Part shown: piece after piece, positions 1-64,000 of the stretch | Numbering within the stretch: the stretch's first letter is position 1 | How the letters are laid out: every line of letters starts with the position of its first letter | Assembly (NCBI GenBank): GCA_965372795.1 | Contig: CBDVDR010000001.1 | Location: forward strand, 128,001 to 192,000 | Direction of reading: 5' to 3' | Source: an uncultured bacterium | GTDB lineage: Bacteria; Zixibacteria; MSB-5A5; GN15; FEB-12 | Length of the DNA stretch: 64,000 nucleotides | Notes under the pieces: generated by a model | What the model was told of the DNA's origin: nothing | The model's database searches: none | The model's input: only the letters and a program-made list of their open reading frames with translations | Program-made: the position numbers and the translations under genes

Positions 1-165
1 TACTTTCGAATTCCCCATTTCATTGATTATTTGATCTATTCTTTCCTTTTTCAAAGGCATCAGCGTATTTCCTTATCTTTAACAACAAATTGAGTTGACT
101 TAACTCTCAAAAATATTAAAATGATAGTCTTCTTACAAGTGTGAATTTAAAATAAAGGAAATAAT

Positions 166-492
166 ATGCAAGAGATGAAACATCAGCAGATCAATATTGA
201 GCTGGGTGAAAAAGAGGGTGAAGGCATTTACTCCAATTTTGCCATGATTGTAAATTCTCCAACTGAGATTATACTTGATTTTGCCCGAATAATGCCCCGT
301 ATGCCAAAGGCTAAGGTTCTATCCCGCATCATTATGACGCCAATGCATGCAAAAATTCTCTTGAAAACTCTGGAAGACAATATTAAAAAATTTGAAACCA
401 AACATGGCGAAATTAAGATTCAGGGCGGACCTAATATGCCTTCAAAAGGCATCGGCTTTGAACAAGATTCAGACGAGAAGGATGTAAAATGA
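166..492 (+). CDS. DUF3467-family small protein
   Basis: Motif 'EGIYSNFAMIVNSPTEIILDF...SRIIMTPMHAK' typical of DUF3467; overlaps next gene by ATGA. Confidence 0.8.
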   Translation: MQEMKHQQINIELGEKEGEGIYSNFAMIVNSPTEIILDFARIMPRMPKAKVLSRIIMTPMHAKILLKTLEDNIKKFETKHGEIKIQGGPNMPSKGIGFEQDSDEKDVK

Positions 493-2234
493 GTTACGGA
501 AATTTTGCCTTTGTCCTTCACAGCCATCTTCCCTACGTTCTTTCTCATGGCCGCTGGCCTCATGGAACTGATTGGCTTAGTGAAGCTGCGGCAGAAACCT
601 ATCTGCCGATTCTTAATATTCTATCAGAATTGATTGAAGAAGGTTATCACCCGAAATTAACAATTGGACTCTCTCCGGTTCTATGCGAACAACTTGCCGA
701 TAACAGCTTCAAAGAAGAGTTTGTATCATATATAAATCAGAAAATAAAAGCCGCCCAGCATGACAGCGAAGAGTTTATAAAATTCAAACAGGAAAACATG
801 CTCAAAAATTCTTATTTTTGGGAAAATTTCTATAAGAAAACTCTCGAGCATTTTAATAATATCGGACAGGATATTTTATTTGAATTTAAGAAACTTCAAG
901 ATGGCAATTTTATTGAAATTATAACTTGTTGCGCTACTCATGGATACTATCCTCTGTTGTCCCGCGATGAATCGTTGCAGGCCCAGACCAAGATGGCGGT
1001 TAAAAATTATAAAAAACATTTTGATAAAGACCCAAAAGGAATCTGGCTGCCGGAATGTGCTTACCGACCGAGATATGAATGGACTCCTCCGGTGCCGATT
1101 AATAACGAACAAATTCCACGGCTTCGTAAAGGGACCGATGAATTTTTATCAGAAAATGGTTTAGACTATTTTATAATAGATAGTGCCCTTTTGAAGGGTG
1201 GGAAATCTGTCGGTGTTTATATTGAAAGATTTGACGCTCTGAAAATGCTATGGACTGAATTCGAAAAACAATATCAGGCGCGTTCCGAAGAAATAGACAA
1301 AACTCCGCGTGAAGTATATCTGGTCTCCTCATCGCCGGAAGGAAAAAAACCGACCGCAATATTCAGTCGTGATCCGCAAACCGGGGTGTTAGTCTGGTCC
1401 GGAGAACATGGTTACCCGGGTGATGGTAATTATATTGATTTTCATAAAAAAAGATTCCCGGGTGGACATAGGTATTGGGCGGTGACATCTTCAAAAGCTG
1501 ACCTGGCTGATAAAGTTGAATACAATAGAGAAAATGCTCTTGGTCGTATCCCTGAAAATGCAGACCACTTTTCTAATAAAGTAGAGAATATTTTAAAAGA
1601 ACATTCAGAATCTGAAAATAATGACAAATCGGGCATTCTGGTGGCTCCATTTGATGCTGAGCTATTTGGCCATTGGTGGTTTGAGGGTCCGTTGTTCCTC
1701 AAGCGAGTCTTGAAGAATATATGTGAAAGTGACAATATCGGATTAACTTTTTTATCTGATCACTTATCACAGAAAAAACCGGAAAAAATCATTTCGATTC
1801 CCGAAGGCAGTTGGGGACAAGGCAATCATCATTATATCTGGTTAAACAAACATAACGACTGGACCTGGAAACATATTTACGAATCTGAAGATAAAATGTG
1901 CCGTCTGGCGAAATCCTGGAAAGAAAAACCAGAGCTTCAAACTGAAGAGCTTGAAGAGACACTAAAGCAACTCGCTCGTGAGCTAATGCTTATGTCGGCT
2001 TCTGATTGGCAGTTCTTGATTTCCACTTTTGCAGCCCGAGATTATGCTGAATTGAGACTTTCTGAACATTATGAAGACTTTAAAAAAATTGCTAAAATTG
2101 CAGATAAGCTTTTTAAAGGTCAATCGATGGAAACCGGCGACAGAGAATTCCTTAATGATTGTAAACTTCGAGACAATTTATTTTCAGAAATCGAAATTGA
2201 ATGGTTTTCAGAAGTTGAATATCCCGCAAGCTGA
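489..2234 (+). CDS. GH57 family 1,4-alpha-glucan branching enzyme (DUF1957 domain)
   Basis: GH57 motifs HSHLPY, WLPECAY (nucleophile Glu), PFDAELFGHWWFEG (acid/base Asp), SDWQF. Confidence 0.92.
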   Translation: MSYGNFAFVLHSHLPYVLSHGRWPHGTDWLSEAAAETYLPILNILSELIEEGYHPKLTIGLSPVLCEQLADNSFKEEFVSYINQKIKAAQHDSEEFIKFKQENMLKNSYFWENFYKKTLEHFNNIGQDILFEFKKLQDGNFIEIITCCATHGYYPLLSRDESLQAQTKMAVKNYKKHFDKDPKGIWLPECAYRPRYEWTPPVPINNEQIPRLRKGTDEFLSENGLDYFIIDSALLKGGKSVGVYIERFDALKMLWTEFEKQYQARSEEIDKTPREVYLVSSSPEGKKPTAIFSRDPQTGVLVWSGEHGYPGDGNYIDFHKKRFPGGHRYWAVTSSKADLADKVEYNRENALGRIPENADHFSNKVENILKEHSESENNDKSGILVAPFDAELFGHWWFEGPLFLKRVLKNICESDNIGLTFLSDHLSQKKPEKIISIPEGSWGQGNHHYIWLNKHNDWTWKHIYESEDKMCRLAKSWKEKPELQTEELEETLKQLARELMLMSASDWQFLISTFAARDYAELRLSEHYEDFKKIAKIADKLFKGQSMETGDREFLNDCKLRDNLFSEIEIEWFSEVEYPAS

Positions 2235-2286
2235 TTTGAGCCGATTTATTGTTGAAAATTGAGTTCTTTTATAAGATATTTTTTCT

Positions 2287-2505
2287 ATGTCTGTAATAAA
2301 TCAAACTGCAAAATGCCCTTATTGTAAGGAAAAGATAGAATCCGGGGCACTTAAATGTAAACACTGCCATACAGATCTGGTTAAAAACGGTAAAAAAAAG
2401 AACCTTTTCGGTAAACTGGACAATTTCAGGTCAGGATTCATATTCGGGTTGTCTTTTACAGTAATAATAATATTGCTCATATATTTACAATTCTTTTCAA
2501 AATAA
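2287..2505 (+). CDS. Small zinc-ribbon membrane protein
   Basis: CPYC...CKHC followed by a C-terminal hydrophobic helix. Confidence 0.7.
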   Translation: MSVINQTAKCPYCKEKIESGALKCKHCHTDLVKNGKKKNLFGKLDNFRSGFIFGLSFTVIIILLIYLQFFSK

Positions 2506-2645
2506 GTTTTTTTCATAGGCTAAATCTGGATTCCCAGCAATTATTCGACCGGATATAATTGTTGATATATTTTTATACTGAAAATCAATTTTTGTCCGAT
2601 ATAAATATATATAATCAAAGTCTTATTGGAATACAGAGGGTTTTC

Positions 2646-3029
2646 ATGGCATCTAAATTTAAAGTGCTGGTAGTTGATGATGAGCAATTCATAAGAAAAA
2701 TTCTATCTCGAATAATTAAAAGAGAAGGATTTGATGTTGAAGAAGCTTGTGACGGTCAAAATGCTCTTGATAAAATGGAAAAGGATCAATACGATTTTGT
2801 TGTCTCTGATATTAAGATGCCCAACTTGGATGGGATGGCATTACTGAAAAACATAAAAGAAAATTACCCAATGACAAAAGTTCTGCTGGTCACTGCATAT
2901 AGCGGTATCTATACGCCTACTCAAATTTTAAATGCCGGTGCCGATGCATTTATTATTAAGCCGTTCAAAAATTCAGAAATTTCCAAAATCCTAAAAACTG
3001 TAGCTTTAAAAATTCCAGTTCAAGTTTGA
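2646..3029 (+). CDS. Single-domain response regulator (receiver)
   Basis: VVDDE, SDIKMP, KPF motifs; start moved to ATG 2646 behind AGAGGG. Confidence 0.9.
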   Translation: MASKFKVLVVDDEQFIRKILSRIIKREGFDVEEACDGQNALDKMEKDQYDFVVSDIKMPNLDGMALLKNIKENYPMTKVLLVTAYSGIYTPTQILNAGADAFIIKPFKNSEISKILKTVALKIPVQV

Positions 3030-3128
3030 CATATTCAGTCACTCTCTTTTATTTTTTAAAAAACTTTATCAACTTATAATTATACTCCGATAATAATTAT
3101 GTAACAATAATTATTTAACGGGGGTTAA

Positions 3129-6100
3129 ATGTCTGAGTATCAAAAGAAAGAACCATCGGAAAGTTCTTTTATTTTAAGTCCGTATTCACAAAATATCAGA
3201 AGGAAAATATTAATCCCTTTTGGCGGATTAATTGTCTTGATAATTTCGTTGATCATTTTCAGTAATTCACGTTTTCAAAAAACTTATACTGACTCAGAAA
3301 TCAAATACAAATTAAACACCGTCCATGAATTATTTGAATTTGAATTGCAAGAAGAACTTAACTTAATGACAGCTATTTCAATCGCTATTCAAGATAATGA
3401 AGAAATCAAAAATGTATGGAAGTCAAAAGACAGTAAACAACTTTATTGTTTGACTAAGGATTTGTACAGTTATTACAATTCAAAATTTAACATAACTCAT
3501 TTTTATTTCCATGATACAAATTCAGTAAATTTTCTTAGAGTTCATAAACCGGATTTTTCTGGAGGCACAATTAATCGAACAACATTGTCTCAGGCAATTT
3601 CTTCCGGTATAATTAGTTCAGGTATAGAATTAGGTCTTTTTGGGACTACTACTTTTAGAGTTGTTGTTCCATGGAAAGAAAAAGACAAAATCATCGGATA
3701 TATAGAATTTGGAAAAGAGATAGATTTAATTAGAGAAGAAATTGAACAAATCATCGATGTACAAATGGCTATTTATATAAAAAAATCACATCTATCCAAA
3801 GAGGCATTTGAAAGTGGAATGGAATTATTAGGTAGAAAATCTACCTGGGATAGGTATGATCTTGGAGTATTTATTAACAAACAGAAAGCTGACTTTTTCG
3901 ATAAATTAACACCAATTGTAGATTTGAGCCATAATAAACATAAGGACAGTTATCTTCAATTTAATTCTGATGGAAACAACTATTCTGTAGGTTTTATTCA
4001 ACTCAACAACGCAGCCGGAATTGATATTGGTGATTTAATTATTCTAACAAATGTCACGGAAAGAATTGCAACCTCGCACAAATACATTTTATACTTATGC
4101 TTGATTCTTCTTCCATTAGGAGGCTTATGCATATATTTATTTAATATCATATTACGAAAAGTTGAAGAAGATTTAGATACCTCCCAGCAAAAGTTATTAG
4201 TTTCATCACAAGCTCAATTTGATTACCAAAACATGAATTTACAAAAACTTAAGGGTGAAATAGTTGAAAGTAAAACCGCTGAACAGGCGTTAAGAGAGTC
4301 AGAACAAAAGTACCACGAGTTGTTCACATCAATTATTGAAGGTATCGCGGTATTTGACAGCAACGAAAATATTTTATTCTGTAATCCGGCTTTTGCAAAA
4401 ATCTTTGATGTTAATCCGCATTCTATGATCGGTAGTAATTTAATGGAGTTTGTTTCTGATCATAAAAGAGGATTTATTAAATCGAAAAACGCAAAATATG
4501 AATTAGAAATATTAAATTCTAAGAAAGAATTGAGATACATACATATTTCAGCAACGGCCAGATTCGATGCCAACGGAAAATTTATTGGCACTTTTGCTGC
4601 CATAGATGATATAACTCAGAAAAAACAATTTGAGAAAGTCCTTAAAGAGAGTGAAGAAAAGTTCCGGGAAATAGTTAATAATTCAAATGACGGGGTTGTC
4701 TCAATCGATTCTAATCAATCCATAAAATTATGGAATAATGGAGCCCTTCAAATTTTTGGTTATAAAGAAGAAGAAATTATCGGACAGGACATTTCTGTTT
4801 TAATTGCCGATGGATTTGTCGAAAAATATAAAAAAACCATTCGAATTATGACTAAACACGGCCTGAGTCTTTTGGATAATAAAATATTTGAAGTTTCGGG
4901 TCGACATAAAAAAGGAAATGTAATACCCCTTGAAATAACCCTGTCATCTCGGACCAATAGTGATAATTCAATCTATATAACAGGATTCGTTCGAGATATC
5001 AGCGAACGAAAATCATTTGAAAATCAGCTTAAAACCTTAGCCGAATTTCCAAAATCAAATCCAAACGTTATTATGTCATTAAACCGGAATGCTGAATTAG
5101 TTTTTATTAACCCAGCCGGATCAAGATTGCTAAAAGTATTAAAAATTCAAGAACAATCGATTCTTAAAATTTTCCCGAAAAACATAAAAAATATTATTGA
5201 TGCAACATTATTAACTTCAAATAATGTTCTCGGAATCGAATCTACCTATGCTAATCGAACCTGGCTCTGGTTTTTTCATCCGGTTAATTCATCCGGTATA
5301 GTTCATGGGTTTGCAACTGAAATCACAAAAAGTCTTAAACAGGCTGATGAACATCAAAAACTATCTGCCGCCGTATCACAATCAGACAACATAATAATAA
5401 TTACCGATCCAAACGGATTAATTGAATATGTAAATCCAAAATTCACTCAGATTACCGGATTCAGTCTTGAAGAAACTATAAGTCATGATTTTGCCAGCTT
5501 TAGCTCAAAAAAACATGACCGGACATTTTATCTGGAACTGTGGAACACTTTGAAAAAGGGTAAGACCTGGTCGGGTTCTTTCCATATTAGAAAAAAAACT
5601 GGCAGCCATTATTGGGAAAAACGGGTAATATCGCCTATCTATAACGAAGATGAAATACTTGGATACCTTTCAATTGGAGAAGATATTACCAACGAGCTAA
5701 AGATTCAACAGCAATTGAAAGAAACTGACAAGCTCTCTGCTATCGGGACCCTTGCTGCGGGGGTTGCCCATGAATTCAAAAATTATCTCACCGGGATAAT
5801 CGGAAATGCTTCATTTGCTCTTGATGAAATTACGGATGAGAATGATCCGATGAAAGAGACTCTTGAACAGATTATTAAAATTGGTGAAAATGCAAATGAA
5901 ATAGCAATGTCATTACTAACCTATTCAAAAGCGGAACTTGAAGCCTTTGCAGAAGAAGACCCTCAACAAGTAATCGCCTCTACCCTCAAATTAGTAGAAA
6001 AAGAGATGGCAAGCTTATCTATCGAGATTGTTACCTGCTTTGAGAAAGTGCCGCTTGTTACAATGTCATCAAATAGAATCCAGCAGTTAATTTTAAATCT

Positions 6101-6818
6101 CCTGATCAACGCCCAACACGCTATTCGATCTCATGGAGTTATAACGATAACAATCATCCAACAGGATAATAGTATTAAAATTAAGGTTGGAGATTCCGGC
6201 TGTGGAATTCCAAATAATCTTTTAGATAAGATTTTTGATCCCTTCTTTTCCACCAAAGGGGTATGGGGCAAAGAAGAAAAATCAGGAACCGGCATGGGTT
6301 TGTCGATTTGTAAAAATATTGCTATCGAGCATGGCGGGGACTTAACCGCTAATTCCATCAAAGGAATAGGCAGTAATTTTACTTTGACAATACCTATTCT
6401 CAGAAGTGAAACAGATTTAATCCCTACTGTCGATAGCAAATTTGCAGGCTTAAAAATAATTTTACTTACTTTGAATAAAGAGTTTATAAGTTTCTATTCA
6501 AAAGAAGCCACGGTTATAGATTGTCAATTAGTTATGCTTGATGATATTGCTAAAATTTTAAATATGGAAATAAATGCTGATCTGGTTATATGTGATGCAA
6601 AATATGTCGCCAAAATTGAGCTTCAAAAATTAATAGAAATGTGTCTTGAAAAAAATATCCCTTATATGTTAATCAATGCAAAAATAAGAGAATATCAGCT
6701 TGAAGAAATTTATAGAAATTCTTTTGCAGTTTTTAAAACATGTCCCACGCTCGCAAGACTATTGACAATGTCTTATGATGTTACTAATCATAGTAATAAT
6801 AAATTCATCAAAACTTAA
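3129..6818 (+). CDS. Membrane sensor histidine kinase (Cache-like periplasmic domain, multiple PAS domains, degenerate C-terminal receiver-like domain)
   Basis: Two TM helices flanking an 'FLRVHKP...SGIELG' Cache region, PAS repeats, H-box AHEFKN, N/G boxes NLLINA, DSGCGI, GTGMGL. Confidence 0.9.
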   Translation: MSEYQKKEPSESSFILSPYSQNIRRKILIPFGGLIVLIISLIIFSNSRFQKTYTDSEIKYKLNTVHELFEFELQEELNLMTAISIAIQDNEEIKNVWKSKDSKQLYCLTKDLYSYYNSKFNITHFYFHDTNSVNFLRVHKPDFSGGTINRTTLSQAISSGIISSGIELGLFGTTTFRVVVPWKEKDKIIGYIEFGKEIDLIREEIEQIIDVQMAIYIKKSHLSKEAFESGMELLGRKSTWDRYDLGVFINKQKADFFDKLTPIVDLSHNKHKDSYLQFNSDGNNYSVGFIQLNNAAGIDIGDLIILTNVTERIATSHKYILYLCLILLPLGGLCIYLFNIILRKVEEDLDTSQQKLLVSSQAQFDYQNMNLQKLKGEIVESKTAEQALRESEQKYHELFTSIIEGIAVFDSNENILFCNPAFAKIFDVNPHSMIGSNLMEFVSDHKRGFIKSKNAKYELEILNSKKELRYIHISATARFDANGKFIGTFAAIDDITQKKQFEKVLKESEEKFREIVNNSNDGVVSIDSNQSIKLWNNGALQIFGYKEEEIIGQDISVLIADGFVEKYKKTIRIMTKHGLSLLDNKIFEVSGRHKKGNVIPLEITLSSRTNSDNSIYITGFVRDISERKSFENQLKTLAEFPKSNPNVIMSLNRNAELVFINPAGSRLLKVLKIQEQSILKIFPKNIKNIIDATLLTSNNVLGIESTYANRTWLWFFHPVNSSGIVHGFATEITKSLKQADEHQKLSAAVSQSDNIIIITDPNGLIEYVNPKFTQITGFSLEETISHDFASFSSKKHDRTFYLELWNTLKKGKTWSGSFHIRKKTGSHYWEKRVISPIYNEDEILGYLSIGEDITNELKIQQQLKETDKLSAIGTLAAGVAHEFKNYLTGIIGNASFALDEITDENDPMKETLEQIIKIGENANEIAMSLLTYSKAELEAFAEEDPQQVIASTLKLVEKEMASLSIEIVTCFEKVPLVTMSSNRIQQLILNLLINAQHAIRSHGVITITIIQQDNSIKIKVGDSGCGIPNNLLDKIFDPFFSTKGVWGKEEKSGTGMGLSICKNIAIEHGGDLTANSIKGIGSNFTLTIPILRSETDLIPTVDSKFAGLKIILLTLNKEFISFYSKEATVIDCQLVMLDDIAKILNMEINADLVICDAKYVAKIELQKLIEMCLEKNIPYMLINAKIREYQLEEIYRNSFAVFKTCPTLARLLTMSYDVTNHSNNKFIKT

Positions 6819-8080
6819 CCAAGCTTTTTAACTTTCACATACAATATTCTTTGTCCTTTGACGCTTTCGATCTCAAATTCATAAGCATTCCATTTAATCT
6901 TCAATTTTTCTTCAGGAACGGAACCAACCAGATCATAAATCAAGCCGCCGACAGTTTCTGATTCTTCTTGCTCAAAATCTGTATCAAAGAATTCCTGAAG
7001 TTCCTCTACCTGTATCCCGGCATCAACTTTAAATCTTCCATCGGCAAGTTTGCTAAAGTCTGCCTCTTCCCAGTCATGTTCATCCTGGATATCACCAACG
7101 ATTTCCTCAATAATATCTTCCAAAGTAACCAAGCCGGCGACTCCCCCATATTCATCCATAACAATTGCAATATGTAACCGTTTGGCTCTAAATTCTTTTA
7201 ACAGTTTGTTGATAATTTTTGATTCCGGAACAAAAAATGGTTTTCTGATATATTGTTCTATCTGAAACTCTTCACCGGGTTCCGGTAATTTATTAAAGAT
7301 GTCCTTGACGTAGACCAGCCCAATAATTTTATCAATAGATTCATTGTAAACCGGGTAACGTGAATGACCATCCTTTAATACAATTTCCCTAATATCTTTA
7401 AACGTCATACTTTTTTCAAAACCGGTTATATCAATCCGGGGGATCATTATCTCTTTAACAATTGTCTGATCGAGTTGGAAAATTTGCCCGATCATCTCTT
7501 TCTCTTCGTCTTCAACCAACTTCTCACCGATACCAGCCTCATCAGCAAGAGTTTCGATGGCACGTTCTACAATCTCATCTTTTTCTTCCTCGCTAACTTT
7601 GATACTGCTGCCGGATCTTTTAAGAGCATTTCGATATATGATAATTACCGGCATGAAGATTCGATATATAATTAAAATCAGCCATAACCGTTTAAGCATA
7701 TTAAAAGAAATTGCTTCACGCGAGGTTATTCGCGGGAGATATTCAATAGAAAATATATATAACAACCAACTGAAAAGTAATCCTATTGGAGTTAAGACAC
7801 CACTACTAATTGGAACAAAAACTGAAAGCCAATGAAATATCTCAATTACTGCAAATGAAATAAATATTAGAACAAATGATTTATAAACGATTGCTATTTG
7901 AACAAAGGCTCTTGGGTCGGAGGCAAGTTTCGTTAAGAACTCTTTTCTGTTTTTTGAAATTTTTGGATAGAGATTTTCTATTTCATCAGGATCAATATAA
8001 ACAGCCAATGAATACAATGAGATCACATATGCCGTATAGTATCCACATAGAATTAAAATAAAATAAAATAGTTCTAACAT
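6815..8080 (-). CDS. Hemolysin/CorC (CNNM-CBS-CorC) family transporter
   Basis: N-terminal TM region, CBS pair (IMIPR, HSRYPV, DEYGG...TLEDIIEEIVGDIQDEHD). Confidence 0.9.
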   Translation of the reverse strand: MLELFYFILILCGYYTAYVISLYSLAVYIDPDEIENLYPKISKNRKEFLTKLASDPRAFVQIAIVYKSFVLIFISFAVIEIFHWLSVFVPISSGVLTPIGLLFSWLLYIFSIEYLPRITSREAISFNMLKRLWLILIIYRIFMPVIIIYRNALKRSGSSIKVSEEEKDEIVERAIETLADEAGIGEKLVEDEEKEMIGQIFQLDQTIVKEIMIPRIDITGFEKSMTFKDIREIVLKDGHSRYPVYNESIDKIIGLVYVKDIFNKLPEPGEEFQIEQYIRKPFFVPESKIINKLLKEFRAKRLHIAIVMDEYGGVAGLVTLEDIIEEIVGDIQDEHDWEEADFSKLADGRFKVDAGIQVEELQEFFDTDFEQEESETVGGLIYDLVGSVPEEKLKIKWNAYEFEIESVKGQRILYVKVKKLG

Positions 8081-8518
8081 TTATCGCTGTGCTCCAAATA
8101 ATTTATCCAAAAAATAGTTCTCTCGTGTTTTCATAATTTTTTCATCTTTATTTTTCTTATGATCATAGCCAACTAAATGAAGCAAGCCGTGACAGAACAA
8201 TCTTAATAATTCTTCACTAACAGTACCATTATATGTACCGGCTTGTTTAATCGCAAATGGAACCGATATATATATTTCCCCAAAAGTTCCACCATCAACT
8301 GTGAGATCGTCAAGATTGAACGAAAGTACATCAGTTGCTGTATTCTTATTTCGATATTGGGAGTTTAGTTTTTTTATTCTCCTATTATCTGTAAAAATCA
8401 GATTAATAGTAGTTGTACTCGAAGGATCAGACTCTTCATCTGAAATCCATTCAAACAGCGAAGCCATTTTTTTTTGAGGTAAACGCACTTTTGTTTCATT
8501 GTGAACGTAAAGTTTCAT
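8081..8518 (-). CDS. ybeY: rRNA maturation endoribonuclease YbeY
   Basis: TDVLSF, GEIYIS, HGLLHLVGYDH. Confidence 0.95.
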   Translation of the reverse strand: MKLYVHNETKVRLPQKKMASLFEWISDEESDPSSTTTINLIFTDNRRIKKLNSQYRNKNTATDVLSFNLDDLTVDGGTFGEIYISVPFAIKQAGTYNGTVSEELLRLFCHGLLHLVGYDHKKNKDEKIMKTRENYFLDKLFGAQR

Positions 8519-10758
8519 TATCTATCTTTGTTATCAGACCCTTCTTTTTTAGGATAAGCGACTCTGTGATGGAATGCGCCAATGAGAATTTGAGTAAAGG
8601 CTTCTTTTATCTTGGCCAAATCCCTAAGTGTCAGCGGACACTGATCAAGTTCTCCGGCTTTGAAACGATCATCAATAATTCGCTGAATTAAATTGTTGAT
8701 CCGTGCCGGTTTTGGATCCTCAAGCGTACGACTGGCGGCTTCCACAGCATCAGCCAGCATGGCAATTCCGGTTTCCCGCGTTTGAGGTTTTGGACCGGGA
8801 TAACGGAACTTATCTATTCCGGGATTCGTTGATTCCTCTTTAAGCGCCTTATTGTAAAAATAATCCATCACCATCGTACCATGATGCTCTTCAATAAAGT
8901 TCAAGACTTCATCCGGTATATCATGCATCTCGCCTAACATTCTTCCTTTTTTAACATGAGAGGAAAGAATTATTGATGACATTGTCGGGGTAAGCATCTC
9001 ATGTTTTGATTTAATCCCTAATTGATTTTCAACAAAGTATTCCGGAATTTCTATTTTACCAATGTCGTGATAGTAAGCCCCAACCCGTGACAACAAAGAA
9101 TTTCCGCCGATTTTTTTGGTGGCGGCTTCAGTTAGATTTCCAACTATGATTGAGTGATGATAAGTACCCGGTGCTTCTAACGCCAAACGCTTTAACAGAG
9201 GATGATTCATATCAGATAGTTCAAGAAGAGTAATGTCGGTTGTGATTCCAAAAAGAGATTCAAAAAATGGCAAAACGCCAATGACCAGAAAAGAAGACAC
9301 GACTCCATTGATAAGCCCATATTTAATCTCGGTCATAATTGAAGCAGCCGGCACCAGCATCAGGTTTTCAACAATTGCAATAAATAACACATAAGCCAAA
9401 GCTGTTAAGAAAATAATCCTGAAGAAATGAGCCCGTTTACGAACTTCCCGAGAACTGAAACAAGCAACCGTACCGACAAATATGGTCATCAGGGTTATTG
9501 AAAAATCAAATCGGTGCATAATACCCAGCAAAATCGCAAGAACAATCATTGATAACATGCCTATTTCGGCATCAAATAAAATTGTTAAAATTATAGCTAA
9601 AAATGCAACCGGGTATAAATAAGAAGAAAGATCCCAAAGATTAACCAAGTTGACCAAAAATAATTGTAATGCAAAAACCAGGAATATTGCAAACAACTTT
9701 GGATTTGATCTGAAAAGTTCCGGACGAAAATATAATAGGAAAAGATACAATAAGGTAAATGAAGCCAGGACTAAAAGTATCCGTGCTAAAACAGGAAGCA
9801 GTGGAACTATCCACCCTTGACTAGTAGCTTGAGAACGAAGGACATTAGCCATCTCTCGAAGAATCATCTCCTGCCGTTCATTAACTTTGGTTCCGGTTCT
9901 CACAATGATGTCACCACTATTGACGACTTCTTTGGTATTGGAAACAGAGGCCAACTCGATCCCAATCCGTTTATTATATTCAACCAGATTCAACTTTAGA
10001 TTGGGCTTTATAAATGACCTTCCGATTAGATAATAATATTCAACATCAATCGAATCTGTTAAATAAAGAGTATTTAAAGATTCCAAAAGTTTTTCATTCG
10101 CTGATGCCAGAATCAGCAACCGGCCCCGGGTATAAATATTTTCCCGCTCTTTAAATCTGACAACAACTGATTTATTTGGTGATTCGGGCAGCGTTTGACG
10201 ACCCTGCAAAACTCCGATTGAATAAATATCCTTATCAAATATTTTCATCAGACGCTCATAGACGCGTGGGAGGCTGTCATTAGTTAATGATTGCCTGATT
10301 GCAGATTCGCTTAAAAGAGGAAATGATTGAGATAGATGCCTTACCACAGCATCATTTATGTCGGTGCTTTTACTCCGGATAGAATCGATTGAATAAAAGA
10401 AATCAGAGAAAATTTGCATCACCCCATTAGTAAGAGCGGTGTCAAAATCCAAAATATACGGGACAGCCATTCTAATAAGTTCTTTTTCTTCACTCAGCTC
10501 TTTTTTAGATTTAAAAACAGTAATCTGAAAAGGCGCAATTATATCCTGAATAGCAATCTCATTGGTGCGGGGCATATCCAAAGGATCATACAAATTCTCA
10601 CCCGGATAAATTATCCCAATAAAAAACGATGTTATAACCAGCAGAAATATTTTTACAGAGCGCGACCGCAGTGTTTGAGAAGTGGACTGACGGCTTTCAC
10701 TTTGGACTTTTAATAATCGTTTTATTCGTCTTTTTAGCTTTAAAAGAAAAGAAAACAT
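8518..10758 (-). CDS. 7TM-HD (HDIG) phosphohydrolase, PgpH-like
   Basis: Extracellular domain, multi-TM region, APGTYHHS, YHDIGK, EHHGT, LADAVEAA. Confidence 0.88.
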   Translation of the reverse strand: MFSFLLKLKRRIKRLLKVQSESRQSTSQTLRSRSVKIFLLVITSFFIGIIYPGENLYDPLDMPRTNEIAIQDIIAPFQITVFKSKKELSEEKELIRMAVPYILDFDTALTNGVMQIFSDFFYSIDSIRSKSTDINDAVVRHLSQSFPLLSESAIRQSLTNDSLPRVYERLMKIFDKDIYSIGVLQGRQTLPESPNKSVVVRFKERENIYTRGRLLILASANEKLLESLNTLYLTDSIDVEYYYLIGRSFIKPNLKLNLVEYNKRIGIELASVSNTKEVVNSGDIIVRTGTKVNERQEMILREMANVLRSQATSQGWIVPLLPVLARILLVLASFTLLYLFLLYFRPELFRSNPKLFAIFLVFALQLFLVNLVNLWDLSSYLYPVAFLAIILTILFDAEIGMLSMIVLAILLGIMHRFDFSITLMTIFVGTVACFSSREVRKRAHFFRIIFLTALAYVLFIAIVENLMLVPAASIMTEIKYGLINGVVSSFLVIGVLPFFESLFGITTDITLLELSDMNHPLLKRLALEAPGTYHHSIIVGNLTEAATKKIGGNSLLSRVGAYYHDIGKIEIPEYFVENQLGIKSKHEMLTPTMSSIILSSHVKKGRMLGEMHDIPDEVLNFIEEHHGTMVMDYFYNKALKEESTNPGIDKFRYPGPKPQTRETGIAMLADAVEAASRTLEDPKPARINNLIQRIIDDRFKAGELDQCPLTLRDLAKIKEAFTQILIGAFHHRVAYPKKEGSDNKDR

Positions 10759-10777
10759 ATGGCGATTTACCTATCAC

Positions 10778-11761
10778 CTACTCCTTTCGTTTTCCCCCGT
10801 AATATCGACCATACGCCTTGATAATATCCTGTACCAGGCGATGACGAACGACATCCTTTTCTGTCAGATAGATAAACTCTATCCCGGGAATTCCCTTTAA
10901 AATTTTCTGAACCTTGACCAGTCCAGATTTTCCTTTATCCTCCAAGTCAATTTGGGTGATATCTCCTGTTATCACTGCTTTTGACTTTTCACCTATTCGA
11001 GTCAGAAACATTTTCATCTGAGCATTAGTCGTATTCTGAGCTTCATCAAGAACCACAAAGGCATCATTAAGAGTGCGTCCTCGCATAAAAGCAAGGGGTG
11101 CAATCTCAATGATTCCATGCTCTAACATTTTTTTTGTTTTTTCAGGTTGAATCATATCGTACAAAGCATCATAAACCGGTCGTAAGTAAGGGTCAACTTT
11201 TGCTCTGATATCTCCGGGTAAAAACCCCAATGATTCGCCAGCTTCCACCGCCGGACGAGTAAATACGATTCGTTCAACTTTCTTAGCCAGAAGTTCGGCT
11301 ACTGCCATGGCTACCGCCAAATATGTTTTTCCGGTTCCAGCCGGACCGATTGAGAATACAATATCCCGTTTGCTGACAGCTTCTACGTATTTAGTCTGAC
11401 CAATAGTTTTGGGCTTGATAGATTTTTTTAAGGCGTTGGTAAGAAGAGCCTCGGTTGAAATTTCATCAGCCGGTCCCCGACCATCTTCCTTAACCATATT
11501 AATAGCATAATTCAAATATTGTTCTGTTATAATGTCACCTTGCTTAATCCGTGTTACCAGATCATTAAGCAGCCTTGAAACCTGTTCGATATCTTTAGGC
11601 GGTCCTTCAATAGTAATTTTGTCACCCCGGGCAATTATGGTGCAATAAAAATTAGATTCAATAAGCCTTAGAAAAACATCATTCTGCCCGTAAAGAATCC
11701 GTTGATCGATTCCTTCCAGAGTAAAAGTGCGGCTGCCTTTTTCATCAACATTATAATTCAT
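10778..11761 (-). CDS. phoH: PhoH family ATPase
   Basis: GPAGTGKT, RPAVEAGESLGFLPG, MRGRTL, DEAQN. Confidence 0.95.
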   Translation of the reverse strand: MNYNVDEKGSRTFTLEGIDQRILYGQNDVFLRLIESNFYCTIIARGDKITIEGPPKDIEQVSRLLNDLVTRIKQGDIITEQYLNYAINMVKEDGRGPADEISTEALLTNALKKSIKPKTIGQTKYVEAVSKRDIVFSIGPAGTGKTYLAVAMAVAELLAKKVERIVFTRPAVEAGESLGFLPGDIRAKVDPYLRPVYDALYDMIQPEKTKKMLEHGIIEIAPLAFMRGRTLNDAFVVLDEAQNTTNAQMKMFLTRIGEKSKAVITGDITQIDLEDKGKSGLVKVQKILKGIPGIEFIYLTEKDVVRHRLVQDIIKAYGRYYGGKRKE

Positions 11762-11766
11762 TATTT

Positions 11767-13596
11767 CTATTCTTTTTTTGCTTCCTGTAATGATAAGCCT
11801 AACTCATTCAACTGATCACTATCAATCTCCGATGGTGATCCATCCATCAATGAAATTGCATTAGCTGTTTTCGGGAATGCTATAACATCCCGAATCGAAT
11901 CAGTTCCGGTCATAAGCGTGACCAGGCGATCCAATCCAGCTGCAATTCCGGCATGAGGCGGTGCGCCATATTCGAGGGCTCTTAACAAAAAGCCGAACAT
12001 TCGATCAGCACGGGCATCATCTATCCCCAAAATATTCAAAACCTTTTTTTGAAGTTCACTGCTGTTGATTCGCTGTCCTCCTGATGCTATTTCCCAGCCA
12101 TTGATTACCAGATCATACTGTGAAGCATGAGCTTTCCGCCACGGGTGATTAATATCCGTATGCGGTATCGTGGAATTGAGTCCTTCATCAATCATATGTA
12201 ATTCGCTTTCAAGCGGATGAGAAACGATATTATGCATAGCGCTGAAACTATCAGTTTCACTGTCATAATCAAACAGCGGAAATTCAGTTACCCAAATCAG
12301 GTTCCATTTATTAGTATCGATCAACTCATGTTTCCGTCCAAGATGTATACGAAGCTGACCTAAAATTGATTCTGTTTTATTCTTAGCATCAGAGATAATA
12401 AAAACAGCGTCTCCTTTTTCTACGGCAGCTGTTTCAATAATCTTTGCCATGACGGTATCGCCTATAAATTTCTTTATCGGCGACTTGTCTTCTGTCTCAG
12501 TTCTAAGGATATACGCCAATCCGCCGGCTCCGTGCTCTTTAGCAATAGCAGTCAGTTCATCGACATGTTTTCGAGAATACGATCCCCCGCCTTTGAGGGT
12601 CAGGCATTTTACTACTCCGCCTTTTTTAACATTGTCAGCAAATACTTTGAATTCACAATCAGAAACAATATCAGTGAGATCGACAATTTCCATATCAAAA
12701 CGTAAATCCGGTTTGTCAATTCCCCACCTGTTCATCACTTCATCATAGGTGTATCTTGGAAATGGGGTTTCAATATCAACATCCAGATTTTCTTTGTAAA
12801 CATGTTTCATTAATTTTTCCATAATTTCAAAAACATCTTCCGGAGTTGCAAACGACATCTCAAGATCAATTTGGGTATGCTCCGGTTGACGATCAGCCCG
12901 AAGGTCCTCATCCCGAAGACATCTTGCAATTTGGAAATATTTATCAAAACCGGCAACCATCAATATTTGTTTAAACAACTGGGGTGATTGCGGAAGAGCA
13001 TAAAATTTCCCCCAATGGACCCGGCTCGGAACCACATAATCACGGGCACCCTCAGGAGTAGATTTAATTAAAAGAGGTGTTTCAATCTCATAGAAATCCT
13101 GCCCGCTTAAATAATTTCTAACCGAAAGAGCTATTTCATGACGCTTTTTTATTCTTTCCTGCAATGGTTTTCTTCGCAAATCCAGAAAACGATATTCCAA
13201 CTTGAGCACATCCTTGGCATTGGATTCATCTTTAATTTCAAACGGAGGAGTTTTCGATTCAGCCAGAATATAAAATTCTTCAGAAACAATTTCTATCTCA
13301 CCGGTCGCCATATTTTTATTGATGGTGCCATCAGGGCGCGGGGAAACTTTACCTTTTACCGCGACAACAAATTCATGACGGGCACGATTTGCTTCGTTTA
13401 ACATATCTTTATCAAAAGTTTCAGGATTTACAACAATTTGAGTTATTCCATAACGATCTCTTAAATCAAGAAATAATAAGCCACCCAGATTTCTATATCC
13501 ATCAACCCAACCATTTAGACAGACCTTTTTACCATTTTGAGAAATTGTTAATTCACCGCAATTATGACTTCTTTTCAGTTCAGAATAAGGTTTCAC
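11767..13596 (-). CDS. aspS: Aspartate--tRNA ligase
   Basis: STPEGARDY, ALPQSPQLFKQ, GAPPHAG..GLDR, GAD insertion domain; GTG start at 13596 behind GAGGAG. Confidence 0.95.
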   Translation of the reverse strand: MKPYSELKRSHNCGELTISQNGKKVCLNGWVDGYRNLGGLLFLDLRDRYGITQIVVNPETFDKDMLNEANRARHEFVVAVKGKVSPRPDGTINKNMATGEIEIVSEEFYILAESKTPPFEIKDESNAKDVLKLEYRFLDLRRKPLQERIKKRHEIALSVRNYLSGQDFYEIETPLLIKSTPEGARDYVVPSRVHWGKFYALPQSPQLFKQILMVAGFDKYFQIARCLRDEDLRADRQPEHTQIDLEMSFATPEDVFEIMEKLMKHVYKENLDVDIETPFPRYTYDEVMNRWGIDKPDLRFDMEIVDLTDIVSDCEFKVFADNVKKGGVVKCLTLKGGGSYSRKHVDELTAIAKEHGAGGLAYILRTETEDKSPIKKFIGDTVMAKIIETAAVEKGDAVFIISDAKNKTESILGQLRIHLGRKHELIDTNKWNLIWVTEFPLFDYDSETDSFSAMHNIVSHPLESELHMIDEGLNSTIPHTDINHPWRKAHASQYDLVINGWEIASGGQRINSSELQKKVLNILGIDDARADRMFGFLLRALEYGAPPHAGIAAGLDRLVTLMTGTDSIRDVIAFPKTANAISLMDGSPSEIDSDQLNELGLSLQEAKKE

Positions 13597-13885
13597 GTAT
13601 CTCCTCGCTAACTGTTTGTTATCTATATAATTATCGGCAGAATAAGCCTGCCGGTAAACCAAAAATATTGATTGGTTATCAATTTAATATTACCCCAAAA
13701 TAATTGATATGTCAAGTAAGCTAATTCAGGACTCATGTTGTCCTATTAAATCGATTTTTTGAGGTCTGATTGTATTTTATTTTCTATCCTAAATCATCAA
13801 TTATTTACTCTCTGTTTAAATATTTTCTATTTAGTGCATGTGATGTGACTGGGTATTTACGACGATCATGAAACTCGCCAAGCCG

Positions 13886-13913
13886 TTGACATTAGTAGAA
13901 ATTCGTGTATACT
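13886..13913 (+). promoter_or_regulatory. Sigma70-type promoter of the EIIA gene
   Basis: TTGACA-N16-TATACT. Confidence 0.6.
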
Positions 13914-13946
13914 GACTAAATTAACTGAATTAGGATACCGATAGTA

Positions 13947-14450
13947 ATGAGTATGAATCTGGCCCGATATTTAAATGAAGATGTGATAAAGCTTGAAATG
14001 AGCAGTATCGTTGAGCCATTAGAGGATGGCGCCTCAGTCGTTCGCTGGCGTCAAAATGGCAAGGAAATAATATTGGATGAGCTTGTGACATTGATTGAAA
14101 ACGGTTACAGAATTGGCAACCGCACAAAATTTCTAACCGATTTTATCAATCGTGAAAAAAAAGCTACAACCGGAATCGGTTACGGTATTGCAATCCCTCA
14201 TATTCGCTCCATGCAGGCAAAAAATTTCATGCTTGGTTTTGCCCGTTCATCTTCAGGCTATGATTTCGACTCGCTTGACGGTGAAAAATCTCATCTATTT
14301 TTTATTATGGCTGCCCCGCCTTATGAGGATAATCTTTATTTAAAAGCCTTTAAAGCTCTATCTCAAATTGTGCAGTATGAATCGGTTCGGGATGAATTAT
14401 TGTCGGTTAAATCCCCCGGAGAGGTTATCAGAATACTAAGATCATTCTAA
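13947..14450 (+). CDS. PTS EIIA type-2 domain protein (fructose/Ntr family)
   Basis: RE...TTGIGYGIAIPH with phospho-His, FDSLDG. Confidence 0.88.
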   Translation: MSMNLARYLNEDVIKLEMSSIVEPLEDGASVVRWRQNGKEIILDELVTLIENGYRIGNRTKFLTDFINREKKATTGIGYGIAIPHIRSMQAKNFMLGFARSSSGYDFDSLDGEKSHLFFIMAAPPYEDNLYLKAFKALSQIVQYESVRDELLSVKSPGEVIRILRSF

Positions 14451-14466
14451 GTTAAGTTATAGATAC

Positions 14467-14501
14467 AAAAAAAAGGCGAGGATTATTCCCCGCCTTTTTT
14501 T
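14467..14501. terminator. Bidirectional intrinsic terminator
   Basis: A-run-GGCG...CGCC-T-run between convergent genes. Confidence 0.8.
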
Positions 14502-14516
14502 ATTGAGATATTTTAA

Positions 14517-17500
14517 TTAAGGACAGGCTGGCAGAAGCGGACCTCCGCCGAATAAATAATCAACGAAATAAGTAATATCAGATATTCCGATCTCTTCCAA
14601 TTCATCACCATTAAAATTAGCTTCTTCAATGCAGACCGGTTCCTGACCCATGTTAAACAAGTAATCTACCATAAAGGTTAAATCAGAAATATTCGCATCG
14701 TCATCAATATCATTATTAGCATTGCCCCGATCTCCAAGACAACATCCAGATGATGGTGTAAAGAAGGATAAAGTATTTGAAGACCAAACCTCGGCACTGC
14801 TTTGATCGACAGCTTTTACTTTCCAGAAAATTTGCAGGTCAGGATTCAACGGTGATCCAAAAGTATAAGTCGTATCGGGTAACAATAAATATTCTTCATA
14901 AGAATTAAAAAATTCATCTTCAGAAATCCAAACTGTATATAGAATAAAATCAGAAGGATCATTATCACTTGAAGAATTCCATGTCAAAACCGGAAACTCG
15001 GTCTCAACAGTAGACTCATTCAATGGTGAAACCAGTGCAAATCCGCTCGGAAGTTGATTGACTGCATTTATAAAGAAAATTCGATTCTCAGAATATTCAG
15101 AATATTCATAACCATCATAAACTCTGACTCTCCAAAAATATTGCGCATCTTCGGTTAAAGTCTGATCGACTACCCACGATGTATTTGTCGGTCCTTTTGT
15201 AATTCCAACAGCAGAGGCGACCAGAGTAACCATGCCGGCATCAGAATAAACTTCGAACTCATAGGTCACATCATCTCCATCAGGATCATTTATATTTTCA
15301 GCTCTCAAAGTCGGAGTGTCAAACTCGACCAATTCATTTTGATCCGGTGCAAGAAGTTCACCAATCTCAGGTGGAACATTCATATGGAAACTCTGTGAGT
15401 TCCAGTCTGACCAGGTGACACCGTTGAAGACTCTTACCTGAAAAACATAATCAGCCCCATCCATTAACGGGGTACCGGAATACACAATACTGGTGTCATT
15501 TCCGGCAATTAGTCCTGAAGACCAATAATTATCACTATTACTGCAAAGCGACCCGGTGCCCACTTTGACCTCATATTGTGTAATTGAATTTATAGTCGTG
15601 TCCAAAATCGCCCATGAAAATTCAGGCGTATGATTAATAACATTTAAGTTTGAAACCTCATCTTTGAGATCAATCGCGGTAATCGCAGGATTTAACGACT
15701 CAACACTGTTATTAAAGAAATTCATCACTCTACCAAAAAACTCAGGACGTGTGATCTTATTCTGAAAAGCATATTCACTGGAAATTGCTTCAAATCCAAA
15801 ACTCATCAAAAACAGTTTATAGGTCCCCGTATAACTTAATCCGGTAACCCCGCCTGCTGCGATATTAAAATCTGCAATCGAACCATTAATTGTTGTCATC
15901 GACTGCATCTCAGTTTGATTTTGAGCGGCATCAAAAAGGATAGTAGCACCATCGCCAATCGGTGATCCGGGCAGACCATTATGAACCGGAGAAAATACCG
16001 TTGAGTTGTATTCAGCTTTCAAATAATTATTTAAAAAGGTCGGATCAGAGGAATTGAGCTGACTAATAAAAGATTGACCCGTCATGAACAGGTTGCCGCT
16101 ATTATCAAGAAATAGCTCAAGAGCAGTTATATCGGAAGCTGAAATCATATTAGGTCGTTCATCACCGACAAACCAGATGACCGTTTCATAATTATTTAAA
16201 TCTATGCCGCTTGGAGAACCGGAAACTGATTTATCCCATAAATCAAACGGCAGACTTTGGTTGTATAGTTCAGTTGTATAATAATTTTCATAACTGCCGC
16301 CGTTGTCATCATCAACCAATAAAATTTGTGGGACACCGATATTTAAGGCTAGACTAAAAGTATCAACTGCAATCGGATTATCTGAAGTTACGACAAGGAA
16401 AAAAGAATCAATGCAAGGTTCAAAATCAACAGGTATTGTAAAAACAATCGGATTGACTGATGAGCTATTCCCACTACTGCCGCCTTCAGCAGAAATTGTA
16501 CCGATATTCACCGAAGGTATATCAAAATTTATCGACAAATTATCTGCAAACATAGCACCGACAACATTAGTTACTTCTGCCCATTGATTAGTTAAAACAA
16601 ATTCAAATGTAATCGATTCACCCGGTTCGGCATTATCATCGCCGTTACCTAACTCTGAATCAGAAAACGACCAGTATTGTAAATTTAATTTTGGTCGGGA
16701 ATAATTAATATCAAAATTAGCATACATAAGAGTATCAGGTAGAGAAATATCCCAGACCGCAGTCTTGGTTTGATTATTTATATAATTTTGGGTGTTCGGA
16801 TTTGTTAAATCATCAAAATGGTCTTTACCGTTATAGGGCCACACATCTCCGGAGTTACCGCTGGAAGTGCCATACTCAAGTTCAAAAAGCCCATCAGCTT
16901 GTTCAATAGCTACCAGCTTGCGCCATTCATTCGAATTACCCCATTGAGTTTCATCAATGTGCATTATCTGGAGTCCCGAGGTAGGAATGCCTTTATCATT
17001 TCCACCCTTCATTCTATTCTCAATAATAAAATACTCTGGACCATAAATGCCATCTTTCCAAAGAGCATAAGCAACCGGATTATAAAGAGAAGTTGGAATT
17101 TCGACATCAATCATATTGGAAGTCACTTCGGTTAGAGTTATAAATCCAAGCTCTTTTTTGCACCAGGCATCCATAAACGACGGATAGGTCCCGCCATAAT
17201 TCCAACTGCCGCCAGCCATTAGCGACCAGTCACCAATTCCTGATGAGGAATAATCGGTATCATACAGATCCGGAAGTCCAATAAAATGACCATATTCATG
17301 TGCATAAACGCCCATTGTCGTAAAACCACCACCACTTGATTCTTCAGGTTCAGAGGTATACGAACTAATATTCACTCCATCAAGATATAAATTATTATAC
17401 ATGCCCCAGGCATGTGACCAGATTTGATTATCACTGCCGGTAGATTCAGCTCCCGGGCCGGCATGGACGATAAAGACACCATCAACATAACCGTTGTTGT

Positions 17501-18104
17501 CCCCATCAAACTGAGAAAAATCTACATCCGGGTTGGCAAGCATAACAGCATCCTCTGCCATCTTTTGAGCATTTCGAGGATAATTACCAAAACCGTTCTG
17601 TCCATCGACATAATACTCATAGGTTTGAGGTAAGCGATACCAGCCGGCGACAACTCCTTTGATGAAAAATCCATCATAGGAATTATCCATATAAAATTCT
17701 GTCATTGAGTAAGTATTATCAAACTCACTGGTAGAAAATAATAGTCGTTCAAAATCAGATTTTGTTGCTGAAAAGTTTGCCGTTGAAGGGTTCGTTGAAA
17801 AATCAGCCAATATTACAAGCACAGAAAAAGTGTCTGTCACTCCCGCTGTCAAACTAAAAGGCTGGTCCAAAGATGCTTTGTTGGCGGAAATACTTGGGTT
17901 GGGTTTATCCAATCCTCGTGATCGGGCATCTCTTATACGATCAGAAATCTCCTGAAGCTTACCGGACTCTCTTAATTGTTCAATAATATCCGGACTTGCA
18001 GATACAGCATAACTCGTTGAATAAGAGAAGATTACAAATAGCATTGTAATGAGTGAACATAAAAAAACGTGAGGGTTTTTACGAACTACAAAATTGGTTG
18101 TCAA
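14517..18104 (-). CDS. Secreted M6 family (immune inhibitor A-like) metalloprotease with Ig/FnIII-like domains and C-terminal dockerin-like domain
   Basis: HAGPG, IWSH, HEYGHFIGLPDLYD, WSLMAGGSW, EYFIIENR; C-terminal CCLGDRGN..NISDLTFMVDYLF repeat; TTG start behind AAGGAG. Confidence 0.9.
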   Translation of the reverse strand: MTTNFVVRKNPHVFLCSLITMLFVIFSYSTSYAVSASPDIIEQLRESGKLQEISDRIRDARSRGLDKPNPSISANKASLDQPFSLTAGVTDTFSVLVILADFSTNPSTANFSATKSDFERLLFSTSEFDNTYSMTEFYMDNSYDGFFIKGVVAGWYRLPQTYEYYVDGQNGFGNYPRNAQKMAEDAVMLANPDVDFSQFDGDNNGYVDGVFIVHAGPGAESTGSDNQIWSHAWGMYNNLYLDGVNISSYTSEPEESSGGGFTTMGVYAHEYGHFIGLPDLYDTDYSSSGIGDWSLMAGGSWNYGGTYPSFMDAWCKKELGFITLTEVTSNMIDVEIPTSLYNPVAYALWKDGIYGPEYFIIENRMKGGNDKGIPTSGLQIMHIDETQWGNSNEWRKLVAIEQADGLFELEYGTSSGNSGDVWPYNGKDHFDDLTNPNTQNYINNQTKTAVWDISLPDTLMYANFDINYSRPKLNLQYWSFSDSELGNGDDNAEPGESITFEFVLTNQWAEVTNVVGAMFADNLSINFDIPSVNIGTISAEGGSSGNSSSVNPIVFTIPVDFEPCIDSFFLVVTSDNPIAVDTFSLALNIGVPQILLVDDDNGGSYENYYTTELYNQSLPFDLWDKSVSGSPSGIDLNNYETVIWFVGDERPNMISASDITALELFLDNSGNLFMTGQSFISQLNSSDPTFLNNYLKAEYNSTVFSPVHNGLPGSPIGDGATILFDAAQNQTEMQSMTTINGSIADFNIAAGGVTGLSYTGTYKLFLMSFGFEAISSEYAFQNKITRPEFFGRVMNFFNNSVESLNPAITAIDLKDEVSNLNVINHTPEFSWAILDTTINSITQYEVKVGTGSLCSNSDNYWSSGLIAGNDTSIVYSGTPLMDGADYVFQVRVFNGVTWSDWNSQSFHMNVPPEIGELLAPDQNELVEFDTPTLRAENINDPDGDDVTYEFEVYSDAGMVTLVASAVGITKGPTNTSWVVDQTLTEDAQYFWRVRVYDGYEYSEYSENRIFFINAVNQLPSGFALVSPLNESTVETEFPVLTWNSSSDNDPSDFILYTVWISEDEFFNSYEEYLLLPDTTYTFGSPLNPDLQIFWKVKAVDQSSAEVWSSNTLSFFTPSSGCCLGDRGNANNDIDDDANISDLTFMVDYLFNMGQEPVCIEEANFNGDELEEIGISDITYFVDYLFGGGPLLPACP

Positions 18105-18307
18105 TTTACTCTCCTTTTGGTGTAAAAAAGTAGACAACACCAAAATATATCAATTTACACATTTGTCAATTATATAATCTATAACAATAGATATCGCAAA
18201 ATGTGCCTCAGAACTTGATTAACTTTTTTAAATAAATATATCCATTCAACTACGAAGCTTTGCTTTATTGAATACTTTATAGATCAACATATCTTATTAT
18301 AAACCAT

Positions 18308-18456
18308 CTACGCTTTTTCTGTCAGATAAACACCTAATAGAAGCAACATCCCCCCATGGCGGCTTTTAGACCAAACTGTTCGCCCAAATATGGAACGGCA
18401 AGGCTCGTTGTTGCCAACGGTTCGATACCAGCAACCTGACCGAGATCATACATCAT
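18308..18456 (-). pseudogene. Frameshifted C-terminal remnant of a second EamA/DMT gene
   Basis: Translates to IEPLATTSLAVPYLGEQFGLKAAMG / MLLLLGVYLTEKA* across a G6 run, matching the neighbouring EamA C-terminus IEPL...GVYVSEK. Confidence 0.6.
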
Positions 18457-19342
18457 GTTCCTCAACTTTTATTTTACCAAATTTCTCTGAGACATAGACT
18501 CCCGCGATGATCAACGCCGCACCAAGTATCAGCCAAATTGTCAACGATTCATCAAGAATAATCCAGGCTCCAATCATTGTAATAAGAGGTTCGATATAAA
18601 GATAAACTCCCACCTCGGCTGCTGTTTGTCGTTTTAATCCCTCAGACCATAACCAGAAGGCTATTGCCAAACAGAAAATACCCAAAAACAAAAGTGATAC
18701 GGTAGTGTTGGTTTGCAAATTTAAAAATTTCTCATATCCGGAAGTATAAAAAGTATAAGGTACAAAAATCAACCCGGCCACAGCCGTCATATAAAATGTT
18801 GCTACCAATGGATGGACTCGGGAGGTTATCTCACGGGTACCTATTGTATAAAATGCCCAGGTAACACATGAGCCCAAAATAATTACATCACCCCTTGAGT
18901 TGATCCAGGCAAGATTACTGGCATCCCCATTATAGGTTAATCCAAACACCCCGACACAAGCCAACCCTAAACCAAGCCATTGAGGAATTGTAAATTTTTC
19001 TTTGAGATATACCCACCCCAATATTGCTATAAAAATTGGAGCAGTGGTCAAAATCAAGGCAGTGTTTGAGGCCGAAGTTTCCTGCATCCCGGTTGCCATC
19101 ACCCAAAAGTGTAAAAACACCATAAAGGATGCAAATAACAGCTTCCCCTTCATTTCAAGAGGCCAAAGGCGAAGCCCTTTTAATTTTATTATTAAAAATA
19201 GTACCGGGGCAGCAAGTAGAAAACGCATCGAGACCATCTCTACCGGACTAAGTTCAGTCAGAACAACTTTTATTGCAATAAATGACAGTCCCCAAAAGAG
19301 AACCGGTAAAATCAAAAATGAAGATGCACGATTCACAGGCAA
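18446..19342 (-). CDS. DMT/EamA family transporter
   Basis: About 10 TM helices, FWGLSF, two EamA repeats, IEPL motif. Confidence 0.92.
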   Translation of the reverse strand: MPVNRASSFLILPVLFWGLSFIAIKVVLTELSPVEMVSMRFLLAAPVLFLIIKLKGLRLWPLEMKGKLLFASFMVFLHFWVMATGMQETSASNTALILTTAPIFIAILGWVYLKEKFTIPQWLGLGLACVGVFGLTYNGDASNLAWINSRGDVIILGSCVTWAFYTIGTREITSRVHPLVATFYMTAVAGLIFVPYTFYTSGYEKFLNLQTNTTVSLLFLGIFCLAIAFWLWSEGLKRQTAAEVGVYLYIEPLITMIGAWIILDESLTIWLILGAALIIAGVYVSEKFGKIKVEEHDV

Positions 19343-19344
19343 AG

Positions 19345-19390
19345 CCTGTTTAACAGGTTTAACCTGTTTGATAGGTTTAACCTGTTTGAT
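19345..19390. repeat. 18-bp tandem repeat (2.5 copies)
   Basis: CCTGTTTAACAGGTTTAA / CCTGTTTGATAGGTTTAA / CCTGTTTGAT. Confidence 0.85.
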
Positions 19391-19496
19391 TTATATATGA
19401 TAAATTTTGACATATTGAGAATAAATGACGGTTAAGATTAAAAGGCAAGAAGTGTTTAACTATTCAATTTTATATTATCGAAACCACAATTCTAAA

Positions 19497-20399
19497 TTAC
19501 TTTTTTAAAGACGATACCTGTACATTTCCATATTCAGAAGTAATAAAAGATTTACATTCGTGACAAATTGTAACTTGAAGATTTATGAAAGTATTAATCG
19601 GGCTTCCGTTTTGAATAGCGGCTTCAAAAATAGATCGTTTATAAATCGCTCGTTTGACAGCCTGCCCAAACCCTTTATCTTCGGGAAATTCCCTGATGAT
19701 TTTTATGTCATTCCAATTTGAAATATACCCGGTATGGAAAATCATGAATTCAACTTCTACAAACCCCGTATCGTCCTCTGATGCCAAAGCTGGCCAGCTC
19801 GGTGATCCAAGTTTCATAATAGCCGGGCGGTTTAAAAGAAAATCACCATAATATCCGTTTTCCATTATCTCCCAGTCATTTCTATATGGTGGCAAAAATG
19901 GTTGGTCGCTGGGAAGTCCAAAATCACCATCAGTGAAACCATATCCAAAAGTGTTTCCATCCTCTTCACCAATGTTTTCAGATGATAATGATAAGTCGGA
20001 TATAAAACTAATTTCGGTTGATAAATTACTAACCGATGTGGAAATATTATTAAAAACCGGCAATGGAAAATCATGAACAATGCGAACTTTCCCTAAATAG
20101 CCGTTTGCAAAACTTATATCATGTTTGTTTTGATTATAATTAGACTGATTTGGAATATTGTATAGTTTACTTTTTTTCTCAACGGCAAACGGCACTCCCC
20201 GATCTCCCCCCACAATCATATTTGAATTTATTCTAATCAAATCATCCTCAAGCCCGATTGATATCGTGGCAATGATACCCCCCATAACTAACAACAGAAC
20301 CGAGACACAACTCAACGCCTTGAGCAGGTTCGGTTGATATGATTTTTTATGGTCGTGCAAATGTTGAATAATTGTGTTCGGGCAATATTCTTTTCCCAT
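19497..20399 (-). CDS. Divergent TonB-family energy transducer-like protein
   Basis: N-terminal TM helix; C-terminal 'PSWP..A...GFVEVEF.I...G.....IIRE.P...GFGQAV..A...F..A..NG.P' resembling TonB_C. Confidence 0.65.
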   Translation of the reverse strand: MGKEYCPNTIIQHLHDHKKSYQPNLLKALSCVSVLLLVMGGIIATISIGLEDDLIRINSNMIVGGDRGVPFAVEKKSKLYNIPNQSNYNQNKHDISFANGYLGKVRIVHDFPLPVFNNISTSVSNLSTEISFISDLSLSSENIGEEDGNTFGYGFTDGDFGLPSDQPFLPPYRNDWEIMENGYYGDFLLNRPAIMKLGSPSWPALASEDDTGFVEVEFMIFHTGYISNWNDIKIIREFPEDKGFGQAVKRAIYKRSIFEAAIQNGSPINTFINLQVTICHECKSFITSEYGNVQVSSLKK

Positions 20400-20445
20400 A
20401 TTTAAATAAACGTATTAAGGCTCTTTTTTGCAAATTTTTAATTAT

Positions 20446-20478
20446 AAAAAAACCTCCGACAGAAATCTGCCGGAGGTT
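20446..20478 (-). terminator. Intrinsic terminator of the 20500..21000 gene
   Basis: AACCTCCG...CGGAGGTT hairpin with T-run on the minus strand. Confidence 0.75.
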
Positions 20479-20499
20479 AAATTATAATTCAATAATATT

Positions 20500-21000
20500 C
20501 TAATTATGACCATGACCGGAATGATCTTCTTCCATCATCTTGGCTTCCATTTTTTTCAACTCTTCATTAGTGCGATCAGACCAGGCATGAATTTCCTTTT
20601 GAAGTTCAACATTGTCTGAGGTCATAAAACCCAAATACCCATGCTGAGTCTTAACTTCTTCATGAGCAACGCCTTTCATCATCAAACCGCCCATAGCATT
20701 ACACATACCACACATATCCAATTTCTCACCGCTCATTGCTTTTTCACTCACAGCCATCATGTGAGCCCGGACAACTTCGTATGATTCATTCAATTTAGGT
20801 GGAACGGTCGTGATGGTAACAACCCCATTGGCAATATTATAATGTTCCCATCCGAGGTTCGGCAATAATTCAGGATCTGTACTGAGCGATTTGCAAAACT
20901 CGCATTTTTCCATGTCAAACCAGGGACTCTCCTGGGCATTGACAACACTTATCGTCATAACCAAAGCTACGACAACAAACATAGTTAAAAGCTTTTTCAT
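20500..21000 (-). CDS. Secreted Cys/Met/His-rich hypothetical protein
   Basis: Signal peptide (VNA-Q), two CxxC motifs, His-rich tail; AGGAG RBS. Confidence 0.8.
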   Translation of the reverse strand: MKKLLTMFVVVALVMTISVVNAQESPWFDMEKCEFCKSLSTDPELLPNLGWEHYNIANGVVTITTVPPKLNESYEVVRAHMMAVSEKAMSGEKLDMCGMCNAMGGLMMKGVAHEEVKTQHGYLGFMTSDNVELQKEIHAWSDRTNEELKKMEAKMMEEDHSGHGHN

Positions 21001-21160
21001 TTTAGCTCCTGTTTGTAAAGTTAATATTATTCAGTGTGATGTTTGATTTATTTAACAAATTTAACAATCTAAATGTTTTGAGTCAATCACATTTTGAATC
21101 TGTGAAAAGAGACTTTAAAATCATATCAATACTATTACGTGACTAAATATGAATTAATAT

Positions 21161-21195
21161 AAAAAAAATACAGACTTTAACGGTCTGTATTTTTT
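21161..21195 (-). terminator. Terminator downstream of SRP RNA
   Basis: AAAAAAAATACAGAC...GTCTGTATTTTTT perfect hairpin. Confidence 0.8.
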
Positions 21196-21201
21196 AATAT
21201 T

Positions 21202-21466
21202 GTGCACCCACCATCGAACCGCCTCCAGAACAACCTCCAGCCAGCCAGCTCAGATCGGGTAAACCTGCAACACACATAAGAAATTGCTTACCGCTGCTAC
21301 CTCCCGGTCCTCACGGGGTTCACAGGCTTATATTGTACAGGACCCAACCATCAATACCGCTTAACCTTCGTTTGAAACGTCAGCTAAGCCCTCAGGTGGG
21401 AATTCGACCCCGGTAGAGCGGATTCACGGGTTACAGGGCACCGCTAACTCCCCGTCTAGCACTTGC
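21202..21466 (-). ncRNA. ffs: Signal recognition particle RNA, large bacterial type (with Alu domain)
   Basis: 5' GTGCTAGACGGGGAGTTAGCGGTGCCCTGTAACC Alu-domain signature as in Bacillus scRNA; domain IV GAGGACC-GGGA-GGTAGCAG; 3' GGGTGCAC. Confidence 0.93.
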
Positions 21467-21537
21467 TTCGCAAGTCTGATAATTCAGACAATGTTTTCTC
21501 ACAAGTCCAATAATACCATATATGACAACACTTTACA

Positions 21538-21610
21538 TGGAGCAGATGGGGATCGAACCCACGACCTCTACGTTGCGAACGTAGCGCTCTCCCAACTGAG
21601 CTACTGCCCC
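21538..21610 (-). tRNA. tRNA-Ala(CGC)
   Basis: GGGGCAGTAGCTCAGTTGGGAGAGCG, anticodon arm CTACG-TTCGCAA-CGTAG, GGTTCGATCC; CCA not encoded. Confidence 0.96.
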
Positions 21611-21673
21611 GTTATTATCAATTTTGGGGTTGTACTATAACAAAAAATGTAGAATTAACCAAGCTGTTTTTGC

Positions 21674-22261
21674 TTAGAAAACCAAACCACCCCGCAGGAC
21701 AATGATCGGATTGGTCGAAACCTCATAAACTTCCGATCTGCCATAAGGCGCCCCAAAAATCACCAACTCACCCAACACTGCATATTTGGGATCAATAAAA
21801 AATACGATTTCTGTGCCAAGATGATAAGTCAGCAGATTTGCTTTTTTCAAAAATCCCATCTTTGCCAGATAAGCATACCCTAATCCGATAAAAGGTTTAA
21901 TCGCAAATCGCTGACGGGCTTTATTGATAATCCGTTTTAATCGGATATTCAGATCGAGGGCTTTTTCATGTTCATCATACGCATAAATATTCTGGATATT
22001 ACTCTCGAATCCAACCATCAGTTTGCGATTGATCGGGATATCAAAAAATATCCCAACCGATAAACCGGGACTGGTTTCAAAATCGTTGGCATCGGTATCG
22101 GAATCTTTAAGTTTTAGATGAATGGTACTTGAGTTGATGATGCCGGCTTTGAACCCAAACCCGCCTTTAACGATACTTTTATTAAAGGCATAAATCGGAC
22201 TACTAATTAAAATCAGAATTATTATTGCTGTAATTAATAGTATGATTTTTTTTGTCATCAA
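21674..22261 (-). CDS. Outer-membrane beta-barrel protein (8-stranded, PorT/OmpW-like)
   Basis: Signal peptide, FGFKAG first strand, KPFIGLGY, terminal Phe. Confidence 0.75.
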   Translation of the reverse strand: MMTKKIILLITAIIILILISSPIYAFNKSIVKGGFGFKAGIINSSTIHLKLKDSDTDANDFETSPGLSVGIFFDIPINRKLMVGFESNIQNIYAYDEHEKALDLNIRLKRIINKARQRFAIKPFIGLGYAYLAKMGFLKKANLLTYHLGTEIVFFIDPKYAVLGELVIFGAPYGRSEVYEVSTNPIIVLRGGLVF

Positions 22262-22338
22262 AACTCTCGGTTAAATCTTTCTTTGGTCGGTCATAATACA
22301 ATCAGAAATAATTTACTTATAAGACGTAAAAAGTCAAC

Positions 22339-22372
22339 ACACGTTGTGTGATTTAACACGTTGTGTGATTTA
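22339..22372. repeat. 17-bp perfect tandem duplication
   Basis: ACACGTTGTGTGATTTA x2. Confidence 0.9.
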
Positions 22373-22377
22373 TTATT

Positions 22378-22943
22378 CGTGGGCGGCAGACGCCCTCGTC
22401 TGCCCCATACATGTAGTGTTTCTTCGTGGGCGACAGACGTCAACCACAATTCGTGTGCTCGTCTGCCCCACTCTTCGTAGGGAACAGGCATGCCTGTTCC
22501 GTTTCTTTTACATGTTTTTCGCTGTAAATTGTTCTGTAACTGACTTATACAATGAATTGGGTTCGTTTTGTTACTTTTGACATAGTGATGTCTTTGACAC
22601 ATTTCGTGTGGTTTCATGTTCTGTTGGGTCTTGATTTGTCGAAGACAAATTGTGACCCGACAGCATTTCTCTTGAGTAGGTCAGTAGCCCTGCGCTCCTG
22701 ACGAGTTGGCAGGATCACAGGGATCCTGCCCTACTTGAACTTGATTTTGTAGTTATGATTTTGGACATAGCAAACCGTACCTCCTTTTATATAGGGGTGC
22801 AAGACCGCAATCATCAGGAAAAGTGTGGGGAATTTGTAAATTAAAGACGGGTGGCGCCCTCAAACTTGTTTGGGGGTACTGTGGACGGTTCATCCACAAT
22901 TGAATTAATTGAATAGAAACCCACCCCAAGGGGTGGGCTACCC
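22378..22943. repeat. Left cluster of REP-like palindromic elements
   Basis: GTGGGCGGCAGACG..CGTCTGCCCC, GTAGGGAACAGGCATGCCTGTTCC, GTTGGGTC..GACCCGAC, GTAGGTCAG..CTGAC/GGCAGGATC..GATCCTGCCCTAC, AACCCACCCCAAGGGGTGGGCTACCC. Confidence 0.8.
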
Positions 22944-22946
22944 AGC

Positions 22947-25553
22947 TTAAATACTATTTAATTCAATATTCTCTTTTAGTCTTTGCAAATGAAAATTATT
23001 AACATCAAGTTGTAATCCTTTGTTAACATATTCTTTTGCTTTTCCTTTGTCTTTTATATTAAAGGCTAACCACGCAAATCGAGAATAATCTTGCGCGTCC
23101 GCTTCATCTATTCTTGTATCAATAATTCCTAGTAATTCAGGAATCATAATTTGTTTTTCATCCATTCCAATTTTATCAAAGCGTTCTTTAAATAGTGCAT
23201 TACAAGTATTAACAGAATTACTTATGTCACCAAAAGGAATTTTAGGAATTTGACAAAGTTCCAATAAACTATTTATTACTTCATACCAATTCATATTCAT
23301 TTCACATAATCTTGAAATTCTTTTCCATGAATATATTTTATCTGATTTTGAGATATTATCACTCTCAAGAAATCTCATAACTGCATCGATTGAAGCATCA
23401 ATCATATTACATTCTTCGTATAATTCAGAAAGTGTTAACCATGCAGGCGTATAATTTGATGCTAAGAACTCTAATGTTTGTGAGTAATTAGATATTTCTT
23501 CTCCTTTATTACAGACCTTGTCTGCAACATGTTGAAACATACGTTCCACTCTTGGTTTAATTCCATGAATAACATCAGTTTGTTGCGATGTTCCAAAACA
23601 TTGAAGAAATTTAGTGTCTTCTTCAATTTTTCTTTTCAGTGGTGCTATGGGTAGTTTACGTTTTCCAAATATAGAAGCGACCAAAGGGACTGAAATAAAC
23701 TCCATATTGAAACTATCTTTCGAATAACTAATTTCAATAAAAGAACTCTTTGTAAGTTCATCAATCGCAGAAGTTACATCAAGTTTTTCACCTACCGATG
23801 GCTTTAAATATAGGGCTTGTAGGGCAAGCATAGGTATTGATGATCTCCAATTACAAAGAGTAAGGAAAATTCTCTTTGCTGCTTGAGATAATCCTGAAAA
23901 TGTTCTTTCAAACAGTGCTTGAAGAATATCATCTTTTGTTGCAATAATCCTTTTTACCTTTAAAACCTTTTTTTCTTTTGCAACTTCACCTAGAAGGATT
24001 TTAATTACATATGGATGACCCCTCGCTTCCTCTATTAAAGAAGTTTTGTAAGATGAAGTAATAATTTTCTGAATCCCTAATTGCTTGGAGTACCTATCAA
24101 TTAGTTCTTTACATTGTCTATCTGACATTCCACTAACTTCAATAGGATAATCTCCCTTAAATTCTCTTTTTCTTGTAGTAATTAACACTTTATTTGGTAA
24201 TCTAATATTAGTATTGATCCAATTATATGTTTCAATTGGATCTCTAACCGTCTCAAAGTTATCAAATACAAATAAAACTTTTCCTATCTCACTCTTTTGG
24301 AAATAATTCGAAAGGTAACTCAATTGTTTAAATGATTTATCATTTTTTTCTTTTGGATTTAGCAAGTTTACAAATTCTTTTGCTATCTCTTTATTTGAGA
24401 CAGTATGAGGTCTCACGATTTTAGGTCCTGTTTGAAGTAAATCAATGTCTCGTGCACTAAACCAGATTATTACATTAAAATTTGAATGTAAAGCAATGTC
24501 ATGTAATACTGTTAGACCAAGCCATGTTTTGCCAATTCCCCCTCTACCTAAAAGTGTAATCATTGGGTGTCTATCATCAAGCAAACACTTATGAAGCTCT
24601 TCCTCTAACTTATTCCTACAAATGTAATTATTAGGCTTGTCAGGTATGTTTGTAAATGTGTCGCCAATTGTTCTTAAACTTTCCAAGCCCTGCGTTTCAC
24701 TTTTAGGTAGATTTTCAACTGGTGTGAGGTATGGAGAAGAATCTTCTTCTTTTTTATTACCTGAATAATATGAAAGTAATTCAAATTTATTTTCTGTAAA
24801 TCCACCATTCGGAAAATAAAAATCTGATGCATCAGGATCTGAGAAAATTAAATCAATCTTTGTGAATTTATCAGAATAAATATAAAGACCATCTCGAAGA
24901 TTTTGATTTGTACTGTGTTTAAAAATATCAAAACAATCCACATTTTCGGAAATTGATGTTACCCTGTATTTTCTTGATATATTCTGATATAAATACGCCC
25001 ATGGTTTCTTAAAAAGACTTAAATTTTCTACAATTAATTGAATTGATCCTTCAAGTAAATAACATGCTTGGCTGACTTTTGCTACAGTTGGTGCTCCATG
25101 CCCTCTTGTCTTATTTCTTAACACTACAAAATCAATTATCCACTTTTTCAATGGAACTTTTGGCATAGTTTCGAATTGTTTAATATCTAGTAAAAATAGT
25201 ACTTGTTCCAATTTTGCAACTGCTTCAAATTGCCAATCACCTTCTCCGACCTTTTGTGTTATTTCTTTTCTATCATCAATAATTGATGGTTGGATAAATT
25301 GTGAAGCAGGTCCATTTAGGGCATCAAATAGTGCCGCTTCCCAAGCACCAAGACTGCTGGCATGGACTAAATTATACGACAATCTATATCTATGTTTATC
25401 TTTTTCATCTTCGATACACGCAATAATGCTTGCAGTAATTAATTTTGTAATCATTTCTCCAAAATATAATAAATCCAAAAATAATGATGCGTCTGAATCT
25501 TCTCTTGTAATAGAAATTCTTTCCCACATTTTATCAATTGGTCTAAATTGCAT
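22947..25553 (-). CDS. NB-ARC/STAND NTPase with N-terminal HEPN-like motif and C-terminal TPR-like helices; candidate antiviral protein
   Basis: Walker A GRGGIGKT, Walker B VLFVFDNFE, sensor LITTR, GHP motif; N-terminal RNKTRGH; ATG 25553 behind GCGGGGA. Confidence 0.85.
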   Translation of the reverse strand: MQFRPIDKMWERISITREDSDASLFLDLLYFGEMITKLITASIIACIEDEKDKHRYRLSYNLVHASSLGAWEAALFDALNGPASQFIQPSIIDDRKEITQKVGEGDWQFEAVAKLEQVLFLLDIKQFETMPKVPLKKWIIDFVVLRNKTRGHGAPTVAKVSQACYLLEGSIQLIVENLSLFKKPWAYLYQNISRKYRVTSISENVDCFDIFKHSTNQNLRDGLYIYSDKFTKIDLIFSDPDASDFYFPNGGFTENKFELLSYYSGNKKEEDSSPYLTPVENLPKSETQGLESLRTIGDTFTNIPDKPNNYICRNKLEEELHKCLLDDRHPMITLLGRGGIGKTWLGLTVLHDIALHSNFNVIIWFSARDIDLLQTGPKIVRPHTVSNKEIAKEFVNLLNPKEKNDKSFKQLSYLSNYFQKSEIGKVLFVFDNFETVRDPIETYNWINTNIRLPNKVLITTRKREFKGDYPIEVSGMSDRQCKELIDRYSKQLGIQKIITSSYKTSLIEEARGHPYVIKILLGEVAKEKKVLKVKRIIATKDDILQALFERTFSGLSQAAKRIFLTLCNWRSSIPMLALQALYLKPSVGEKLDVTSAIDELTKSSFIEISYSKDSFNMEFISVPLVASIFGKRKLPIAPLKRKIEEDTKFLQCFGTSQQTDVIHGIKPRVERMFQHVADKVCNKGEEISNYSQTLEFLASNYTPAWLTLSELYEECNMIDASIDAVMRFLESDNISKSDKIYSWKRISRLCEMNMNWYEVINSLLELCQIPKIPFGDISNSVNTCNALFKERFDKIGMDEKQIMIPELLGIIDTRIDEADAQDYSRFAWLAFNIKDKGKAKEYVNKGLQLDVNNFHLQRLKENIELNSI

Positions 25554-25591
25554 AGTATTCCCCGCACTGTAAATGTTGTGTAATGTGTTCA

Positions 25592-25620
25592 AATATATGA
25601 TAAATACATCTTTTTGTCAA
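25592..25620 (-). promoter_or_regulatory. Sigma70-type promoter of the NB-ARC gene
   Basis: TTGACA-N17-TATATT on the minus strand. Confidence 0.65.
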
Positions 25621-25666
25621 TATCCACACAACTTCAATGGTGATTACTGATCCGCACCCAATTAAT

Positions 25667-26452
25667 ATGAGACACTATACAAAAAAACAAAAGCTGGCGA
25701 ACCAACGGAACGCCAAAAAATCCACCGGGCCAAAGACGCCCGAGGGTAAAGCAAAATCATCGCAAAATGCGATCAAACACGGCCTCTATGCCAAATCGGT
25801 CATCATCCGCTCGCCCAACTACAACGAAGACCGCAACGAGTACGACCAACTCGCCCAATCACTCTTTGAAGAACTAAAACCCGCAACCCATTTCCAGGAA
25901 ACCCTGGTCATCAAAATCATCAACTGCCTCTGGCGCAGCAAACGGGTCGTAATCGCCGAAACCGCCAAAATCTCTAAACAAATTAACCTTGTTACAAAAA
26001 ACCACGATCCCAAAAATGGGGAGAACGAACTTGTCAACGAAATTGGTATCAATCTGATTCCGACCGATAATTACAGCATTAACCTGATGCGCCATGAAAT
26101 GCGCCTCGACAAACAACTTAACCGTACTTATGAGCTCCTGAAACAACTCCAGAAAACATCCAAACCCAAAAGTAAATCTAAAAGTAACAAAACGAACCCA
26201 TTTAACAATCAAAAGAAAAGTGATAATTTACGTGGGCGGCAGACGTCCTCGTCTGCCCCAAAGGTACGTGGTGGCAGTCAACCACACCATGTGTGCTCGT
26301 CTGCCCCAGAGATAAACACCCCTGAAGTCAGCGATGCACAAATCGTCCGTGATCTGATCAAACTTTCTAAATTACATGACATGGAAATCCTGACCCCGAC
26401 CCCTTTGGAAAAACTAAACAGGATTTCAAAAAACAAGTCTTCACCCTTGTAG
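25667..26452 (+). CDS. Hypothetical protein of the 'ANxxNAxKSTGPKTxEGK...NAxKHGL' family
   Basis: Recognisable N-terminal motif, then helical 'P...E..LV..I....WR..R' region; C-terminus formed partly by in-frame REP-like sequences; alternative start 25637. Confidence 0.75.
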   Translation: MRHYTKKQKLANQRNAKKSTGPKTPEGKAKSSQNAIKHGLYAKSVIIRSPNYNEDRNEYDQLAQSLFEELKPATHFQETLVIKIINCLWRSKRVVIAETAKISKQINLVTKNHDPKNGENELVNEIGINLIPTDNYSINLMRHEMRLDKQLNRTYELLKQLQKTSKPKSKSKSNKTNPFNNQKKSDNLRGRQTSSSAPKVRGGSQPHHVCSSAPEINTPEVSDAQIVRDLIKLSKLHDMEILTPTPLEKLNRISKNKSSPL

Positions 26453-26648
26453 GGCAGAACCCTTTAGTGGTTCTGCCATTCCGTCAGTTGGGCATCCGCC
26501 TTGGCGGACTGACCTACTCAAGAGAATTAATTTGAGAGAGTTGTCTGTATAGATCAGGTCTCGAAGCCAAGAGAGACCTGACCTACGGAACTGAGATTGC
26601 TTCGTCGCTTCACTCCTCGCAATGACATGGGGCAGACGAGCACACGAA
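26231..26648. repeat. Right cluster of REP-like palindromic elements
   Basis: GTGGGCGGCAGACGTCCTCGTCTGCCCCA, GTAGGGCAGAACC..GGTTCTGCC..CTGACCTACTCAAGAGAA, TCAGGTCTC..GAGACCTGACCTAC, GAGATTGCTTCGTCGCTTCACTCCTCGCAATGACA, TGGGGCAGACGAGCACACGAA. Confidence 0.82.
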
Positions 26649-26669
26649 GTGTGTCTGGCTATAAATCCC

Positions 26670-26698
26670 TTGACAAACTGGACAAACTGGGGTAATAT
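26670..26698 (+). promoter_or_regulatory. Sigma70-type promoter
   Basis: TTGACA-N17-TAATAT upstream of GGAGG + GTG start. Confidence 0.55.
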
Positions 26699-26750
26699 TA
26701 AACAGACAACAATATGTTATTCTTCCTATAAAACTTACATGGAGGGAGCC

Positions 26751-27887
26751 GTGAAAATATTATTTCTATCAATTTCAATCTTACTACTAATCGCCTTTTC
26801 TGTTAATGCCCAGACAATTTCCGGTTGCGGTACTTTGGTGCAGGGTTCAGAGTGTGTGCTGATACAAATGGACGGCATCAATCAACTGGTTGCCGCTGAT
26901 AACACCTGCCAATATGTAGTAGGTGATCGGGTCTGTTTTGAAGCGCATTTCATTTTCCCCATTGTTCCAGTATGCGGTGGTGAAGGTGTTCCCGTCGTAA
27001 TTGATTATATTGAGGGCTGCACAGTCAGCTATGAAAACTGCGGTGTTCTTGGACAGGGCGTTGAAGGCTGCGTGACAATCAGCACCGATGATGGCCATGT
27101 CTATATGGTTTTTGGTGATGTTGGAAATTACCAATCGGGTGATTATGTCAAAGTTTCCGGAGGGCTTGATTTGTCATGCACAACAACCTGCATGGCGGGT
27201 GAAGGCTGTTTATATCTGGATTCAATTCAAAGCTGTTCGCCGTATGATGCGACCGTATGCGGAACTCTGGTTCAGGGTAACAATTGTGTATTGTTGCAAA
27301 CCGATGACAACTCGCTTGTTTATCTTGATTATTTCTGCGGTGAGGTCGGCGATTATGTTTGTGCCTCGGGGTCCTATTCGATACTGACCGTTACCCCATG
27401 TGAAGGCGAAGAAGATATGGTTATGAATGTTGAATATATGGATTGTTTTGACATGGTTGATTATTGCGGTAGGGTTGAAGTCGGTTTTGAATGTACTATG
27501 TTCATACCTGTCGATTCGTCATCCTTCTTCCCTTATGTGCTCGACAATTATTTTGGACATGAAGACGGCGATATTTTCCGTGCCAAAGGTTATATTGTCC
27601 CAACTGATTACTGGGTCTGTATGGGTTTTCAATGGATCATCCATGTGACATCGATTTCAGAGTGCGGATGTGTGGGGATGCGTGGAAATTGTGATGGTGA
27701 TATGGCTGATGAAATCACAATCAGCGATCTGACCTTTCTGGTTGAATATCTCTTTTTAAATGGTGAGGCACCGATAAATATGGATGAAGCGGATATTGAT
27801 GGATCAGGAGAAATTTTAATTACCGATATAACCTATCTGGTTAATTATATGTTCTTAAATGGAGATTCTCCGGCTTCATGCCCATAA
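26751..27887 (+). CDS. Secreted Cys-rich protein with four ~70-aa repeats and C-terminal dockerin-like domain
   Basis: Signal peptide from GTG 26751; repeats CG.L.QG..C....D.....GD.V...G; C-terminal CVGMRGN..TISDLTFLVEYLF..ITDITYLVNYMF. Confidence 0.85.
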   Translation: MKILFLSISILLLIAFSVNAQTISGCGTLVQGSECVLIQMDGINQLVAADNTCQYVVGDRVCFEAHFIFPIVPVCGGEGVPVVIDYIEGCTVSYENCGVLGQGVEGCVTISTDDGHVYMVFGDVGNYQSGDYVKVSGGLDLSCTTTCMAGEGCLYLDSIQSCSPYDATVCGTLVQGNNCVLLQTDDNSLVYLDYFCGEVGDYVCASGSYSILTVTPCEGEEDMVMNVEYMDCFDMVDYCGRVEVGFECTMFIPVDSSSFFPYVLDNYFGHEDGDIFRAKGYIVPTDYWVCMGFQWIIHVTSISECGCVGMRGNCDGDMADEITISDLTFLVEYLFLNGEAPINMDEADIDGSGEILITDITYLVNYMFLNGDSPASCP

Positions 27888-27918
27888 GATAGAAATCTGA
27901 CAGTAAATATAAATCCTT

Positions 27919-27952
27919 AAGGCAGGTCTTCCCCGGGCTTGCCTTTATTTTT
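27919..27952 (+). terminator. Intrinsic terminator
   Basis: AAGGCAGGTC..GGCTTGCCTT followed by T-rich tract. Confidence 0.65.
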
Positions 27953-28014
27953 AATTTAAAAAAACTGTAAAATATGATTTTACCTTTGAGCTTTATTTGC
28001 TATATTATTCAGCT

Positions 28015-29712
28015 ATGAGTTACCTCGTATTAGCCCGAAAATACCGCCCCATGACTTTCAAAGACGTTGTGGCGCAAGAACATGTGACGAAAACTATCCA
28101 GAACAGCGTCCAAAATGACCGTCTGGGTTCCTCGTATCTGTTCTGCGGACCCCGAGGTACCGGAAAAACCACGACTGCCCGTATTTTGGCAAAAATGATA
28201 AATTGTGCCGAAGGTCCCACGCCGACTCCATGTGGTGAATGTGCTGCCTGTATCGAAATCACCAACGGTTCGTCACTTGATGTGCTTGAAATTGATGCTG
28301 CCTCAAATACCGGCGTCGATGATATTCGCACTTTGCGTGAGAATGTCCGCTATATGCCAACCTCGGGTAAAATGCGAATCTACATTATTGATGAAGTCCA
28401 TCGTTTATCGGGCGCGGCTTTTGATGCTTTATTGAAAACTCTTGAAGAACCACCGGCTCATGTGATGTTTATTTTTGCGACTACGGAACCGAACAAAGTT
28501 CCGGAGACGATTCTTTCCCGTACTCAGAGATTTGATTTTAAAAGAGTAACGGTTGAAGACCTGGCTAAAAATCTTATCAATATTGCCCAGAAAGACAAAG
28601 TTGAGGTTAATGATGCGGCGGCAAAATTACTCGCCCGCAAGGCTGATGGTTCGGTTCGGGATTCTCTTTCACTATTGGATCAAATAATAGCCTTTGCCGG
28701 AACAAAAATAATTGAACAAGATGTAATTGACGGCTTGGGATTAGTTGATCGGCAATTCCTATTTGAATTTACCGAAGCAATTGCCTCCAAAAATAGTAAA
28801 AATGTTCTTAAGCATATTCGCCAACTGTTCGAGAGCGGCGTTGATATAAAAGATTTTGTAAACGAGCTATTGGAACATCTTCGGGTTCTGATGATTCTTG
28901 CCACCGACAAAGAGGTTGGTCCGGAATTAAATTTTGCCGAAGAAGAGTTAAAGCAATATCTGGTTCAGGCTGACTATTTTTCAATCGGTGATATAATCAG
29001 GTTTATGACAATGGGTGCTGATTTGAATCGTGATTTACGAGGCGGCATGAATGAACGGTTGTTGCTTGAGATGACCGGCGTGAAGATGGCTGAAATGGAA
29101 TCGACTATCCTGTTGCAGGATGTCATCGCCCGTTTGGATGTTGTTTCACAATCGGGTGATTCAGGAGCTGATCTTTTCAAAACTCCAGAAAAAAAAAAGA
29201 GTTTAATTAACACCCCACCAGAAACCCCATCCCGAGAACGAGTTACTTTTGTAAAACGTGAGACTCCCCCGGACACAGAAAGTATTCCTGAAAAAGATTA
29301 TTCGGGACAGGTTAATATTCCAATTTTAACTCAGGGGTGGAGCAATTTTATCCAAAGTTTAAAATTAAAAAGCCCGATGCTGGCGTCTCAGTTGAGCATG
29401 GCTGAGATTAAAGAAGTAAAAGATAGCAAAATTCTGTTTGTTTTTTCTACTTCCGAACAGGCATCTAAGGAACTTGTTGAAAAACAGGATAATATTCGCG
29501 TAATAACTGATACATTACGGGATCATTTCAGAGCTAATATTAGTATAAGATTCGATATCGACAACGATAAGAATTCTCATTCGAAAGAAGAGAATGAAAT
29601 TGAAACGAATAATCAGAGTGTCGCAAAATTGATTGAACAATCCCCGAGGATAAAATCTTTGATCGAAAAGGTCGATGGGGAAATTATCGGTTTGAAGAAA
29701 ATAAAAAAATAA
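28015..29712 (+). CDS. dnaX: DNA polymerase III subunit gamma/tau
   Basis: [21 protein letters not shown], zinc module, [22 protein letters not shown]. Confidence 0.97.
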
Positions 29713-29732
29713 ACATTTTCGAAGGAGATGTC

Positions 29733-30059
29733 ATGAATAAAGGTTCAATGGGTAATATGATGAAGCAGGCTCAGAAGATGCAGGAGCAGATGCAAAAGAT
29801 GCAGGAAGAGCTTGAAAATACGGAGGTTGAAGGATCATCCGGCGGCGGCATGATCAAAGTGACAGCCAACGGTAAGGGTGATGTGACTACGATAACAATT
29901 GATCCGGAAGTTGTCGACAAAGAAGATGTTGAAATGCTTCAGGATTTAATTCTGGCTGCAATTGCTCAGGCTAAAGAGAAGTCACAGGAATTACAAGCCG
30001 AACAGATGTCAAGTATCACCGGCGGATTAAATCTCCCCGGATTGAATTTACCTTTTTAA
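29733..30059 (+). CDS. ybaB: YbaB/EbfC nucleoid-associated protein
   Basis: [27 protein letters not shown]; between dnaX and recR. Confidence 0.95.
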
Positions 30060-30073
30060 TAGCTTGAGAATTT

Positions 30074-30670
30074 ATGTTTAAATCAGCCGGATCAGTTGAA
30101 AAACTTGCCAACCGTTTAGCGCGCCTTCCCGGTATCGGAAGGAAATCTGCTAACAGACTGGCTTTTCATATTCTTAAACTTTCAAAAGAGGAAGCTTTTG
30201 ACCTTTCTGATATTATTCGGGAGGTAAAAGAGAAGGTTGGGTTCTGTTCAAAATGCAACAATGTTTCTGAAACCGATCCCTGTCAGATATGCACTGACCC
30301 GAATCGAGTTAGAAGTATTATTTGTGTTGTAGAAGAATCAGCCGATGCCGCCGCTATTGATAAAGTTGAAGGATTCAAAGGACTCTTTCATATTTTGGGC
30401 GGGAGACTCTCACCCCTTGATGGTATTGGTCCTGATGATTTAAAAATCAGAGAACTGCTTGACCGGATTGTAGATGAGGTTGAGGAAATAGTTATCGCCA
30501 CAAATCCTAATGTCGAGGGTGAAGCGACAGCAATTTATCTATCTAAACTTTTGAAGCCTTTGGGATTGAAAGTTACAAGAATTGCAAGGGGACTTCCGGT
30601 TGGCTCTGATTTGGAATATGCTGACTCGGTGACACTCAGTCGCGCTTTAGAAGGAAGACAGGATTTTTAA
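30074..30670 (+). CDS. recR: Recombination mediator RecR
   Basis: LPGIGRKSA HhH, C4 zinc finger, TOPRIM NPNVEGEATA. Confidence 0.97.
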   Translation: MFKSAGSVEKLANRLARLPGIGRKSANRLAFHILKLSKEEAFDLSDIIREVKEKVGFCSKCNNVSETDPCQICTDPNRVRSIICVVEESADAAAIDKVEGFKGLFHILGGRLSPLDGIGPDDLKIRELLDRIVDEVEEIVIATNPNVEGEATAIYLSKLLKPLGLKVTRIARGLPVGSDLEYADSVTLSRALEGRQDF

Positions 30671-30674
30671 ATAA

Positions 30675-32735
30675 ATGCTGAAAATTCTGGACAAAAAATT
30701 AGGTTTATACTTGCTGGCCGGGATAGCCTTTTATTTCATCATAGCCCAACATTTAGGACATCACCTGTTTGACAATAACTGGTCATTTTACCATTTCGAT
30801 TCAATTCCAACCTGGTATTTCTTTTTATGGATTTCAGTATTTATTTCATCAATAGTAATTTTCTTTAATTATCAAAAAAGTTTTGGACGATTTATTGATG
30901 GAAAACTTAATGCCCGTGTCGCCGGGGTGGCATTGTTTTTATTATTTATAATTTTCAGGTACGATTCTTTTGTGTTCGGTGACGGTAATCTTCGCATTAA
31001 TCAAATTGGAATAACAGAAAATATCTTTATCCGTTGGTTTGAATTTGGTTCAATATGGACAGTTAAAATAATTTATGAAATAATAAATTTTGTTGGCAGT
31101 TATTTTGACAATTTTAATCAGCCTACAGTTTATCGACTAAAACTATTCGCCGCAGCTAATGCCTGGATTGTCTTCTCGTATATTTCAATTATCTTAGCAG
31201 CAATATCCGCTTTCAAAATCACTCATGAACTCAGCCCCGATCATTCCCGTCGCTGGTTAATATTTGTAATTCTGTTTTTTGGACCACAAAGTTTACTTTA
31301 TTTTGGATATACCGGACTTGAACCTGTTATTGTAGCTTTTATTTATTGGTTCGCACTGTTTGCAATTAAATTATCTTATCGTTTTACAACAAATCGATTA
31401 ATGATGCTTTGGTTGATTCAATTACTGGCGATATTCTTCCACATCAGTCTTGTAATACTAATTCCAGCTTCAATTTATATATCAATAAAATCACTTATCA
31501 AATGGAAATTCAGACGAAAACTGGCGATAACTTTTGCCATGGCTGCATATTTGATAATGATTGTTGTGACATATATACTTTCCCGGGAAAATTTTGAATT
31601 TTCTAAATACATTCTGTTTCTATCCGGCAAGAATCCTCACTCTGATTATGGTTTGTTTTCTCTCAGACATTTAGGTGATATTTTTCAAGCCTTCGGATTT
31701 CTTTTCCCTCAATTTATAGTAATTTTTTATCTCTTAATCGGAAAAGACAAATTCAGAAATATTAAAGGAATGGGTGTTTCGATAATTATTGCAATTCCGG
31801 CACTAACCTTATTTTTTATTGCCGATCCAATCAACGGCATGCCATTTGATATCCCCCGGTTTACAGCTTTGCTCACGCCGCTGTCATTAGTGTTGGTTTT
31901 GGCAGTACGCGATGTTGATTTTTGCATCAAAGGAATCCCAATCTTTACCCGTTCGTTAGCAGCTCTTTGTATGTTCGTACCTTTGAGTTATATACCGGTC
32001 TATACTAACATACATCTTGCTGATAAATATCTTTCAAAATTTCTCGATAATAACGAAGTATATTTTTTAAGTGGAAGCATCTCTTTCAGGGATTCATATT
32101 TTTATAAAAATAATTTTGATAAAGCAAATTATTGGGAATGGGAACAGCCGAAGAAATCACCTGATTATATCAATTTTGCCGGTTGTACAAATTTGGTTGG
32201 GAATGAACAATACTCTGATGCTTTCAAAACCCTAAACCTCATTATTGCACAGCACCCTTACTGGGTTGGTCCTCGATCTTTACTGGCTTCAACTCAATTG
32301 TTGACTAATAACCCGCAACTGGCTAAACCTAATATCGACACTTGTCTTTTGCTTGAACCCTTTGAAAAAGAACACCACCGTCAATTGTTTTTGTATTATC
32401 AATCAATAAAAAATTACCCCGATGCATTTAATGTGGTTGAAAATTCATTAGAGTTGTACCCATCAGACACCGGTTTCCTGATTGATTTAATGGTCTTGCA
32501 CAACACTATTGGCAACATACCCTCAGCTGATTCTTTAGCTAACAAAATAATACAGATTGATCCTGATATTGCATACCCTTATGCAATCAAAGCTTTTATT
32601 GCAGAACGAACGAAAAATATAAAATCTGCGATTGGGTTTTATGAGGAATTTATCAGATTAGCTCCGGATGATCCCGAGACACCTTCAATCAGAAAAAGAT
32701 TAAACAATCTTATTCTCAAGCAAAAAGAACAATAA
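30675..32735 (+). CDS. Multi-pass membrane protein with C-terminal TPR repeats
   Basis: More than ten hydrophobic segments, then TPR-like helices (..LELYPSD.., ..IRLAPDDP..). Confidence 0.75.
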   Translation: MLKILDKKLGLYLLAGIAFYFIIAQHLGHHLFDNNWSFYHFDSIPTWYFFLWISVFISSIVIFFNYQKSFGRFIDGKLNARVAGVALFLLFIIFRYDSFVFGDGNLRINQIGITENIFIRWFEFGSIWTVKIIYEIINFVGSYFDNFNQPTVYRLKLFAAANAWIVFSYISIILAAISAFKITHELSPDHSRRWLIFVILFFGPQSLLYFGYTGLEPVIVAFIYWFALFAIKLSYRFTTNRLMMLWLIQLLAIFFHISLVILIPASIYISIKSLIKWKFRRKLAITFAMAAYLIMIVVTYILSRENFEFSKYILFLSGKNPHSDYGLFSLRHLGDIFQAFGFLFPQFIVIFYLLIGKDKFRNIKGMGVSIIIAIPALTLFFIADPINGMPFDIPRFTALLTPLSLVLVLAVRDVDFCIKGIPIFTRSLAALCMFVPLSYIPVYTNIHLADKYLSKFLDNNEVYFLSGSISFRDSYFYKNNFDKANYWEWEQPKKSPDYINFAGCTNLVGNEQYSDAFKTLNLIIAQHPYWVGPRSLLASTQLLTNNPQLAKPNIDTCLLLEPFEKEHHRQLFLYYQSIKNYPDAFNVVENSLELYPSDTGFLIDLMVLHNTIGNIPSADSLANKIIQIDPDIAYPYAIKAFIAERTKNIKSAIGFYEEFIRLAPDDPETPSIRKRLNNLILKQKEQ

Positions 32736-32744
32736 CCAAGCTAA

Positions 32745-34145
32745 TTAAACTTTACTATGCAGCCGAGTAAAACCATCGAGGGCCGCAACTTTATAAGCCT
32801 CGGCAAGCGTCGGATAGTTAAATACTGTCTCGATAAAATAATCCAAAGTACCGCCAAGGGTCATTACTGCCTGGCCAATATGAATTAATTCGGTGGCTCT
32901 TTCTCCGACAATATGGACTCCAAGCAGCCTTCGTGATTTAGAATCAAAAATTAACTTAAGCATCCCGTCATGATCATTTATAATCTGACCACGAGCCAAT
33001 TCAAAATATCGGGCAATACCAATTTCGTACTCTTGACCGCTTTTTGTTAAGGCTTGCTCGGTCTCACCAACCATCGAGACTTCCGGGATAGTATAGATTC
33101 CGAAAGGAAGTAAGTTATTTATACATGATGTATTAGTCGATTCAAAAGCATGAAGGGCAGCCAGCCGTCCCTGATCCATCGAGGTTGATGCTAAGGATGG
33201 AAATCCAATAACATCACCGACCGCATAAATATTCGGAACAGAAGTACGATACATATCATCAACTTTTATTATACTTTGCTTTGTGGTCTCAATCCCCAGA
33301 CTTTTCAGTCCCAGATTTTCGGTGTTTCCTAAGCGACCGGCAGCGAATAACAACCTGTCTGATATAACTTTACGTCCGCTCTTAGTCGTAGTTACAACTT
33401 GATTATTTTCAACCTTAACATCTTTTGCCCCATCGCCTAAAACAAGATTTATTCTATATTTACGCATAAGATAAATTAAGGCATCAGAAATTTCCCGATC
33501 AAGGAATGAAAGCAATTGTTCGCGGTCATCAACTATGGTAACTCTGACACCGATATGCCCAAAGATTGAAGCATATTCACATCCAATGACACCTCCTCCA
33601 ACAATGGTCAGAGATCTGGGAATTGTATCAATATTAATAATTGACTCACCGTCATAAATAAATTTATCATCAAAAGTTATATGTTCGGGATGATAGGGAC
33701 GGGTTCCGGTAGAGATTATTATTATTTCAGCTTTAATAATTTGAGTATTTCCCTCATCATCTGTCACTTCCACAGTATTTGGATCAGCTATTTTCCCTGA
33801 GCCTTGAATGACATCAATCCGGTAACGTGACATATTTTGCTGAATAACATCAAGTTCCTGCTGAATAACCTGATCCTTGCGATACATTAATTCTCTTAAA
33901 GATAGATTTTCCATTGAAGTGTTAGTCATGCCATAGACCGATCTCTGGCGTAAACCGACAATATACATAACCGTTTCACGGAGTGTTTTTGATGGAATAG
34001 TACCGGTGTGGATACAGACGCCGCCCTGCACCGATTGTCGCTCAATTATAGCGGTAGTTTTACGCATTTTTGAAGCTTGAATGGCGGCTTTCTCGCCTGC
34101 CGGACCGGAGCCTATAATGACTAAATTGTATTTTTTTTCATTCAT
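32745..34145 (-). CDS. sthA: Soluble pyridine nucleotide transhydrogenase
   Basis: GSGPAG, GGVCIHTGTIPSK (CxxxxT), GDVIGFPSLAS, FNYPTLAEAYKVAALDG. Confidence 0.92.
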   Translation of the reverse strand: MNEKKYNLVIIGSGPAGEKAAIQASKMRKTTAIIERQSVQGGVCIHTGTIPSKTLRETVMYIVGLRQRSVYGMTNTSMENLSLRELMYRKDQVIQQELDVIQQNMSRYRIDVIQGSGKIADPNTVEVTDDEGNTQIIKAEIIIISTGTRPYHPEHITFDDKFIYDGESIINIDTIPRSLTIVGGGVIGCEYASIFGHIGVRVTIVDDREQLLSFLDREISDALIYLMRKYRINLVLGDGAKDVKVENNQVVTTTKSGRKVISDRLLFAAGRLGNTENLGLKSLGIETTKQSIIKVDDMYRTSVPNIYAVGDVIGFPSLASTSMDQGRLAALHAFESTNTSCINNLLPFGIYTIPEVSMVGETEQALTKSGQEYEIGIARYFELARGQIINDHDGMLKLIFDSKSRRLLGVHIVGERATELIHIGQAVMTLGGTLDYFIETVFNYPTLAEAYKVAALDGFTRLHSKV

Positions 34146-34231
34146 TTATTTATCCCAGTATTTTACAAATAACTTTCAAGAATCATAGATACATTCAAAG
34201 ACTAAATAAGTCAATAAATCAATGTTCGGAA

Positions 34232-35251
34232 TTATTCATTCAGGTGCGGTTCATTCAGAGACTCAAGTGAATCTGACATGCGGGCAGTCTCTTTTTTTGC
34301 CTTATCAAAACTATTGGTTATTGATCTTAATGATCCTTCTATTCTATCGTAAAAACCATCCACCTTATTTAGCGAATCAGTCAAATTGCCAATAACAGTT
34401 GCCAGCGTACGACTTTGGGAAGATATCTGGGAATGTTTAAACACGGCTGTAAGCGAGACAAGGAAGCCGTATAAATGTCCGGGAGACGATGGTATTACTC
34501 TTTGGCTGAGAGCGTATGAGAAGGCATTCTCACTGCTGTCAGATATAAATCTATAGTATACCGCCTCAGATGGAATATACATCACCGCAATATCGGTTGT
34601 GTCTTCCTCGGGCAGGATATATTTATTACTAATATCATCGATATGTTTTCTAACAGTTCTTAGAAACTCTTTTGCTAATATTTTATCATCAGGGTTTTCA
34701 ATTGTGCGCTGATAAGATTCGAGTGGGAATTTTGAATCAATCGGAAGCAGCATATCACCCAGATGAATAACAGCATCAACTCTTTGACCGGATTTGAATC
34801 CATGCTGCATCTGATATAATTTTTGAGGGAGGATCTGGCCGAGCAGATTATCCAGCAATATTTCACCTAAATTACCCCTGATTTTTGGAGGTTTGAGAAG
34901 CTCTGACAGGGATTGAATATTATTTCCAATCGTTTCAATTTTCTTCGCTTGAATTTCAAGCTCTCCAAGTTTGTGTTCGATTTCTCCAAATAATTTCAGA
35001 CGTCGATCAAGAGTTTGAGTATTTTCTGATAAGCGGTTATTAACCTGACTATTTATTTTATCAAGGGTGTCACGAATAGTAACGATGCTTTCTATCTGTT
35101 TAGATAGCAGATCGTTTTTGAATGAGGCAAGAATAGGTTCGATTTGAGAATCTTTATTCCTTTTTGAACGCAGTAATAGAATCACACCTGCTGTTAAAAG
35201 CAGATTCACAAAGATTAACAGATATAGCAGTATTTGGTTAAATTCCATCAC
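34232..35251 (-). CDS. rmuC: DNA recombination protein RmuC
   Basis: N-terminal TM, coiled coil, RGNLGE, IDSKFP, KYI, MYIPSE. Confidence 0.9.
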   Translation of the reverse strand: MMEFNQILLYLLIFVNLLLTAGVILLLRSKRNKDSQIEPILASFKNDLLSKQIESIVTIRDTLDKINSQVNNRLSENTQTLDRRLKLFGEIEHKLGELEIQAKKIETIGNNIQSLSELLKPPKIRGNLGEILLDNLLGQILPQKLYQMQHGFKSGQRVDAVIHLGDMLLPIDSKFPLESYQRTIENPDDKILAKEFLRTVRKHIDDISNKYILPEEDTTDIAVMYIPSEAVYYRFISDSSENAFSYALSQRVIPSSPGHLYGFLVSLTAVFKHSQISSQSRTLATVIGNLTDSLNKVDGFYDRIEGSLRSITNSFDKAKKETARMSDSLESLNEPHLNE

Positions 35252-35268
35252 CTACATTAAAAAATAAA

Positions 35269-36858
35269 TCAGCGAGGAAGCAACTTAAAATTATCATCCG
35301 TTGTAAGATTGTGATTGAGCAGGGATTTTTTAAATTTTACCGATATGGTTTTATTCGGTTCATCAAAATATTCAGATGAGGGCGATATCCCCCAGATATA
35401 TTTTGCAATCAGATGATCAGTGGCATAATCGTATACGCCTACTTCATTTTGATCATACCGGAGACCATAACGGTATCCTTCAAAATAAAATTCGCGTTTA
35501 TATTGTGTTTCAAACAGAGTCGATTTTCTTCTCATTAATTTTTCAGAACTACTGAACAAAATGTTTCCTTCAACATCTATGTCATTCTGAGATCGACACT
35601 CAAAGCCAAGCCATTCTTTATCGGATTTAATTGTAAAAATATCGTTTTCATACAGAATCTTGCCCTTCTCTAATTTTCCGGGTAAAATTTCAGCTTTTTC
35701 TTTTAGTTTATATTCATAATACTCTTTAAAATCAACCAGCACCTCTGTCCAAGTTTCTTTCTTCAATGATTCAGCTATTCTTTGTTGAATTTTTGAAGTT
35801 ACAAGCCCGTTCACCTGATTAAACGGTCCTGAGAAATACAGATATAAATCAAAATAATTATCGGTTCCGATTTTATCAATCATATAGGATGTAAATAAAC
35901 CGGAAATCGGATAGGCAATATCTGAGGAGGAGTTTCTTTCAAAATCACCCATGGTTAAAATTGAATCCAGTTCAACTATTTCGTGATGCAAAATATAGCC
36001 GCCCAATTCAAGCAGGGTATATGGTGTTTTTCCGGTCCGTCCGGCATAGTATACGGCGATACCCTCCCGGAACAGGGGCAGAGTATATAACGGGAGTTGT
36101 CTTAGCTTATAATTCACAAGCAGATGAATGATTTCATGATTATGCGGGAAAAAAGAGCTAATAATGTCATTTGAAGGTAAATCATAAGTTCCTTTGATAA
36201 GGAAACCGGTGATAGTTTCAACTTTTCGATCATTACCACAGTAAAAATACTCAATTTTATTATCAGCGATATATTTTAAATCGTCACCCTTGATACCTAA
36301 TGATTTGCAGATTCTTTCGACAAAATTGTCGATTTCAAATAGATTGATTTCGTTAAGATAAGACTCTCTTCCCTTTTGCATGTGAATTCGAAAATATTCA
36401 GTTTCTCTAATTTCCCAATCTTTACAGAAATAATCCTGTGGATAGATCAACCAATAATAAGTACTGTCATGGCCAAGATAATAATCATGACTTACTTTTT
36501 GATTACCAACTACTGCTCCATACTCAAGTTTATAATGAATATTATCTTTTAATCTGGTGCTTTGTTTAACCGCCCTGGTTAAATGATTTTTCATTACATC
36601 AAGATTTCTAATAATCGGAGATGAACAGTCAGCTTTTATCGGGATATCATCATACTGGATATTAAACCTCATTGCCCGTTCTTTTGAATCGGGTCTCCAA
36701 AATTGACTTGCCGATTCAAAATTCCCCGACATAAGATGATCAAAGTATTCCCTCAATACTTCAGGAGCACTTTGTGCTGAAGTCTGCGTCGCCATTAATA
36801 AAAACGAGGCAAGGATGATAACCATTATAACAGATATTTTTTTCCGGGCTGATCTCAT
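35269..36858 (-). CDS. Secreted zinc-peptidase-like protein (HExxH...E)
   Basis: Signal peptide from ATG 36858 behind AGGAG; HEIIH...EGIAVY gluzincin-type motif. Confidence 0.7.
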   Translation of the reverse strand: MRSARKKISVIMVIILASFLLMATQTSAQSAPEVLREYFDHLMSGNFESASQFWRPDSKERAMRFNIQYDDIPIKADCSSPIIRNLDVMKNHLTRAVKQSTRLKDNIHYKLEYGAVVGNQKVSHDYYLGHDSTYYWLIYPQDYFCKDWEIRETEYFRIHMQKGRESYLNEINLFEIDNFVERICKSLGIKGDDLKYIADNKIEYFYCGNDRKVETITGFLIKGTYDLPSNDIISSFFPHNHEIIHLLVNYKLRQLPLYTLPLFREGIAVYYAGRTGKTPYTLLELGGYILHHEIVELDSILTMGDFERNSSSDIAYPISGLFTSYMIDKIGTDNYFDLYLYFSGPFNQVNGLVTSKIQQRIAESLKKETWTEVLVDFKEYYEYKLKEKAEILPGKLEKGKILYENDIFTIKSDKEWLGFECRSQNDIDVEGNILFSSSEKLMRRKSTLFETQYKREFYFEGYRYGLRYDQNEVGVYDYATDHLIAKYIWGISPSSEYFDEPNKTISVKFKKSLLNHNLTTDDNFKLLPR

Positions 36859-36927
36859 TTTCTTCTCCTGATAAATTCTAATTCCCCGACAATATATTCC
36901 TTTTACAATTTTTGTCCAGTTCAACAC

Positions 36928-36959
36928 AAAAAAAAGCCCCATAAAAATGGGGCTTTTTT
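36928..36959. terminator. Intrinsic terminator after the PorV-like gene
   Basis: AAAAAAAAGCCCCAT..ATGGGGCTTTTTT. Confidence 0.8.
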
Positions 36960-36973
36960 CTGTTATTCTATAT

Positions 36974-37972
36974 TTAGAAGATAAAACCGACAGAAAACTT
37001 CTGAGTCGATGAAAGTCTTCCAAAATCCTGCCAGGCATAATCAATGACAAGATTGGTACTGCTTGATAGGAAAGTTGAAAGTCCTGCTCCAAAGGCAAGA
37101 GTTTCTTCGTTATAATTTAATTTATAACCACCTCTTAAAAAGAATTTTTCAGAGAAACCAAGCTCAGCACCAAATGATCCTTGTTGGATATTATCACTTG
37201 GGTGTTTTAATTCACCTGATAGAGTTAATATCGAACTTGGTCCCATTTCAACATCATATGCCATACCTAAACGAAATACCATCGGTAAAGAATATGGAGT
37301 AGTTTTCAATTCTGCTCCGATAGAGCTGTTTGAACCTTCTCCGGTTAACTCATCATAAGGAACATCCAAATCGGAGCCGGTGAACTTAAGGTCCGGTCCC
37401 ATGTTTGAAATGCTCATGCCCATTCTTAATGAACGATAGCCGATATGCAGCATAGTTCCGAAATCAAAGGCTAATGATGATGAAGTTTCATTGGCAATCC
37501 GTTCCCCGATATACTTCACAGACCCGCCAAAAGCAAATCTGTTTGTTAACTGGCGGGCAAAAGTTACACCAACAGAGTACGATGAAGCGGTATAAAATTG
37601 TCCGGTGCCATCCTGTTGTTCAAAGGTTGTTATCTCCTGCTCTCCCATTGACAGGATTGCAGCCGACACACCAAAGACTCCAATATCTTCAAAATATCGA
37701 GCAAAGCCGGCATAATTCAAATTAACATCCAACAGCCAGTTTACATTTGTAAAGGCGATTGCTGAATTTTCAATTTGTGCTAATCCGGCCGGGTTCCAAT
37801 ACATAGCATAGACATCATTAACAGTTGCCGCCGAGGCGTCACCCATTCCCTGATATCTGGAGCCAACGCCGATTTTCAAGAATTGAGCTCCACTGGAACC
37901 GATGTTAGTTTGGTCTGCTAAGGCTGAGCCGGCAAACATTACTACCATCATTATAACTAATGTTTTTTTCAT
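36974..37972 (-). CDS. PorV/PorQ-family outer-membrane beta-barrel protein
   Basis: AQFLKIGVGSR..GMG, YWNPAGLA, AFDFG, LRGGY, IDYA, terminal F. Confidence 0.88.
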   Translation of the reverse strand: MKKTLVIMMVVMFAGSALADQTNIGSSGAQFLKIGVGSRYQGMGDASAATVNDVYAMYWNPAGLAQIENSAIAFTNVNWLLDVNLNYAGFARYFEDIGVFGVSAAILSMGEQEITTFEQQDGTGQFYTASSYSVGVTFARQLTNRFAFGGSVKYIGERIANETSSSLAFDFGTMLHIGYRSLRMGMSISNMGPDLKFTGSDLDVPYDELTGEGSNSSIGAELKTTPYSLPMVFRLGMAYDVEMGPSSILTLSGELKHPSDNIQQGSFGAELGFSEKFFLRGGYKLNYNEETLAFGAGLSTFLSSSTNLVIDYAWQDFGRLSSTQKFSVGFIF

Positions 37973-37983
37973 TTGGCGCCTCA

Positions 37984-40695
37984 TTATTTTATCACCGCAA
38001 ACCGACCAAGAAATTCACCGAAATCAGACTCTACATGGTAGAGATAAACTCCCGATGTAATCAGGCGGTTTTCTTCTGACTGCAAATTCCACCTTGCGAT
38101 GCCTGAGCCGTCAGAATGTTCTATTGTTTTAACTAAATCACCGGTAAGGCTGTAAATTCGGATAGTACAGTTTTCCGGGATTTTTTGGAATTCCATAATA
38201 GATTCCCCCTCCGATGTTTCGACCAAACCTGAGTATTGGGCGAAATACGGATTAGGAACTACTCTAATATCTTTAAGTCCTGCGCGAGCAGCAGCATCAT
38301 CAACCCCGTCAACCTTGAAGGCAAAGAGATCATCAGGGCTGTTTAAGGGGGCGCCTTCAAAAGTGAGAACATCACCTACAGAAGGAGTTGAATAGCTTAG
38401 ATCAAAGCCAAACCACCAACTGAAATTTGACGGCCAGGCATCACCAAAAATATCACCATTAGGTTCATACGGATAATTCACAATACAAATAAGATCATAA
38501 GATGTCCATCCATCGTCATCAAAGTCATATAAAGTTAGCGATACACGTTCATTAGTCGTTGTATTCCAAGCTTCAAATGGAATAGCTACATAAGCTTCAG
38601 TAATTAAGTCCTGACCAATTGTTGAATCTTCGGTATATCTCAATTCAAAATTGGATCGGTAATGCTGATGTCCATAAAATTGACCGGTATAGTAATCAGC
38701 TGCTGTTCCAAGGAACCATCCCATATCAACCACAAGGGTTGTGTCTGATCCACTGAATGCCGTTTGATTCATGCCAAGTGGGACAATATCAGCATTAGTG
38801 ACAACGACTCTCATCCCTTCACTGACATCAAATAGATCAGGATCGCCACCGGATTTTGTCTGGTTAGCCAAGACTGTATCGCCGGTTGTGACATTTATGA
38901 GATGCCAATAAGTTGCATCAGGGGTATCCTCAAAAACAACTTCGTAATCAGCACCTAATAAGGCATCCTGATCGAAAACGGTTGGTATTACTTCTCCCGG
39001 CGATGGTTGTCCAAGCCCGGTATAAATATGTTCAACCGTTCCGGTTGCTTCATAAAAGCCGACCGGGTTATGTCGAGGGGTTACAGATATGATATTAGTT
39101 GCTTCACCGGCAACTCCGAATCCGGATTGAAGCGGGTCTATTCCGGTTGCAGTATCGCCAATATCAAAAGCAGAAAGACAATACCAATATTCAACACCAT
39201 TATAGAGACCGGTGTCAATAAACGAATGTTGAATCGGGTCTCCGGGTGAAGTAACCGTATATTTCATAAGAGTTTCATAATCGGAAGTTAAACAATTATT
39301 GTTTGTGTTATAAATCATATTCCCCCAGGTTTTACCCTGATTTTCACTTCGATATAATTTATAACCGGCAAAATCGTTGATCTGTGACAGGGGATCTATT
39401 CCAACCTCTGAAGTATCGGTCCACTGAAGATAAACTTTTCCTTCGCTTGCTTCAGCTTTAAGGTTTGGTGTGACGGGAGGTTGAGGACCCACGTAAAAAT
39501 TATCATATAATTGCTGAGCCATTTCAGAATTTGCGATAAATTCAGCTTCATCCTGACCGGCGATAATTGCAAAGACAACTCTTACGGTTTTCCCGGCTGT
39601 TAAATTGATGCCCCGAGTACATTGAATATAAAACTGATCAGTTGGAGGAAGTGATTCATCAAATTGAGTACTATTTATTAAATTAAATCTTTCGGGATCA
39701 TCAATACCAGTTATAATCGCCCAATCATCGGTACGAAATGATGTCATTCCGATATCATCCGGTGTTTCAAGATATTTTGTTCCCATCACACCGGTAGTTA
39801 CGTTTCTTCCCCAACCCGGATCCCATCCGACATTATCGTATGTCCAGGCAAGGTTATTATCGACATCAAAGGCAACTAAATCTTCTAAACGTCCATTTTC
39901 ACCTTGTCCATCATCGCCGCCCACGTCGATATCGACATAAACACCTAAGGCGAATTCGGTATAATCATTTGCAGAAGTATTGGTTATATCAAGAATAACA
40001 AACATAAAGTCTTCATTATAACAATAATTCCATTGCAGGACAGTTTGTGTAATTTCGAGTCCTAATGACTGGTTATTCGCAACATCATTAAATACACAAT
40101 GAGATTCCTGCAGTGAAGACGGACCACCCGGGGCAAAGTTAGATGACAATACATTGTAATTATTATTGTATGTCCATAGGGCATCCTGTGGATCCCAAAC
40201 TCTCCATCCGTAGGCAGGATTACCAACTCCAAAACCAGTAGTATCCGATTTATCATAGTGATGATAACGGGTACTATCAGTCGAGAGATACATTTTGTAA
40301 TCAAGCTCACCATTATTAGGAATCGGAACAGCCTGGAAATCGTCATAGGAGTTAGCAACAATTGTGTCACCGGACGGAGTTACCGCACCCATCCAATATT
40401 TGATTTCAGCCAGATAGAAGTGTCCGGTATTTCTTGGCCATTCACCGGAAGGCAATCCATGATGACCGTAGCCGCCTATGTAACCCCAGTTGTCTACAGT
40501 TGTAACAATATTTCCCTTATTATGAACAACCTGATCAATTGTCACTGGCTGAGCCTGGAGCGCAAAACTATCGGCATGCCTTTCCGGCACAAACGAGTCT
40601 TTGGGCATGGCTTTACCAAACACGGAGGTGATTCCCAATAAGATAATAAATATTATCAGAACCATTGCTTTAGAATTTTTATTTTGCATCAGCAT
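37984..40695 (-). CDS. Large secreted surface protein with T9SS-CTD-like C-terminal Ig domain
   Basis: Signal peptide; FnIII-like 'GYKLYRS...DTGLYNGVEYWYCLSAFD'; C-terminal IRVVPNPY..IRIYSLTGDLV..WNL..SGVYLY..AVIK. Confidence 0.8.
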   Translation of the reverse strand: MLMQNKNSKAMVLIIFIILLGITSVFGKAMPKDSFVPERHADSFALQAQPVTIDQVVHNKGNIVTTVDNWGYIGGYGHHGLPSGEWPRNTGHFYLAEIKYWMGAVTPSGDTIVANSYDDFQAVPIPNNGELDYKMYLSTDSTRYHHYDKSDTTGFGVGNPAYGWRVWDPQDALWTYNNNYNVLSSNFAPGGPSSLQESHCVFNDVANNQSLGLEITQTVLQWNYCYNEDFMFVILDITNTSANDYTEFALGVYVDIDVGGDDGQGENGRLEDLVAFDVDNNLAWTYDNVGWDPGWGRNVTTGVMGTKYLETPDDIGMTSFRTDDWAIITGIDDPERFNLINSTQFDESLPPTDQFYIQCTRGINLTAGKTVRVVFAIIAGQDEAEFIANSEMAQQLYDNFYVGPQPPVTPNLKAEASEGKVYLQWTDTSEVGIDPLSQINDFAGYKLYRSENQGKTWGNMIYNTNNNCLTSDYETLMKYTVTSPGDPIQHSFIDTGLYNGVEYWYCLSAFDIGDTATGIDPLQSGFGVAGEATNIISVTPRHNPVGFYEATGTVEHIYTGLGQPSPGEVIPTVFDQDALLGADYEVVFEDTPDATYWHLINVTTGDTVLANQTKSGGDPDLFDVSEGMRVVVTNADIVPLGMNQTAFSGSDTTLVVDMGWFLGTAADYYTGQFYGHQHYRSNFELRYTEDSTIGQDLITEAYVAIPFEAWNTTTNERVSLTLYDFDDDGWTSYDLICIVNYPYEPNGDIFGDAWPSNFSWWFGFDLSYSTPSVGDVLTFEGAPLNSPDDLFAFKVDGVDDAAARAGLKDIRVVPNPYFAQYSGLVETSEGESIMEFQKIPENCTIRIYSLTGDLVKTIEHSDGSGIARWNLQSEENRLITSGVYLYHVESDFGEFLGRFAVIK

Positions 40696-40709
40696 AAATT
40701 TAACTCAAT

Positions 40710-43379
40710 TTAAAAGTTGAATTCAATCCCCGTACGAACCGTGCGAGGAGCTGAAAAGTTTTGTGGATTATGATCATATAAGTTATCGAAGAAATTAACT
40801 TCCTGTTGATTCAACGATAAACCGGCGCCTACGTCGATGCCATCATCATCTGGCTGACCGGTTCTTGAATAAACATTAAGAATGTTTCGTTTATCAAACA
40901 GATTGTCTACTTCCATGAAGAAGCTTAATGAACTTTTATTTTTATTTAAGTAAAATTCCTTATGAAAACGCATGTCAATGGTATAGTTAGTCGGCAGTCG
41001 ACTTTCGTTTCTATCACCAAAACGATTTCCGGAGGCATCGGTAGCTGTGTAAGGCAATCCCGAGCCATAACTTCCAACTACTGAAACTCCCCAGGCGCCA
41101 GGTACCTTCATCCCGAGCATACGTCCGGACCATTCTTGAGGAATCTCAAGGGTCAATAATCCTGTTAAAGTATGCCTTTGATCGAAATCAAGAGGGTACT
41201 TAGTCAATGGAGCCAGAGTATCTTCAAGTGAAGTTAAATAAGTATAATATGGTTCTAAGGCATCAGAACCATTACCCTGTGCCATCATATAACTATATGC
41301 AAACGAACCGCTCAAATAATTTCCATTCGGAAGTTTCTGAAGGGACACATCGAAACCTTTAACAGTTCCATAATCATCATTAGTATAATAAGTAACATTA
41401 TTACCAGCCACCTGATAAGATGACCGAGTTGTTACTAACTCTTTGATATCTTTATAATAAGCTGTTAAATCAACTCTAAGATTTTCACCTACGAGATGAT
41501 CGAGTCCAATTTCATAAGACACAGTTTGTTCCGGTTGTAGATCCGGATTGCCTAACAACGGATATCCAGTTGAGAGATCACCTTCTAAGTTAGTATAAAC
41601 ATAGGTATATCTCGGTTCCTGGAAATAGAGTCCGTAGTTGAAATGCATCATAGATTTTTCAGAGATAGGGAATGAAATTCCTAAGCGAGGTGAAAATCTT
41701 GTTTTTGAATCAGCTTTTTTATAAGAGATAACGGTATCTCGTGGAGTGGCATTATAAGAGATATCAGCATTATGATAATCAAAACGGATACCTACATTTA
41801 CTACAAAATAATCCTGTTCGATTTTATCCTGAATAAAACCAGAGACTAAAATCGGATTACTTTTATACTGCTCACCGTAAGGATTGGCATTATAGAATTG
41901 TTTATTATCCCATTCAATTGCATATTTACGATATTCAAAGCCAGTCTTCAGCTGATGGAATTTGTTTACCTGGTTAACCATAGTGGTTTTAAATGAGCTG
42001 TATTTAGATTCTCTCAATGAATATCTGGGAACAAAATCAGAACCGACTGTAAATCCTACTGTTTGCAACGGATCGGTAAAATCGATTGTACCCCGATAAT
42101 TATCTTCATGAATCGTTCCATTATAAAGCCCATCTTCGTTTTCAGAGTATCCTGGCCATGCACTCCAATGAGTGTTGATCAAATGCGCCGGGGCACTGAG
42201 GGTATTGGTATAGAACTGATTTATAACAGTTGACAGAATTATACGTTCATTGAAATGATAATTACCTGATAATCCTATAAGATAAGATTCTTTTTGAACC
42301 TTTGGTAATCCATCAAGATTAAAGTCATATGAGATACCATTTTGATCACGATGATTGTACATTCTTCCTTCCATCGTGTAATATGAGAGATTGGTTTTAA
42401 TCTTCATCTTAGGTATTGGGTGCAGTGACAGTTTTGCAACTCCGGTATATGATATATTCCAATTAGCAGGTAAATATGACGGATCTTTTAAATATTCTCC
42501 CGCAGAAAAGAAAGTATATTTATTTGAATTTAAGCCCGGAATAGGTCCTGACAGATTAAAAGTACCGGATTTATTACTGGTGAAGTTTAAATTATCCCAG
42601 GTACCCTTTGTAACATCATATTGATGAGTCATTCCTTGATAAGCTTTGAATCCGCCATGATAACTTGAGCCACCTTCACGCGTTACGGCATTTACAACGC
42701 CTGATAAAGCCTCACCATACTCAGCTGAATATCCGCCAGAAGTCAAAGAAAGTTCTTCTAAAGCAGAGGGCATAATTCTCATACCAACATTGGCAATGAA
42801 AGGATCTTGAACAGAAAATCCATCAAAGTAATATAAGACCTGACCTGCTCGTCCACCACGGACATGAAGCGCATTATTGGCATCAACAACGACACCGGGA
42901 TAATTGGTTAAAATGGATTGTATAGTTACTATATTGGGCAATGCTTTTAGATGATCCGATGTAAAAATAATCTTAGAAGAAGTCAAATCTTTTTGAATAA
43001 TCGGATTAACAGCACTCACAATAATTTCTTTTGATAATACAATTTCTGTACTATTAACATTAAAATCTAAGGGAGTTGTCAAATCACCAAGGATACGAAC
43101 TTCTTGTTGCAATATTGTTTCATATCCAACATAACTTACTATCACATCATATTTCCCGATAGGAACATCAATGATAAAGTATTCTCCATCCATATCAGTC
43201 ATTGTAGAAAGACTTGTGCCAGCGACTTGAATTGATGCTCCTTCAACAGGCAATTCAGTACTGGAATCTATTACAACACCTGAAATTTTACCGCTCACTC
43301 CAGCAAATATATGTGAGTTCATTATAAGCAAGAGTATAACGGGAGGTAGAGCCAATCGATTTAATATCTTTCGAAACAA
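40710..43379 (-). CDS. TonB-dependent receptor with N-terminal carboxypeptidase-regulatory-like domain
   Basis: GKISG.V.D, HVRGGR, GGYSAEYG, SPRLG, GNPDLQPE, NLFD, terminal F. Confidence 0.93.
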   Translation of the reverse strand: MFRKILNRLALPPVILLLIMNSHIFAGVSGKISGVVIDSSTELPVEGASIQVAGTSLSTMTDMDGEYFIIDVPIGKYDVIVSYVGYETILQQEVRILGDLTTPLDFNVNSTEIVLSKEIIVSAVNPIIQKDLTSSKIIFTSDHLKALPNIVTIQSILTNYPGVVVDANNALHVRGGRAGQVLYYFDGFSVQDPFIANVGMRIMPSALEELSLTSGGYSAEYGEALSGVVNAVTREGGSSYHGGFKAYQGMTHQYDVTKGTWDNLNFTSNKSGTFNLSGPIPGLNSNKYTFFSAGEYLKDPSYLPANWNISYTGVAKLSLHPIPKMKIKTNLSYYTMEGRMYNHRDQNGISYDFNLDGLPKVQKESYLIGLSGNYHFNERIILSTVINQFYTNTLSAPAHLINTHWSAWPGYSENEDGLYNGTIHEDNYRGTIDFTDPLQTVGFTVGSDFVPRYSLRESKYSSFKTTMVNQVNKFHQLKTGFEYRKYAIEWDNKQFYNANPYGEQYKSNPILVSGFIQDKIEQDYFVVNVGIRFDYHNADISYNATPRDTVISYKKADSKTRFSPRLGISFPISEKSMMHFNYGLYFQEPRYTYVYTNLEGDLSTGYPLLGNPDLQPEQTVSYEIGLDHLVGENLRVDLTAYYKDIKELVTTRSSYQVAGNNVTYYTNDDYGTVKGFDVSLQKLPNGNYLSGSFAYSYMMAQGNGSDALEPYYTYLTSLEDTLAPLTKYPLDFDQRHTLTGLLTLEIPQEWSGRMLGMKVPGAWGVSVVGSYGSGLPYTATDASGNRFGDRNESRLPTNYTIDMRFHKEFYLNKNKSSLSFFMEVDNLFDKRNILNVYSRTGQPDDDGIDVGAGLSLNQQEVNFFDNLYDHNPQNFSAPRTVRTGIEFNF

Positions 43380-43461
43380 GGCGAATCCTCCTAAATTTTT
43401 TATAAATATCTGATAAACTATTTTGAATCAAATATTGTCCCGAGACAACACTTGTCATTAG

Positions 43462-43488
43462 TAATCGGCTACAAGAAAAAAAGCTTAA
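43462..43488 (-). promoter_or_regulatory. Sigma28-like promoter (TBDR operon)
   Basis: TTAAGCTT-N11-GCCGATTA vs consensus TAAAGTTT-N11-GCCGATAA. Confidence 0.5.
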
Positions 43489-43580
43489 TAGAAATTTATC
43501 CATTTTTTAAATTATTTTTATAGTTAATAAATCTGGATTGATGCCTTCATTATAAGCTTAGTTAAAAACCAAAGAGAGTG

Positions 43581-43607
43581 TCAAGTTCAGACCATTTTAT
43601 CCGATAC
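43581..43607 (+). promoter_or_regulatory. Sigma28-like promoter (SBP-kinase operon)
   Basis: TCAAGTTC-N11-TCCGATAC. Confidence 0.5.
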
Positions 43608-43708
43608 AAATAATATTGTTTTTCGATTATTGTATTTACTGTTTTAAAAATTGAACTAGTAATTAACGGCAGATATAATGCCATTAAATAACAATTAAGG
43701 ATAATACA

Positions 43709-44665
43709 TTGATGCGACTTCGGTTTAAAGCTATCCTATTGTTGTCTTCAATCGTCTTCATTTTGTTGAATTCGGTCGTGGCACAGGATAAGTTACATAT
43801 TGCTATTCTGAAGTCGGATGATTTTATCTCCACCAAACGTTCAATTTCTGGTGCAAAAAGTGTAATCAAGCAACAGCACCCGGATATTATTTTCCATGAA
43901 TTCTTAATTGATCAGAAAAAACAAACTCATCAATCTATTATAGATTCTTTAAAAAATCATAATCCAACTCTTATTTTCACAATCGGGACAAGTGCCACGA
44001 TACTTGCAAAGGAAAATTTCAAAAAGACGCCGATAGTATTTTCTTCGGTAAAATATCCTACCTTGTCAAAAATAGTAAAGTCGTTAATTAATCCCGGTGA
44101 GAATATAACCGGGGCTTCTCTTAATATTCCTGTTGATGTCGAACTTAGAACCTTTATAGATATAGTTCCAAACCTTAAAAAAGTTGGAGTCCTTTATACG
44201 AATTACACGGCTCCATTAATAAAGCCGGCAAAAAGGGTTGCAAAAACTTTAGGCATTGAACTGGTAGAGATTCAAATTAAGACATCCAAAGATATTCCAA
44301 ATGCGCTTGATTCTTTGGCAAAAGTAGTCGATGGAATTTGGTCGGTTGCTGATCCGATCTTATTTAATCCGCAATCAACCAGGTATATTTTATTAAATAC
44401 TCTCAGAAAAAATATACCGTTTATGGGTTTTTCAAGGCACGTTGTAGAATCAGGTGCCCTTTTTGCACTTGATTTAGACCATAAGGCAGTTGGTCGCCAG
44501 GCTGGTGCAATAGTGAATAGAATTGTAGATGGTGTCTCACCTAAAAATATTGATGTATCTGTTGTTGATCTGATTTGGTTCCATTATAATGAAAAAACAG
44601 CCAATCATATTGAAGTAACAATTCCAGAAGAACATATTGCAGTTGCCAAGGAGGTCTACCGATGA
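43709..44665 (+). CDS. ABC-type substrate-binding-like periplasmic protein (ABC_sub_bind family)
   Basis: Signal peptide, TPIVFS.V, NITG.S, KKVGVLY, V..GAL, GRQAG. Confidence 0.85.
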   Translation: MMRLRFKAILLLSSIVFILLNSVVAQDKLHIAILKSDDFISTKRSISGAKSVIKQQHPDIIFHEFLIDQKKQTHQSIIDSLKNHNPTLIFTIGTSATILAKENFKKTPIVFSSVKYPTLSKIVKSLINPGENITGASLNIPVDVELRTFIDIVPNLKKVGVLYTNYTAPLIKPAKRVAKTLGIELVEIQIKTSKDIPNALDSLAKVVDGIWSVADPILFNPQSTRYILLNTLRKNIPFMGFSRHVVESGALFALDLDHKAVGRQAGAIVNRIVDGVSPKNIDVSVVDLIWFHYNEKTANHIEVTIPEEHIAVAKEVYR

Positions 44666-46320
44666 ACCTCCTTAAAATTATTAACAGCATGAGTTTAAGA
44701 AATAAATTCGTTATCCCTACTTCCATCCTCATGATAACCAGCATTATCTTTATTAGTACCTTTTTAATTAAGCAGCAGGTTGAAAGCTATCGAAGAGAGC
44801 TGGAAACCAGCGGTGAAACAATGATTCGAATTTTAGCAATAAATGCTGAAAGTGGTGTTCTTTTTGAATCACAATATGAGCTGGATGAGTTATTAGGCTT
44901 GTTGAATCAATTTAACTCGGTAAAATATGCCTTTATTGTAAACAATGAATCCAAAATATTATCACAGATCGGAACCCCGATAACTGAATATGAAATTATT
45001 GGTGAAATTGAGGAAGAACTTCTTAATGAAGGAGTCTGCGAAGATTACTATATCAGAGACAAATTGAATAATGAATATATTTTACTAAATGTCCCAATTG
45101 TTACCCTTGATCAACAGCTTGAGATTGAAAACCTTGGGATTACCAATAGTATTAGTGACAATGTCGGAGCTTCATCGGTTACTGAAGAAATCGGACAAAT
45201 AACTCTAATCCTCAGTTTAGACAAAGTTAACCAAGCTATAAAAGATGCCCGAGATACAGCGATTTTAGTGACAACCATCGTGTTAATATTGACAATTATA
45301 ATGTTAACTTTCTTTATCAAGTTTATAACAAGACCGGTTAATATGCTTGTTGAAGTAACTGATAAAGTTAGTCATGGCGATTATGATCAACGGGTCGAAC
45401 TTGATCAAACTGATGAAATCGGCCATCTGGCAACAACTTTCAACAAGATGATTGATTCCCTTAAACAGTCACGAGATGAAATTGAAGAGTATAATAGAAA
45501 TCTGGAACAAAAAATTGTAGAGAGAACTCTTGAACTTGAAGAGATTCAACAGCAATTGGTCCAATCCGAGAAACTAAGTGCCATCGGTCAACTTGCAGCC
45601 GGCGTTGCCCACGAACTTAACAACCCATTAGGCGGAATTTTGGGTTATGCCCAGTTTACACTTGAAAAACTCCAAAAAAGTAAGAACACCGGTGTTAGCT
45701 CTCAAAATGTAGAGAAGTATATTAAGTACTTAATCGATATTGAAACTCAGGCTAAACGCTGTAAGACCATTGTTCAAAACCTCCTTCGTTTCTCAAGAAC
45801 ATCTCGTACAAGCGAATTCTCGGATGTCAATGTTAATCAAGTCATCGAAGATACGCTGACGTTCATGGAACATCAATTGCACATGAATCAAATTGAACTG
45901 GAAATCGAACTTGACGAAGCTCTCCCCTTAATTCAAGGAAATACCGGGCAATTACAACAGGTCTTGACTAATCTTGTCATAAATGCAATGCACGCCTCCC
46001 CCCCTGAATCTCTGATCAAAATTATATCGAGATATAGCCCGCCTTTAGGTGAATTTGACGGTACCGTTGAAATGCTAATTCAAGATACCGGATCCGGGAT
46101 AAGAGAAGAAGATTTGAAAAAGATATTTGAACCGTTCTTTACGACAAAACAGGTCGGTAAAGGTACTGGATTAGGTCTTTCAGTAAGTTATGGAATAGTA
46201 AAAGATCATGGTGGAGAAATAAAAGTGAAGTCCGAAATGGGTGAAGGCTCAACCTTTATTATTACTCTGCCTATTCAGGTAATTAAACAGTCATCCGATA
46301 ATTTTAGTAGTAAAGTGTAA
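44662..46320 (+). CDS. HAMP-domain sensor histidine kinase
   Basis: Two TM helices, HAMP (DEIGHLA..FN.M), AHELNNP, DTGSGI, GTGLGL. Confidence 0.93.
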
Positions 46321-46344
46321 TTTAATAATTAAATAAAAATTGAT

Positions 46345-46704
46345 ATGGATAAAAAGTCAATCCTGATAGTAGACGATGAAGAAGTAATCCGAGATTTTCT
46401 ATACGAAGTCTTATGTGACGATTACTCAATCTCCATGGCAGCTGATGGAGATGAAGCAATTGATAAGATGGGTGATGGAAAATATGATTTAATCATCACT
46501 GACATGAAAATGCCCAGAGTTTCAGGTGAAGAGGTAGCAAAATTTGCTCAAGAAAATTCACCGGATACCCGTGTCATAATTATATCAGGATATGCTTCAC
46601 TCTATTCCGTCAGCCAATCTGTAAACAGCGGTGCAACAGCGTTTCTATCTAAACCGTTTAGTATTCAGGAACTAATGCAAGCCATTGAATCGGCAGGAAT
46701 CTAG
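46345..46704 (+). CDS. Single-domain response regulator
   Basis: IVDDE, TDMKMP, KPF. Confidence 0.92.
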   Translation: MDKKSILIVDDEEVIRDFLYEVLCDDYSISMAADGDEAIDKMGDGKYDLIITDMKMPRVSGEEVAKFAQENSPDTRVIIISGYASLYSVSQSVNSGATAFLSKPFSIQELMQAIESAGI

Positions 46705-46714
46705 GGAAAATAAA

Positions 46715-47080
46715 ATGAAAATATTAGTTATTGACAACTCAGAAATTATTCGGAATTTATTAAACGAGTATTTAACAGATCTTGGATATTTAGTTGAGCT
46801 TGCTGAAAATGGACTGGTTGGTATTGAAATGGCATTAACCAATCAATATGATATAGTTTTATGTGATATTCATATGCCGAAAAGAAATGGATTTCAAGTA
46901 TTTAAAGAAGTTTCAAAACAGAAACCAAACTTGCCTTTTATCATGACTGACTCCTTGCCCGATTCGATTGCCGAACAAGCACTCAACAAAGGGGCTTATG
47001 CATGTTTAACAAAACCATTTAATTTGGACCAAGTAAAAAGCACAATAGATTCGCTACTTGAAAAAATTGCTTCGAAATGA
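46715..47080 (+). CDS. Single-domain response regulator
   Basis: VIDNS, CDIHMP, KPF; ATG 46715. Confidence 0.88.
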   Translation: MKILVIDNSEIIRNLLNEYLTDLGYLVELAENGLVGIEMALTNQYDIVLCDIHMPKRNGFQVFKEVSKQKPNLPFIMTDSLPDSIAEQALNKGAYACLTKPFNLDQVKSTIDSLLEKIASK

Positions 47081-48759
47081 AAATAAACAATCAAAATATC
47101 GGCATTCTTGTTGTCGATGACGAGGAAATTGTTGTTTCTCTTGTCAAGGATGCCTTAGAAGATGAAGGTTATAATATTATAACCGCGTTAGATGGTATAA
47201 CAGCTCTACGACTCCTTGAAGATTTCAATTTAAATCTGCTTATTACCGATATTCGCATGTCACCAATGAACGGCATTGAGCTGGCTCAAAAAGTTCATCA
47301 AAAATTCAACGACGCCTCAATTATTTTTATGACTGGCTATGCAAATTTAAACTCTGCCAAAGATGCTATTAAACATGGTGCCGTTGATTATATTTTAAAG
47401 CCCTTTGAACTTTCAGAAATCAGACAATCGGTCTCAAAGGCTGTTGAAAAGATTAAAAAGGATGTCCAGCAAAAAAGTTCTGCAGGTCAAATAGAGAGTC
47501 TATCCGATCTTAACCAATTACTTTATGAAGTTGGTGATCGAAAGGCGCTATTAAATATTTCTTTAAAATACGCATTAATGCAACTGGATGCTCATTGTGG
47601 TTCTGTTTTATTTTGGGATCCAGACAAAACCAACTTTGAACTGTTTACAATTGAAAATAATAGTAATTTTGAGTATGAATTAACAGATCCAATAATACTT
47701 GAAGCTTTAAAAGACTTTGATTTTAAAGCGGTTAAAAGTCCATATATTATTGATCATTCATCCAGCCATTCGTTAGAAGATTTTTTTGATAGCCAAAAAG
47801 TTCTCAGCGAGGTATATCCTGATAAAGTTACTAATTGTTCAGCAAAGGTTAGAAATGTTGTTCTACCAATAAGACGACCTGATAATGTTTATGGAATTGT
47901 TATAATAGCCGTTGAATCATCCGGAATAATTTCAGATTCAGACTTAAAATTGCTATCAATAACTTCAAGCCAGCTTGTTCTATCGCTTGAGAACTTAGCT
48001 CTTCTTGAAGAAACTCAGGTTGCCTATGCTCAATTGCAAAAACTTCATAATAACACAATTCAATTAGAGAAACTGGCAACTCGCGGAGAGATATCAGCAG
48101 AAATTGGCCATGAATTAAATAATTTCCTTGGTGTTGTCGCCGGTAATTTATCTTTACTGGATTTCCAGATTCAAAAAAAGAATTTGGATCAAGTGGATAA
48201 ATATTTAACCGCAATGAAAGACAACATTGAAAAAATAAAGAAATTTACAAGTAACCTGATGGATCTGAAACCGATCGCCTCTGAAAAGGAAATCTTTTAT
48301 ATTGATCAGCTAATTAAAGAAGTAATAGATCACCTGATACCGCAAAAAAGGTTTGATGGGGTTAATGTTCAGATTAAATCTATTTCAGATAATATTCCAT
48401 TTGAGGCTGACAGTACCCACATCCAGCAACTGCTTTATAACTTACTCAATAATGCTGCTGATGCTACTCATGAGAGCCCTGACCGGAAGATTGTTGTTTC
48501 GGTGGACCTGAATAATTCAAAAAATAGTTTTTCGATAAGAATCGAAGATACTGGTGTTGGAATTGAACCGGAATTACTTGAAAAAGCATTCAAAACAAAG
48601 TTTACGACCAAACCAACCGGACACGGTTTTGGATTGTTAGTTTGCAAAAGAATTATCGCCAACCATCATGGCGAACTGACAATAACTTCAACCCCCGGAC
48701 AAGGCACAAATATTATTATCGAATTTCCGGTTGCAAACAGACAGACCGTGCCGGTCTAA
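47077..48759 (+). CDS. Hybrid receiver-GAF-histidine kinase
   Basis: N-terminal receiver, GAF-like middle region, GHELNN, DTGVGI, GHGFGL. Confidence 0.9.
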   Translation: MKINNQNIGILVVDDEEIVVSLVKDALEDEGYNIITALDGITALRLLEDFNLNLLITDIRMSPMNGIELAQKVHQKFNDASIIFMTGYANLNSAKDAIKHGAVDYILKPFELSEIRQSVSKAVEKIKKDVQQKSSAGQIESLSDLNQLLYEVGDRKALLNISLKYALMQLDAHCGSVLFWDPDKTNFELFTIENNSNFEYELTDPIILEALKDFDFKAVKSPYIIDHSSSHSLEDFFDSQKVLSEVYPDKVTNCSAKVRNVVLPIRRPDNVYGIVIIAVESSGIISDSDLKLLSITSSQLVLSLENLALLEETQVAYAQLQKLHNNTIQLEKLATRGEISAEIGHELNNFLGVVAGNLSLLDFQIQKKNLDQVDKYLTAMKDNIEKIKKFTSNLMDLKPIASEKEIFYIDQLIKEVIDHLIPQKRFDGVNVQIKSISDNIPFEADSTHIQQLLYNLLNNAADATHESPDRKIVVSVDLNNSKNSFSIRIEDTGVGIEPELLEKAFKTKFTTKPTGHGFGLLVCKRIIANHHGELTITSTPGQGTNIIIEFPVANRQTVPV

Positions 48760-48773
48760 TCTTATTTAACAAT

Positions 48774-49346
48774 TTAAAATTTACGACTTCCCCGTTGAGT
48801 AATTTCCATTCCCTTGGCACATAATGGACATTCATCAACTTCCCAGGTATCTGCCGATACCGTGCAAAGAGCTTTGTATGGGTAATCAAACTTTACTGAA
48901 CCGTTAGATCGATCAAGCATCAAACAAATACCAACGATGTCGGCTTCATAACTTTTGACAAGGTCGATCACTTCAAAAATAGATCTACCGGTAGTCAGGA
49001 CATCATCAACGATGATTACTTTTTGACCTTTTTCCAATGAGAAGCCTCTTTTAAAAACTCTGCCGCTCTCCCCCGGCTCGGCATATATTGATTCGATCCC
49101 CATATACCGGGCAACATCATAGGCAATAATAATTCCCCCGGTGGTTGGTCCAACGACCGTCACCGCACCGCTGTCTTTATAATCATCAGCCATCTGTTTA
49201 CAAATTTTAGTGCAGATTGAGGGCTGTTTTAAAAGTGTAAATTTTTCATAATAGACATCACTATGCCTGCCTGAGGTTAGTTTAAAATGTCCATTTAATA
49301 GAGCTTGGGACTCGACGAATAATTTCAGAAGTTCATCCTGATTCAT
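48774..49346 (-). CDS. pyrE: Orotate phosphoribosyltransferase
   Basis: GHFKLTSGRHS, IVDDVLTTGRS. Confidence 0.95.
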   Translation of the reverse strand: MNQDELLKLFVESQALLNGHFKLTSGRHSDVYYEKFTLLKQPSICTKICKQMADDYKDSGAVTVVGPTTGGIIIAYDVARYMGIESIYAEPGESGRVFKRGFSLEKGQKVIIVDDVLTTGRSIFEVIDLVKSYEADIVGICLMLDRSNGSVKFDYPYKALCTVSADTWEVDECPLCAKGMEITQRGSRKF

Positions 49347-49717
49347 TTTTCCTCCGTAAACACAGCAACCGCTGCAGCATATTTTTTTTCATGGGTGATA
49401 GATATAAGACATTTGGCACTGCCTATATTTTTTTTAATATCATCCGGCAGTAATAATTCCGGCTGTCCGGACTGATTATTTACAATTTGAATTTGATTAA
49501 AAGGCGGTTTGACAGTCAAGTACTGACCGAGACCTTTAATGACAGCCTCTTTGGCAGCAAACCGACCGGCAAGATAATGCTCTTTATCATGCCTTTGATA
49601 GTATTGTTCAATTTCAATAGCACCGAGAATCCGATTCAAAAACCGTTCTCCAAAGCGTTCTACATCGTTTTTCATTCGTTGAATTTCAACCAAGTCAATA
49701 CCGATAGATTTTATCAT
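49343..49717 (-). CDS. acpS: Holo-[acyl-carrier-protein] synthase
   Basis: IGIDLVEI, AGRFAAKEAVIK, ISITH; ATG 49717 behind AGGAG. Confidence 0.95.
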   Translation of the reverse strand: MIKSIGIDLVEIQRMKNDVERFGERFLNRILGAIEIEQYYQRHDKEHYLAGRFAAKEAVIKGLGQYLTVKPPFNQIQIVNNQSGQPELLLPDDIKKNIGSAKCLISITHEKKYAAAVAVFTEEK

Positions 49718-49838
49718 ATCTCTCCTTAAAATCTTGTTTAATAATATTACAATTTTATTGTACAGGCAATAAATTGTAAAAAATAGTTGCAAAATCTTTT
49801 GGAAAAAACGATATTAAATTCGTAACAATTAAAAGTAA

Positions 49839-50019
49839 AGGAGAGAGGGTAGGCATTTGTAAAATTCTAACACCTCACTAATGAAGGTTGCCTCTAAGTT
49901 GTTGCGTAAACGCCGTGACCCGATTTTTCGGCAGCGGATACTAAATACAACAAGCGACTGTAAAAACCCTTTAAAATGATTATTGAGGAGTTTTATCAAA
50001 TTCCAATGTTCTTTCTCCT
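49839..50019 (+). ncRNA. ssrS: Probable 6S RNA
   Basis: ~181-nt intergenic long hairpin: AGGAGAGAG pairs CTTTCTCCT, TAAAATTC pairs GAGTTTTA, central bubble, apical CCGA-TTT-TCGG; followed by a terminator. Confidence 0.7.
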
Positions 50020-50027
50020 GTAAATAT

Positions 50028-50056
50028 AAAAAAAACCGTCAACTGACGGTTTTTTT
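50028..50056. terminator. Bidirectional intrinsic terminator
   Basis: A-run-CCGTCA-AC-TGACGG-T-run. Confidence 0.85.
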
Positions 50057-50078
50057 ATATCTGGCAAGAAAATATCAA

Positions 50079-50768
50079 TCATAATGAAAAATCACCGGGT
50101 TCGGTAAGAATCTCCTGAAATGCCTTTTCAAATACAGTGGTACCATCTACACGACGTACAGATATAAACAAACATTCTTCACTTAAAGAGATAAAATATA
50201 ATCTATCCCTGATAACTTCAAAGACACCCTTTTCCCTATGATTAGAATTCGGGAGCAAGGTAAATACATCCATGACATCTTTGAGACTTTTAAAAACTTT
50301 GGCAAAATCGCCCCGAAAATCATTTGAGTCATTGAAGCCTATAAAATTACCCTGATGGTCCAAATTATAAATTTTCTGAACTCCGTTAATTTTTTCTATT
50401 CGTTCTAAGATTGATAATTTAGGATTGTCAGATGTCTCAATTTTGGATGGTTGTTCAATTTGAGGTGTTTCAACCTGTGAGGGTTGAGGTGGCTGAATAT
50501 TACCTGAGAAATTTTCGGTACTATTTTGGATAGTAGAAACGATCTCAGCGTGTTGTCTATTGATAATATTTTCAATCCTGTTTTGTTCTTCAACTGAACG
50601 GATTGGTTCATTCAGTTTTTTTTCAATTTTATGAAGAACCTGCCCATTATTCAAAATCGTGGTGGATATCCTTGGGGCTGGACGAACGGCATATTCCGTT
50701 TGGATTTGAATCGGAACATCGTTCTTTTTGACCATGGAGGTCCTCCCTGCCGGGATAAAATCTGTCAT
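50079..50768 (-). CDS. Hypothetical protein
   Basis: 229-aa ORF downstream of nrdJ; N-terminal 'IQTE...I.T....GQVL' domain, Pro/Gln linker, C-terminal alpha/beta domain. Confidence 0.7.
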   Translation of the reverse strand: MTDFIPAGRTSMVKKNDVPIQIQTEYAVRPAPRISTTILNNGQVLHKIEKKLNEPIRSVEEQNRIENIINRQHAEIVSTIQNSTENFSGNIQPPQPSQVETPQIEQPSKIETSDNPKLSILERIEKINGVQKIYNLDHQGNFIGFNDSNDFRGDFAKVFKSLKDVMDVFTLLPNSNHREKGVFEVIRDRLYFISLSEECLFISVRRVDGTTVFEKAFQEILTEPGDFSL

Positions 50769-50823
50769 AACTAAATAATCACCTTAAGTAAAGAAATTGA
50801 GCCTTCATTATTTTATCGGCATT

Positions 50824-53082
50824 TTAACAGTTGGAATAACCACAAAATTGACAGGAGAAACAACCAGAATCATAAATCATACTTCCGGCACAATCAGGGC
50901 ACATTTCTAAGGCATTAGAAGCGTGTTTTTTGTCCGAATCTTTACTTTCACCAAAATGTCTGTTCAAAATTTGAGCAATTGCATCGGGGATTGAAGTTAT
51001 TTTTGTACCATTGGCATAAATTTGCGAAGACCCTCCAATACCTCTTAATTGATGTATAACTTCTTTAACCCCAACTCCTGACCTAAGAAGCATCGAAATC
51101 AACCGGCAGATAGCCTCGGTATCAGCCATAGTTGAAAAACCGGATTTCCCAATCTGGGCAAAAATTTCAAACGGTTTTCCATTTGCAAGATTCACTGTAA
51201 CATATAAATTCCCATAGCCGGTCTTGATTTTTTCGGTGAATCCTGTTAATATTGAAGGGCGTTTCAAAACCTTGAAATGAGATGAATCGACTGCTTTATC
51301 TATTGAAGTAGACAATACCTGATCAGGTCGGGACATATTACGATATACCGTCACGCCCTTGCATCCCAATTCAAAAGCCTTTAAAAAAGCTGTTCGAACA
51401 TCATCTCTTGAAGCCTTCTCATGGAAATTGATAGTTTTTGAAACTGAGGAGTCGCAATTTTCCTGAAATATTGACTGCATTTTTATATGTTCTTCGGGGC
51501 TGATATCTGAGGCTGTCAAAAACAGAGCCTTCACCGAATCCGGGATTTCTTTAATTTCTTTTAATGTAAGATTAGATTTTACTTTTTGAATAATATCTTC
51601 CGTATAAAAATTTTCTTTTTGGGCAATCTTTTTAAATAAGGGATTTACTTCAATCAGCTTAGTACCATCCATCACATTTCGTTCAAAAGCGATAGCATAA
51701 TAAGGTTCAATCCCCGATGAACATCCGGCGATAATCGATATAGTTCCGGTTGGGGCAATGGTAGAAACAGTACAGTTTCTCATCGAAATATTTTCCTGCT
51801 CGTAAATCGAATTTTCCCAGTTAGGGAATTTCCCTCTTGATTTAGAAAGTTCTGAAGAATGTTTGCGCGCTTCTAAGTTGACAAATGCCATGACTTCCCT
51901 GCCCAATTCAAACGCCGGTTCAGAATTATATGGCAATTTTAATTGTACCAGCATATCCGCCCAGCCCATTATGCCAAGCCCGATTCTGCGGTTTAGTTTT
52001 GTCTGTTCCTGAATTTGTTCAAGCGGATATTTATTTTGATCAATAACATTATCCAAAAAATGAATTGCCTGACGAATAGTAACGGCTAATTCATTCCAGA
52101 GAATTCCATCGGCAGGATTATTTATCACATAATTTGACGGCAGAGGAGTTTTTATGAATTTCCCAAGATTTATTGAACCTAAATTACAGGAATCATAAGG
52201 CGGCAGCGGTTGCTCTCCACAGGGGTTGGTCGATTCAATCTGTTCATAAGGGTAGGTCGGGTTTTTTTGATTCATTCGGTCAATAAAAATTATTCCTGGC
52301 TCACCGTTATTCCAGGCATGTTCGACAATTTTACCAAAAATTTCTTTCGCATCAAGAGATGCTAAAACATCATCATCACCCTCACGGATCAAATGCTGTT
52401 TGCCTGTAAACGGATTTATAAGAGGATACGACGCCCCTTTTTGCAAAGCTTCCATAAACTGATCTGTTATTGCGACCGAAATGTTGAAATTTTTGAGTTC
52501 ATTATGGTCATCTTTACAAGTAATAAATTCGAGTATATCGGGATGGTCGACTCTTAACACTCCCATATTAGCACCACGACGAGTGCCCCCCTGCTTTACC
52601 GCCTCGGTAGCCGAGTTAAAGACTTTCATAAATGAAACCGGTCCGGAGGCTACCCCGGAAGTTGAGGCAACGATAGAATCTCGGGGACGCAGACGCGAGA
52701 ATGAAAACCCGGTTCCCCCGCCGGTTTTGTGAATCAGAGCGGCATGCTTATTGGTTTCGAAAATATCTTCCATGGAATCTTCAACCGGAAGAACAAAGCA
52801 AGCGGACAATTGTCCTAATTCACGACCGGCATTCATCAGAGTAGGAGAATTTGGCAAAAACTTTAATTGTGCCATCATCTCATAAAAATCAAAAGCACTC
52901 TTTTCAATTTTATCTGCATCGGCGCCATAATTACTGTCTGCCAGCGCAATAAATTTTGCTACCCTAACAAACAGTTCACGGGGAGTTTCGATAACTCGGC
53001 CTTGTTTATCTTTTATGAAATACCGTCTTTCTAAAACGGTAAGTGCATTTTCAGATAAATTTGGTTTAATGTATTTTTCCAT
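50824..53082 (-). CDS. nrdJ: Adenosylcobalamin-dependent (class II) ribonucleotide reductase with C-terminal TSCPD/zinc-ribbon region
   Basis: PNSPTLMNAG, LSACFV, TNPCGEQPL, APTGTIS, SKTIN, SIPD, CPDC...CQFCGYSNC. Confidence 0.93.
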   Translation of the reverse strand: MEKYIKPNLSENALTVLERRYFIKDKQGRVIETPRELFVRVAKFIALADSNYGADADKIEKSAFDFYEMMAQLKFLPNSPTLMNAGRELGQLSACFVLPVEDSMEDIFETNKHAALIHKTGGGTGFSFSRLRPRDSIVASTSGVASGPVSFMKVFNSATEAVKQGGTRRGANMGVLRVDHPDILEFITCKDDHNELKNFNISVAITDQFMEALQKGASYPLINPFTGKQHLIREGDDDVLASLDAKEIFGKIVEHAWNNGEPGIIFIDRMNQKNPTYPYEQIESTNPCGEQPLPPYDSCNLGSINLGKFIKTPLPSNYVINNPADGILWNELAVTIRQAIHFLDNVIDQNKYPLEQIQEQTKLNRRIGLGIMGWADMLVQLKLPYNSEPAFELGREVMAFVNLEARKHSSELSKSRGKFPNWENSIYEQENISMRNCTVSTIAPTGTISIIAGCSSGIEPYYAIAFERNVMDGTKLIEVNPLFKKIAQKENFYTEDIIQKVKSNLTLKEIKEIPDSVKALFLTASDISPEEHIKMQSIFQENCDSSVSKTINFHEKASRDDVRTAFLKAFELGCKGVTVYRNMSRPDQVLSTSIDKAVDSSHFKVLKRPSILTGFTEKIKTGYGNLYVTVNLANGKPFEIFAQIGKSGFSTMADTEAICRLISMLLRSGVGVKEVIHQLRGIGGSSQIYANGTKITSIPDAIAQILNRHFGESKDSDKKHASNALEMCPDCAGSMIYDSGCFSCQFCGYSNC

Positions 53083-53237
53083 GATATTTCCCTTATCTTA
53101 TATATATCGGCACCGGAGGTTCTTTGATTAATCATCCATATATATAACGTATCGTTTGGAAATATAGTGTCACATTATCTTGAACGGTGAAAAATTGTGT
53201 CTATGGCTGTTAAAATTACAACAGGATAAGTATAAAT

Positions 53238-54140
53238 CTATTTATCGGTTTTACTTTGTTTGATCATATCAAGAAAACCTATTCCAATTGATCCAAAGTA
53301 AGATTCGGGAATTTTGTATAGTTTATCTTTTAAAGCATGATCAACTGTAATAAATTTATAACCGAGATTTTCAATCTGAGTCAATAGTTCATCGAGGAAA
53401 ATTGCATTTAAATGATTTGCCCTGAGTTGTAAAATTTGCCGGCAATCTCTGTGTAAGATATCTTTAGACAGCCCTTCAGCGTGCTCAATCTGATCAAGGA
53501 CATGGTTGATATATTCATTTAACATTTCATCATAAGCTGCGGAATCAAGTTTTCCGTTACTTTTTTCAATTGCCAGATTATAAACATAATCCTCTACAAC
53601 CACCGTGGCATGAACGACTTTGATTTTATAATCACTTAAGAAATTTTTAATTCTTTCTTTTTTAAATTCATTTTCACCATAGTGTAAAAAAGGAAATCTA
53701 AAAAAACGAGGTTTCTGGCCAAACCCGCTAAGCATTGGTTCCAAAGCTTCACTTCCGGAAATAACATCCTTGATGAAATTATTAATCTCAAGGTCCTTAA
53801 GGTCCTGATATGAATAGGTAAGATTTCCCAAGCGATGTCCGGCGTTGAGCCATTTGCCTAAGAGATCGTAATTGTTTTCCATTTTTGACCCGACAACAAA
53901 TCCACATGATTTTACATTATGTTTTTTTAAGGCCGATAAAATCATATCAGTCAGACTGTCTTTTTCAGGATCGGCAAAATAGGTGGCAATTGGAAGTTCA
54001 TCAAAGGTTATGCAAATCTGTTTTTTGGGAATGTTTTTCTTCTTTTTAGAATCAATATTTTGGGCTGATGTCGTATTAATGGTAATTATTGATACCAGCA
54101 TAATTATTATAATTTTAAACAATTGATAATTATTAAACAT
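53238..54140 (-). CDS. Secreted polysaccharide deacetylase (CE4/NodB)-fold protein
   Basis: ITFDELP, FRFPFL, GYKFITV; metal-binding His residues substituted. Confidence 0.8.
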   Translation of the reverse strand: MFNNYQLFKIIIIMLVSIITINTTSAQNIDSKKKKNIPKKQICITFDELPIATYFADPEKDSLTDMILSALKKHNVKSCGFVVGSKMENNYDLLGKWLNAGHRLGNLTYSYQDLKDLEINNFIKDVISGSEALEPMLSGFGQKPRFFRFPFLHYGENEFKKERIKNFLSDYKIKVVHATVVVEDYVYNLAIEKSNGKLDSAAYDEMLNEYINHVLDQIEHAEGLSKDILHRDCRQILQLRANHLNAIFLDELLTQIENLGYKFITVDHALKDKLYKIPESYFGSIGIGFLDMIKQSKTDK

Positions 54141-54141
54141 C

Positions 54142-55557
54142 CTATTTCCCTATCTCATATATCATGGTGAAATTTGTGGGTACGGTTGATCCGAAAGGAG
54201 CTCCACCGGTAATAATGACCGAATCGCCAAATTTTGCAAGTTTGTGTGATTTGCAGATTTTTTTCACTATTGAAATCATATCATTAAATGATCCCGGCTG
54301 TTTGATATGTACCGAGGTAACCGACCGGGAAAGGGTAAGCAGTCTCATAACTTTTTTATCGGGGGTCAAAGCAATAATCGGCTGATCGGGGAACAGGTTT
54401 GAAATCAATTCGGCGGTAAATCCCGAAGTTGTAAAAGCAAAAATAACCTTGGCATCACAATAATTGTCGATTGAACAAACAGCTTCAGCAATTGCTAAAG
54501 GGATTTGTGATTTTAAAAGATGCGACTCAAGTTTAACTTCCGGACGGGGACAATTTGATTCGGTCGCCAGTATGACATTACTCATCGTTTTAACAACTTC
54601 AACCGGGAACTTGCCGGTTGCAGTTTCAGCAGAAAGCATAACCGCATCGACATGATCAAATACTGCCGAAGCCACATCATTTATTTCCGCGCGAGTAGCA
54701 CGAGGCGAAAAACGCATCGACTCAAGCATTTGAGTTGCGACTATAACCGGTTTATGATGGGTATTCGCTAATTTAATAATTTTCTTCTGTAAGATTGGCA
54801 GTTTCTCGGGTGCCATTTCAACACCAAGATCGCCACGGGCAACCATGACTCCGTCTGATAAAAGCATGATCTCTTCCAGATTATTGATAGCTTCTATTTT
54901 TTCTAGTTTTGCAATGATTCTTTGGTGACCGCCTAATCGTTTCACAATTTTCTTTGCTTCAATTATGTCATTTCCCGACCTGACAAAGGACAATGCGATA
55001 TAGTCAACGTCTAAATTTATCGCCGTTTGAATATCTTTTCGGTCTTTTGAAGTAATCGTAGGAATCTTGAGATCAGTATCAGGCAGATTGATACCTTTAC
55101 CGGGAAGCATGTGACCAGAATTCATCGCTTTAATAGTTATGATATCTTTATTTTTATCAATGACTTTAAAATACAAATTCCCGTCATCAATATAAATTTT
55201 CTCCCCTTTTGTAATCGATTTTATGATAGCAGGATGATTGACACCAAAAATATGTGCATTTAAATCAGTTTCACCTGATGTCAGAAACAGACACTGGTTG
55301 ATTTCAACAGGTATTGAACCCTCAAATTGCGAAATTCTTAGTTTAGGTCCAGAAATGTCGAATAATATGCCTACCGGATCGCCCTCCCGTATTTTGATCC
55401 CTTGCCTAATGATCGACACGGATTTTTTGAAATCAGCCTCTTGACCGTGAGAACAGTTAATTCTGAAGAGATTAACCCCGTTTTTGATCAAATTCGATAT
55501 TTTTGTTTTGTCGGCAATCGCCGGACCATAAGTCGCAATTATCTTTGTCTTTTTCAT
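54142..55557 (-). CDS. pyk: Pyruvate kinase
   Basis: KTKIIAT.GP, IAKLEK, MVARGDLGVE, ATQMLESM, MLSAETA. Confidence 0.97.
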   Translation of the reverse strand: MKKTKIIATYGPAIADKTKISNLIKNGVNLFRINCSHGQEADFKKSVSIIRQGIKIREGDPVGILFDISGPKLRISQFEGSIPVEINQCLFLTSGETDLNAHIFGVNHPAIIKSITKGEKIYIDDGNLYFKVIDKNKDIITIKAMNSGHMLPGKGINLPDTDLKIPTITSKDRKDIQTAINLDVDYIALSFVRSGNDIIEAKKIVKRLGGHQRIIAKLEKIEAINNLEEIMLLSDGVMVARGDLGVEMAPEKLPILQKKIIKLANTHHKPVIVATQMLESMRFSPRATRAEINDVASAVFDHVDAVMLSAETATGKFPVEVVKTMSNVILATESNCPRPEVKLESHLLKSQIPLAIAEAVCSIDNYCDAKVIFAFTTSGFTAELISNLFPDQPIIALTPDKKVMRLLTLSRSVTSVHIKQPGSFNDMISIVKKICKSHKLAKFGDSVIITGGAPFGSTVPTNFTMIYEIGK

Positions 55558-55798
55558 AGGTAAATCTAATAGCCATAGAGATTTACTAAATCAACAAAAA
55601 ACGGGCTTTGGGGTGATGGCATTGTCAAACAATGAATTTCAACTGCTAATAATTGTCAATTTTTTAAATAATAAACTATTTTCAGGTTTTTTCGTCCAGA
55701 GTCTTTGAATTTTGCCAAAAATTGACTATATTAAATGTTCTTAGAATTAGTTAGAATGAAAAAAGGATTTTGAAAATAATTAGGTGGGGGAAGTGCCT

Positions 55799-56167
55799 AT
55801 GAATAAAAAAGTTATTATTGCTGCCAACAACATGATCTTCACATCGAAGATGATGAGTATACTTGATAACATGGAAGCAGAAGGTATTAAAGCAATACGT
55901 TCTGATGAAATCTTCACAAAAGCACAGGAGTTAAAGCCTGACTTAATTGTTATCGACTTGAACCTTAATGGGATAGAAGCTCCATCATTGATTAACAAAC
56001 TTAGATCTTATGGTGCCACAAAAGGTATTCCGATTGTTTGCTATTCCCCGCATGTGCTCAAGGACCAGATGAAAGCTGCTAAAATAGCTGGAGCTACCGA
56101 GGTGCTCCCTAATTCAAAGATGAGCAGCAAAATGAATCAAATAATTAGCAAATATGTAAATATTTGA
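55799..56167 (+). CDS. Atypical receiver-domain protein
   Basis: KPDLIVIDLNL receiver core; acidic pocket replaced by AANN and no KP motif. Confidence 0.75.
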   Translation: MNKKVIIAANNMIFTSKMMSILDNMEAEGIKAIRSDEIFTKAQELKPDLIVIDLNLNGIEAPSLINKLRSYGATKGIPIVCYSPHVLKDQMKAAKIAGATEVLPNSKMSSKMNQIISKYVNI

Positions 56168-56189
56168 TAAACTATTGATAAGCTATTAT

Positions 56190-56215
56190 AAACCGGGCAA
56201 CTGTCCGGTTTTTTT
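56190..56215 (+). terminator. Intrinsic terminator
   Basis: AAACCGGGCA-AC-TGTCCGGTTTTTTT. Confidence 0.75.
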
Positions 56216-56226
56216 CTTTCTATAAT

Positions 56227-57741
56227 TTATTTTACAGATTTAAAAACCCAGGCTTCATTTGTCGAATTATGTCTCGGATTCAATTTATGTAAGATGTAGT
56301 CAATTGCTGAGGGTGCTGAGTGATGGGTTAGTTCTATATTCCCAAACCTTTTGATTATTGAATCTTTATGGCTTTCAAGCAGTTCTTCCCGAGGCGGGAA
56401 CAGGACAAAATAATCGAAATCTTTAGCTCTGAATAGATCACTATCCAAATCAGCCCAATTATAAGCGACGCAACTGTCAATCAATTCTAGACCACCATAA
56501 TCTATTGGGATCAAACGATTCTTATCGGGAGACAGGAAAAAGACTGTTGGAGTTTCATCTTGATTATTTTCCAGCCACACAATCGGATCAATTAGACCTT
56601 TGTGTGAATAATTTAAAGTGAAGGGGAAAAATAATATAAAATTTATTAAAAACGCAAAACCAAAAAATGAGTATTTAAATTTTTTGTTATTGAACAGGAT
56701 ACCATTTTCTTTTTTATGATGCCACAAAACAAGTATCGCTATGACAGCTAATACCGGTAAGATTGGAATCATAAATCGTTCCTGCCGGTTCGCAACAAAG
56801 GAATGAAAAAAGATAAAAGAAAATGAAGTTATGGTTATCATCAGATGATTTCCCCAAAACCTTTTTCTAAAAGCTAAATAGAAAACCAGTAGTGAAATTG
56901 GCGGGATAAAGAATGATAAAATTACTGCCGGATAAATCAGGTGAATGGTGTTATAAAGTTTTCCTTCACCCATCCCCTGCCCTAAGTGATTAAGGGTGCT
57001 GGCTAAGAATTTGTTTAGAAAAAGTAAATCGATAAAGCCTGATAATAGGATCATGCCCAGGACCGACCCTGAAAAGATCATCGCCGGTTTTAGGCTTTTA
57101 TTTTCGTACCAGAGAATAAAGGGAACCGGAATAACCGCAAACGCAATTTGAAATCTTAACATCCAGGCTAATCCGGTCAGTAGACCGGCAATAATTAGCC
57201 ATTTTTGATTCTTATCCCTGACAAACAGATAGTAAGCAAGTATTGCCAGAATCCAGAAATGCCCACCGGCAACTTCGATCAAATTTCTCACCGAAAGATA
57301 AGACATCCCAAAATGAGCAGCCATAACCATCCCGGCAACAAATGACCATTTTTGTGAAGCGGTTACAATATGTGTGATTTTAAATACTGCCCAGACAGAA
57401 ATCAGTGAAAGAGCCGCATTAACCGCCCGCATCGGATACATAATTGTATCAAGTGATTCCATCCCGACCATATTGCAGACCTTGACAACTCCATAGACAA
57501 ACAGATTGTATAAAGGGAATCTCCCGATTTCTTCAGGAGCATGACTGGCCCAGGTTAAGAATCCATCACTGTTTAAAGGTCCGCCATTTCGAAGCCAGTT
57601 ATAAGCAATAGAAACCGTCTCAAAATGATCATCGGATGCCATATAACCTTTTGAAAAGATAACTGCCAAGGCACGGAGTACAATCGCAACCGTTAAAACA
57701 GTAGCCAAAGGATAAGTTGATACAATTTTTCGAATATCCAA
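56227..57741 (-). CDS. GT-C fold membrane glycosyltransferase (Alg9/PIG-B/PMT-like)
   Basis: Luminal DDHFE acidic motif after TM1, many TM helices, QERFMIP motif; TTG start behind GAGAGG. Confidence 0.8.
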   Translation of the reverse strand: MDIRKIVSTYPLATVLTVAIVLRALAVIFSKGYMASDDHFETVSIAYNWLRNGGPLNSDGFLTWASHAPEEIGRFPLYNLFVYGVVKVCNMVGMESLDTIMYPMRAVNAALSLISVWAVFKITHIVTASQKWSFVAGMVMAAHFGMSYLSVRNLIEVAGGHFWILAILAYYLFVRDKNQKWLIIAGLLTGLAWMLRFQIAFAVIPVPFILWYENKSLKPAMIFSGSVLGMILLSGFIDLLFLNKFLASTLNHLGQGMGEGKLYNTIHLIYPAVILSFFIPPISLLVFYLAFRKRFWGNHLMITITSFSFIFFHSFVANRQERFMIPILPVLAVIAILVLWHHKKENGILFNNKKFKYSFFGFAFLINFILFFPFTLNYSHKGLIDPIVWLENNQDETPTVFFLSPDKNRLIPIDYGGLELIDSCVAYNWADLDSDLFRAKDFDYFVLFPPREELLESHKDSIIKRFGNIELTHHSAPSAIDYILHKLNPRHNSTNEAWVFKSVK

Positions 57742-57845
57742 ATAATTCCTCTCTTGGTGAAACATAAATATCATATTATCAGATTTCAACATCAAGGGAA
57801 TAATAACTTTTATTGATTTATAACGGTGTATGAGTACTTTATAGT

Positions 57846-59417
57846 ATGAAAAAATATTGTACTCTTCTAATGGTAAGCCTGGTTCTTACTTTTTTTATAC
57901 CGTTATCAAACTATTCAATTGATTTAGATTCTTTACTTGTAAAATCTATTGGCGGTAAAAAAGCGCTTGAAACTATAAAGGGTATCGAAACTATTTACAG
58001 TTCCGGCAAGGTGATAATCAATGGGATAGAAGGAAGTTTTGAACAATTTTTTCAAACACCTGATAAATTTCTGTTATATGTTGATTTGAAAAGTTTCAAA
58101 CTCATTCAGGGCTTTGATGGCAATATCGCCTGGCAAACAGATATCAACGGCACAGCTTCCGAAATGACCGGATTTGAAAAAAGAGAATTACTCAAAACAA
58201 TTTATTTTGAATCTTATGCTTATCTGCATGAAGCTAATAAAAATAAAGTTGAATATTTACGGGAAGAAAAGTCCGAAACTGGTAATTTTCATGTCGTCGC
58301 TTTTTATCCGCTGCCTACTGACACAATTATTACATACTTTGAGACCAATTCAGGTATCAGGACATTAATTGAAGGGCGAATGGATAATTTGGCAACTGTT
58401 GTCTTTGTAGATGATTACCGGGAGACAGACAATATACTATACCCCTTTTATTCCAGAGCTGAAGCTAAGACCGCCAAGATCACAACCGAATTTATTCTTG
58501 ATAAATTAATTTTCAATGAACCGATTGATGCTCAAAGATTCAAAATGCCGACTCCCCAAACTGACTCTTATCGATTTTCATCTGAAACAAATAGTTTCAC
58601 TATCCCCTTTGAATATAAATTCGGTCACATTAGGCTCCCGGTCAAAATCAACGGGAAAAAGAAAGTCTGGATGATTTTGGATTCCGGGGCATCAAGTTCA
58701 ATATTCCATCAACCTTCAATCAAAGATTTAAATTTGTCTGTGGTCGGCACTATACCCGCAAAAGGGATTGGTGGTTATGCTAAGGCTGAGTTAATTAAAG
58801 TAGATTCATTAGAAGTCGGTGATTTGACTCTTTTTAATAATATTAACGGATCTATGAATCTTTCCGGCTTGGCTCGCCGGGGTCCTGATCAAAATGAGTT
58901 CGGAGGAATTTTGGGTTATGATTTTTTATCAAAATTCCCAGTACTAATTGATTACAAAAATCGAATAATGACCGTTTTTAATCCTGATAGTTTTTCTCCT
59001 CCTGAGGGTGGAGATGAAATCAGGTTTGAATTGACAATGCAGGTCCCGACGGTGACGGCTTCTATTGAAGGAATTACCGGCAAATTTATTGTCGACCTTG
59101 GTAATGCCTTTGGACTGATTATCCATAAACCGTTTGCCAAGACCCATGATTTAGAAGCCAAATTACAAAATTTAATTAAAAACCGCAGTCAAATTGGTGG
59201 GATTGGCGGGTTTGCATCCGGTAAAACCGGAGATGCGGCTTATTTTCGAATCGGAGATATTCAGATAGACTCTTTACGTGTCTTATTGCCTGAATATTCT
59301 GATGGAATCACAGGTTCAAACGAACTTGCCGGGAATATCGGAAATCTGGTACTGGAAAATTTCCGTCTTTTATTAGACTATTCCCAGAGCCGACTTTTTC
59401 TGTATCCCACGCAATAA
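57846..59417 (+). CDS. Secreted aspartyl protease family protein (two retropepsin-like domains)
   Basis: ILDSGA...GILGYDFL and IVDLGN...GNIGNLVL; N-terminal 'IGG..AL..I.T' beta-rich domain. Confidence 0.82.
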   Translation: MKKYCTLLMVSLVLTFFIPLSNYSIDLDSLLVKSIGGKKALETIKGIETIYSSGKVIINGIEGSFEQFFQTPDKFLLYVDLKSFKLIQGFDGNIAWQTDINGTASEMTGFEKRELLKTIYFESYAYLHEANKNKVEYLREEKSETGNFHVVAFYPLPTDTIITYFETNSGIRTLIEGRMDNLATVVFVDDYRETDNILYPFYSRAEAKTAKITTEFILDKLIFNEPIDAQRFKMPTPQTDSYRFSSETNSFTIPFEYKFGHIRLPVKINGKKKVWMILDSGASSSIFHQPSIKDLNLSVVGTIPAKGIGGYAKAELIKVDSLEVGDLTLFNNINGSMNLSGLARRGPDQNEFGGILGYDFLSKFPVLIDYKNRIMTVFNPDSFSPPEGGDEIRFELTMQVPTVTASIEGITGKFIVDLGNAFGLIIHKPFAKTHDLEAKLQNLIKNRSQIGGIGGFASGKTGDAAYFRIGDIQIDSLRVLLPEYSDGITGSNELAGNIGNLVLENFRLLLDYSQSRLFLYPTQ

Positions 59418-59497
59418 TTCTTTGTATAACTTATCACCCAATTATGTTGACTTATATATTTCAGTTCTTTATTGTTCACCTTAATAAGGAGGTTTTC

Positions 59498-60187
59498 TTG
59501 ACTAAAATAACTTCAATTCTCATTGTTTTCTTACTCTTCTTTTCTTTGCAAGCCAAGGCTATCGAGAAGAAAGACGTTATAGATTTTAATCAACAAAACC
59601 ATCTGGGAATCCGCCTTGGTGCCTGGAGCAATTCGGGTGGTCTCCCCCCGGCTGCTTATTTAAATTCAGACACAACGGCTTTGATCCAAACCAAAATAAA
59701 AGATGCCAGTTTCTATTTCGAGGGATACTATGGTCATCGCTTCGCCAATTATCTGGTCGGTGAGCTTTCTCTGGGAATTGTTAATCGTGGCACCGTAACT
59801 ATCGAAGAGCAAAACCAAACGGATATTGGTAATTTTATGATCTATCCAATCTTATTCCAAGCTAAGATATATCCGTTTGCCAATATGAAATCTTCTTTTA
59901 ATCCATATTTCTTAGCGGGCGGTGGTTTTTATTACAGCCGAATCTCGGTTCAGTTTACAACCTCATACTATCAATCATACCGTAATGAAAAATCAGAAGT
60001 TGATATAAATTATGTTATCGGGGGCGGGCTTGATTATAAACTTAGTAAGAATATCGGCATTGAACTAAATGCCAAATATTTTCCGATAAATATGTCGGAT
60101 CCTATTCTTACCGTTAAAGATCATAGTGCGGCAATTGTTACTATTGGAATTAAGTATTTATTTAAAAATAAGAAAAAAGATAAATAA
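59498..60187 (+). CDS. Outer-membrane beta-barrel protein (OmpW-like)
   Basis: Signal peptide from TTG behind AAGGAGG, NPYFLAGGG, GGGLDY, IGIKYLF. Confidence 0.8.
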   Translation: MTKITSILIVFLLFFSLQAKAIEKKDVIDFNQQNHLGIRLGAWSNSGGLPPAAYLNSDTTALIQTKIKDASFYFEGYYGHRFANYLVGELSLGIVNRGTVTIEEQNQTDIGNFMIYPILFQAKIYPFANMKSSFNPYFLAGGGFYYSRISVQFTTSYYQSYRNEKSEVDINYVIGGGLDYKLSKNIGIELNAKYFPINMSDPILTVKDHSAAIVTIGIKYLFKNKKKDK

Positions 60188-60202
60188 GATTTAGGAGGAA
60201 TT

Positions 60203-61189
60203 ATGAAAGTAGGGATTAATGGGTTTGGACGAATCGGACGCCTTGTTTTAAAAGCAGCTCGTGGAACCGATATTGAAATAGTCGGCATTAATGATATTAC
60301 TGACGCCAAAACCTTAGCTCATCTTTTAAAATATGACTCTGTCCATGGACGCTATCCGGGAGATGTTTCCGCTGAAGAAAACGCTATTGTTATTGATGGT
60401 AAACGCATCCCGATTACGGCTGAGTATGATCCGGCAAAATTACCCTGGAAAGAACTTGGAGTTGATGTCGTATTAGAATGTACCGGTAAATTTACTAATA
60501 AGAAAGATGCCATCAAACATATCGAAGCCGGCGCAAAGAAAGTTCTGATTTCGGCTCCTGCCAAAGGTCATGACGGCACCTTTATCCCCGGCATCAACTG
60601 CCAGAAGTATGATAAAGATAAACATGATGTTATCTCAATCGGATCATGTACGACCAACTGCCTTGCCCCGGTTGCAAAAGTTTTAATGGATAACTTTGGG
60701 ATTGTCAAAGGGTTCATGACTACTATCCATGCTTATACCGGCGACCAGAGAATTCTTGATGCTCCTCATAAAGATTTACGTCGTGCCCGTGCTGCCGCGG
60801 TTTCTATGATTCCTACTACGACCGGAGCAGCCAAAGCCATCGCACAGGTTATTCCTGAGCTTGAAGGAAAAATTGATGGTTGTGCTATTCGGGTTCCTAC
60901 ACCTAACGGTTCAATGGTTGATCTGGCTGTTATTCTTGAGAAAGAAGCTACTGTTGAAGAAATTAATACCGCAGTCAAAAAGGCTGCCACTGATTCACCT
61001 TTGTCAGTAACATTAGAATATTGTGAAGATCCGATTGTGTCCTGTGATATTATTGGCAATCCTAACGGTTCAATTTTTGATGCGGGTATGACTGCTTCTC
61101 AGGGAACATTTGTCAAAGTATTCAGTTGGTACGATAACGAATGGGGTTTTTCCAATCGTATGGTCGACATGATGAAAATGATGTTTTAA
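60203..61189 (+). CDS. gap: Glyceraldehyde-3-phosphate dehydrogenase type I
   Basis: GINGFGRIGR, SCTTNCLAP, WYDNEWG. Confidence 0.98.
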   Translation: MKVGINGFGRIGRLVLKAARGTDIEIVGINDITDAKTLAHLLKYDSVHGRYPGDVSAEENAIVIDGKRIPITAEYDPAKLPWKELGVDVVLECTGKFTNKKDAIKHIEAGAKKVLISAPAKGHDGTFIPGINCQKYDKDKHDVISIGSCTTNCLAPVAKVLMDNFGIVKGFMTTIHAYTGDQRILDAPHKDLRRARAAAVSMIPTTTGAAKAIAQVIPELEGKIDGCAIRVPTPNGSMVDLAVILEKEATVEEINTAVKKAATDSPLSVTLEYCEDPIVSCDIIGNPNGSIFDAGMTASQGTFVKVFSWYDNEWGFSNRMVDMMKMMF

Positions 61190-61204
61190 ATTTACAGGTA
61201 GGAT

Positions 61205-62419
61205 ATGAATAAAGTTACTGTTGCGGATATAAATTTCAAAAACCGTCGGGTTCTTATTCGGGTGGATTTTAATGTTCCCCTCGATAAAAACCAAAATATA
61301 ACTGATGATCGGCGGATTCAGGCTGCATTACCCACTATCAAGAAAATTATTTCTGATGGCGGCAAGGTCATAGCCTGTTCTCATCTCGGACGACCCAAAG
61401 GGAAACCAATCCCTGAAATGTCTCTTCGTCCGATTGCAAAACGGTTATCAGAATTGCTTGATAAAGAAATTGTTTTCGCAGAGGATTGTATCGGACCGGA
61501 AGCATCCAATCTGGTTGCTAAAATGAAAGACGGCGATTGTCTGCTTCTGGAAAATTTACGATTCCATAAAGAAGAAACTGATAACGATACCGGGTTCGCC
61601 AAAAAACTGGCAGCCCTTGCTGATATATTTGTTAATGATGCTTTCGGGACTGCCCATCGCGCTCATGCCTCGACCGAAGGGGTAACGAAGTTTTTCAATC
61701 AATCAGTCGCCGGTTATTTAATGGAAAAAGAGTTAAAATATCTTGGTTCAGCACTGGCTGATCCAAAACGCCCTTTTGCCGCAATCTTAGGCGGAGCGAA
61801 AATCTCCGGTAAAATAGATGTCATCCAAAACCTGATGAACAAAGTCGATCTGCTTATCATCGGGGGCGGGATGATGTTTACTTTTGCCAAAGCGTTTGGA
61901 TATCCTATCGGTGATTCGCTTCTTGAAAAAGACAAAGTTGAACTCGCCGGAGAACTGATTGAGAAATGCAAAAATTCAAGAGCAAAATTGGTATTCCCGG
62001 TTGACACCCTTGTTGCGGAAGAAATTTCTGAATCCGTGACTCCTGAAGTTGTCAAAATTGATAAAATTCCTGATGGTAAAAAAGGATTAGATATCGGTCC
62101 GGCAACAATTGAGTTGTTCAAAGAAGAACTTGCAGGTGCTAAAACAATTGTCTGGAACGGTCCAATGGGTGTTTTTGAATGTGAACCGTTTGCCAAAGGT
62201 ACTTTTGCAATTGCTGAACTGTTGGCAGAACTGACATCATCCGGCACTACAACAATTGTTGGCGGAGGTGATTCGGCGGCGGCAGTTTCTCAGGCAGGAC
62301 TCGATAACAAATTATCACACATTTCAACCGGTGGCGGTGCCTCGCTCGAATTTCTCGAAGGCAAAGCTCTTCCGGGAGTAGAAGCTCTAACTTCGTTAAA
62401 ACAGGCTGAAAAGGTTTAA
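61205..62419 (+). CDS. pgk: Phosphoglycerate kinase
   Basis: [29 protein letters not shown]. Confidence 0.98.
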
Positions 62420-62420
62420 T

Positions 62421-63173
62421 ATGCGTCAGAATATCATTGCCGGTAATTGGAAAATGAATGGCACAATTTCGGAGACAGATGAGTTGTTAAATGGACTTTT
62501 AAAGGGAGATTCTGACAGCAAAAAGTGTAAAGTTGTTGTTTGTCCTCCCTACACAGCACTACATTTTGCCAGTATCGTGTTGAAAGACAGCCACATAGCC
62601 CTTGGTGGTCAGGATATGTCTGAACATGCAAGCGGAGCCTATACCGGTGAGATCTCCTCAGAGATGCTCTTGACAGTTGGGTGCACCTTTATTATATTGG
62701 GACACTCTGAGAGAAGGCAATACCATAGTGAGTCTGATCAACTGGTAAATGTTAAAGCTAAGCGAGCTATTGAAGCCGGTTTGACTCCAATCATTTGTGT
62801 TGGAGAGACTCTCAAACAACGGGAAGCCGGTGAAACAGAAAAAGTTGTCGGCTTGCAGATTGATGGTACGCTCTCGGGATTTTCTGCCGACTTTATTAAA
62901 AAGTCGGTTGTTGCTTATGAGCCGGTTTGGGCTATCGGAACCGGTAAAACAGCGACCCCTGAAATGGCAGAAGATGTACATAAATTTATAAGGCAGAAAG
63001 TTTCGGCTATTGATTCTGAGGCTGCTTCGGTTCTGCCAATATTATACGGCGGGTCGGTTAAACCGGCCAATGCTGATGAGTTGTTAAGTCAGCCTAATAT
63101 TGATGGTGCTTTGGTAGGCGGAGCAGCGATGAAGGCTGATGATTTTATAGCGATTATTAACGCTGTCAAATAA
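62421..63173 (+). CDS. tpiA: Triosephosphate isomerase
   Basis: AGNWKMN, GHSERR, AYEPVWAIGTG, YGGSV. Confidence 0.98.
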   Translation: MRQNIIAGNWKMNGTISETDELLNGLLKGDSDSKKCKVVVCPPYTALHFASIVLKDSHIALGGQDMSEHASGAYTGEISSEMLLTVGCTFIILGHSERRQYHSESDQLVNVKAKRAIEAGLTPIICVGETLKQREAGETEKVVGLQIDGTLSGFSADFIKKSVVAYEPVWAIGTGKTATPEMAEDVHKFIRQKVSAIDSEAASVLPILYGGSVKPANADELLSQPNIDGALVGGAAMKADDFIAIINAVK

Positions 63174-63179
63174 AGGAGT

Positions 63180-63635
63180 TTGTTCTTGTTATTTACTATT
63201 TGGATTGTTTTTCATGTGATTGTTTGTATCGGTCTTATTCTTGTAGTATTGATGCAATCAAGTAAAGGTGAAGGTCTCGCTGGTTCAGCTTTTGGCGGCG
63301 GCGGTGGAGGCGGAATGTCCGGAGCTGTATTTGGCGGACGTGGCGCTGCTTCATTTCTTTCAAAATCTACTACGGTACTGGCCGTTGTGTTTATGATAAA
63401 CTGTGCCGGTCTGGCTTTTCTTTCGGCGGGTACTCGTACAAGTTTTTCAGCATCTTCAAATACTACTCCGGCTGAATCGGTTGTAACACGTGAAGCTCAG
63501 AAAGAACGTGACCAGGCTCTTCAGTTCCAGCAACAACAACAGCAGGCTGCTGACACTTCCGGTGGAAACCCATTGGATATTCAAGTTGTTCCTAACGAAG
63601 CTGCCACTCAGACAAAAGATACTTCCGGGAATTAA
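63180..63635 (+). CDS. secG: Preprotein translocase subunit SecG
   Basis: VLMQSSKGEGL, FGGRGA..FL.K.T; follows tpiA. Confidence 0.93.
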   Translation: MFLLFTIWIVFHVIVCIGLILVVLMQSSKGEGLAGSAFGGGGGGGMSGAVFGGRGAASFLSKSTTVLAVVFMINCAGLAFLSAGTRTSFSASSNTTPAESVVTREAQKERDQALQFQQQQQQAADTSGGNPLDIQVVPNEAATQTKDTSGN

Positions 63636-63649
63636 GATAATATAATTTT

Positions 63650-63731
63650 GCGGAAGTGGTGGAACTGGTAGACACGCCATCTTGAGGGGGTGGTGGGGAA
63701 ACTCATGCGGGTTCGAGTCCCGCCTTCCGCA
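63650..63731 (+). tRNA. tRNA-Leu(GAG)
   Basis: GCGGAAGTGGTGGAACTGGTAGACACG, anticodon arm CCATC-TTGAGGG-GGTGG, variable arm, GGTTCGAGTCC; CCA not encoded. Confidence 0.96.
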
Positions 63732-63740
63732 TAAATTCAT

Positions 63741-63776
63741 AATCCCCGAGCTTCCACAGCTCGGGGATTTTTTTTT
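63741..63776 (+). terminator. Intrinsic terminator after tRNA-Leu
   Basis: AATCCCCGAGCT..AGCTCGGGGATT + T-run. Confidence 0.9.
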
Positions 63777-63864
63777 GTTGTGTTTAATATCAAAAACTTC
63801 AATTTATAGCAGATATATTTATTCATATTATGGTTAATATAAATTTTATCAGAAGGATAATGTT

Positions 63865-64000
63865 ATGATAAAAAAAGTCGTTATAATTTTAGTCTTAATG
63901 ATCATCTTGGGTATTGTTGGGATTGCCCTCGGAATTGATTCACTCGTTGAAACCGGAATTGAAGAAGGCGGCAGCTATGCTTTCGGAGTAGAGACCAATA
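63865..64000 (+). CDS. 5' part of a membrane-anchored protein (possibly AsmA-like), truncated by window end
   Basis: MIKKVVIILVLMIILGIVGIALGIDSLVETGIEEGGSYAFGVET behind AAGGA. Confidence 0.6.
   Translation, partial: MIKKVVIILVLMIILGIVGIALGIDSLVETGIEEGGSYAFGVETN

Follow-up and report, generated by a model that had tools for sequence, protein, structure and literature searches.

Gene content and repeats of the locus

The window, i.e. the whole stretch of 64,000 nucleotides that was analysed, belongs to the 3.35-Mb genome of an uncultured bacterium (G000; its relatives are numbered from G001 onward), and contains a variable region between a tRNA-Ala gene and dnaX (Table 1). Two long ORFs in this region, namely an 881-aa NB-ARC gene and a 271-aa orphan ORF, are bracketed by an inverted repeat with TG/CA tips, which an earlier, sequence-only reading had proposed as the two ends of a candidate mobile unit carrying both genes. 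The repeat itself is as that reading described it: bases 22558-22578 are the exact reverse complement of 26180-26200, forming a perfect 21-base pair of arms that can be extended to 24 nt at 96% identity (22555-22578 / 26180-26203), with 3601 nt between the arms in a repeat search of the window. Only two copies of the 21-mer occur in the window with up to 3 mismatches allowed, and two copies were found in 0 of 100 dinucleotide shuffles. The pair is above chance inside the window, yet not unique, as there are 11 copies of the 21-mer genome-wide. Similarity between the arms continues for 3 nt past the TG tip, beyond the supposed TG/CA tips and into a consensus shared by the whole repeat family.

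Table 1. Features of the region between tRNA-Ala and dnaX (window coordinates)
Feature	Position	Strand	Evidence and remarks
tRNA-Ala(CGC), left landmark of variable region	21538..21610	-	Rfam and ARAGORN
OMP beta-barrel-like gene	21674..22261	-	Weak Pfam match; present in G001; ancestral gene content between tRNA-Ala and dnaX
DNA absent from the same site in same-genus G001; limits approximate	22350..27948	.	Homology to window ends at these points; ends of G001 contigs C56/C128 overlap by ~145 nt
REP copies of GGGCGGCAGACG... family, left of left arm	22371..22470	+	Direct-repeat families D1, D2, D5; I2
Solo repeat unit in full: head motif, imperfect hairpin, TTAC-type tail	22514..22578	-	Fits 53-copy family consensus
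Left arm, 21-nt head of solo REP-like unit	22558..22578	-	Exact match; 1/11 genomic 21-mers
Left arm of second perfect inverted repeat (19 nt), part of third REP family	22667..22685	+	Repeat pair I5
NB-ARC STAND NTPase gene, 881-aa ORF	22947..25592	-	Pfam NB-ARC PF00931, 3.6e-14, residues 330-545
Stretch common to orphan locus and paralog on contig C2	25621..26518	+	Pairwise DNA alignment; first ~315 nt one mismatch, rest about 80% identical
Motif-like box CGCACCCAATT in orphan 5' leader	25653..25663	+	One mismatch from tail motif, same orientation; read from sequence
Orphan gene, STGP/KHGL family	25667..26452	+	ORF list (271-aa ORF listed from 25637); homologues begin at equivalent of 25667
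Right arm, conserved tail motif of orphan gene unit, inside ORF (KSNKTNP)	26180..26200	+	Exact match; homologous motif at equivalent place in 35/57 non-redundant homologue loci
Two REP copies of GGGCGGCAGACG... family (hairpins), inserted in frame in orphan ORF	26224..26308	+	D1, D2, D5 shared with 22371-22470; different insert at equivalent point in paralog
Right arm of 19-nt inverted repeat, end of GTAG-type REP (26449-26526)	26508..26526	+	I5
DUF5818/dockerin-like secreted protein gene	26622..27887	+	Pfam; part of difference from G001
dnaX, right landmark of variable region	27997..29712	+	ORF; conserved in all 30 relatives

Neither of the two long ORFs between the arms contains a transposase or integrase domain (Pfam recovers NB-ARC in one and nothing in the other, and NCBIfam no transposase), and no target-site duplication was seen adjoining the arms when the flanks were read by eye. 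On both these counts the earlier description stands, as it does in pairing an AT-rich STAND gene with an A/C-rich orphan (GC 29-33% vs 44%). The STAND gene, which probably starts at the ATG at 25553, has a GC content of 0.29-0.335 against 0.38 for the genome, while the orphan gene is 44% GC with a strong excess of A and C. The STAND gene occurs at one place in G000 (tblastn), as does the bracketed unit as a whole (arms, STAND gene and orphan), and the STAND protein was not found in any of the 30 relatives. It matches no PADLOC family at E <= 0.001, and hence no curated model of a known anti-phage STAND system such as Avs, and has no solved-structure relative by sequence.

The region is crowded with other repeats, with three REP families represented on both sides of the locus. 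Among these is a second perfect inverted repeat of 19 nt, which is not nested with the 21-nt pair; the REP type containing its left arm is also found after HamB at the paralogous orphan locus, and the GTAG-type REP that ends in its right arm is shared with C2 and with relatives at 94-100%.

The site in related genomes

Comparison with the same-genus relative G001 defines a 5.6-kb difference that spans REPs and both arms as well as three genes, namely the STAND gene, the orphan and the DUF5818/dockerin-like gene, of whose product only the last ~75 aa have relatives in G001-G005. The empty site in G001 consists of the tRNA-Ala gene, the OMP-like gene, about 600 nt of REPs and dnaX. Elsewhere the same gap ranges from 177 nt to 4.9 kb, with 0-7 OMP-like ORFs and no copy of the motif that forms the arms (G002, G003, G010, G013, G015, G016 and G017). 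The G001 breakpoints (~22350 and ~27948) fall outside both arms, although they are compatible with an inner event bounded by the inverted repeat because the 5.6-kb difference may be composite; the finding that breakpoints are unrelated to the repeat accordingly weighs only weakly against the unit originally proposed.

A dispersed REP-like repeat family

G000 contains 53 copies of the 11-base core of the 21-mer, where about 1.5 would be expected. Core copies always lie within one REP-like unit of head motif and hairpin, and nearly all are solo. Within the unit, a conserved head of 21 nt, which ends in AAACGAACCCA, is joined by an imperfect hairpin and a TTAC-type tail; the head is common to 53/53 copies, and 27/53 additionally show a stem of at least 5 pairs and, at a constant spacing, the tail. 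The left arm belongs to such a solo unit, which lies downstream of the STAND gene in the same sense orientation. The family is REP/REPIN-like, its copies being short, extragenic and dispersed; like the REP/REPIN systems associated with RAYT (Y1 HUH, TnpA_REP) enzymes, it combines a conserved single-stranded head with a hairpin behind it and has tens of often clustered copies per genome. It differs in its head, which is not GTAG, classical GTAG-type REPs forming a separate family in the same window and genome.

A further likeness lies in the Y1 genes of relatives, some of which are flanked by outward-pointing copies of the motif. Copies lie within 1.5 kb of 7 out of 79 Y1 loci, and all 10 of these copies are directed away from the gene when compared by eye. 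In G010, one Y1/RAYT gene (locus L136) is flanked on both sides, and Y1 genes with the motif on one side were found in G004, G010, G022 and G026. This was not seen in G000: none of its 3 Y1 loci has the motif nearby and no spreading enzyme was identified in it, nor is there a motif-flanked gene among the 12 Y1 loci of a Bryobacterales genome. Motif numbers follow the orphan gene, with a median of 14 in the 18 genomes that carry it and of 1 in the 13 others, a co-occurrence that is descriptive only because kin genomes are not independent; G010, with 15 copies and no orphan gene, is an exception.

The orphan gene family and its tail motif

The orphan protein belongs to an unnamed family of 41,373 clusters at 50% identity and has no match in Pfam, NCBIfam, PADLOC or PHROG. 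Translation probably begins at the ATG at 25667, and the conserved part of the gene covers about 25667-26200: alignments with homologues cover about 58-65% of the query and end at the right arm, shortly before the REP copies begin. The right copy of the repeat therefore lies at the end of the conserved region with REPs following, as had been noticed from the sequence. The protein is small, basic and helical, and its model is an all-helical hairpin with no catalytic fold, no significant fold match and no HTH or WYL domain.

When the interval from +420 to +1350 nt relative to the orphan gene start was scanned at 57 non-redundant loci of homologues, which represent several phyla, the tail motif ACGAACCCA(A/T)TT was recovered after the conserved part in 35, against ~2.6 expected. 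The motif is distributed over frames 0/1/2 as 6/7/8 cases inside the ORF and 3/5/6 after the stop, and its conservation reaches from Zixibacteria to Acidobacteriota, Planctomycetota, Verrucomicrobiota and Alphaproteobacteria. The TNP, NEP and RTQ endings of homologues, named in the sequence-only reading as the three frames of the motif, are real. These observations support reading the motif as a signal at the DNA or RNA level that is linked to the orphan family and kept regardless of frame, in line with the earlier proposal of a DNA-level signal. REPs are usually lineage-specific, and the conservation of this head across phyla together with a non-Y1 gene is unusual for them; the other REPs do not accompany the orphan gene in this manner.

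The orphan gene is present at two places in G000 (tblastn), the sole paralog being on contig C2. The DNA shared by the two copies is confined to 25621-26518 and is interrupted by a REP block that differs between them. The C2 paralog adjoins the Hachiman genes HamA/HamB, with neither a STAND gene nor an inverted motif beyond the Hachiman cargo. In Bryobacterales the gene is multicopy: of 16 loci in one MAG, the other 15 share with L019 a ~1.24-kb unit at 88-96% identity, and a second genome (G031) contains about 20 places matching it. The orphan is the one plausible gene of this unit. The 1.15-1.24-kb copies are comparable to IS200/IS605-type elements and their passenger-carrying derivatives in the absence of a terminal inverted repeat and of an evident duplication, the presence of leader hairpins and fixed, asymmetric left and right ends, and differ from them in containing no Y1 or TnpB gene. 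Near-identical copies, non-coding flanks included, adjoin unrelated genes (enolase-type, kinase, transposase and others).

Association with defence genes

In Zixibacteria-type genomes the nearest ORF on the 5' side of the orphan has a PADLOC match at 14 of 30 loci, a number that rises to 17 when the two nearest ORFs are considered, and the nearest on the 3' side at 1 of 27. The counts support an association, strictly polar, of the orphan family with defence cargo in one bacterial order, in line with the earlier suggestion of such cargo. An inverted motif beyond the cargo is present at 5 of the 32 distinct loci (34 scanned), namely in the window and at L008, L010, L011 and L013, and absent at the other 27; this exceeds the ~3% per locus that, by a rough estimate, repeat density alone predicts. 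The arrangement recalls integron attC cassettes and Acinetobacter pdif modules, in which variable and often defence-related cargo lies beside a conserved small gene. Short inverted sites likewise flank the cargo at a minority of orphan loci, but most have no second site. No tyrosine recombinase was found next to the cargo among the ORFs scanned near orphan genes, and the motif presumably resembles neither attC nor dif.

Interpretation of the inverted repeat

Given the above observations, the inverted repeat is likely to represent two oppositely oriented copies of a dispersed REP-like repeat, and the two arms probably do not work jointly as the ends of a transposon. The right copy would be a conserved cis motif that follows the orphan coding core in many phyla, and the left copy a solo unit downstream of the STAND gene. 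Both arms point outward because the STAND and orphan genes are transcribed divergently, and no functional relation would connect them. The unit formed by the orphan gene with its leader and tail motif (0.9-1.25 kb) is itself repeated and probably selfish, and in Zixibacteria-type genomes it lies at one edge of the defence islets, its 5' end facing the cargo. The units might be spread by the orphan protein or, in trans, by a Y1/RAYT enzyme. As part of the same explanation, to which as a whole this degree of likelihood applies, the STAND gene is probably a strain-specific, AT-rich and recently acquired cargo in the REP-rich variable region between tRNA-Ala/OMP and dnaX. The dispersed nature of the repeats, the single-copy bracketed unit, the paralog without an inverted partner and the G001 breakpoints outside the arms speak against the claim of a defence transposon bounded by the inverted repeat; with its failure, the STAND gene is best classed as cargo of a hot spot rich in repeats.

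That the orphan protein might be a transcription regulator of the adjoining defence genes in the manner of BrxR/CapW, with the motif as its binding sites or unrelated to it, appears unlikely. The BrxR/CapW (WYL/HTH) regulators are likewise small genes found beside many different defence systems, often divergently, and in the window, on C2 and in many relatives the orphan and its cargo are head-to-head and 45-160 nt apart; the defence genes lying specifically on the 5' side and the small, basic, helical protein also fit. However, the orphan lacks an HTH or WYL domain and a significant fold match, its conserved motif is at the 3' end of the gene and not in a shared promoter region, the cargo is co-directional with it in 6 loci, and the 16 to about 20 near-identical, 1.2-kb Bryobacterales copies with conserved non-coding flanks lie beside unrelated genes.

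A weaker form of the original idea is conceivable in view of the five loci that have an inverted motif beyond the cargo. The original model itself, in which the arms are terminal signals of a non-autonomous unit of cargo and orphan that is moved in trans, for instance by an enzyme of the Y1/RAYT type with inverted motif-hairpin units as its substrate, we regard as distinctly unlikely. A functional pairing of inverted units is conceivable because their outward geometry is the same as that of the motif pairs flanking the Y1/RAYT gene in G010, and several observations agree with the model: the orphan has a conserved DNA-level signal on its outer (3') side and cargo on its inner (5') side in 14-17 of 30 loci, an inverted motif follows the cargo at the five loci, and copies near Y1 genes of relatives point outward. 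Nevertheless, the orphans of L008, L010, L011 and L013 are without the tail motif, and at L010 and L011 forward variants resembling the CGCACCCAATT box lie upstream of the orphan gene, between it and the cargo, so that the inverted pair brackets the cargo only. In the same-genus loci L108 and L120, which have orthologous flanks and orphan and different cargo between tRNA-Pro and the orphan leader, the breakpoints of the swap are at the tRNA and in the leader, with no motif at either. The 53 mostly solo cores (11 full 21-mers), the missing partner at the Hachiman-orphan locus and at 27/32 distinct loci overall, the position of the G001 breakpoints, the absence of a target-site duplication and the absence of a motif-flanked Y1 gene in G000 all add to the case against it.

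A pure co-accumulation, in which repeats, orphan genes and defence genes gather independently in permissive variable regions with no functional link, is very unlikely: the gap that varies from 177 nt to 4.9 kb in relatives and the three REP families on both sides are consistent with it, but the 5'/3' asymmetry in defence neighbours is not expected, and the motif tracks the orphan gene across phyla as other REPs do not. DDE-type transposons or IS elements and MITEs, which the locus resembles in its perfect inverted repeat around genes and its TG/CA tips, do not fit, with no transposase inside, no target-site duplication, arms that are 2 of 11 identical 21-mers with similarity running past the tips, and a bracketed unit that does not recur, its STAND gene being single-copy and not found in 30 relatives and its orphan paralog having other neighbours.

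Implications

A further proposition, which goes beyond the REP-like interpretation and which we consider rather doubtful, is that the STGP/KHGL protein and the ACGAACCCA(A/T)TT motif form a mobile or recombination module without a known transposase fold, which would spread as a 0.9-1.25-kb unit, seed solo motif-hairpin repeats and capture or anchor 5' defence cassettes. If so, the inverted copies lying past the cargo, in the window and at four other loci, would mark a cassette boundary, as integron and pdif sites do. The family is worth following: it has more than 40,000 clusters without a Pfam, NCBIfam, PADLOC or PHROG model, a frame-independent motif, a unit that is multicopy in some genomes and, in one bacterial order, a position at the edge of defence islets. 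Should the orphan protein act on the motif, the two would represent machinery of a new class, for mobile DNA or cassettes, and would serve in practice to flag new defence systems; should it not, the gene would still be a useful landmark for defence hot spots.

The inverted repeat and the DNA that it encloses

The right arm of the inverted repeat is the exact reverse complement of the left arm over 21 bases, and a repeat search extends the pair to 24 nt with one mismatch, leaving 3601 nt between the arms. With up to 3 mismatches allowed, the 64-kb window has no copy of the 21-mer besides the two arms, and two copies were seen in 0 of 100 shuffles. The enclosed DNA holds two long ORFs, namely the STAND gene, with a GC content of 29-33% against 38% for the genome, and an A- and C-rich orphan gene of the STGP/KHGL family, within which the right arm lies. 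Neither ORF contains a transposase or integrase domain, and no target-site duplication is seen beside the arms. The sequence-only reading had described the arms, the enclosed genes with their compositions, and both of these absences correctly. An Rfam search of positions 21500-27500 at E <= 1 recovered only a tRNA-Ala. The first ~320 residues of the STAND protein, presumed to be its effector part, have no Pfam, PADLOC or solved-structure match by sequence, and PHROG 24039 (function not assigned) is the only match to its NTPase part. Two further REP families are present in the window, namely GGGCGGCAGACG-type hairpins on both sides and a GTAG-type REP, which together produce another perfect inverted repeat, 19 nt long, that crosses the 21-nt pair instead of being nested with it.

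Features of the locus and of related loci (window positions unless a locus or contig is named)
Feature	Position	Strand	Remarks
OMP beta-barrel-like gene	21674-22261		
Tandem duplication	22339-22372		perfect; 17-nt unit (ACACGTTGTGTGATTTA)
Solo REP-like unit	about 22578 down to 22514	minus	includes left arm
Left arm	22558-22578		
Right arm	26180-26200		within orphan ORF
19-nt inverted repeat	22667-22685 and 26508-26526		perfect; other REP families
STAND gene	22947-25592	minus	881-aa ORF; NB-ARC domain, 3.6e-14
Orphan gene	25637-26452	plus	271-aa ORF; no Pfam match
DNA common to both orphan copies	about 25621 to 26518		
Near-identical part of orphan copies	25621-25935		L103 about 6022-6340
REP inside orphan ORF	26201-26333		a different REP at the same point in L103
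DUF5818/dockerin-like gene	26622-27887		last ~75 residues match C-termini of dozens of large proteins per relative
Complete Hachiman system (HamB, HamA) and second orphan copy	L103:2752-6893		contig C2 of the same genome
Partial and full orphan copy	L004:2746-3866		apparently tandem; adjoin Old/AriA-like gene
Orphan-family fragment and Y1 ORF	L139 (G021:C1:643300-645600)		42-residue N-terminal fragment

A dispersed REP-like family

The genome-wide count proposed by the sequence-only reading yielded 11 copies of the 21-mer in the assembly (3.35 Mb, 69 contigs), and 53 copies of its core AAACGAACCCA against about 1.5 expected from base composition. All 53 core copies are in a single type of unit. 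It opens with a variable hairpin, next to which stands the 21-nt head, made of AAAAGTGAGC or AAAAGTAACA and the core; a short run of T's leads to an imperfect hairpin that keeps its pairing while its sequence varies, and a TTAC-type tail lies about 30 nt past the core. A stem of at least 5 pairs, together with the tail at a fixed distance, is present in 27 of the 53 units; copies are frequently clustered at a spacing of 70-190 nt, and their orientation relative to adjacent ORFs follows no simple rule. The left arm belongs to a complete solo unit, and the right arm forms the head of a copy that lies within the orphan ORF. Similarity between the arms continues past their TG/CA tips, which are just one position inside the family consensus. 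Judged by eye, the motif fits poorly with sigma-70, sigma-54 or ECF promoters, and equally poorly with a tRNA T-arm, a dif site or an uptake sequence.

The orphan paralog and the site in related genomes

By tblastn the genome has one match to the STAND protein and two to the orphan protein, the second orphan copy being on another contig. The DNA common to the two copies is confined to the orphan gene and its immediate surroundings (see table). They differ by 1 mismatch in the first ~315 nt, after which identity drops to about 80%, a mosaic suggesting that gene conversion or recombination has recently acted on the cargo-proximal end. At the same point just past the motif the two ORFs carry different REPs, both in frame, and remain open through them into a shared C-terminal segment (...DAQIVRDLIKLSKL...). 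Upstream of the second copy, head to head with it, is a Hachiman system (HamA, Pfam 5e-51; HamB, PADLOC 4e-225). No inverted motif is found past HamB; HamB and the STAND gene of the window are followed by the same type of REP.

The STAND protein was found in none of the 30 same-order relatives searched, including the same-genus genome G001. The gap between the tRNA-Ala region and dnaX measures 177 nt in G010 and, in six other relatives, from 790 nt to 4.9 kb; it holds 0-7 ORFs like the OMP-like gene of the window and, in these seven genomes, no copy of the motif. These ORFs, arranged in tandem and 190-250 aa long (L125-L131), are a small paralog array, expanding and contracting. Contigs C56 and C128 of G001 share about 145 nt at their ends, so that at this site tRNA-Ala is followed by an OMP-like gene, some 600 nt of REPs, and dnaX. 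Homology with the window stops near 22350 on the left, where the perfect tandem duplication lies, and near 27948 on the right. A 27-nt match of G001 to 22849-22875 was rejected as a synteny anchor because the match is itself an 8-copy repeat. The surplus over G001 is about 5.6 kb, and comprises both arms, the STAND and orphan genes, and a DUF5818/dockerin-like gene that has no orthologue in G001-G005 and whose C-terminal ~75 residues are probably a shared sorting or anchoring domain. The breakpoints do not fall at the arms, which is the pattern that the sequence-only reading had named as refuting it, although the 5.6-kb difference could be the sum of several events.

That reading had proposed the arms as the ends of a candidate mobile unit carrying the STAND gene. 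Given the 11 copies of the 21-mer, the single occurrence of the bracketed unit and the displaced breakpoints in G001, it is likely that the repeat is not the end pair of a STAND-carrying transposon. The explanation that fits best is a pair of oppositely oriented members of the REP-like family, one arm being the tail motif of an orphan gene unit and the other a solo unit that lies past the end of the STAND gene, which is transcribed divergently.

The orphan family and its tail motif

Homologues of the orphan protein are ~200 aa long, are all annotated as 'hypothetical', and align over the first ~175 residues. A profile search recovered 41,373 clusters (50% identity) at E <= 0.001 and 24,856 at E <= 1e-10. 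None of the Pfam, NCBIfam, PADLOC or PHROG models matches the protein, and a plasmid collection gave 4 weak matches, every one a 'hypothetical protein'. One longer fused form was found, beside a methylase domain, and is probably a read-through; 15 longer members of the family show no Pfam domain of note. An AF2 model (pLDDT 74.8) displays two short N-terminal helices, which bear the invariant STGP...GK...N..KHG box, and after them a long helical hairpin. With this model Foldseek found nothing in the PDB at E <= 0.001, a wide VIA-align search returned only coiled-coil look-alikes (Z < 8), and the 30 clusters matched in the Atlas were hypothetical throughout; nothing points to a transposase, recombinase or HTH domain of a known kind. 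Full-text searches with the 10-mer and the peptide motifs found nothing in print on the family or the motif among the matches listed, those to the 10-mer being judged by title.

For the motif, 99 loci with a usable 3' flank were cut to 57 at under 90% identity and scanned in the sense orientation, from +420 to +1350 nt relative to the gene start, for ACGAACCCA with ACCCA intact and no more than one mismatch. It is present in 35 of the 57, against about 2.6 by chance. Within the ORF it occurs in frames 0, 1 and 2 (6, 7 and 8 loci, respectively), and past the stop likewise (3, 5 and 6). Ahead of it come an A/T-rich stretch and a TG-containing box, and the leader carries a C-rich box (CCCCACC) in 16 of 55 upstream regions, shuffles giving at most 9 for any 7-mer. 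Motif-bearing loci are labelled Zixibacteria, Ignavibacteriales, Bryobacterales, Verrucomicrobiia, Phycisphaerae/Planctomycetota and Alphaproteobacteria. By these sequence comparisons the motif belongs, as DNA or RNA, to the family of the orphan gene. This bears out the proposal of a DNA-level signal tied to the family, and the endings TNP, NEP and RTQ, which the sequence-only reading gave for homologues, are indeed the three readings of the motif DNA. At one locus (L004) a partial and a full orphan copy apparently stand in tandem.

Exact 11-mer counts in 31 genomes of the order, a comparison that is descriptive as the genomes are kin, gave a median of 14 motif copies in the 18 genomes with an orphan gene and 1 in the 13 without, with 0-3 per genome for a reversed-pattern control. 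The exception is G010, with 15 copies and no orphan gene, in which a Y1/RAYT-type gene (L136) has outward-pointing motif units on both sides. Among relatives, the motif lies within 1.5 kb of 7 of 79 Y1 loci, and 10 of 10 copies point away from Y1 (by eye). It was found near 0 of 3 Y1 loci in the genome under study, and no convincing copy was seen near the 12 of a Bryobacterales genome. The units may be spread by a Y1 enzyme, by the orphan protein or by neither. In G021 a short N-terminal orphan-family fragment is directly upstream of a Y1 transposase-like ORF (L139), and three more such fragments occur in G021 and G024.

A multicopy orphan unit in Bryobacterales

A scan of one genome per species recovered more than 523 confirmed orphan places. 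In one Bryobacterales MAG, 16 loci were compared, and the other 15 share with L019 a unit of 1.15-1.24 kb at 88-96% identity, in which both ends are fixed and a leader rich in hairpins precedes the orphan gene; neither a terminal inverted repeat nor a second plausible gene was seen in it. A 9-Mb relative of this MAG, G031, has about 20 matching places, and the neighbours of copies of this type are mixed (enolase-type, kinase, NACHT, transposases, methylase). No empty site was found for the L019 copy, the two flanks of which are 4.7 Mb apart in G031. The Bryobacterales copies behave like a selfish, IS-like element.

Association with defence genes

The genes 5' of the orphan, here termed cargo, were compared with its 3' neighbours in 30 distinct loci from Zixibacteria-type genomes (PADLOC E <= 1e-5). 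This set excludes L005 (neighbours unscanned), L007 (5' flank missing), L109 and L123 (which share their contigs with L003 and L010) and L110 (96% identical to L112). The nearest 5'-side ORF has a PADLOC match in 14 of 30 loci, and either of the two nearest in 17 of 30, against 1 of 27 for the nearest 3'-side ORF, where the match is to a generic sigma-54 activator domain. The 5'-side matches are Hachiman, PifA-like, Old/AriA-like (twice), HEC-05/PDC-M55C, PD-Lambda-5, PDC-M36, PDC-M34B, PDC-S35 (TIR), RmrA/capP-like M78 with DUF4411, type II and IIG restriction-modification, and subtilase; the STAND gene of the window is not among them. This polarity upholds the suggestion that the family is associated with defence cargo. 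At three loci in three genomes of two families (L104, L110 and L112) a pair of M78 (ImmA/IrrE-like) and DUF4411 genes adjoins the orphan, running in its direction at one locus and diverging from it at two; identity is 54% between the M78 proteins and 44% between the orphan proteins.

Two species of one genus (G019 and G022) have orthologous flanks, two tRNAs and orphan gene at about 70% nucleotide identity, in the layout tRNA-Pro ... orphan, DoxX, tRNA-Arg. The cargo between tRNA-Pro and the orphan leader is PDC-M36 in one, and an Old/AriA-like ATPase with a 282-aa ORF in the other. By this swap beside an orthologous orphan, the orphan gene is a stable edge of a hot spot of defence-cargo turnover. 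An inverted motif past the cargo is present in 5 of 32 distinct loci (34 scanned), namely the window, L008, L010, L011 and L013; in L010 and L011 a forward motif variant stands between cargo and orphan, so that there the motif pair brackets the cargo alone. The secondary ideas of the sequence-only reading thus stand and are of greater interest than its main one, namely that a DNA-level motif goes with the orphan family and that this family goes with defence cargo.

Follow-up and report, generated by a model that had tools for sequence, protein, structure and literature searches.

The gene at 22947..25553 on the reverse strand of the window (the whole 64,000-nucleotide stretch analysed here) on balance appears to encode a single-gene, horizontally acquired, NLR-like antiphage protein of the STAND class, NB-ARC clade, with an HEPN-like RNase head. 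This reading combines its domain architecture, intact NTPase motifs, an Rx5H motif in the HEPN position, a sporadic distribution and the association of its relatives with defence genes and prophages. The family is a real Avs-like STAND with a probable HEPN-type effector, and it has probably gone uncatalogued.

Gene boundaries, signals and base composition

The longest open reading frame at the locus (22947..25592, reverse strand, 881 aa) starts with TTG, and an ATG at 25553, with the purine-rich GGGGAA 4 nt upstream, yields a product of 868 aa. All motifs named in an earlier, sequence-only reading lie within the 868-aa translation (LRNKTRGHG at 145-153, GRGGIGKT at 336-343, VFDNFE at 429-434, ITTR at 458-461 and GHP at 512-514). 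That reading had also assigned the gene a promoter of its own, and TTGACA-17-TATATT is indeed present at 25620-25592 on the reverse strand, where it is the top match within 22200-25900; promoter-like sites in this interval number 14 in total against a shuffle mean of 15.4, that is, not above shuffles. Downstream, a terminator-like hairpin (MFE -19.1 kcal/mol, z -2.0) is absent from the sites reported by the scan of the region. The proposed AT-richness relative to the neighbours was borne out, with GC at 0.305-0.324 within the gene (about 0.31 overall) against 0.40-0.446 in the flanks. The features of the locus are as follows.

25592..25620, reverse strand: sigma-70-like promoter TTGACA-17-TATATT, a consensus match only (11/12)
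22947..25553, reverse strand: CDS, 868 aa, HEPN-like / beta / NB-ARC / WHD / TPR-like; reading frame and translation intact
25008..25553, reverse strand: helical HEPN-like domain, residues 1-182 (AF2 models; HEPN topology as given in PMC3710099; weak, HEPN-rich structural matches)
25098..25118, reverse strand: Rx5H motif R146-N-K-T-R-G-H152 (alignment of 115 homologues)
24741..25001, reverse strand: small beta-rich domain, residues 185-271 (seven strands in the models)
24615..24740, reverse strand: conserved linker, residues 272-313, with L-P-x-S-E-T-x-G at 282-289 and the pre-P-loop R313 (alignment)
24123..24614, reverse strand: P-loop NTPase domain, residues 314-477, with Walker A at 336-343, Walker B D431 with E434, and sensor-1 T459/R461 (Pfam NB-ARC)
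23949..24122, reverse strand: helical ARC1-like domain, residues 478-535, with G-H-P-Y at 512-515 (model and alignment)
23685..23948, reverse strand: winged-helix domain, residues 536-623 (helices and a beta hairpin in the model)
22950..23684, reverse strand: 14-helix TPR-like repeat, putative sensor, residues 624-868 (model)
22912..22937, reverse strand: terminator-like hairpin CCCACCC-CUUG-GGGUGGG followed by UUUCUAUU, beginning 10 nt past the stop codon (sequence)

An intact STAND core with a helical repeat

Pfam NB-ARC matches residues 317-532 (E 3.5e-14; score 53.1 bits, gathering threshold 23.5), and residue conservation, counted over 115 homologues, is complete at Walker A (G336..K342 T343), D431/E434, T459/R461 and, in the ARC1-like domain, H513, P514 and Y515 (115/115 each), which together uphold the intact STAND NTPase claimed from the motifs. 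The full-length AF2 model (pLDDT 93.5, pTM 0.74) finds its best Foldseek matches in the STAND-TPR protein 6mfv, CED-4, Apaf-1, plant NLRs, SAMD9, Avs3 and EfAvs5, with E-values of 1e-10 to 1e-6 for 6mfv, CED-4, Apaf-1 and the plant NLRs, giving an NBD-ARC1-WHD fold as in the solved members, and an E-value of 3.9e-7 for Avs3 (8dgc). The C-terminus, described beforehand as helical and TPR-like, forms 14 helices over residues 624-868 in the model and carries a TPR_8 match at 824-850 that falls below the Pfam cut-off (E 0.0033); some homologues carry precomputed TPR Pfam matches.

The Pfam match and the predicted model thus place effector, STAND and repeat sensor in that order within one polypeptide, and the layout of Avs/NLR-like proteins that had been proposed is supported by the NB-ARC match, the helical repeat and the structural matches to Avs3 and Avs5. 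Of the three parts originally described, the STAND module and the helical C-terminus stand as given, whereas the N-terminal ~300 aa comprise two domains and a linker rather than one domain. The architecture is fixed in the family, NB-ARC still following the head in 11 of 12 relatives of odd length, and conservation is unusually even along the whole protein; mean pairwise identity is 0.40 for the beta domain, 0.365 for the head and lowest, 0.31, for the TPR-like part.

Apaf-1, CED-4 and plant NB-ARC NLRs, to which the NTPase-ARC-WHD core shows some of its best structural matches, share with the present protein the Pfam NB-ARC domain, the TTR sensor-1 and the GxP motif. They differ in their MHD/LHD histidine, in their WD40 or LRR sensors where a TPR-like one is found here, and in their CARD, CC or TIR adaptors in place of a predicted enzyme. 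No column of residues 536-659 reaches 40% His across the 115 sequences, so there is no conserved winged-helix histidine and hence no motif of the MHD/LHD type. Such a histidine is not universal among bacterial STANDs.

The N-terminal head as a probable HEPN-type effector

Residues 1-182 probably constitute an HEPN-type effector, a predicted RNA-cutting head. In the model it consists of H1 (4-17), H2 (21-45), a helical insert (46-134), H3 (135-149) and H4 (157-182), with the Rx5H motif spanning the last part of H3 and the H3-H4 loop; a motif in this place, an acidic residue in H2 and an insert between H2 and H3 are HEPN features described in PMC3710099. None of the refuting conditions set by the earlier reading came true on examination. 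Conservation of the R/H pair had been named beforehand as one of the points on which the proposal could fail, and R146 is kept in 115/115 homologues, N147 in 115/115 and H152 in 114/115, together with the acidic E33 of H2 (115/115).

The proposed comparison of residues 1-300 with HEPN folds was borne out in topology and in the canonical place of the motif, but not by Foldseek, where a search with the N-terminal model reached no PDB entry at E ≤ 0.001. Among the 50 VIA structural matches listed for the head, at least nine are HEPN proteins, including those at ranks 3, 4 and 6 (1jog, 1wwp and 8xdj); VIA Z is 4.3-6.0 against 1jog, 1wwp, 8xdj, 7ae2, Csm6, LsoA, RnlA and 2pbe, a range that the tool describes as common for helical bundles. 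Structural rows of the ESM Atlas for the stored homologue P0097 name HEPN PF05168 and DUF4145 and serve as a lead only. At the level of sequence profiles, similarity to an established HEPN family was not found by any of three routes. Pfam matched no family to the head of the window protein and nothing consistent in 53 homologue heads (HEPN_Swt1 in 1/53, at E 0.061), the head profile returned only chance-level rows from PDB sequences (E 0.63 and 2), and hhalign gave a probability of 0.3% against a Swt1-HEPN profile, the sole HEPN family profile compared and a narrow alignment built from a neighbour of one homologue (locus L041). When the isolated head (alignment A4) was modelled as a complex of two copies, ipSAE came out at 0.06 and 0.05, below the mark of 0.42, which under the rule of the tool is uninformative either way.

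The beta domain is likewise without a family, as judged by Pfam and by the ESM Atlas on homologue P0097; G222 and G250 are invariant in it and N249 is kept in 114/115 sequences, and the linker behind it retains S285 (112/115), T287 (111/115) and R313 (115/115).

These results bear on an alternative that we hold to be unlikely, in which the protein is a defence STAND whose N-terminal module has some role other than that of an RNase: the head would be an adaptor, a nucleotide-binding domain or another effector, RN..H would serve ligand binding or autoinhibition, and the effector might instead be the beta domain. The missing profile-level link, the weak structural matches, the existence of non-catalytic HEPN families (PMC3710099, Table 1) and a beta domain as conserved as the head all speak for it. 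Nevertheless, no recognisable catalytic motif occurs in the beta domain, and R146, N147 and the helix-2 acid are invariant and H152 nearly so, all in their canonical places, as is characteristic of catalytic HEPN domains.

Distribution and genomic neighbourhoods

The family is widespread, with relatives in 268 of 185,579 species genomes from many phyla and at least 2581 protein matches at E ≤ 0.001 among the 8000 candidates scored; full-length homologues at 33-50% identity span many phyla, while 50,697 deposited phage genomes gave no matches. Only one of 41 related genomes contains the gene, and this, together with the drop in GC relative to the flanks, fits the horizontal acquisition proposed earlier and a sporadic distribution. 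An empty-site comparison of synteny was defeated by the great distance of the relatives and by the right-hand neighbour (271 aa), a member of a multi-copy family.

Homologues had been expected to lie near defence genes, and PADLOC matches are indeed found in 28/132 adjacent ORFs against 5/96 distal ORFs about 7 kb away (odds ratio 4.9, Fisher p 5e-4). Two of 68 loci have the gene verifiably embedded within a type I restriction-modification system, between hsdS and hsdR in L061 and between hsdR and hsdM in L074; in four others (L022, L067, L070 and L077) one adjacent gene encodes a type I methylase or specificity subunit. Copies also occur in prophages: among nine IMG/VR viral-contig loci, seven are flanked by phage structural genes, one by phage regulatory genes and one by nothing but an integrase, and in L099 the gene has a gpA-like nickase on one side and the portal gene on the other, the P2 gpA-gpQ hotspot. 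With relatives beside restriction systems and inside prophages, the gene most likely belongs to a conventional, though unnamed, sort of antiphage genes.

All-against-all BLAST of 372 neighbours from the 68 loci recovered only restriction-modification clusters, in at most seven loci, and no conserved partner gene; a two-gene system is thereby ruled out. The protein itself, for which a PADLOC check had been suggested, matched no family of PADLOC-DB v2.0.0 at E up to 1, and therefore belongs to none of the Avs types with a model in that release, types named after 2023 lying outside these models.

Mobile-element neighbours, namely a plasmid Rep3 gene (L027), ArdC (L066) and integrases or transposases (L009, L033, L038 and L050), full-length copies on a 1.9-Mb megaplasmid and carriage in prophages would also suit a module of competition or addiction that excludes rival elements or stabilises its carrier, firing on plasmid or rival-element cues. 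We consider this improbable, as no conserved antitoxin partner gene accompanies the family, and its architecture and contexts equal those of proven antiphage Avs proteins. A STAND of the MalT/AfsR type with housekeeping or regulatory duties, controlling RNA turnover or a stress response without a role in conflict, is very improbable: the even conservation and the position of the window gene among ordinary genes, adjoining dnaX-ybaB-recR and without a defence neighbour (a meaningful PADLOC match in 0/12 neighbouring proteins), would suit it, but Pfam finds no DNA-binding domain, the gene is confined to one of 41 relatives with a base composition atypical for its region, and homologues have defence-enriched neighbours and are carried by prophages.

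Proposed mechanism and relation to known systems

For the NLR-like antiphage protein favoured here, the trigger, oligomerisation, RNase activity and protection that we infer would proceed as follows. At rest, the protein would be kept monomeric and closed by its NTPase, in the ADP-bound state, together with the C-terminal TPR-like repeat. Once the repeat had bound an infection cue (most likely a phage protein), nucleotide exchange would let the NB-ARC modules oligomerise, as in Avs3, Avs4, Avs7 and apoptosomes. Oligomerisation would pair the N-terminal HEPN-like domains, so that the R146/H152 sites could form an active, metal-independent RNase, and cutting of tRNA or other cellular or phage RNA would stop translation and abort the infection. 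Cleavage of the HEPN kind would be expected to leave 2',3'-cyclic phosphate ends.

A bolder version of this reading, which we regard as doubtful, sees a compact one-gene NLR with an HEPN lineage invisible to current profile libraries, a new beta adaptor shared with other NB-ARC clusters, and a sensor of a universal cue. The short TPR sensor remains recognisable in more than ten phyla, and this points to a universal infection cue (a host-derived, nucleic-acid or small ligand) rather than one phage structural protein. If true, the protein would parallel, in bacteria, the logic of RNase L, which combines a repeat sensor with a nucleotide-binding module and an HEPN nuclease.

The family leaves the current picture of bacterial immunity unchanged and exposes a gap in PADLOC and Pfam coverage. 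Antiviral STANDs form at least 90 families (PMC13581612), in a study that distinguishes 589 STAND clades, and its searched text contains no characterised member with an HEPN RNase effector: the main text names none for Avs7-21, and the term is absent from seven of the supplementary files too. Encoded by one small gene and modelled with very high confidence, the protein should be an easy system in which to follow the switching from NLR oligomerisation to RNase and recognition by a 245-residue TPR sensor.

With Avs1-5 and Avs7-24 the protein shares a single polypeptide of N-terminal effector, central STAND NTPase and C-terminal TPR-like sensor, and a sporadic, horizontally moved distribution in defence islands and prophages. 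It differs in its effector, an HEPN-like domain with an additional beta domain behind it, and in its sensor of only about 245 aa, compared with the at least 400 aa needed for sensor clustering as described in PMC13581612. Fusions of HEPN, STAND and TPRs were catalogued in 2013 by Anantharaman et al. (PMC3710099, Table 1: Npun_F6454, MED222_16016 and Desac_1927), and they too carry an N-terminal HEPN ahead of the STAND NTPase and TPRs. By their descriptions in that paper they are set apart, being filed with Swt1/CXorf38-like HEPN domains, some with S1/OB domains; the head here is without profile similarity to the Swt1-HEPN alignment. The anticodon nucleases PrrC and RloC likewise place an HEPN RNase (predicted, in the present case) under NTPase control in the same polypeptide, yet they combine an ABC/Rad50-like NTPase with a C-terminal HEPN and no repeat sensor, in contrast to the NB-ARC module and N-terminal HEPN-like head found here. 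PrrC is embedded in a type I restriction-modification operon (PMC3710099), as are the family members in L061 and L074.

Gene structure and base composition

The reading frame and its flanking signals were located as follows.

22947..25592, minus strand: single long ORF in the region, with a TTG start
22947..25553, minus strand: 868-aa product from the ATG at 25553, with a purine-rich GGGGAA 4 nt upstream
25620-25592, minus strand: promoter-like TTGACA-17-TATATT, 11/12 consensus matches

The 868-aa protein of the sequence-only reading was obtained from this ATG, and all of its reported motifs are present in the translation: LRNKTRGHG (145-153), GRGGIGKT (336-343), VFDNFE (429-434), ITTR (458-461) and GHP (512-514). 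The promoter assigned to it was likewise recovered, and is the top-scoring promoter-like site in 22200-25900, where such sites are no commoner than chance (14 vs a shuffle mean of 15.4). A 7-bp G+C-rich hairpin lies 10 bases past the stop, followed by UUUCUAUU (MFE -19.1 kcal/mol, z -2.0); it is absent from the scan tool's listing. As had been remarked, the gene is more AT-rich than its neighbours, with a GC of 0.305-0.324 inside vs 0.40-0.446 on either side. Because of these promoter, hairpin and GC data, the gene looks like a self-contained unit of foreign base composition.

Domain architecture and the NTPase core

Pfam assigned NB-ARC to residues 317-532 (E 3.5e-14; 53.1 bits vs a cut-off of 23.5) and, below threshold, TPR_8 to 824-850; it gave no family for the first 300 residues, and NCBIfam added nothing useful for the protein. 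Two AlphaFold2 models, one of residues 1-310 (40 sequences; pLDDT 88.4, pTM 0.85) and one full-length (115 sequences; pLDDT 93.5, pTM 0.74), are concordant on a seven-part division. The STAND NTPase and TPR-like C-terminus of the three-part layout proposed earlier were retained, whereas its single N-terminal region of ~300 aa gave way to a helical domain (the head), a beta domain and a linker.

Domains in the AlphaFold2 models, with mean pairwise identity
Residues 1-182: helical domain (head), 0.365
Residues 185-271 (window 24741-25001): seven-stranded beta domain, 0.40
Residues 272-313: linker, 0.43
Residues 314-477: P-loop domain, 0.50
Residues 478-535: helical ARC1-like domain, 0.42
Residues 536-623: winged helix, 0.48
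Residues 624-868: TPR-like repeat of fourteen helices (sensor), 0.31

Variability is highest in the sensor, which nevertheless can still be aligned along its length. Foldseek matched the full model to STAND proteins throughout the PDB results, among them the STAND-TPR protein 6mfv (E 1e-10), CED-4, Apaf-1, plant NLR resistosomes, SAMD9 and MalT (8bob), with Avs3 (8dgc) at rank 37 (E 3.9e-7) and EfAvs5 (9jap) at rank 44.

Across 115 aligned full-length homologues, the Walker A residues G336, G338, G339, G341, K342 and T343 are invariant, as are D431, E434, T435, T459, R461, H513, P514, Y515 and R313, the last directly before the P-loop. Judged by this invariance, the NTPase is intact and under selection, which together with the Pfam score upholds its initial description as an intact STAND NTPase. 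The winged helix is without any conserved histidine in the same alignment; the family therefore lacks the MHD/LHD motif, unlike plant and animal NB-ARC proteins, which have it.

A probable HEPN-type head

For the head, a HEPN domain from a lineage outside current profiles is very probable, a reading based on its motif and predicted topology rather than on sequence homology. The R/H pair highlighted in the sequence-only reading is conserved in the homologue alignment (R146 and N147, 115/115; H152 and G153, 114/115 each), as are E33 (115/115) and K37 (114/115). In both models, E33 and K37 sit in the second helix (21-45), a helical insertion (46-134) separates this helix from helix 135-149, R146 and N147 end the latter, and H152 lies in the next loop, which is followed by helix 157-177. 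The available text of PMC3710099 describes a four-helix up-down core whose helix 2 has a conserved acidic residue adjoining the motif, and the predicted head agrees with all four fold points of that description. The suggested HEPN fold is supported by predicted topology and motif position. A Foldseek search of the N-terminal model against the PDB gave no match at E 0.001 or better.

Sequence-profile comparisons were uninformative. Pfam detected HEPN_Swt1 in 1 of 53 heads (E 0.061), a PDB profile search with the head returned nothing, and hhalign of the head against a Swt1-HEPN alignment gave a probability of 0.3%. ESM Atlas, queried with the stored homologue P0097, returned HEPN (PF05168) and DUF4145 clusters among its structural neighbours; their TM of 0.40-0.57 falls short of the tool's threshold. 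The VIA exhaustive search reached a best Z of 6.0, in a range that the tool calls common among helical bundles; Roquin (rank 1) and HepS (rank 46) also bear HEPN domains. By their titles or the accessible Table 1 of PMC3710099, at least nine of the 50 listed VIA entries, including ranks 3, 4 and 6, are HEPN proteins (1jog, 1wwp, 8xdj, 7ae2, two Csm6 structures, LsoA, RnlA and 2pbe). These structural comparisons of a predicted model concur weakly with the HEPN reading.

In the beta domain, G222 and G250 are invariant and N249 is conserved in 114/115 homologues. A structurally comparable predicted domain appears in the Atlas in a second NB-ARC cluster (737 aa; TM 0.59), a lead only, and this part of the protein may be a shared adaptor joining effectors and NB-ARC modules. 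Two Atlas clusters of hypothetical proteins also carry a similar predicted beta domain (TM 0.59-0.63 across the three clusters).

Family and phyletic distribution

The protein search yielded 2581 matches at E 0.001 or better among 8000 candidates scored, the best 120 being 835-894 aa long with 96-100% query coverage and 43-50% identity. A head-only search of 1.84 billion representatives retrieved 603 proteins, the best 150 of which are mostly about 830-930 aa or shorter pieces. Since NB-ARC follows the head in 11 of 12 odd-length matches and the remaining one is a 413-aa fragment, the head, as far as these sequences indicate, is known only in the head-NB-ARC architecture.

The gene occurs once in its own genome, the only one of 41 same-order genomes in which it was found (1/35 among high-quality ones). 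The species-level genome collection contributed 268 stretches with a gene for a relative, and the 80 retained loci span Acidobacteriota, Planctomycetota, Chloroflexota, Bacteroidota, Myxococcota, Actinomycetota, Pseudomonadota, Verrucomicrobiota, Bacillota and several candidate phyla. A simple ORF caller found an intact gene in 68 of the 80; the other 12 were left out for contig-end cuts, apparently broken genes or falling outside the length/motif filter. Apparently broken or interrupted relatives include L051 (8001-8570; two stops in the first 190 codons), L079 (8001-11851; a match spread across 3.85 kb), L043 (475-2369; a shortened match) and L054 (8001-9969; a match limited to residues 3-657, mid-contig). 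Plasmids gave seven full-length matches, all on one species' 1.9-Mb megaplasmid, and none of 50,697 deposited phage genome records matched.

Gene neighborhoods of relatives

Conflict genes are common directly beside the relatives. Among 372 neighbours of 68 loci there is no conserved neighbour, and the biggest cross-locus cluster comprises type I R-M subunits (7 loci).

Neighbours by locus of the relative
R-M: HsdM/S/R (L022, L061, L067, L070, L074, L077); GmrSD (L004, L060); Eco57I-type enzymes (L034, L066)
Other defence-associated domains: TIR (L008); Schlafen/AlbA_2 (L010); HEPN_Swt1 (L041)
Toxin-antitoxin: HipA (L004, L073); AbiEi with HicA (L056)
Mobile elements: integrases or transposases (L009, L033, L038, L050); plasmid Rep3 gene (L027)

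At L061 (relative at 8001-10571) the order is hsdS-gene-hsdR, and at L074 (8001-10568) hsdR-gene-hsdM, on one strand with short gaps. Such placement inside type I R-M operons is the arrangement of the HEPN anticodon nuclease PrrC, as given in the available text of PMC3710099. PADLOC matches (E 1e-5 or better) were found for 28/132 adjacent ORFs, in 26/68 loci, vs 5/96 distal ORFs from the outer edges of those loci (median distance 6.9 kb; Fisher OR 4.9, p = 5e-4), where paired ORFs of one locus are non-independent and an HMM match is not a called system. Without six doubtful adjacent matches (a beta-galactosidase, two HTH proteins, an ankyrin protein and two weak matches), the count is 22/132 (p = 0.012). 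Defence genes are, as anticipated, over-represented beside the homologues.

Relatives on viral contigs

A scan of IMG/VR yielded nine loci with relatives, and phage structural genes adjoin the relative in seven of them (PHROGs annotation of 75 neighbouring ORFs).

PHROGs annotations at the IMG/VR loci
L091: baseplate, major head, portal
L092: baseplate
L093, L094: Mu-F-like head protein, large terminase
L095: portal
L096: CI-like repressor, CII, ParB, transposase
L097: integrase and methylase only
L098: tail proteins, tape measure
L099: portal, large terminase

The L099 relative (5807-8419) lies in a P2-like prophage, with a gpA-like replication nickase on one side and portal and terminase on the other. 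This position is the P2 gpA-gpQ locus, described in the available text of Rousset et al. (PMC9122126) as a hotspot of antiphage systems.

Proposed function and relation to known systems

Architecture, defence-rich neighbours and prophage copies support the NLR-like (Avs-type) antiphage role first suggested, and an Avs-like pattern-recognition protein is the best-supported reading of a candidate function. Weighing the other way are the lack of matches in the deposited phage genomes, the confinement of plasmid matches to one megaplasmid and the lack of meaningful PADLOC matches around the gene in the window. By analogy with the solved Avs3, Avs4, Avs5 and Avs7 and with apoptosomes, a cue would bind the TPR repeat, the NB-ARC module would swap nucleotide, and the modules would oligomerise. 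Because HEPN RNases work as dimers with paired Rx4-6H motifs, the gathered heads would form an active RNase and stop translation. The analogy for the first three steps draws partly on the available text of PMC13581612. We regard the full chain, from cue through nucleotide exchange, oligomerisation and RNase activity to translation halt, as reasonably probable.

The family differs from Avs proteins in its HEPN-type head, extra beta domain and unusually short sensor. In its accessible parts, PMC13581612 counts 589 STAND clades and at least 90 Avs sensor families, with Avs1-24 named, and its main text mentions HEPN three times, each on a STAND-less protein sharing the Avs7 sensor. Its sensor clustering left out sensors <400 aa, so the present family would fall outside it; a term search of seven of its supplementary files found nothing. 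HEPN + STAND + TPR was listed as an architecture in 2013 (PMC3710099, in the available Table 1 and discussion). A full-text search of the literature turned up no experiments on a HEPN-NB-ARC-TPR protein, and PADLOC v2 has no model for this one. We conclude that the family is real, widespread and probably uncatalogued, a candidate antiviral STAND with a HEPN-type head.

Surroundings within the window

None of the 12 proteins around the gene has a meaningful PADLOC match; among them are an M6 peptidase, an EamA transporter, five proteins lacking a Pfam family, dnaX, ybaB and recR. Three further observations concern this region.

14517-18143, minus strand: 1208-aa metallopeptidase of the M6 (immune inhibitor A-like) type, carrying an Ig-like domain
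25637-26452, plus strand: divergent 271-aa neighbour of the gene, no Pfam family
30675-32735, plus strand, right after recR: 686-aa protein with sub-threshold C-terminal TPR matches

The 686-aa protein has a GC of 0.34-0.36 vs about 0.40 around it and no PADLOC match, and may be a second foreign insertion. A second copy of the 271-aa neighbour, 79% identical and containing an internal TAA, lies on a different contig of this genome, and related genomes contain several paralogues.
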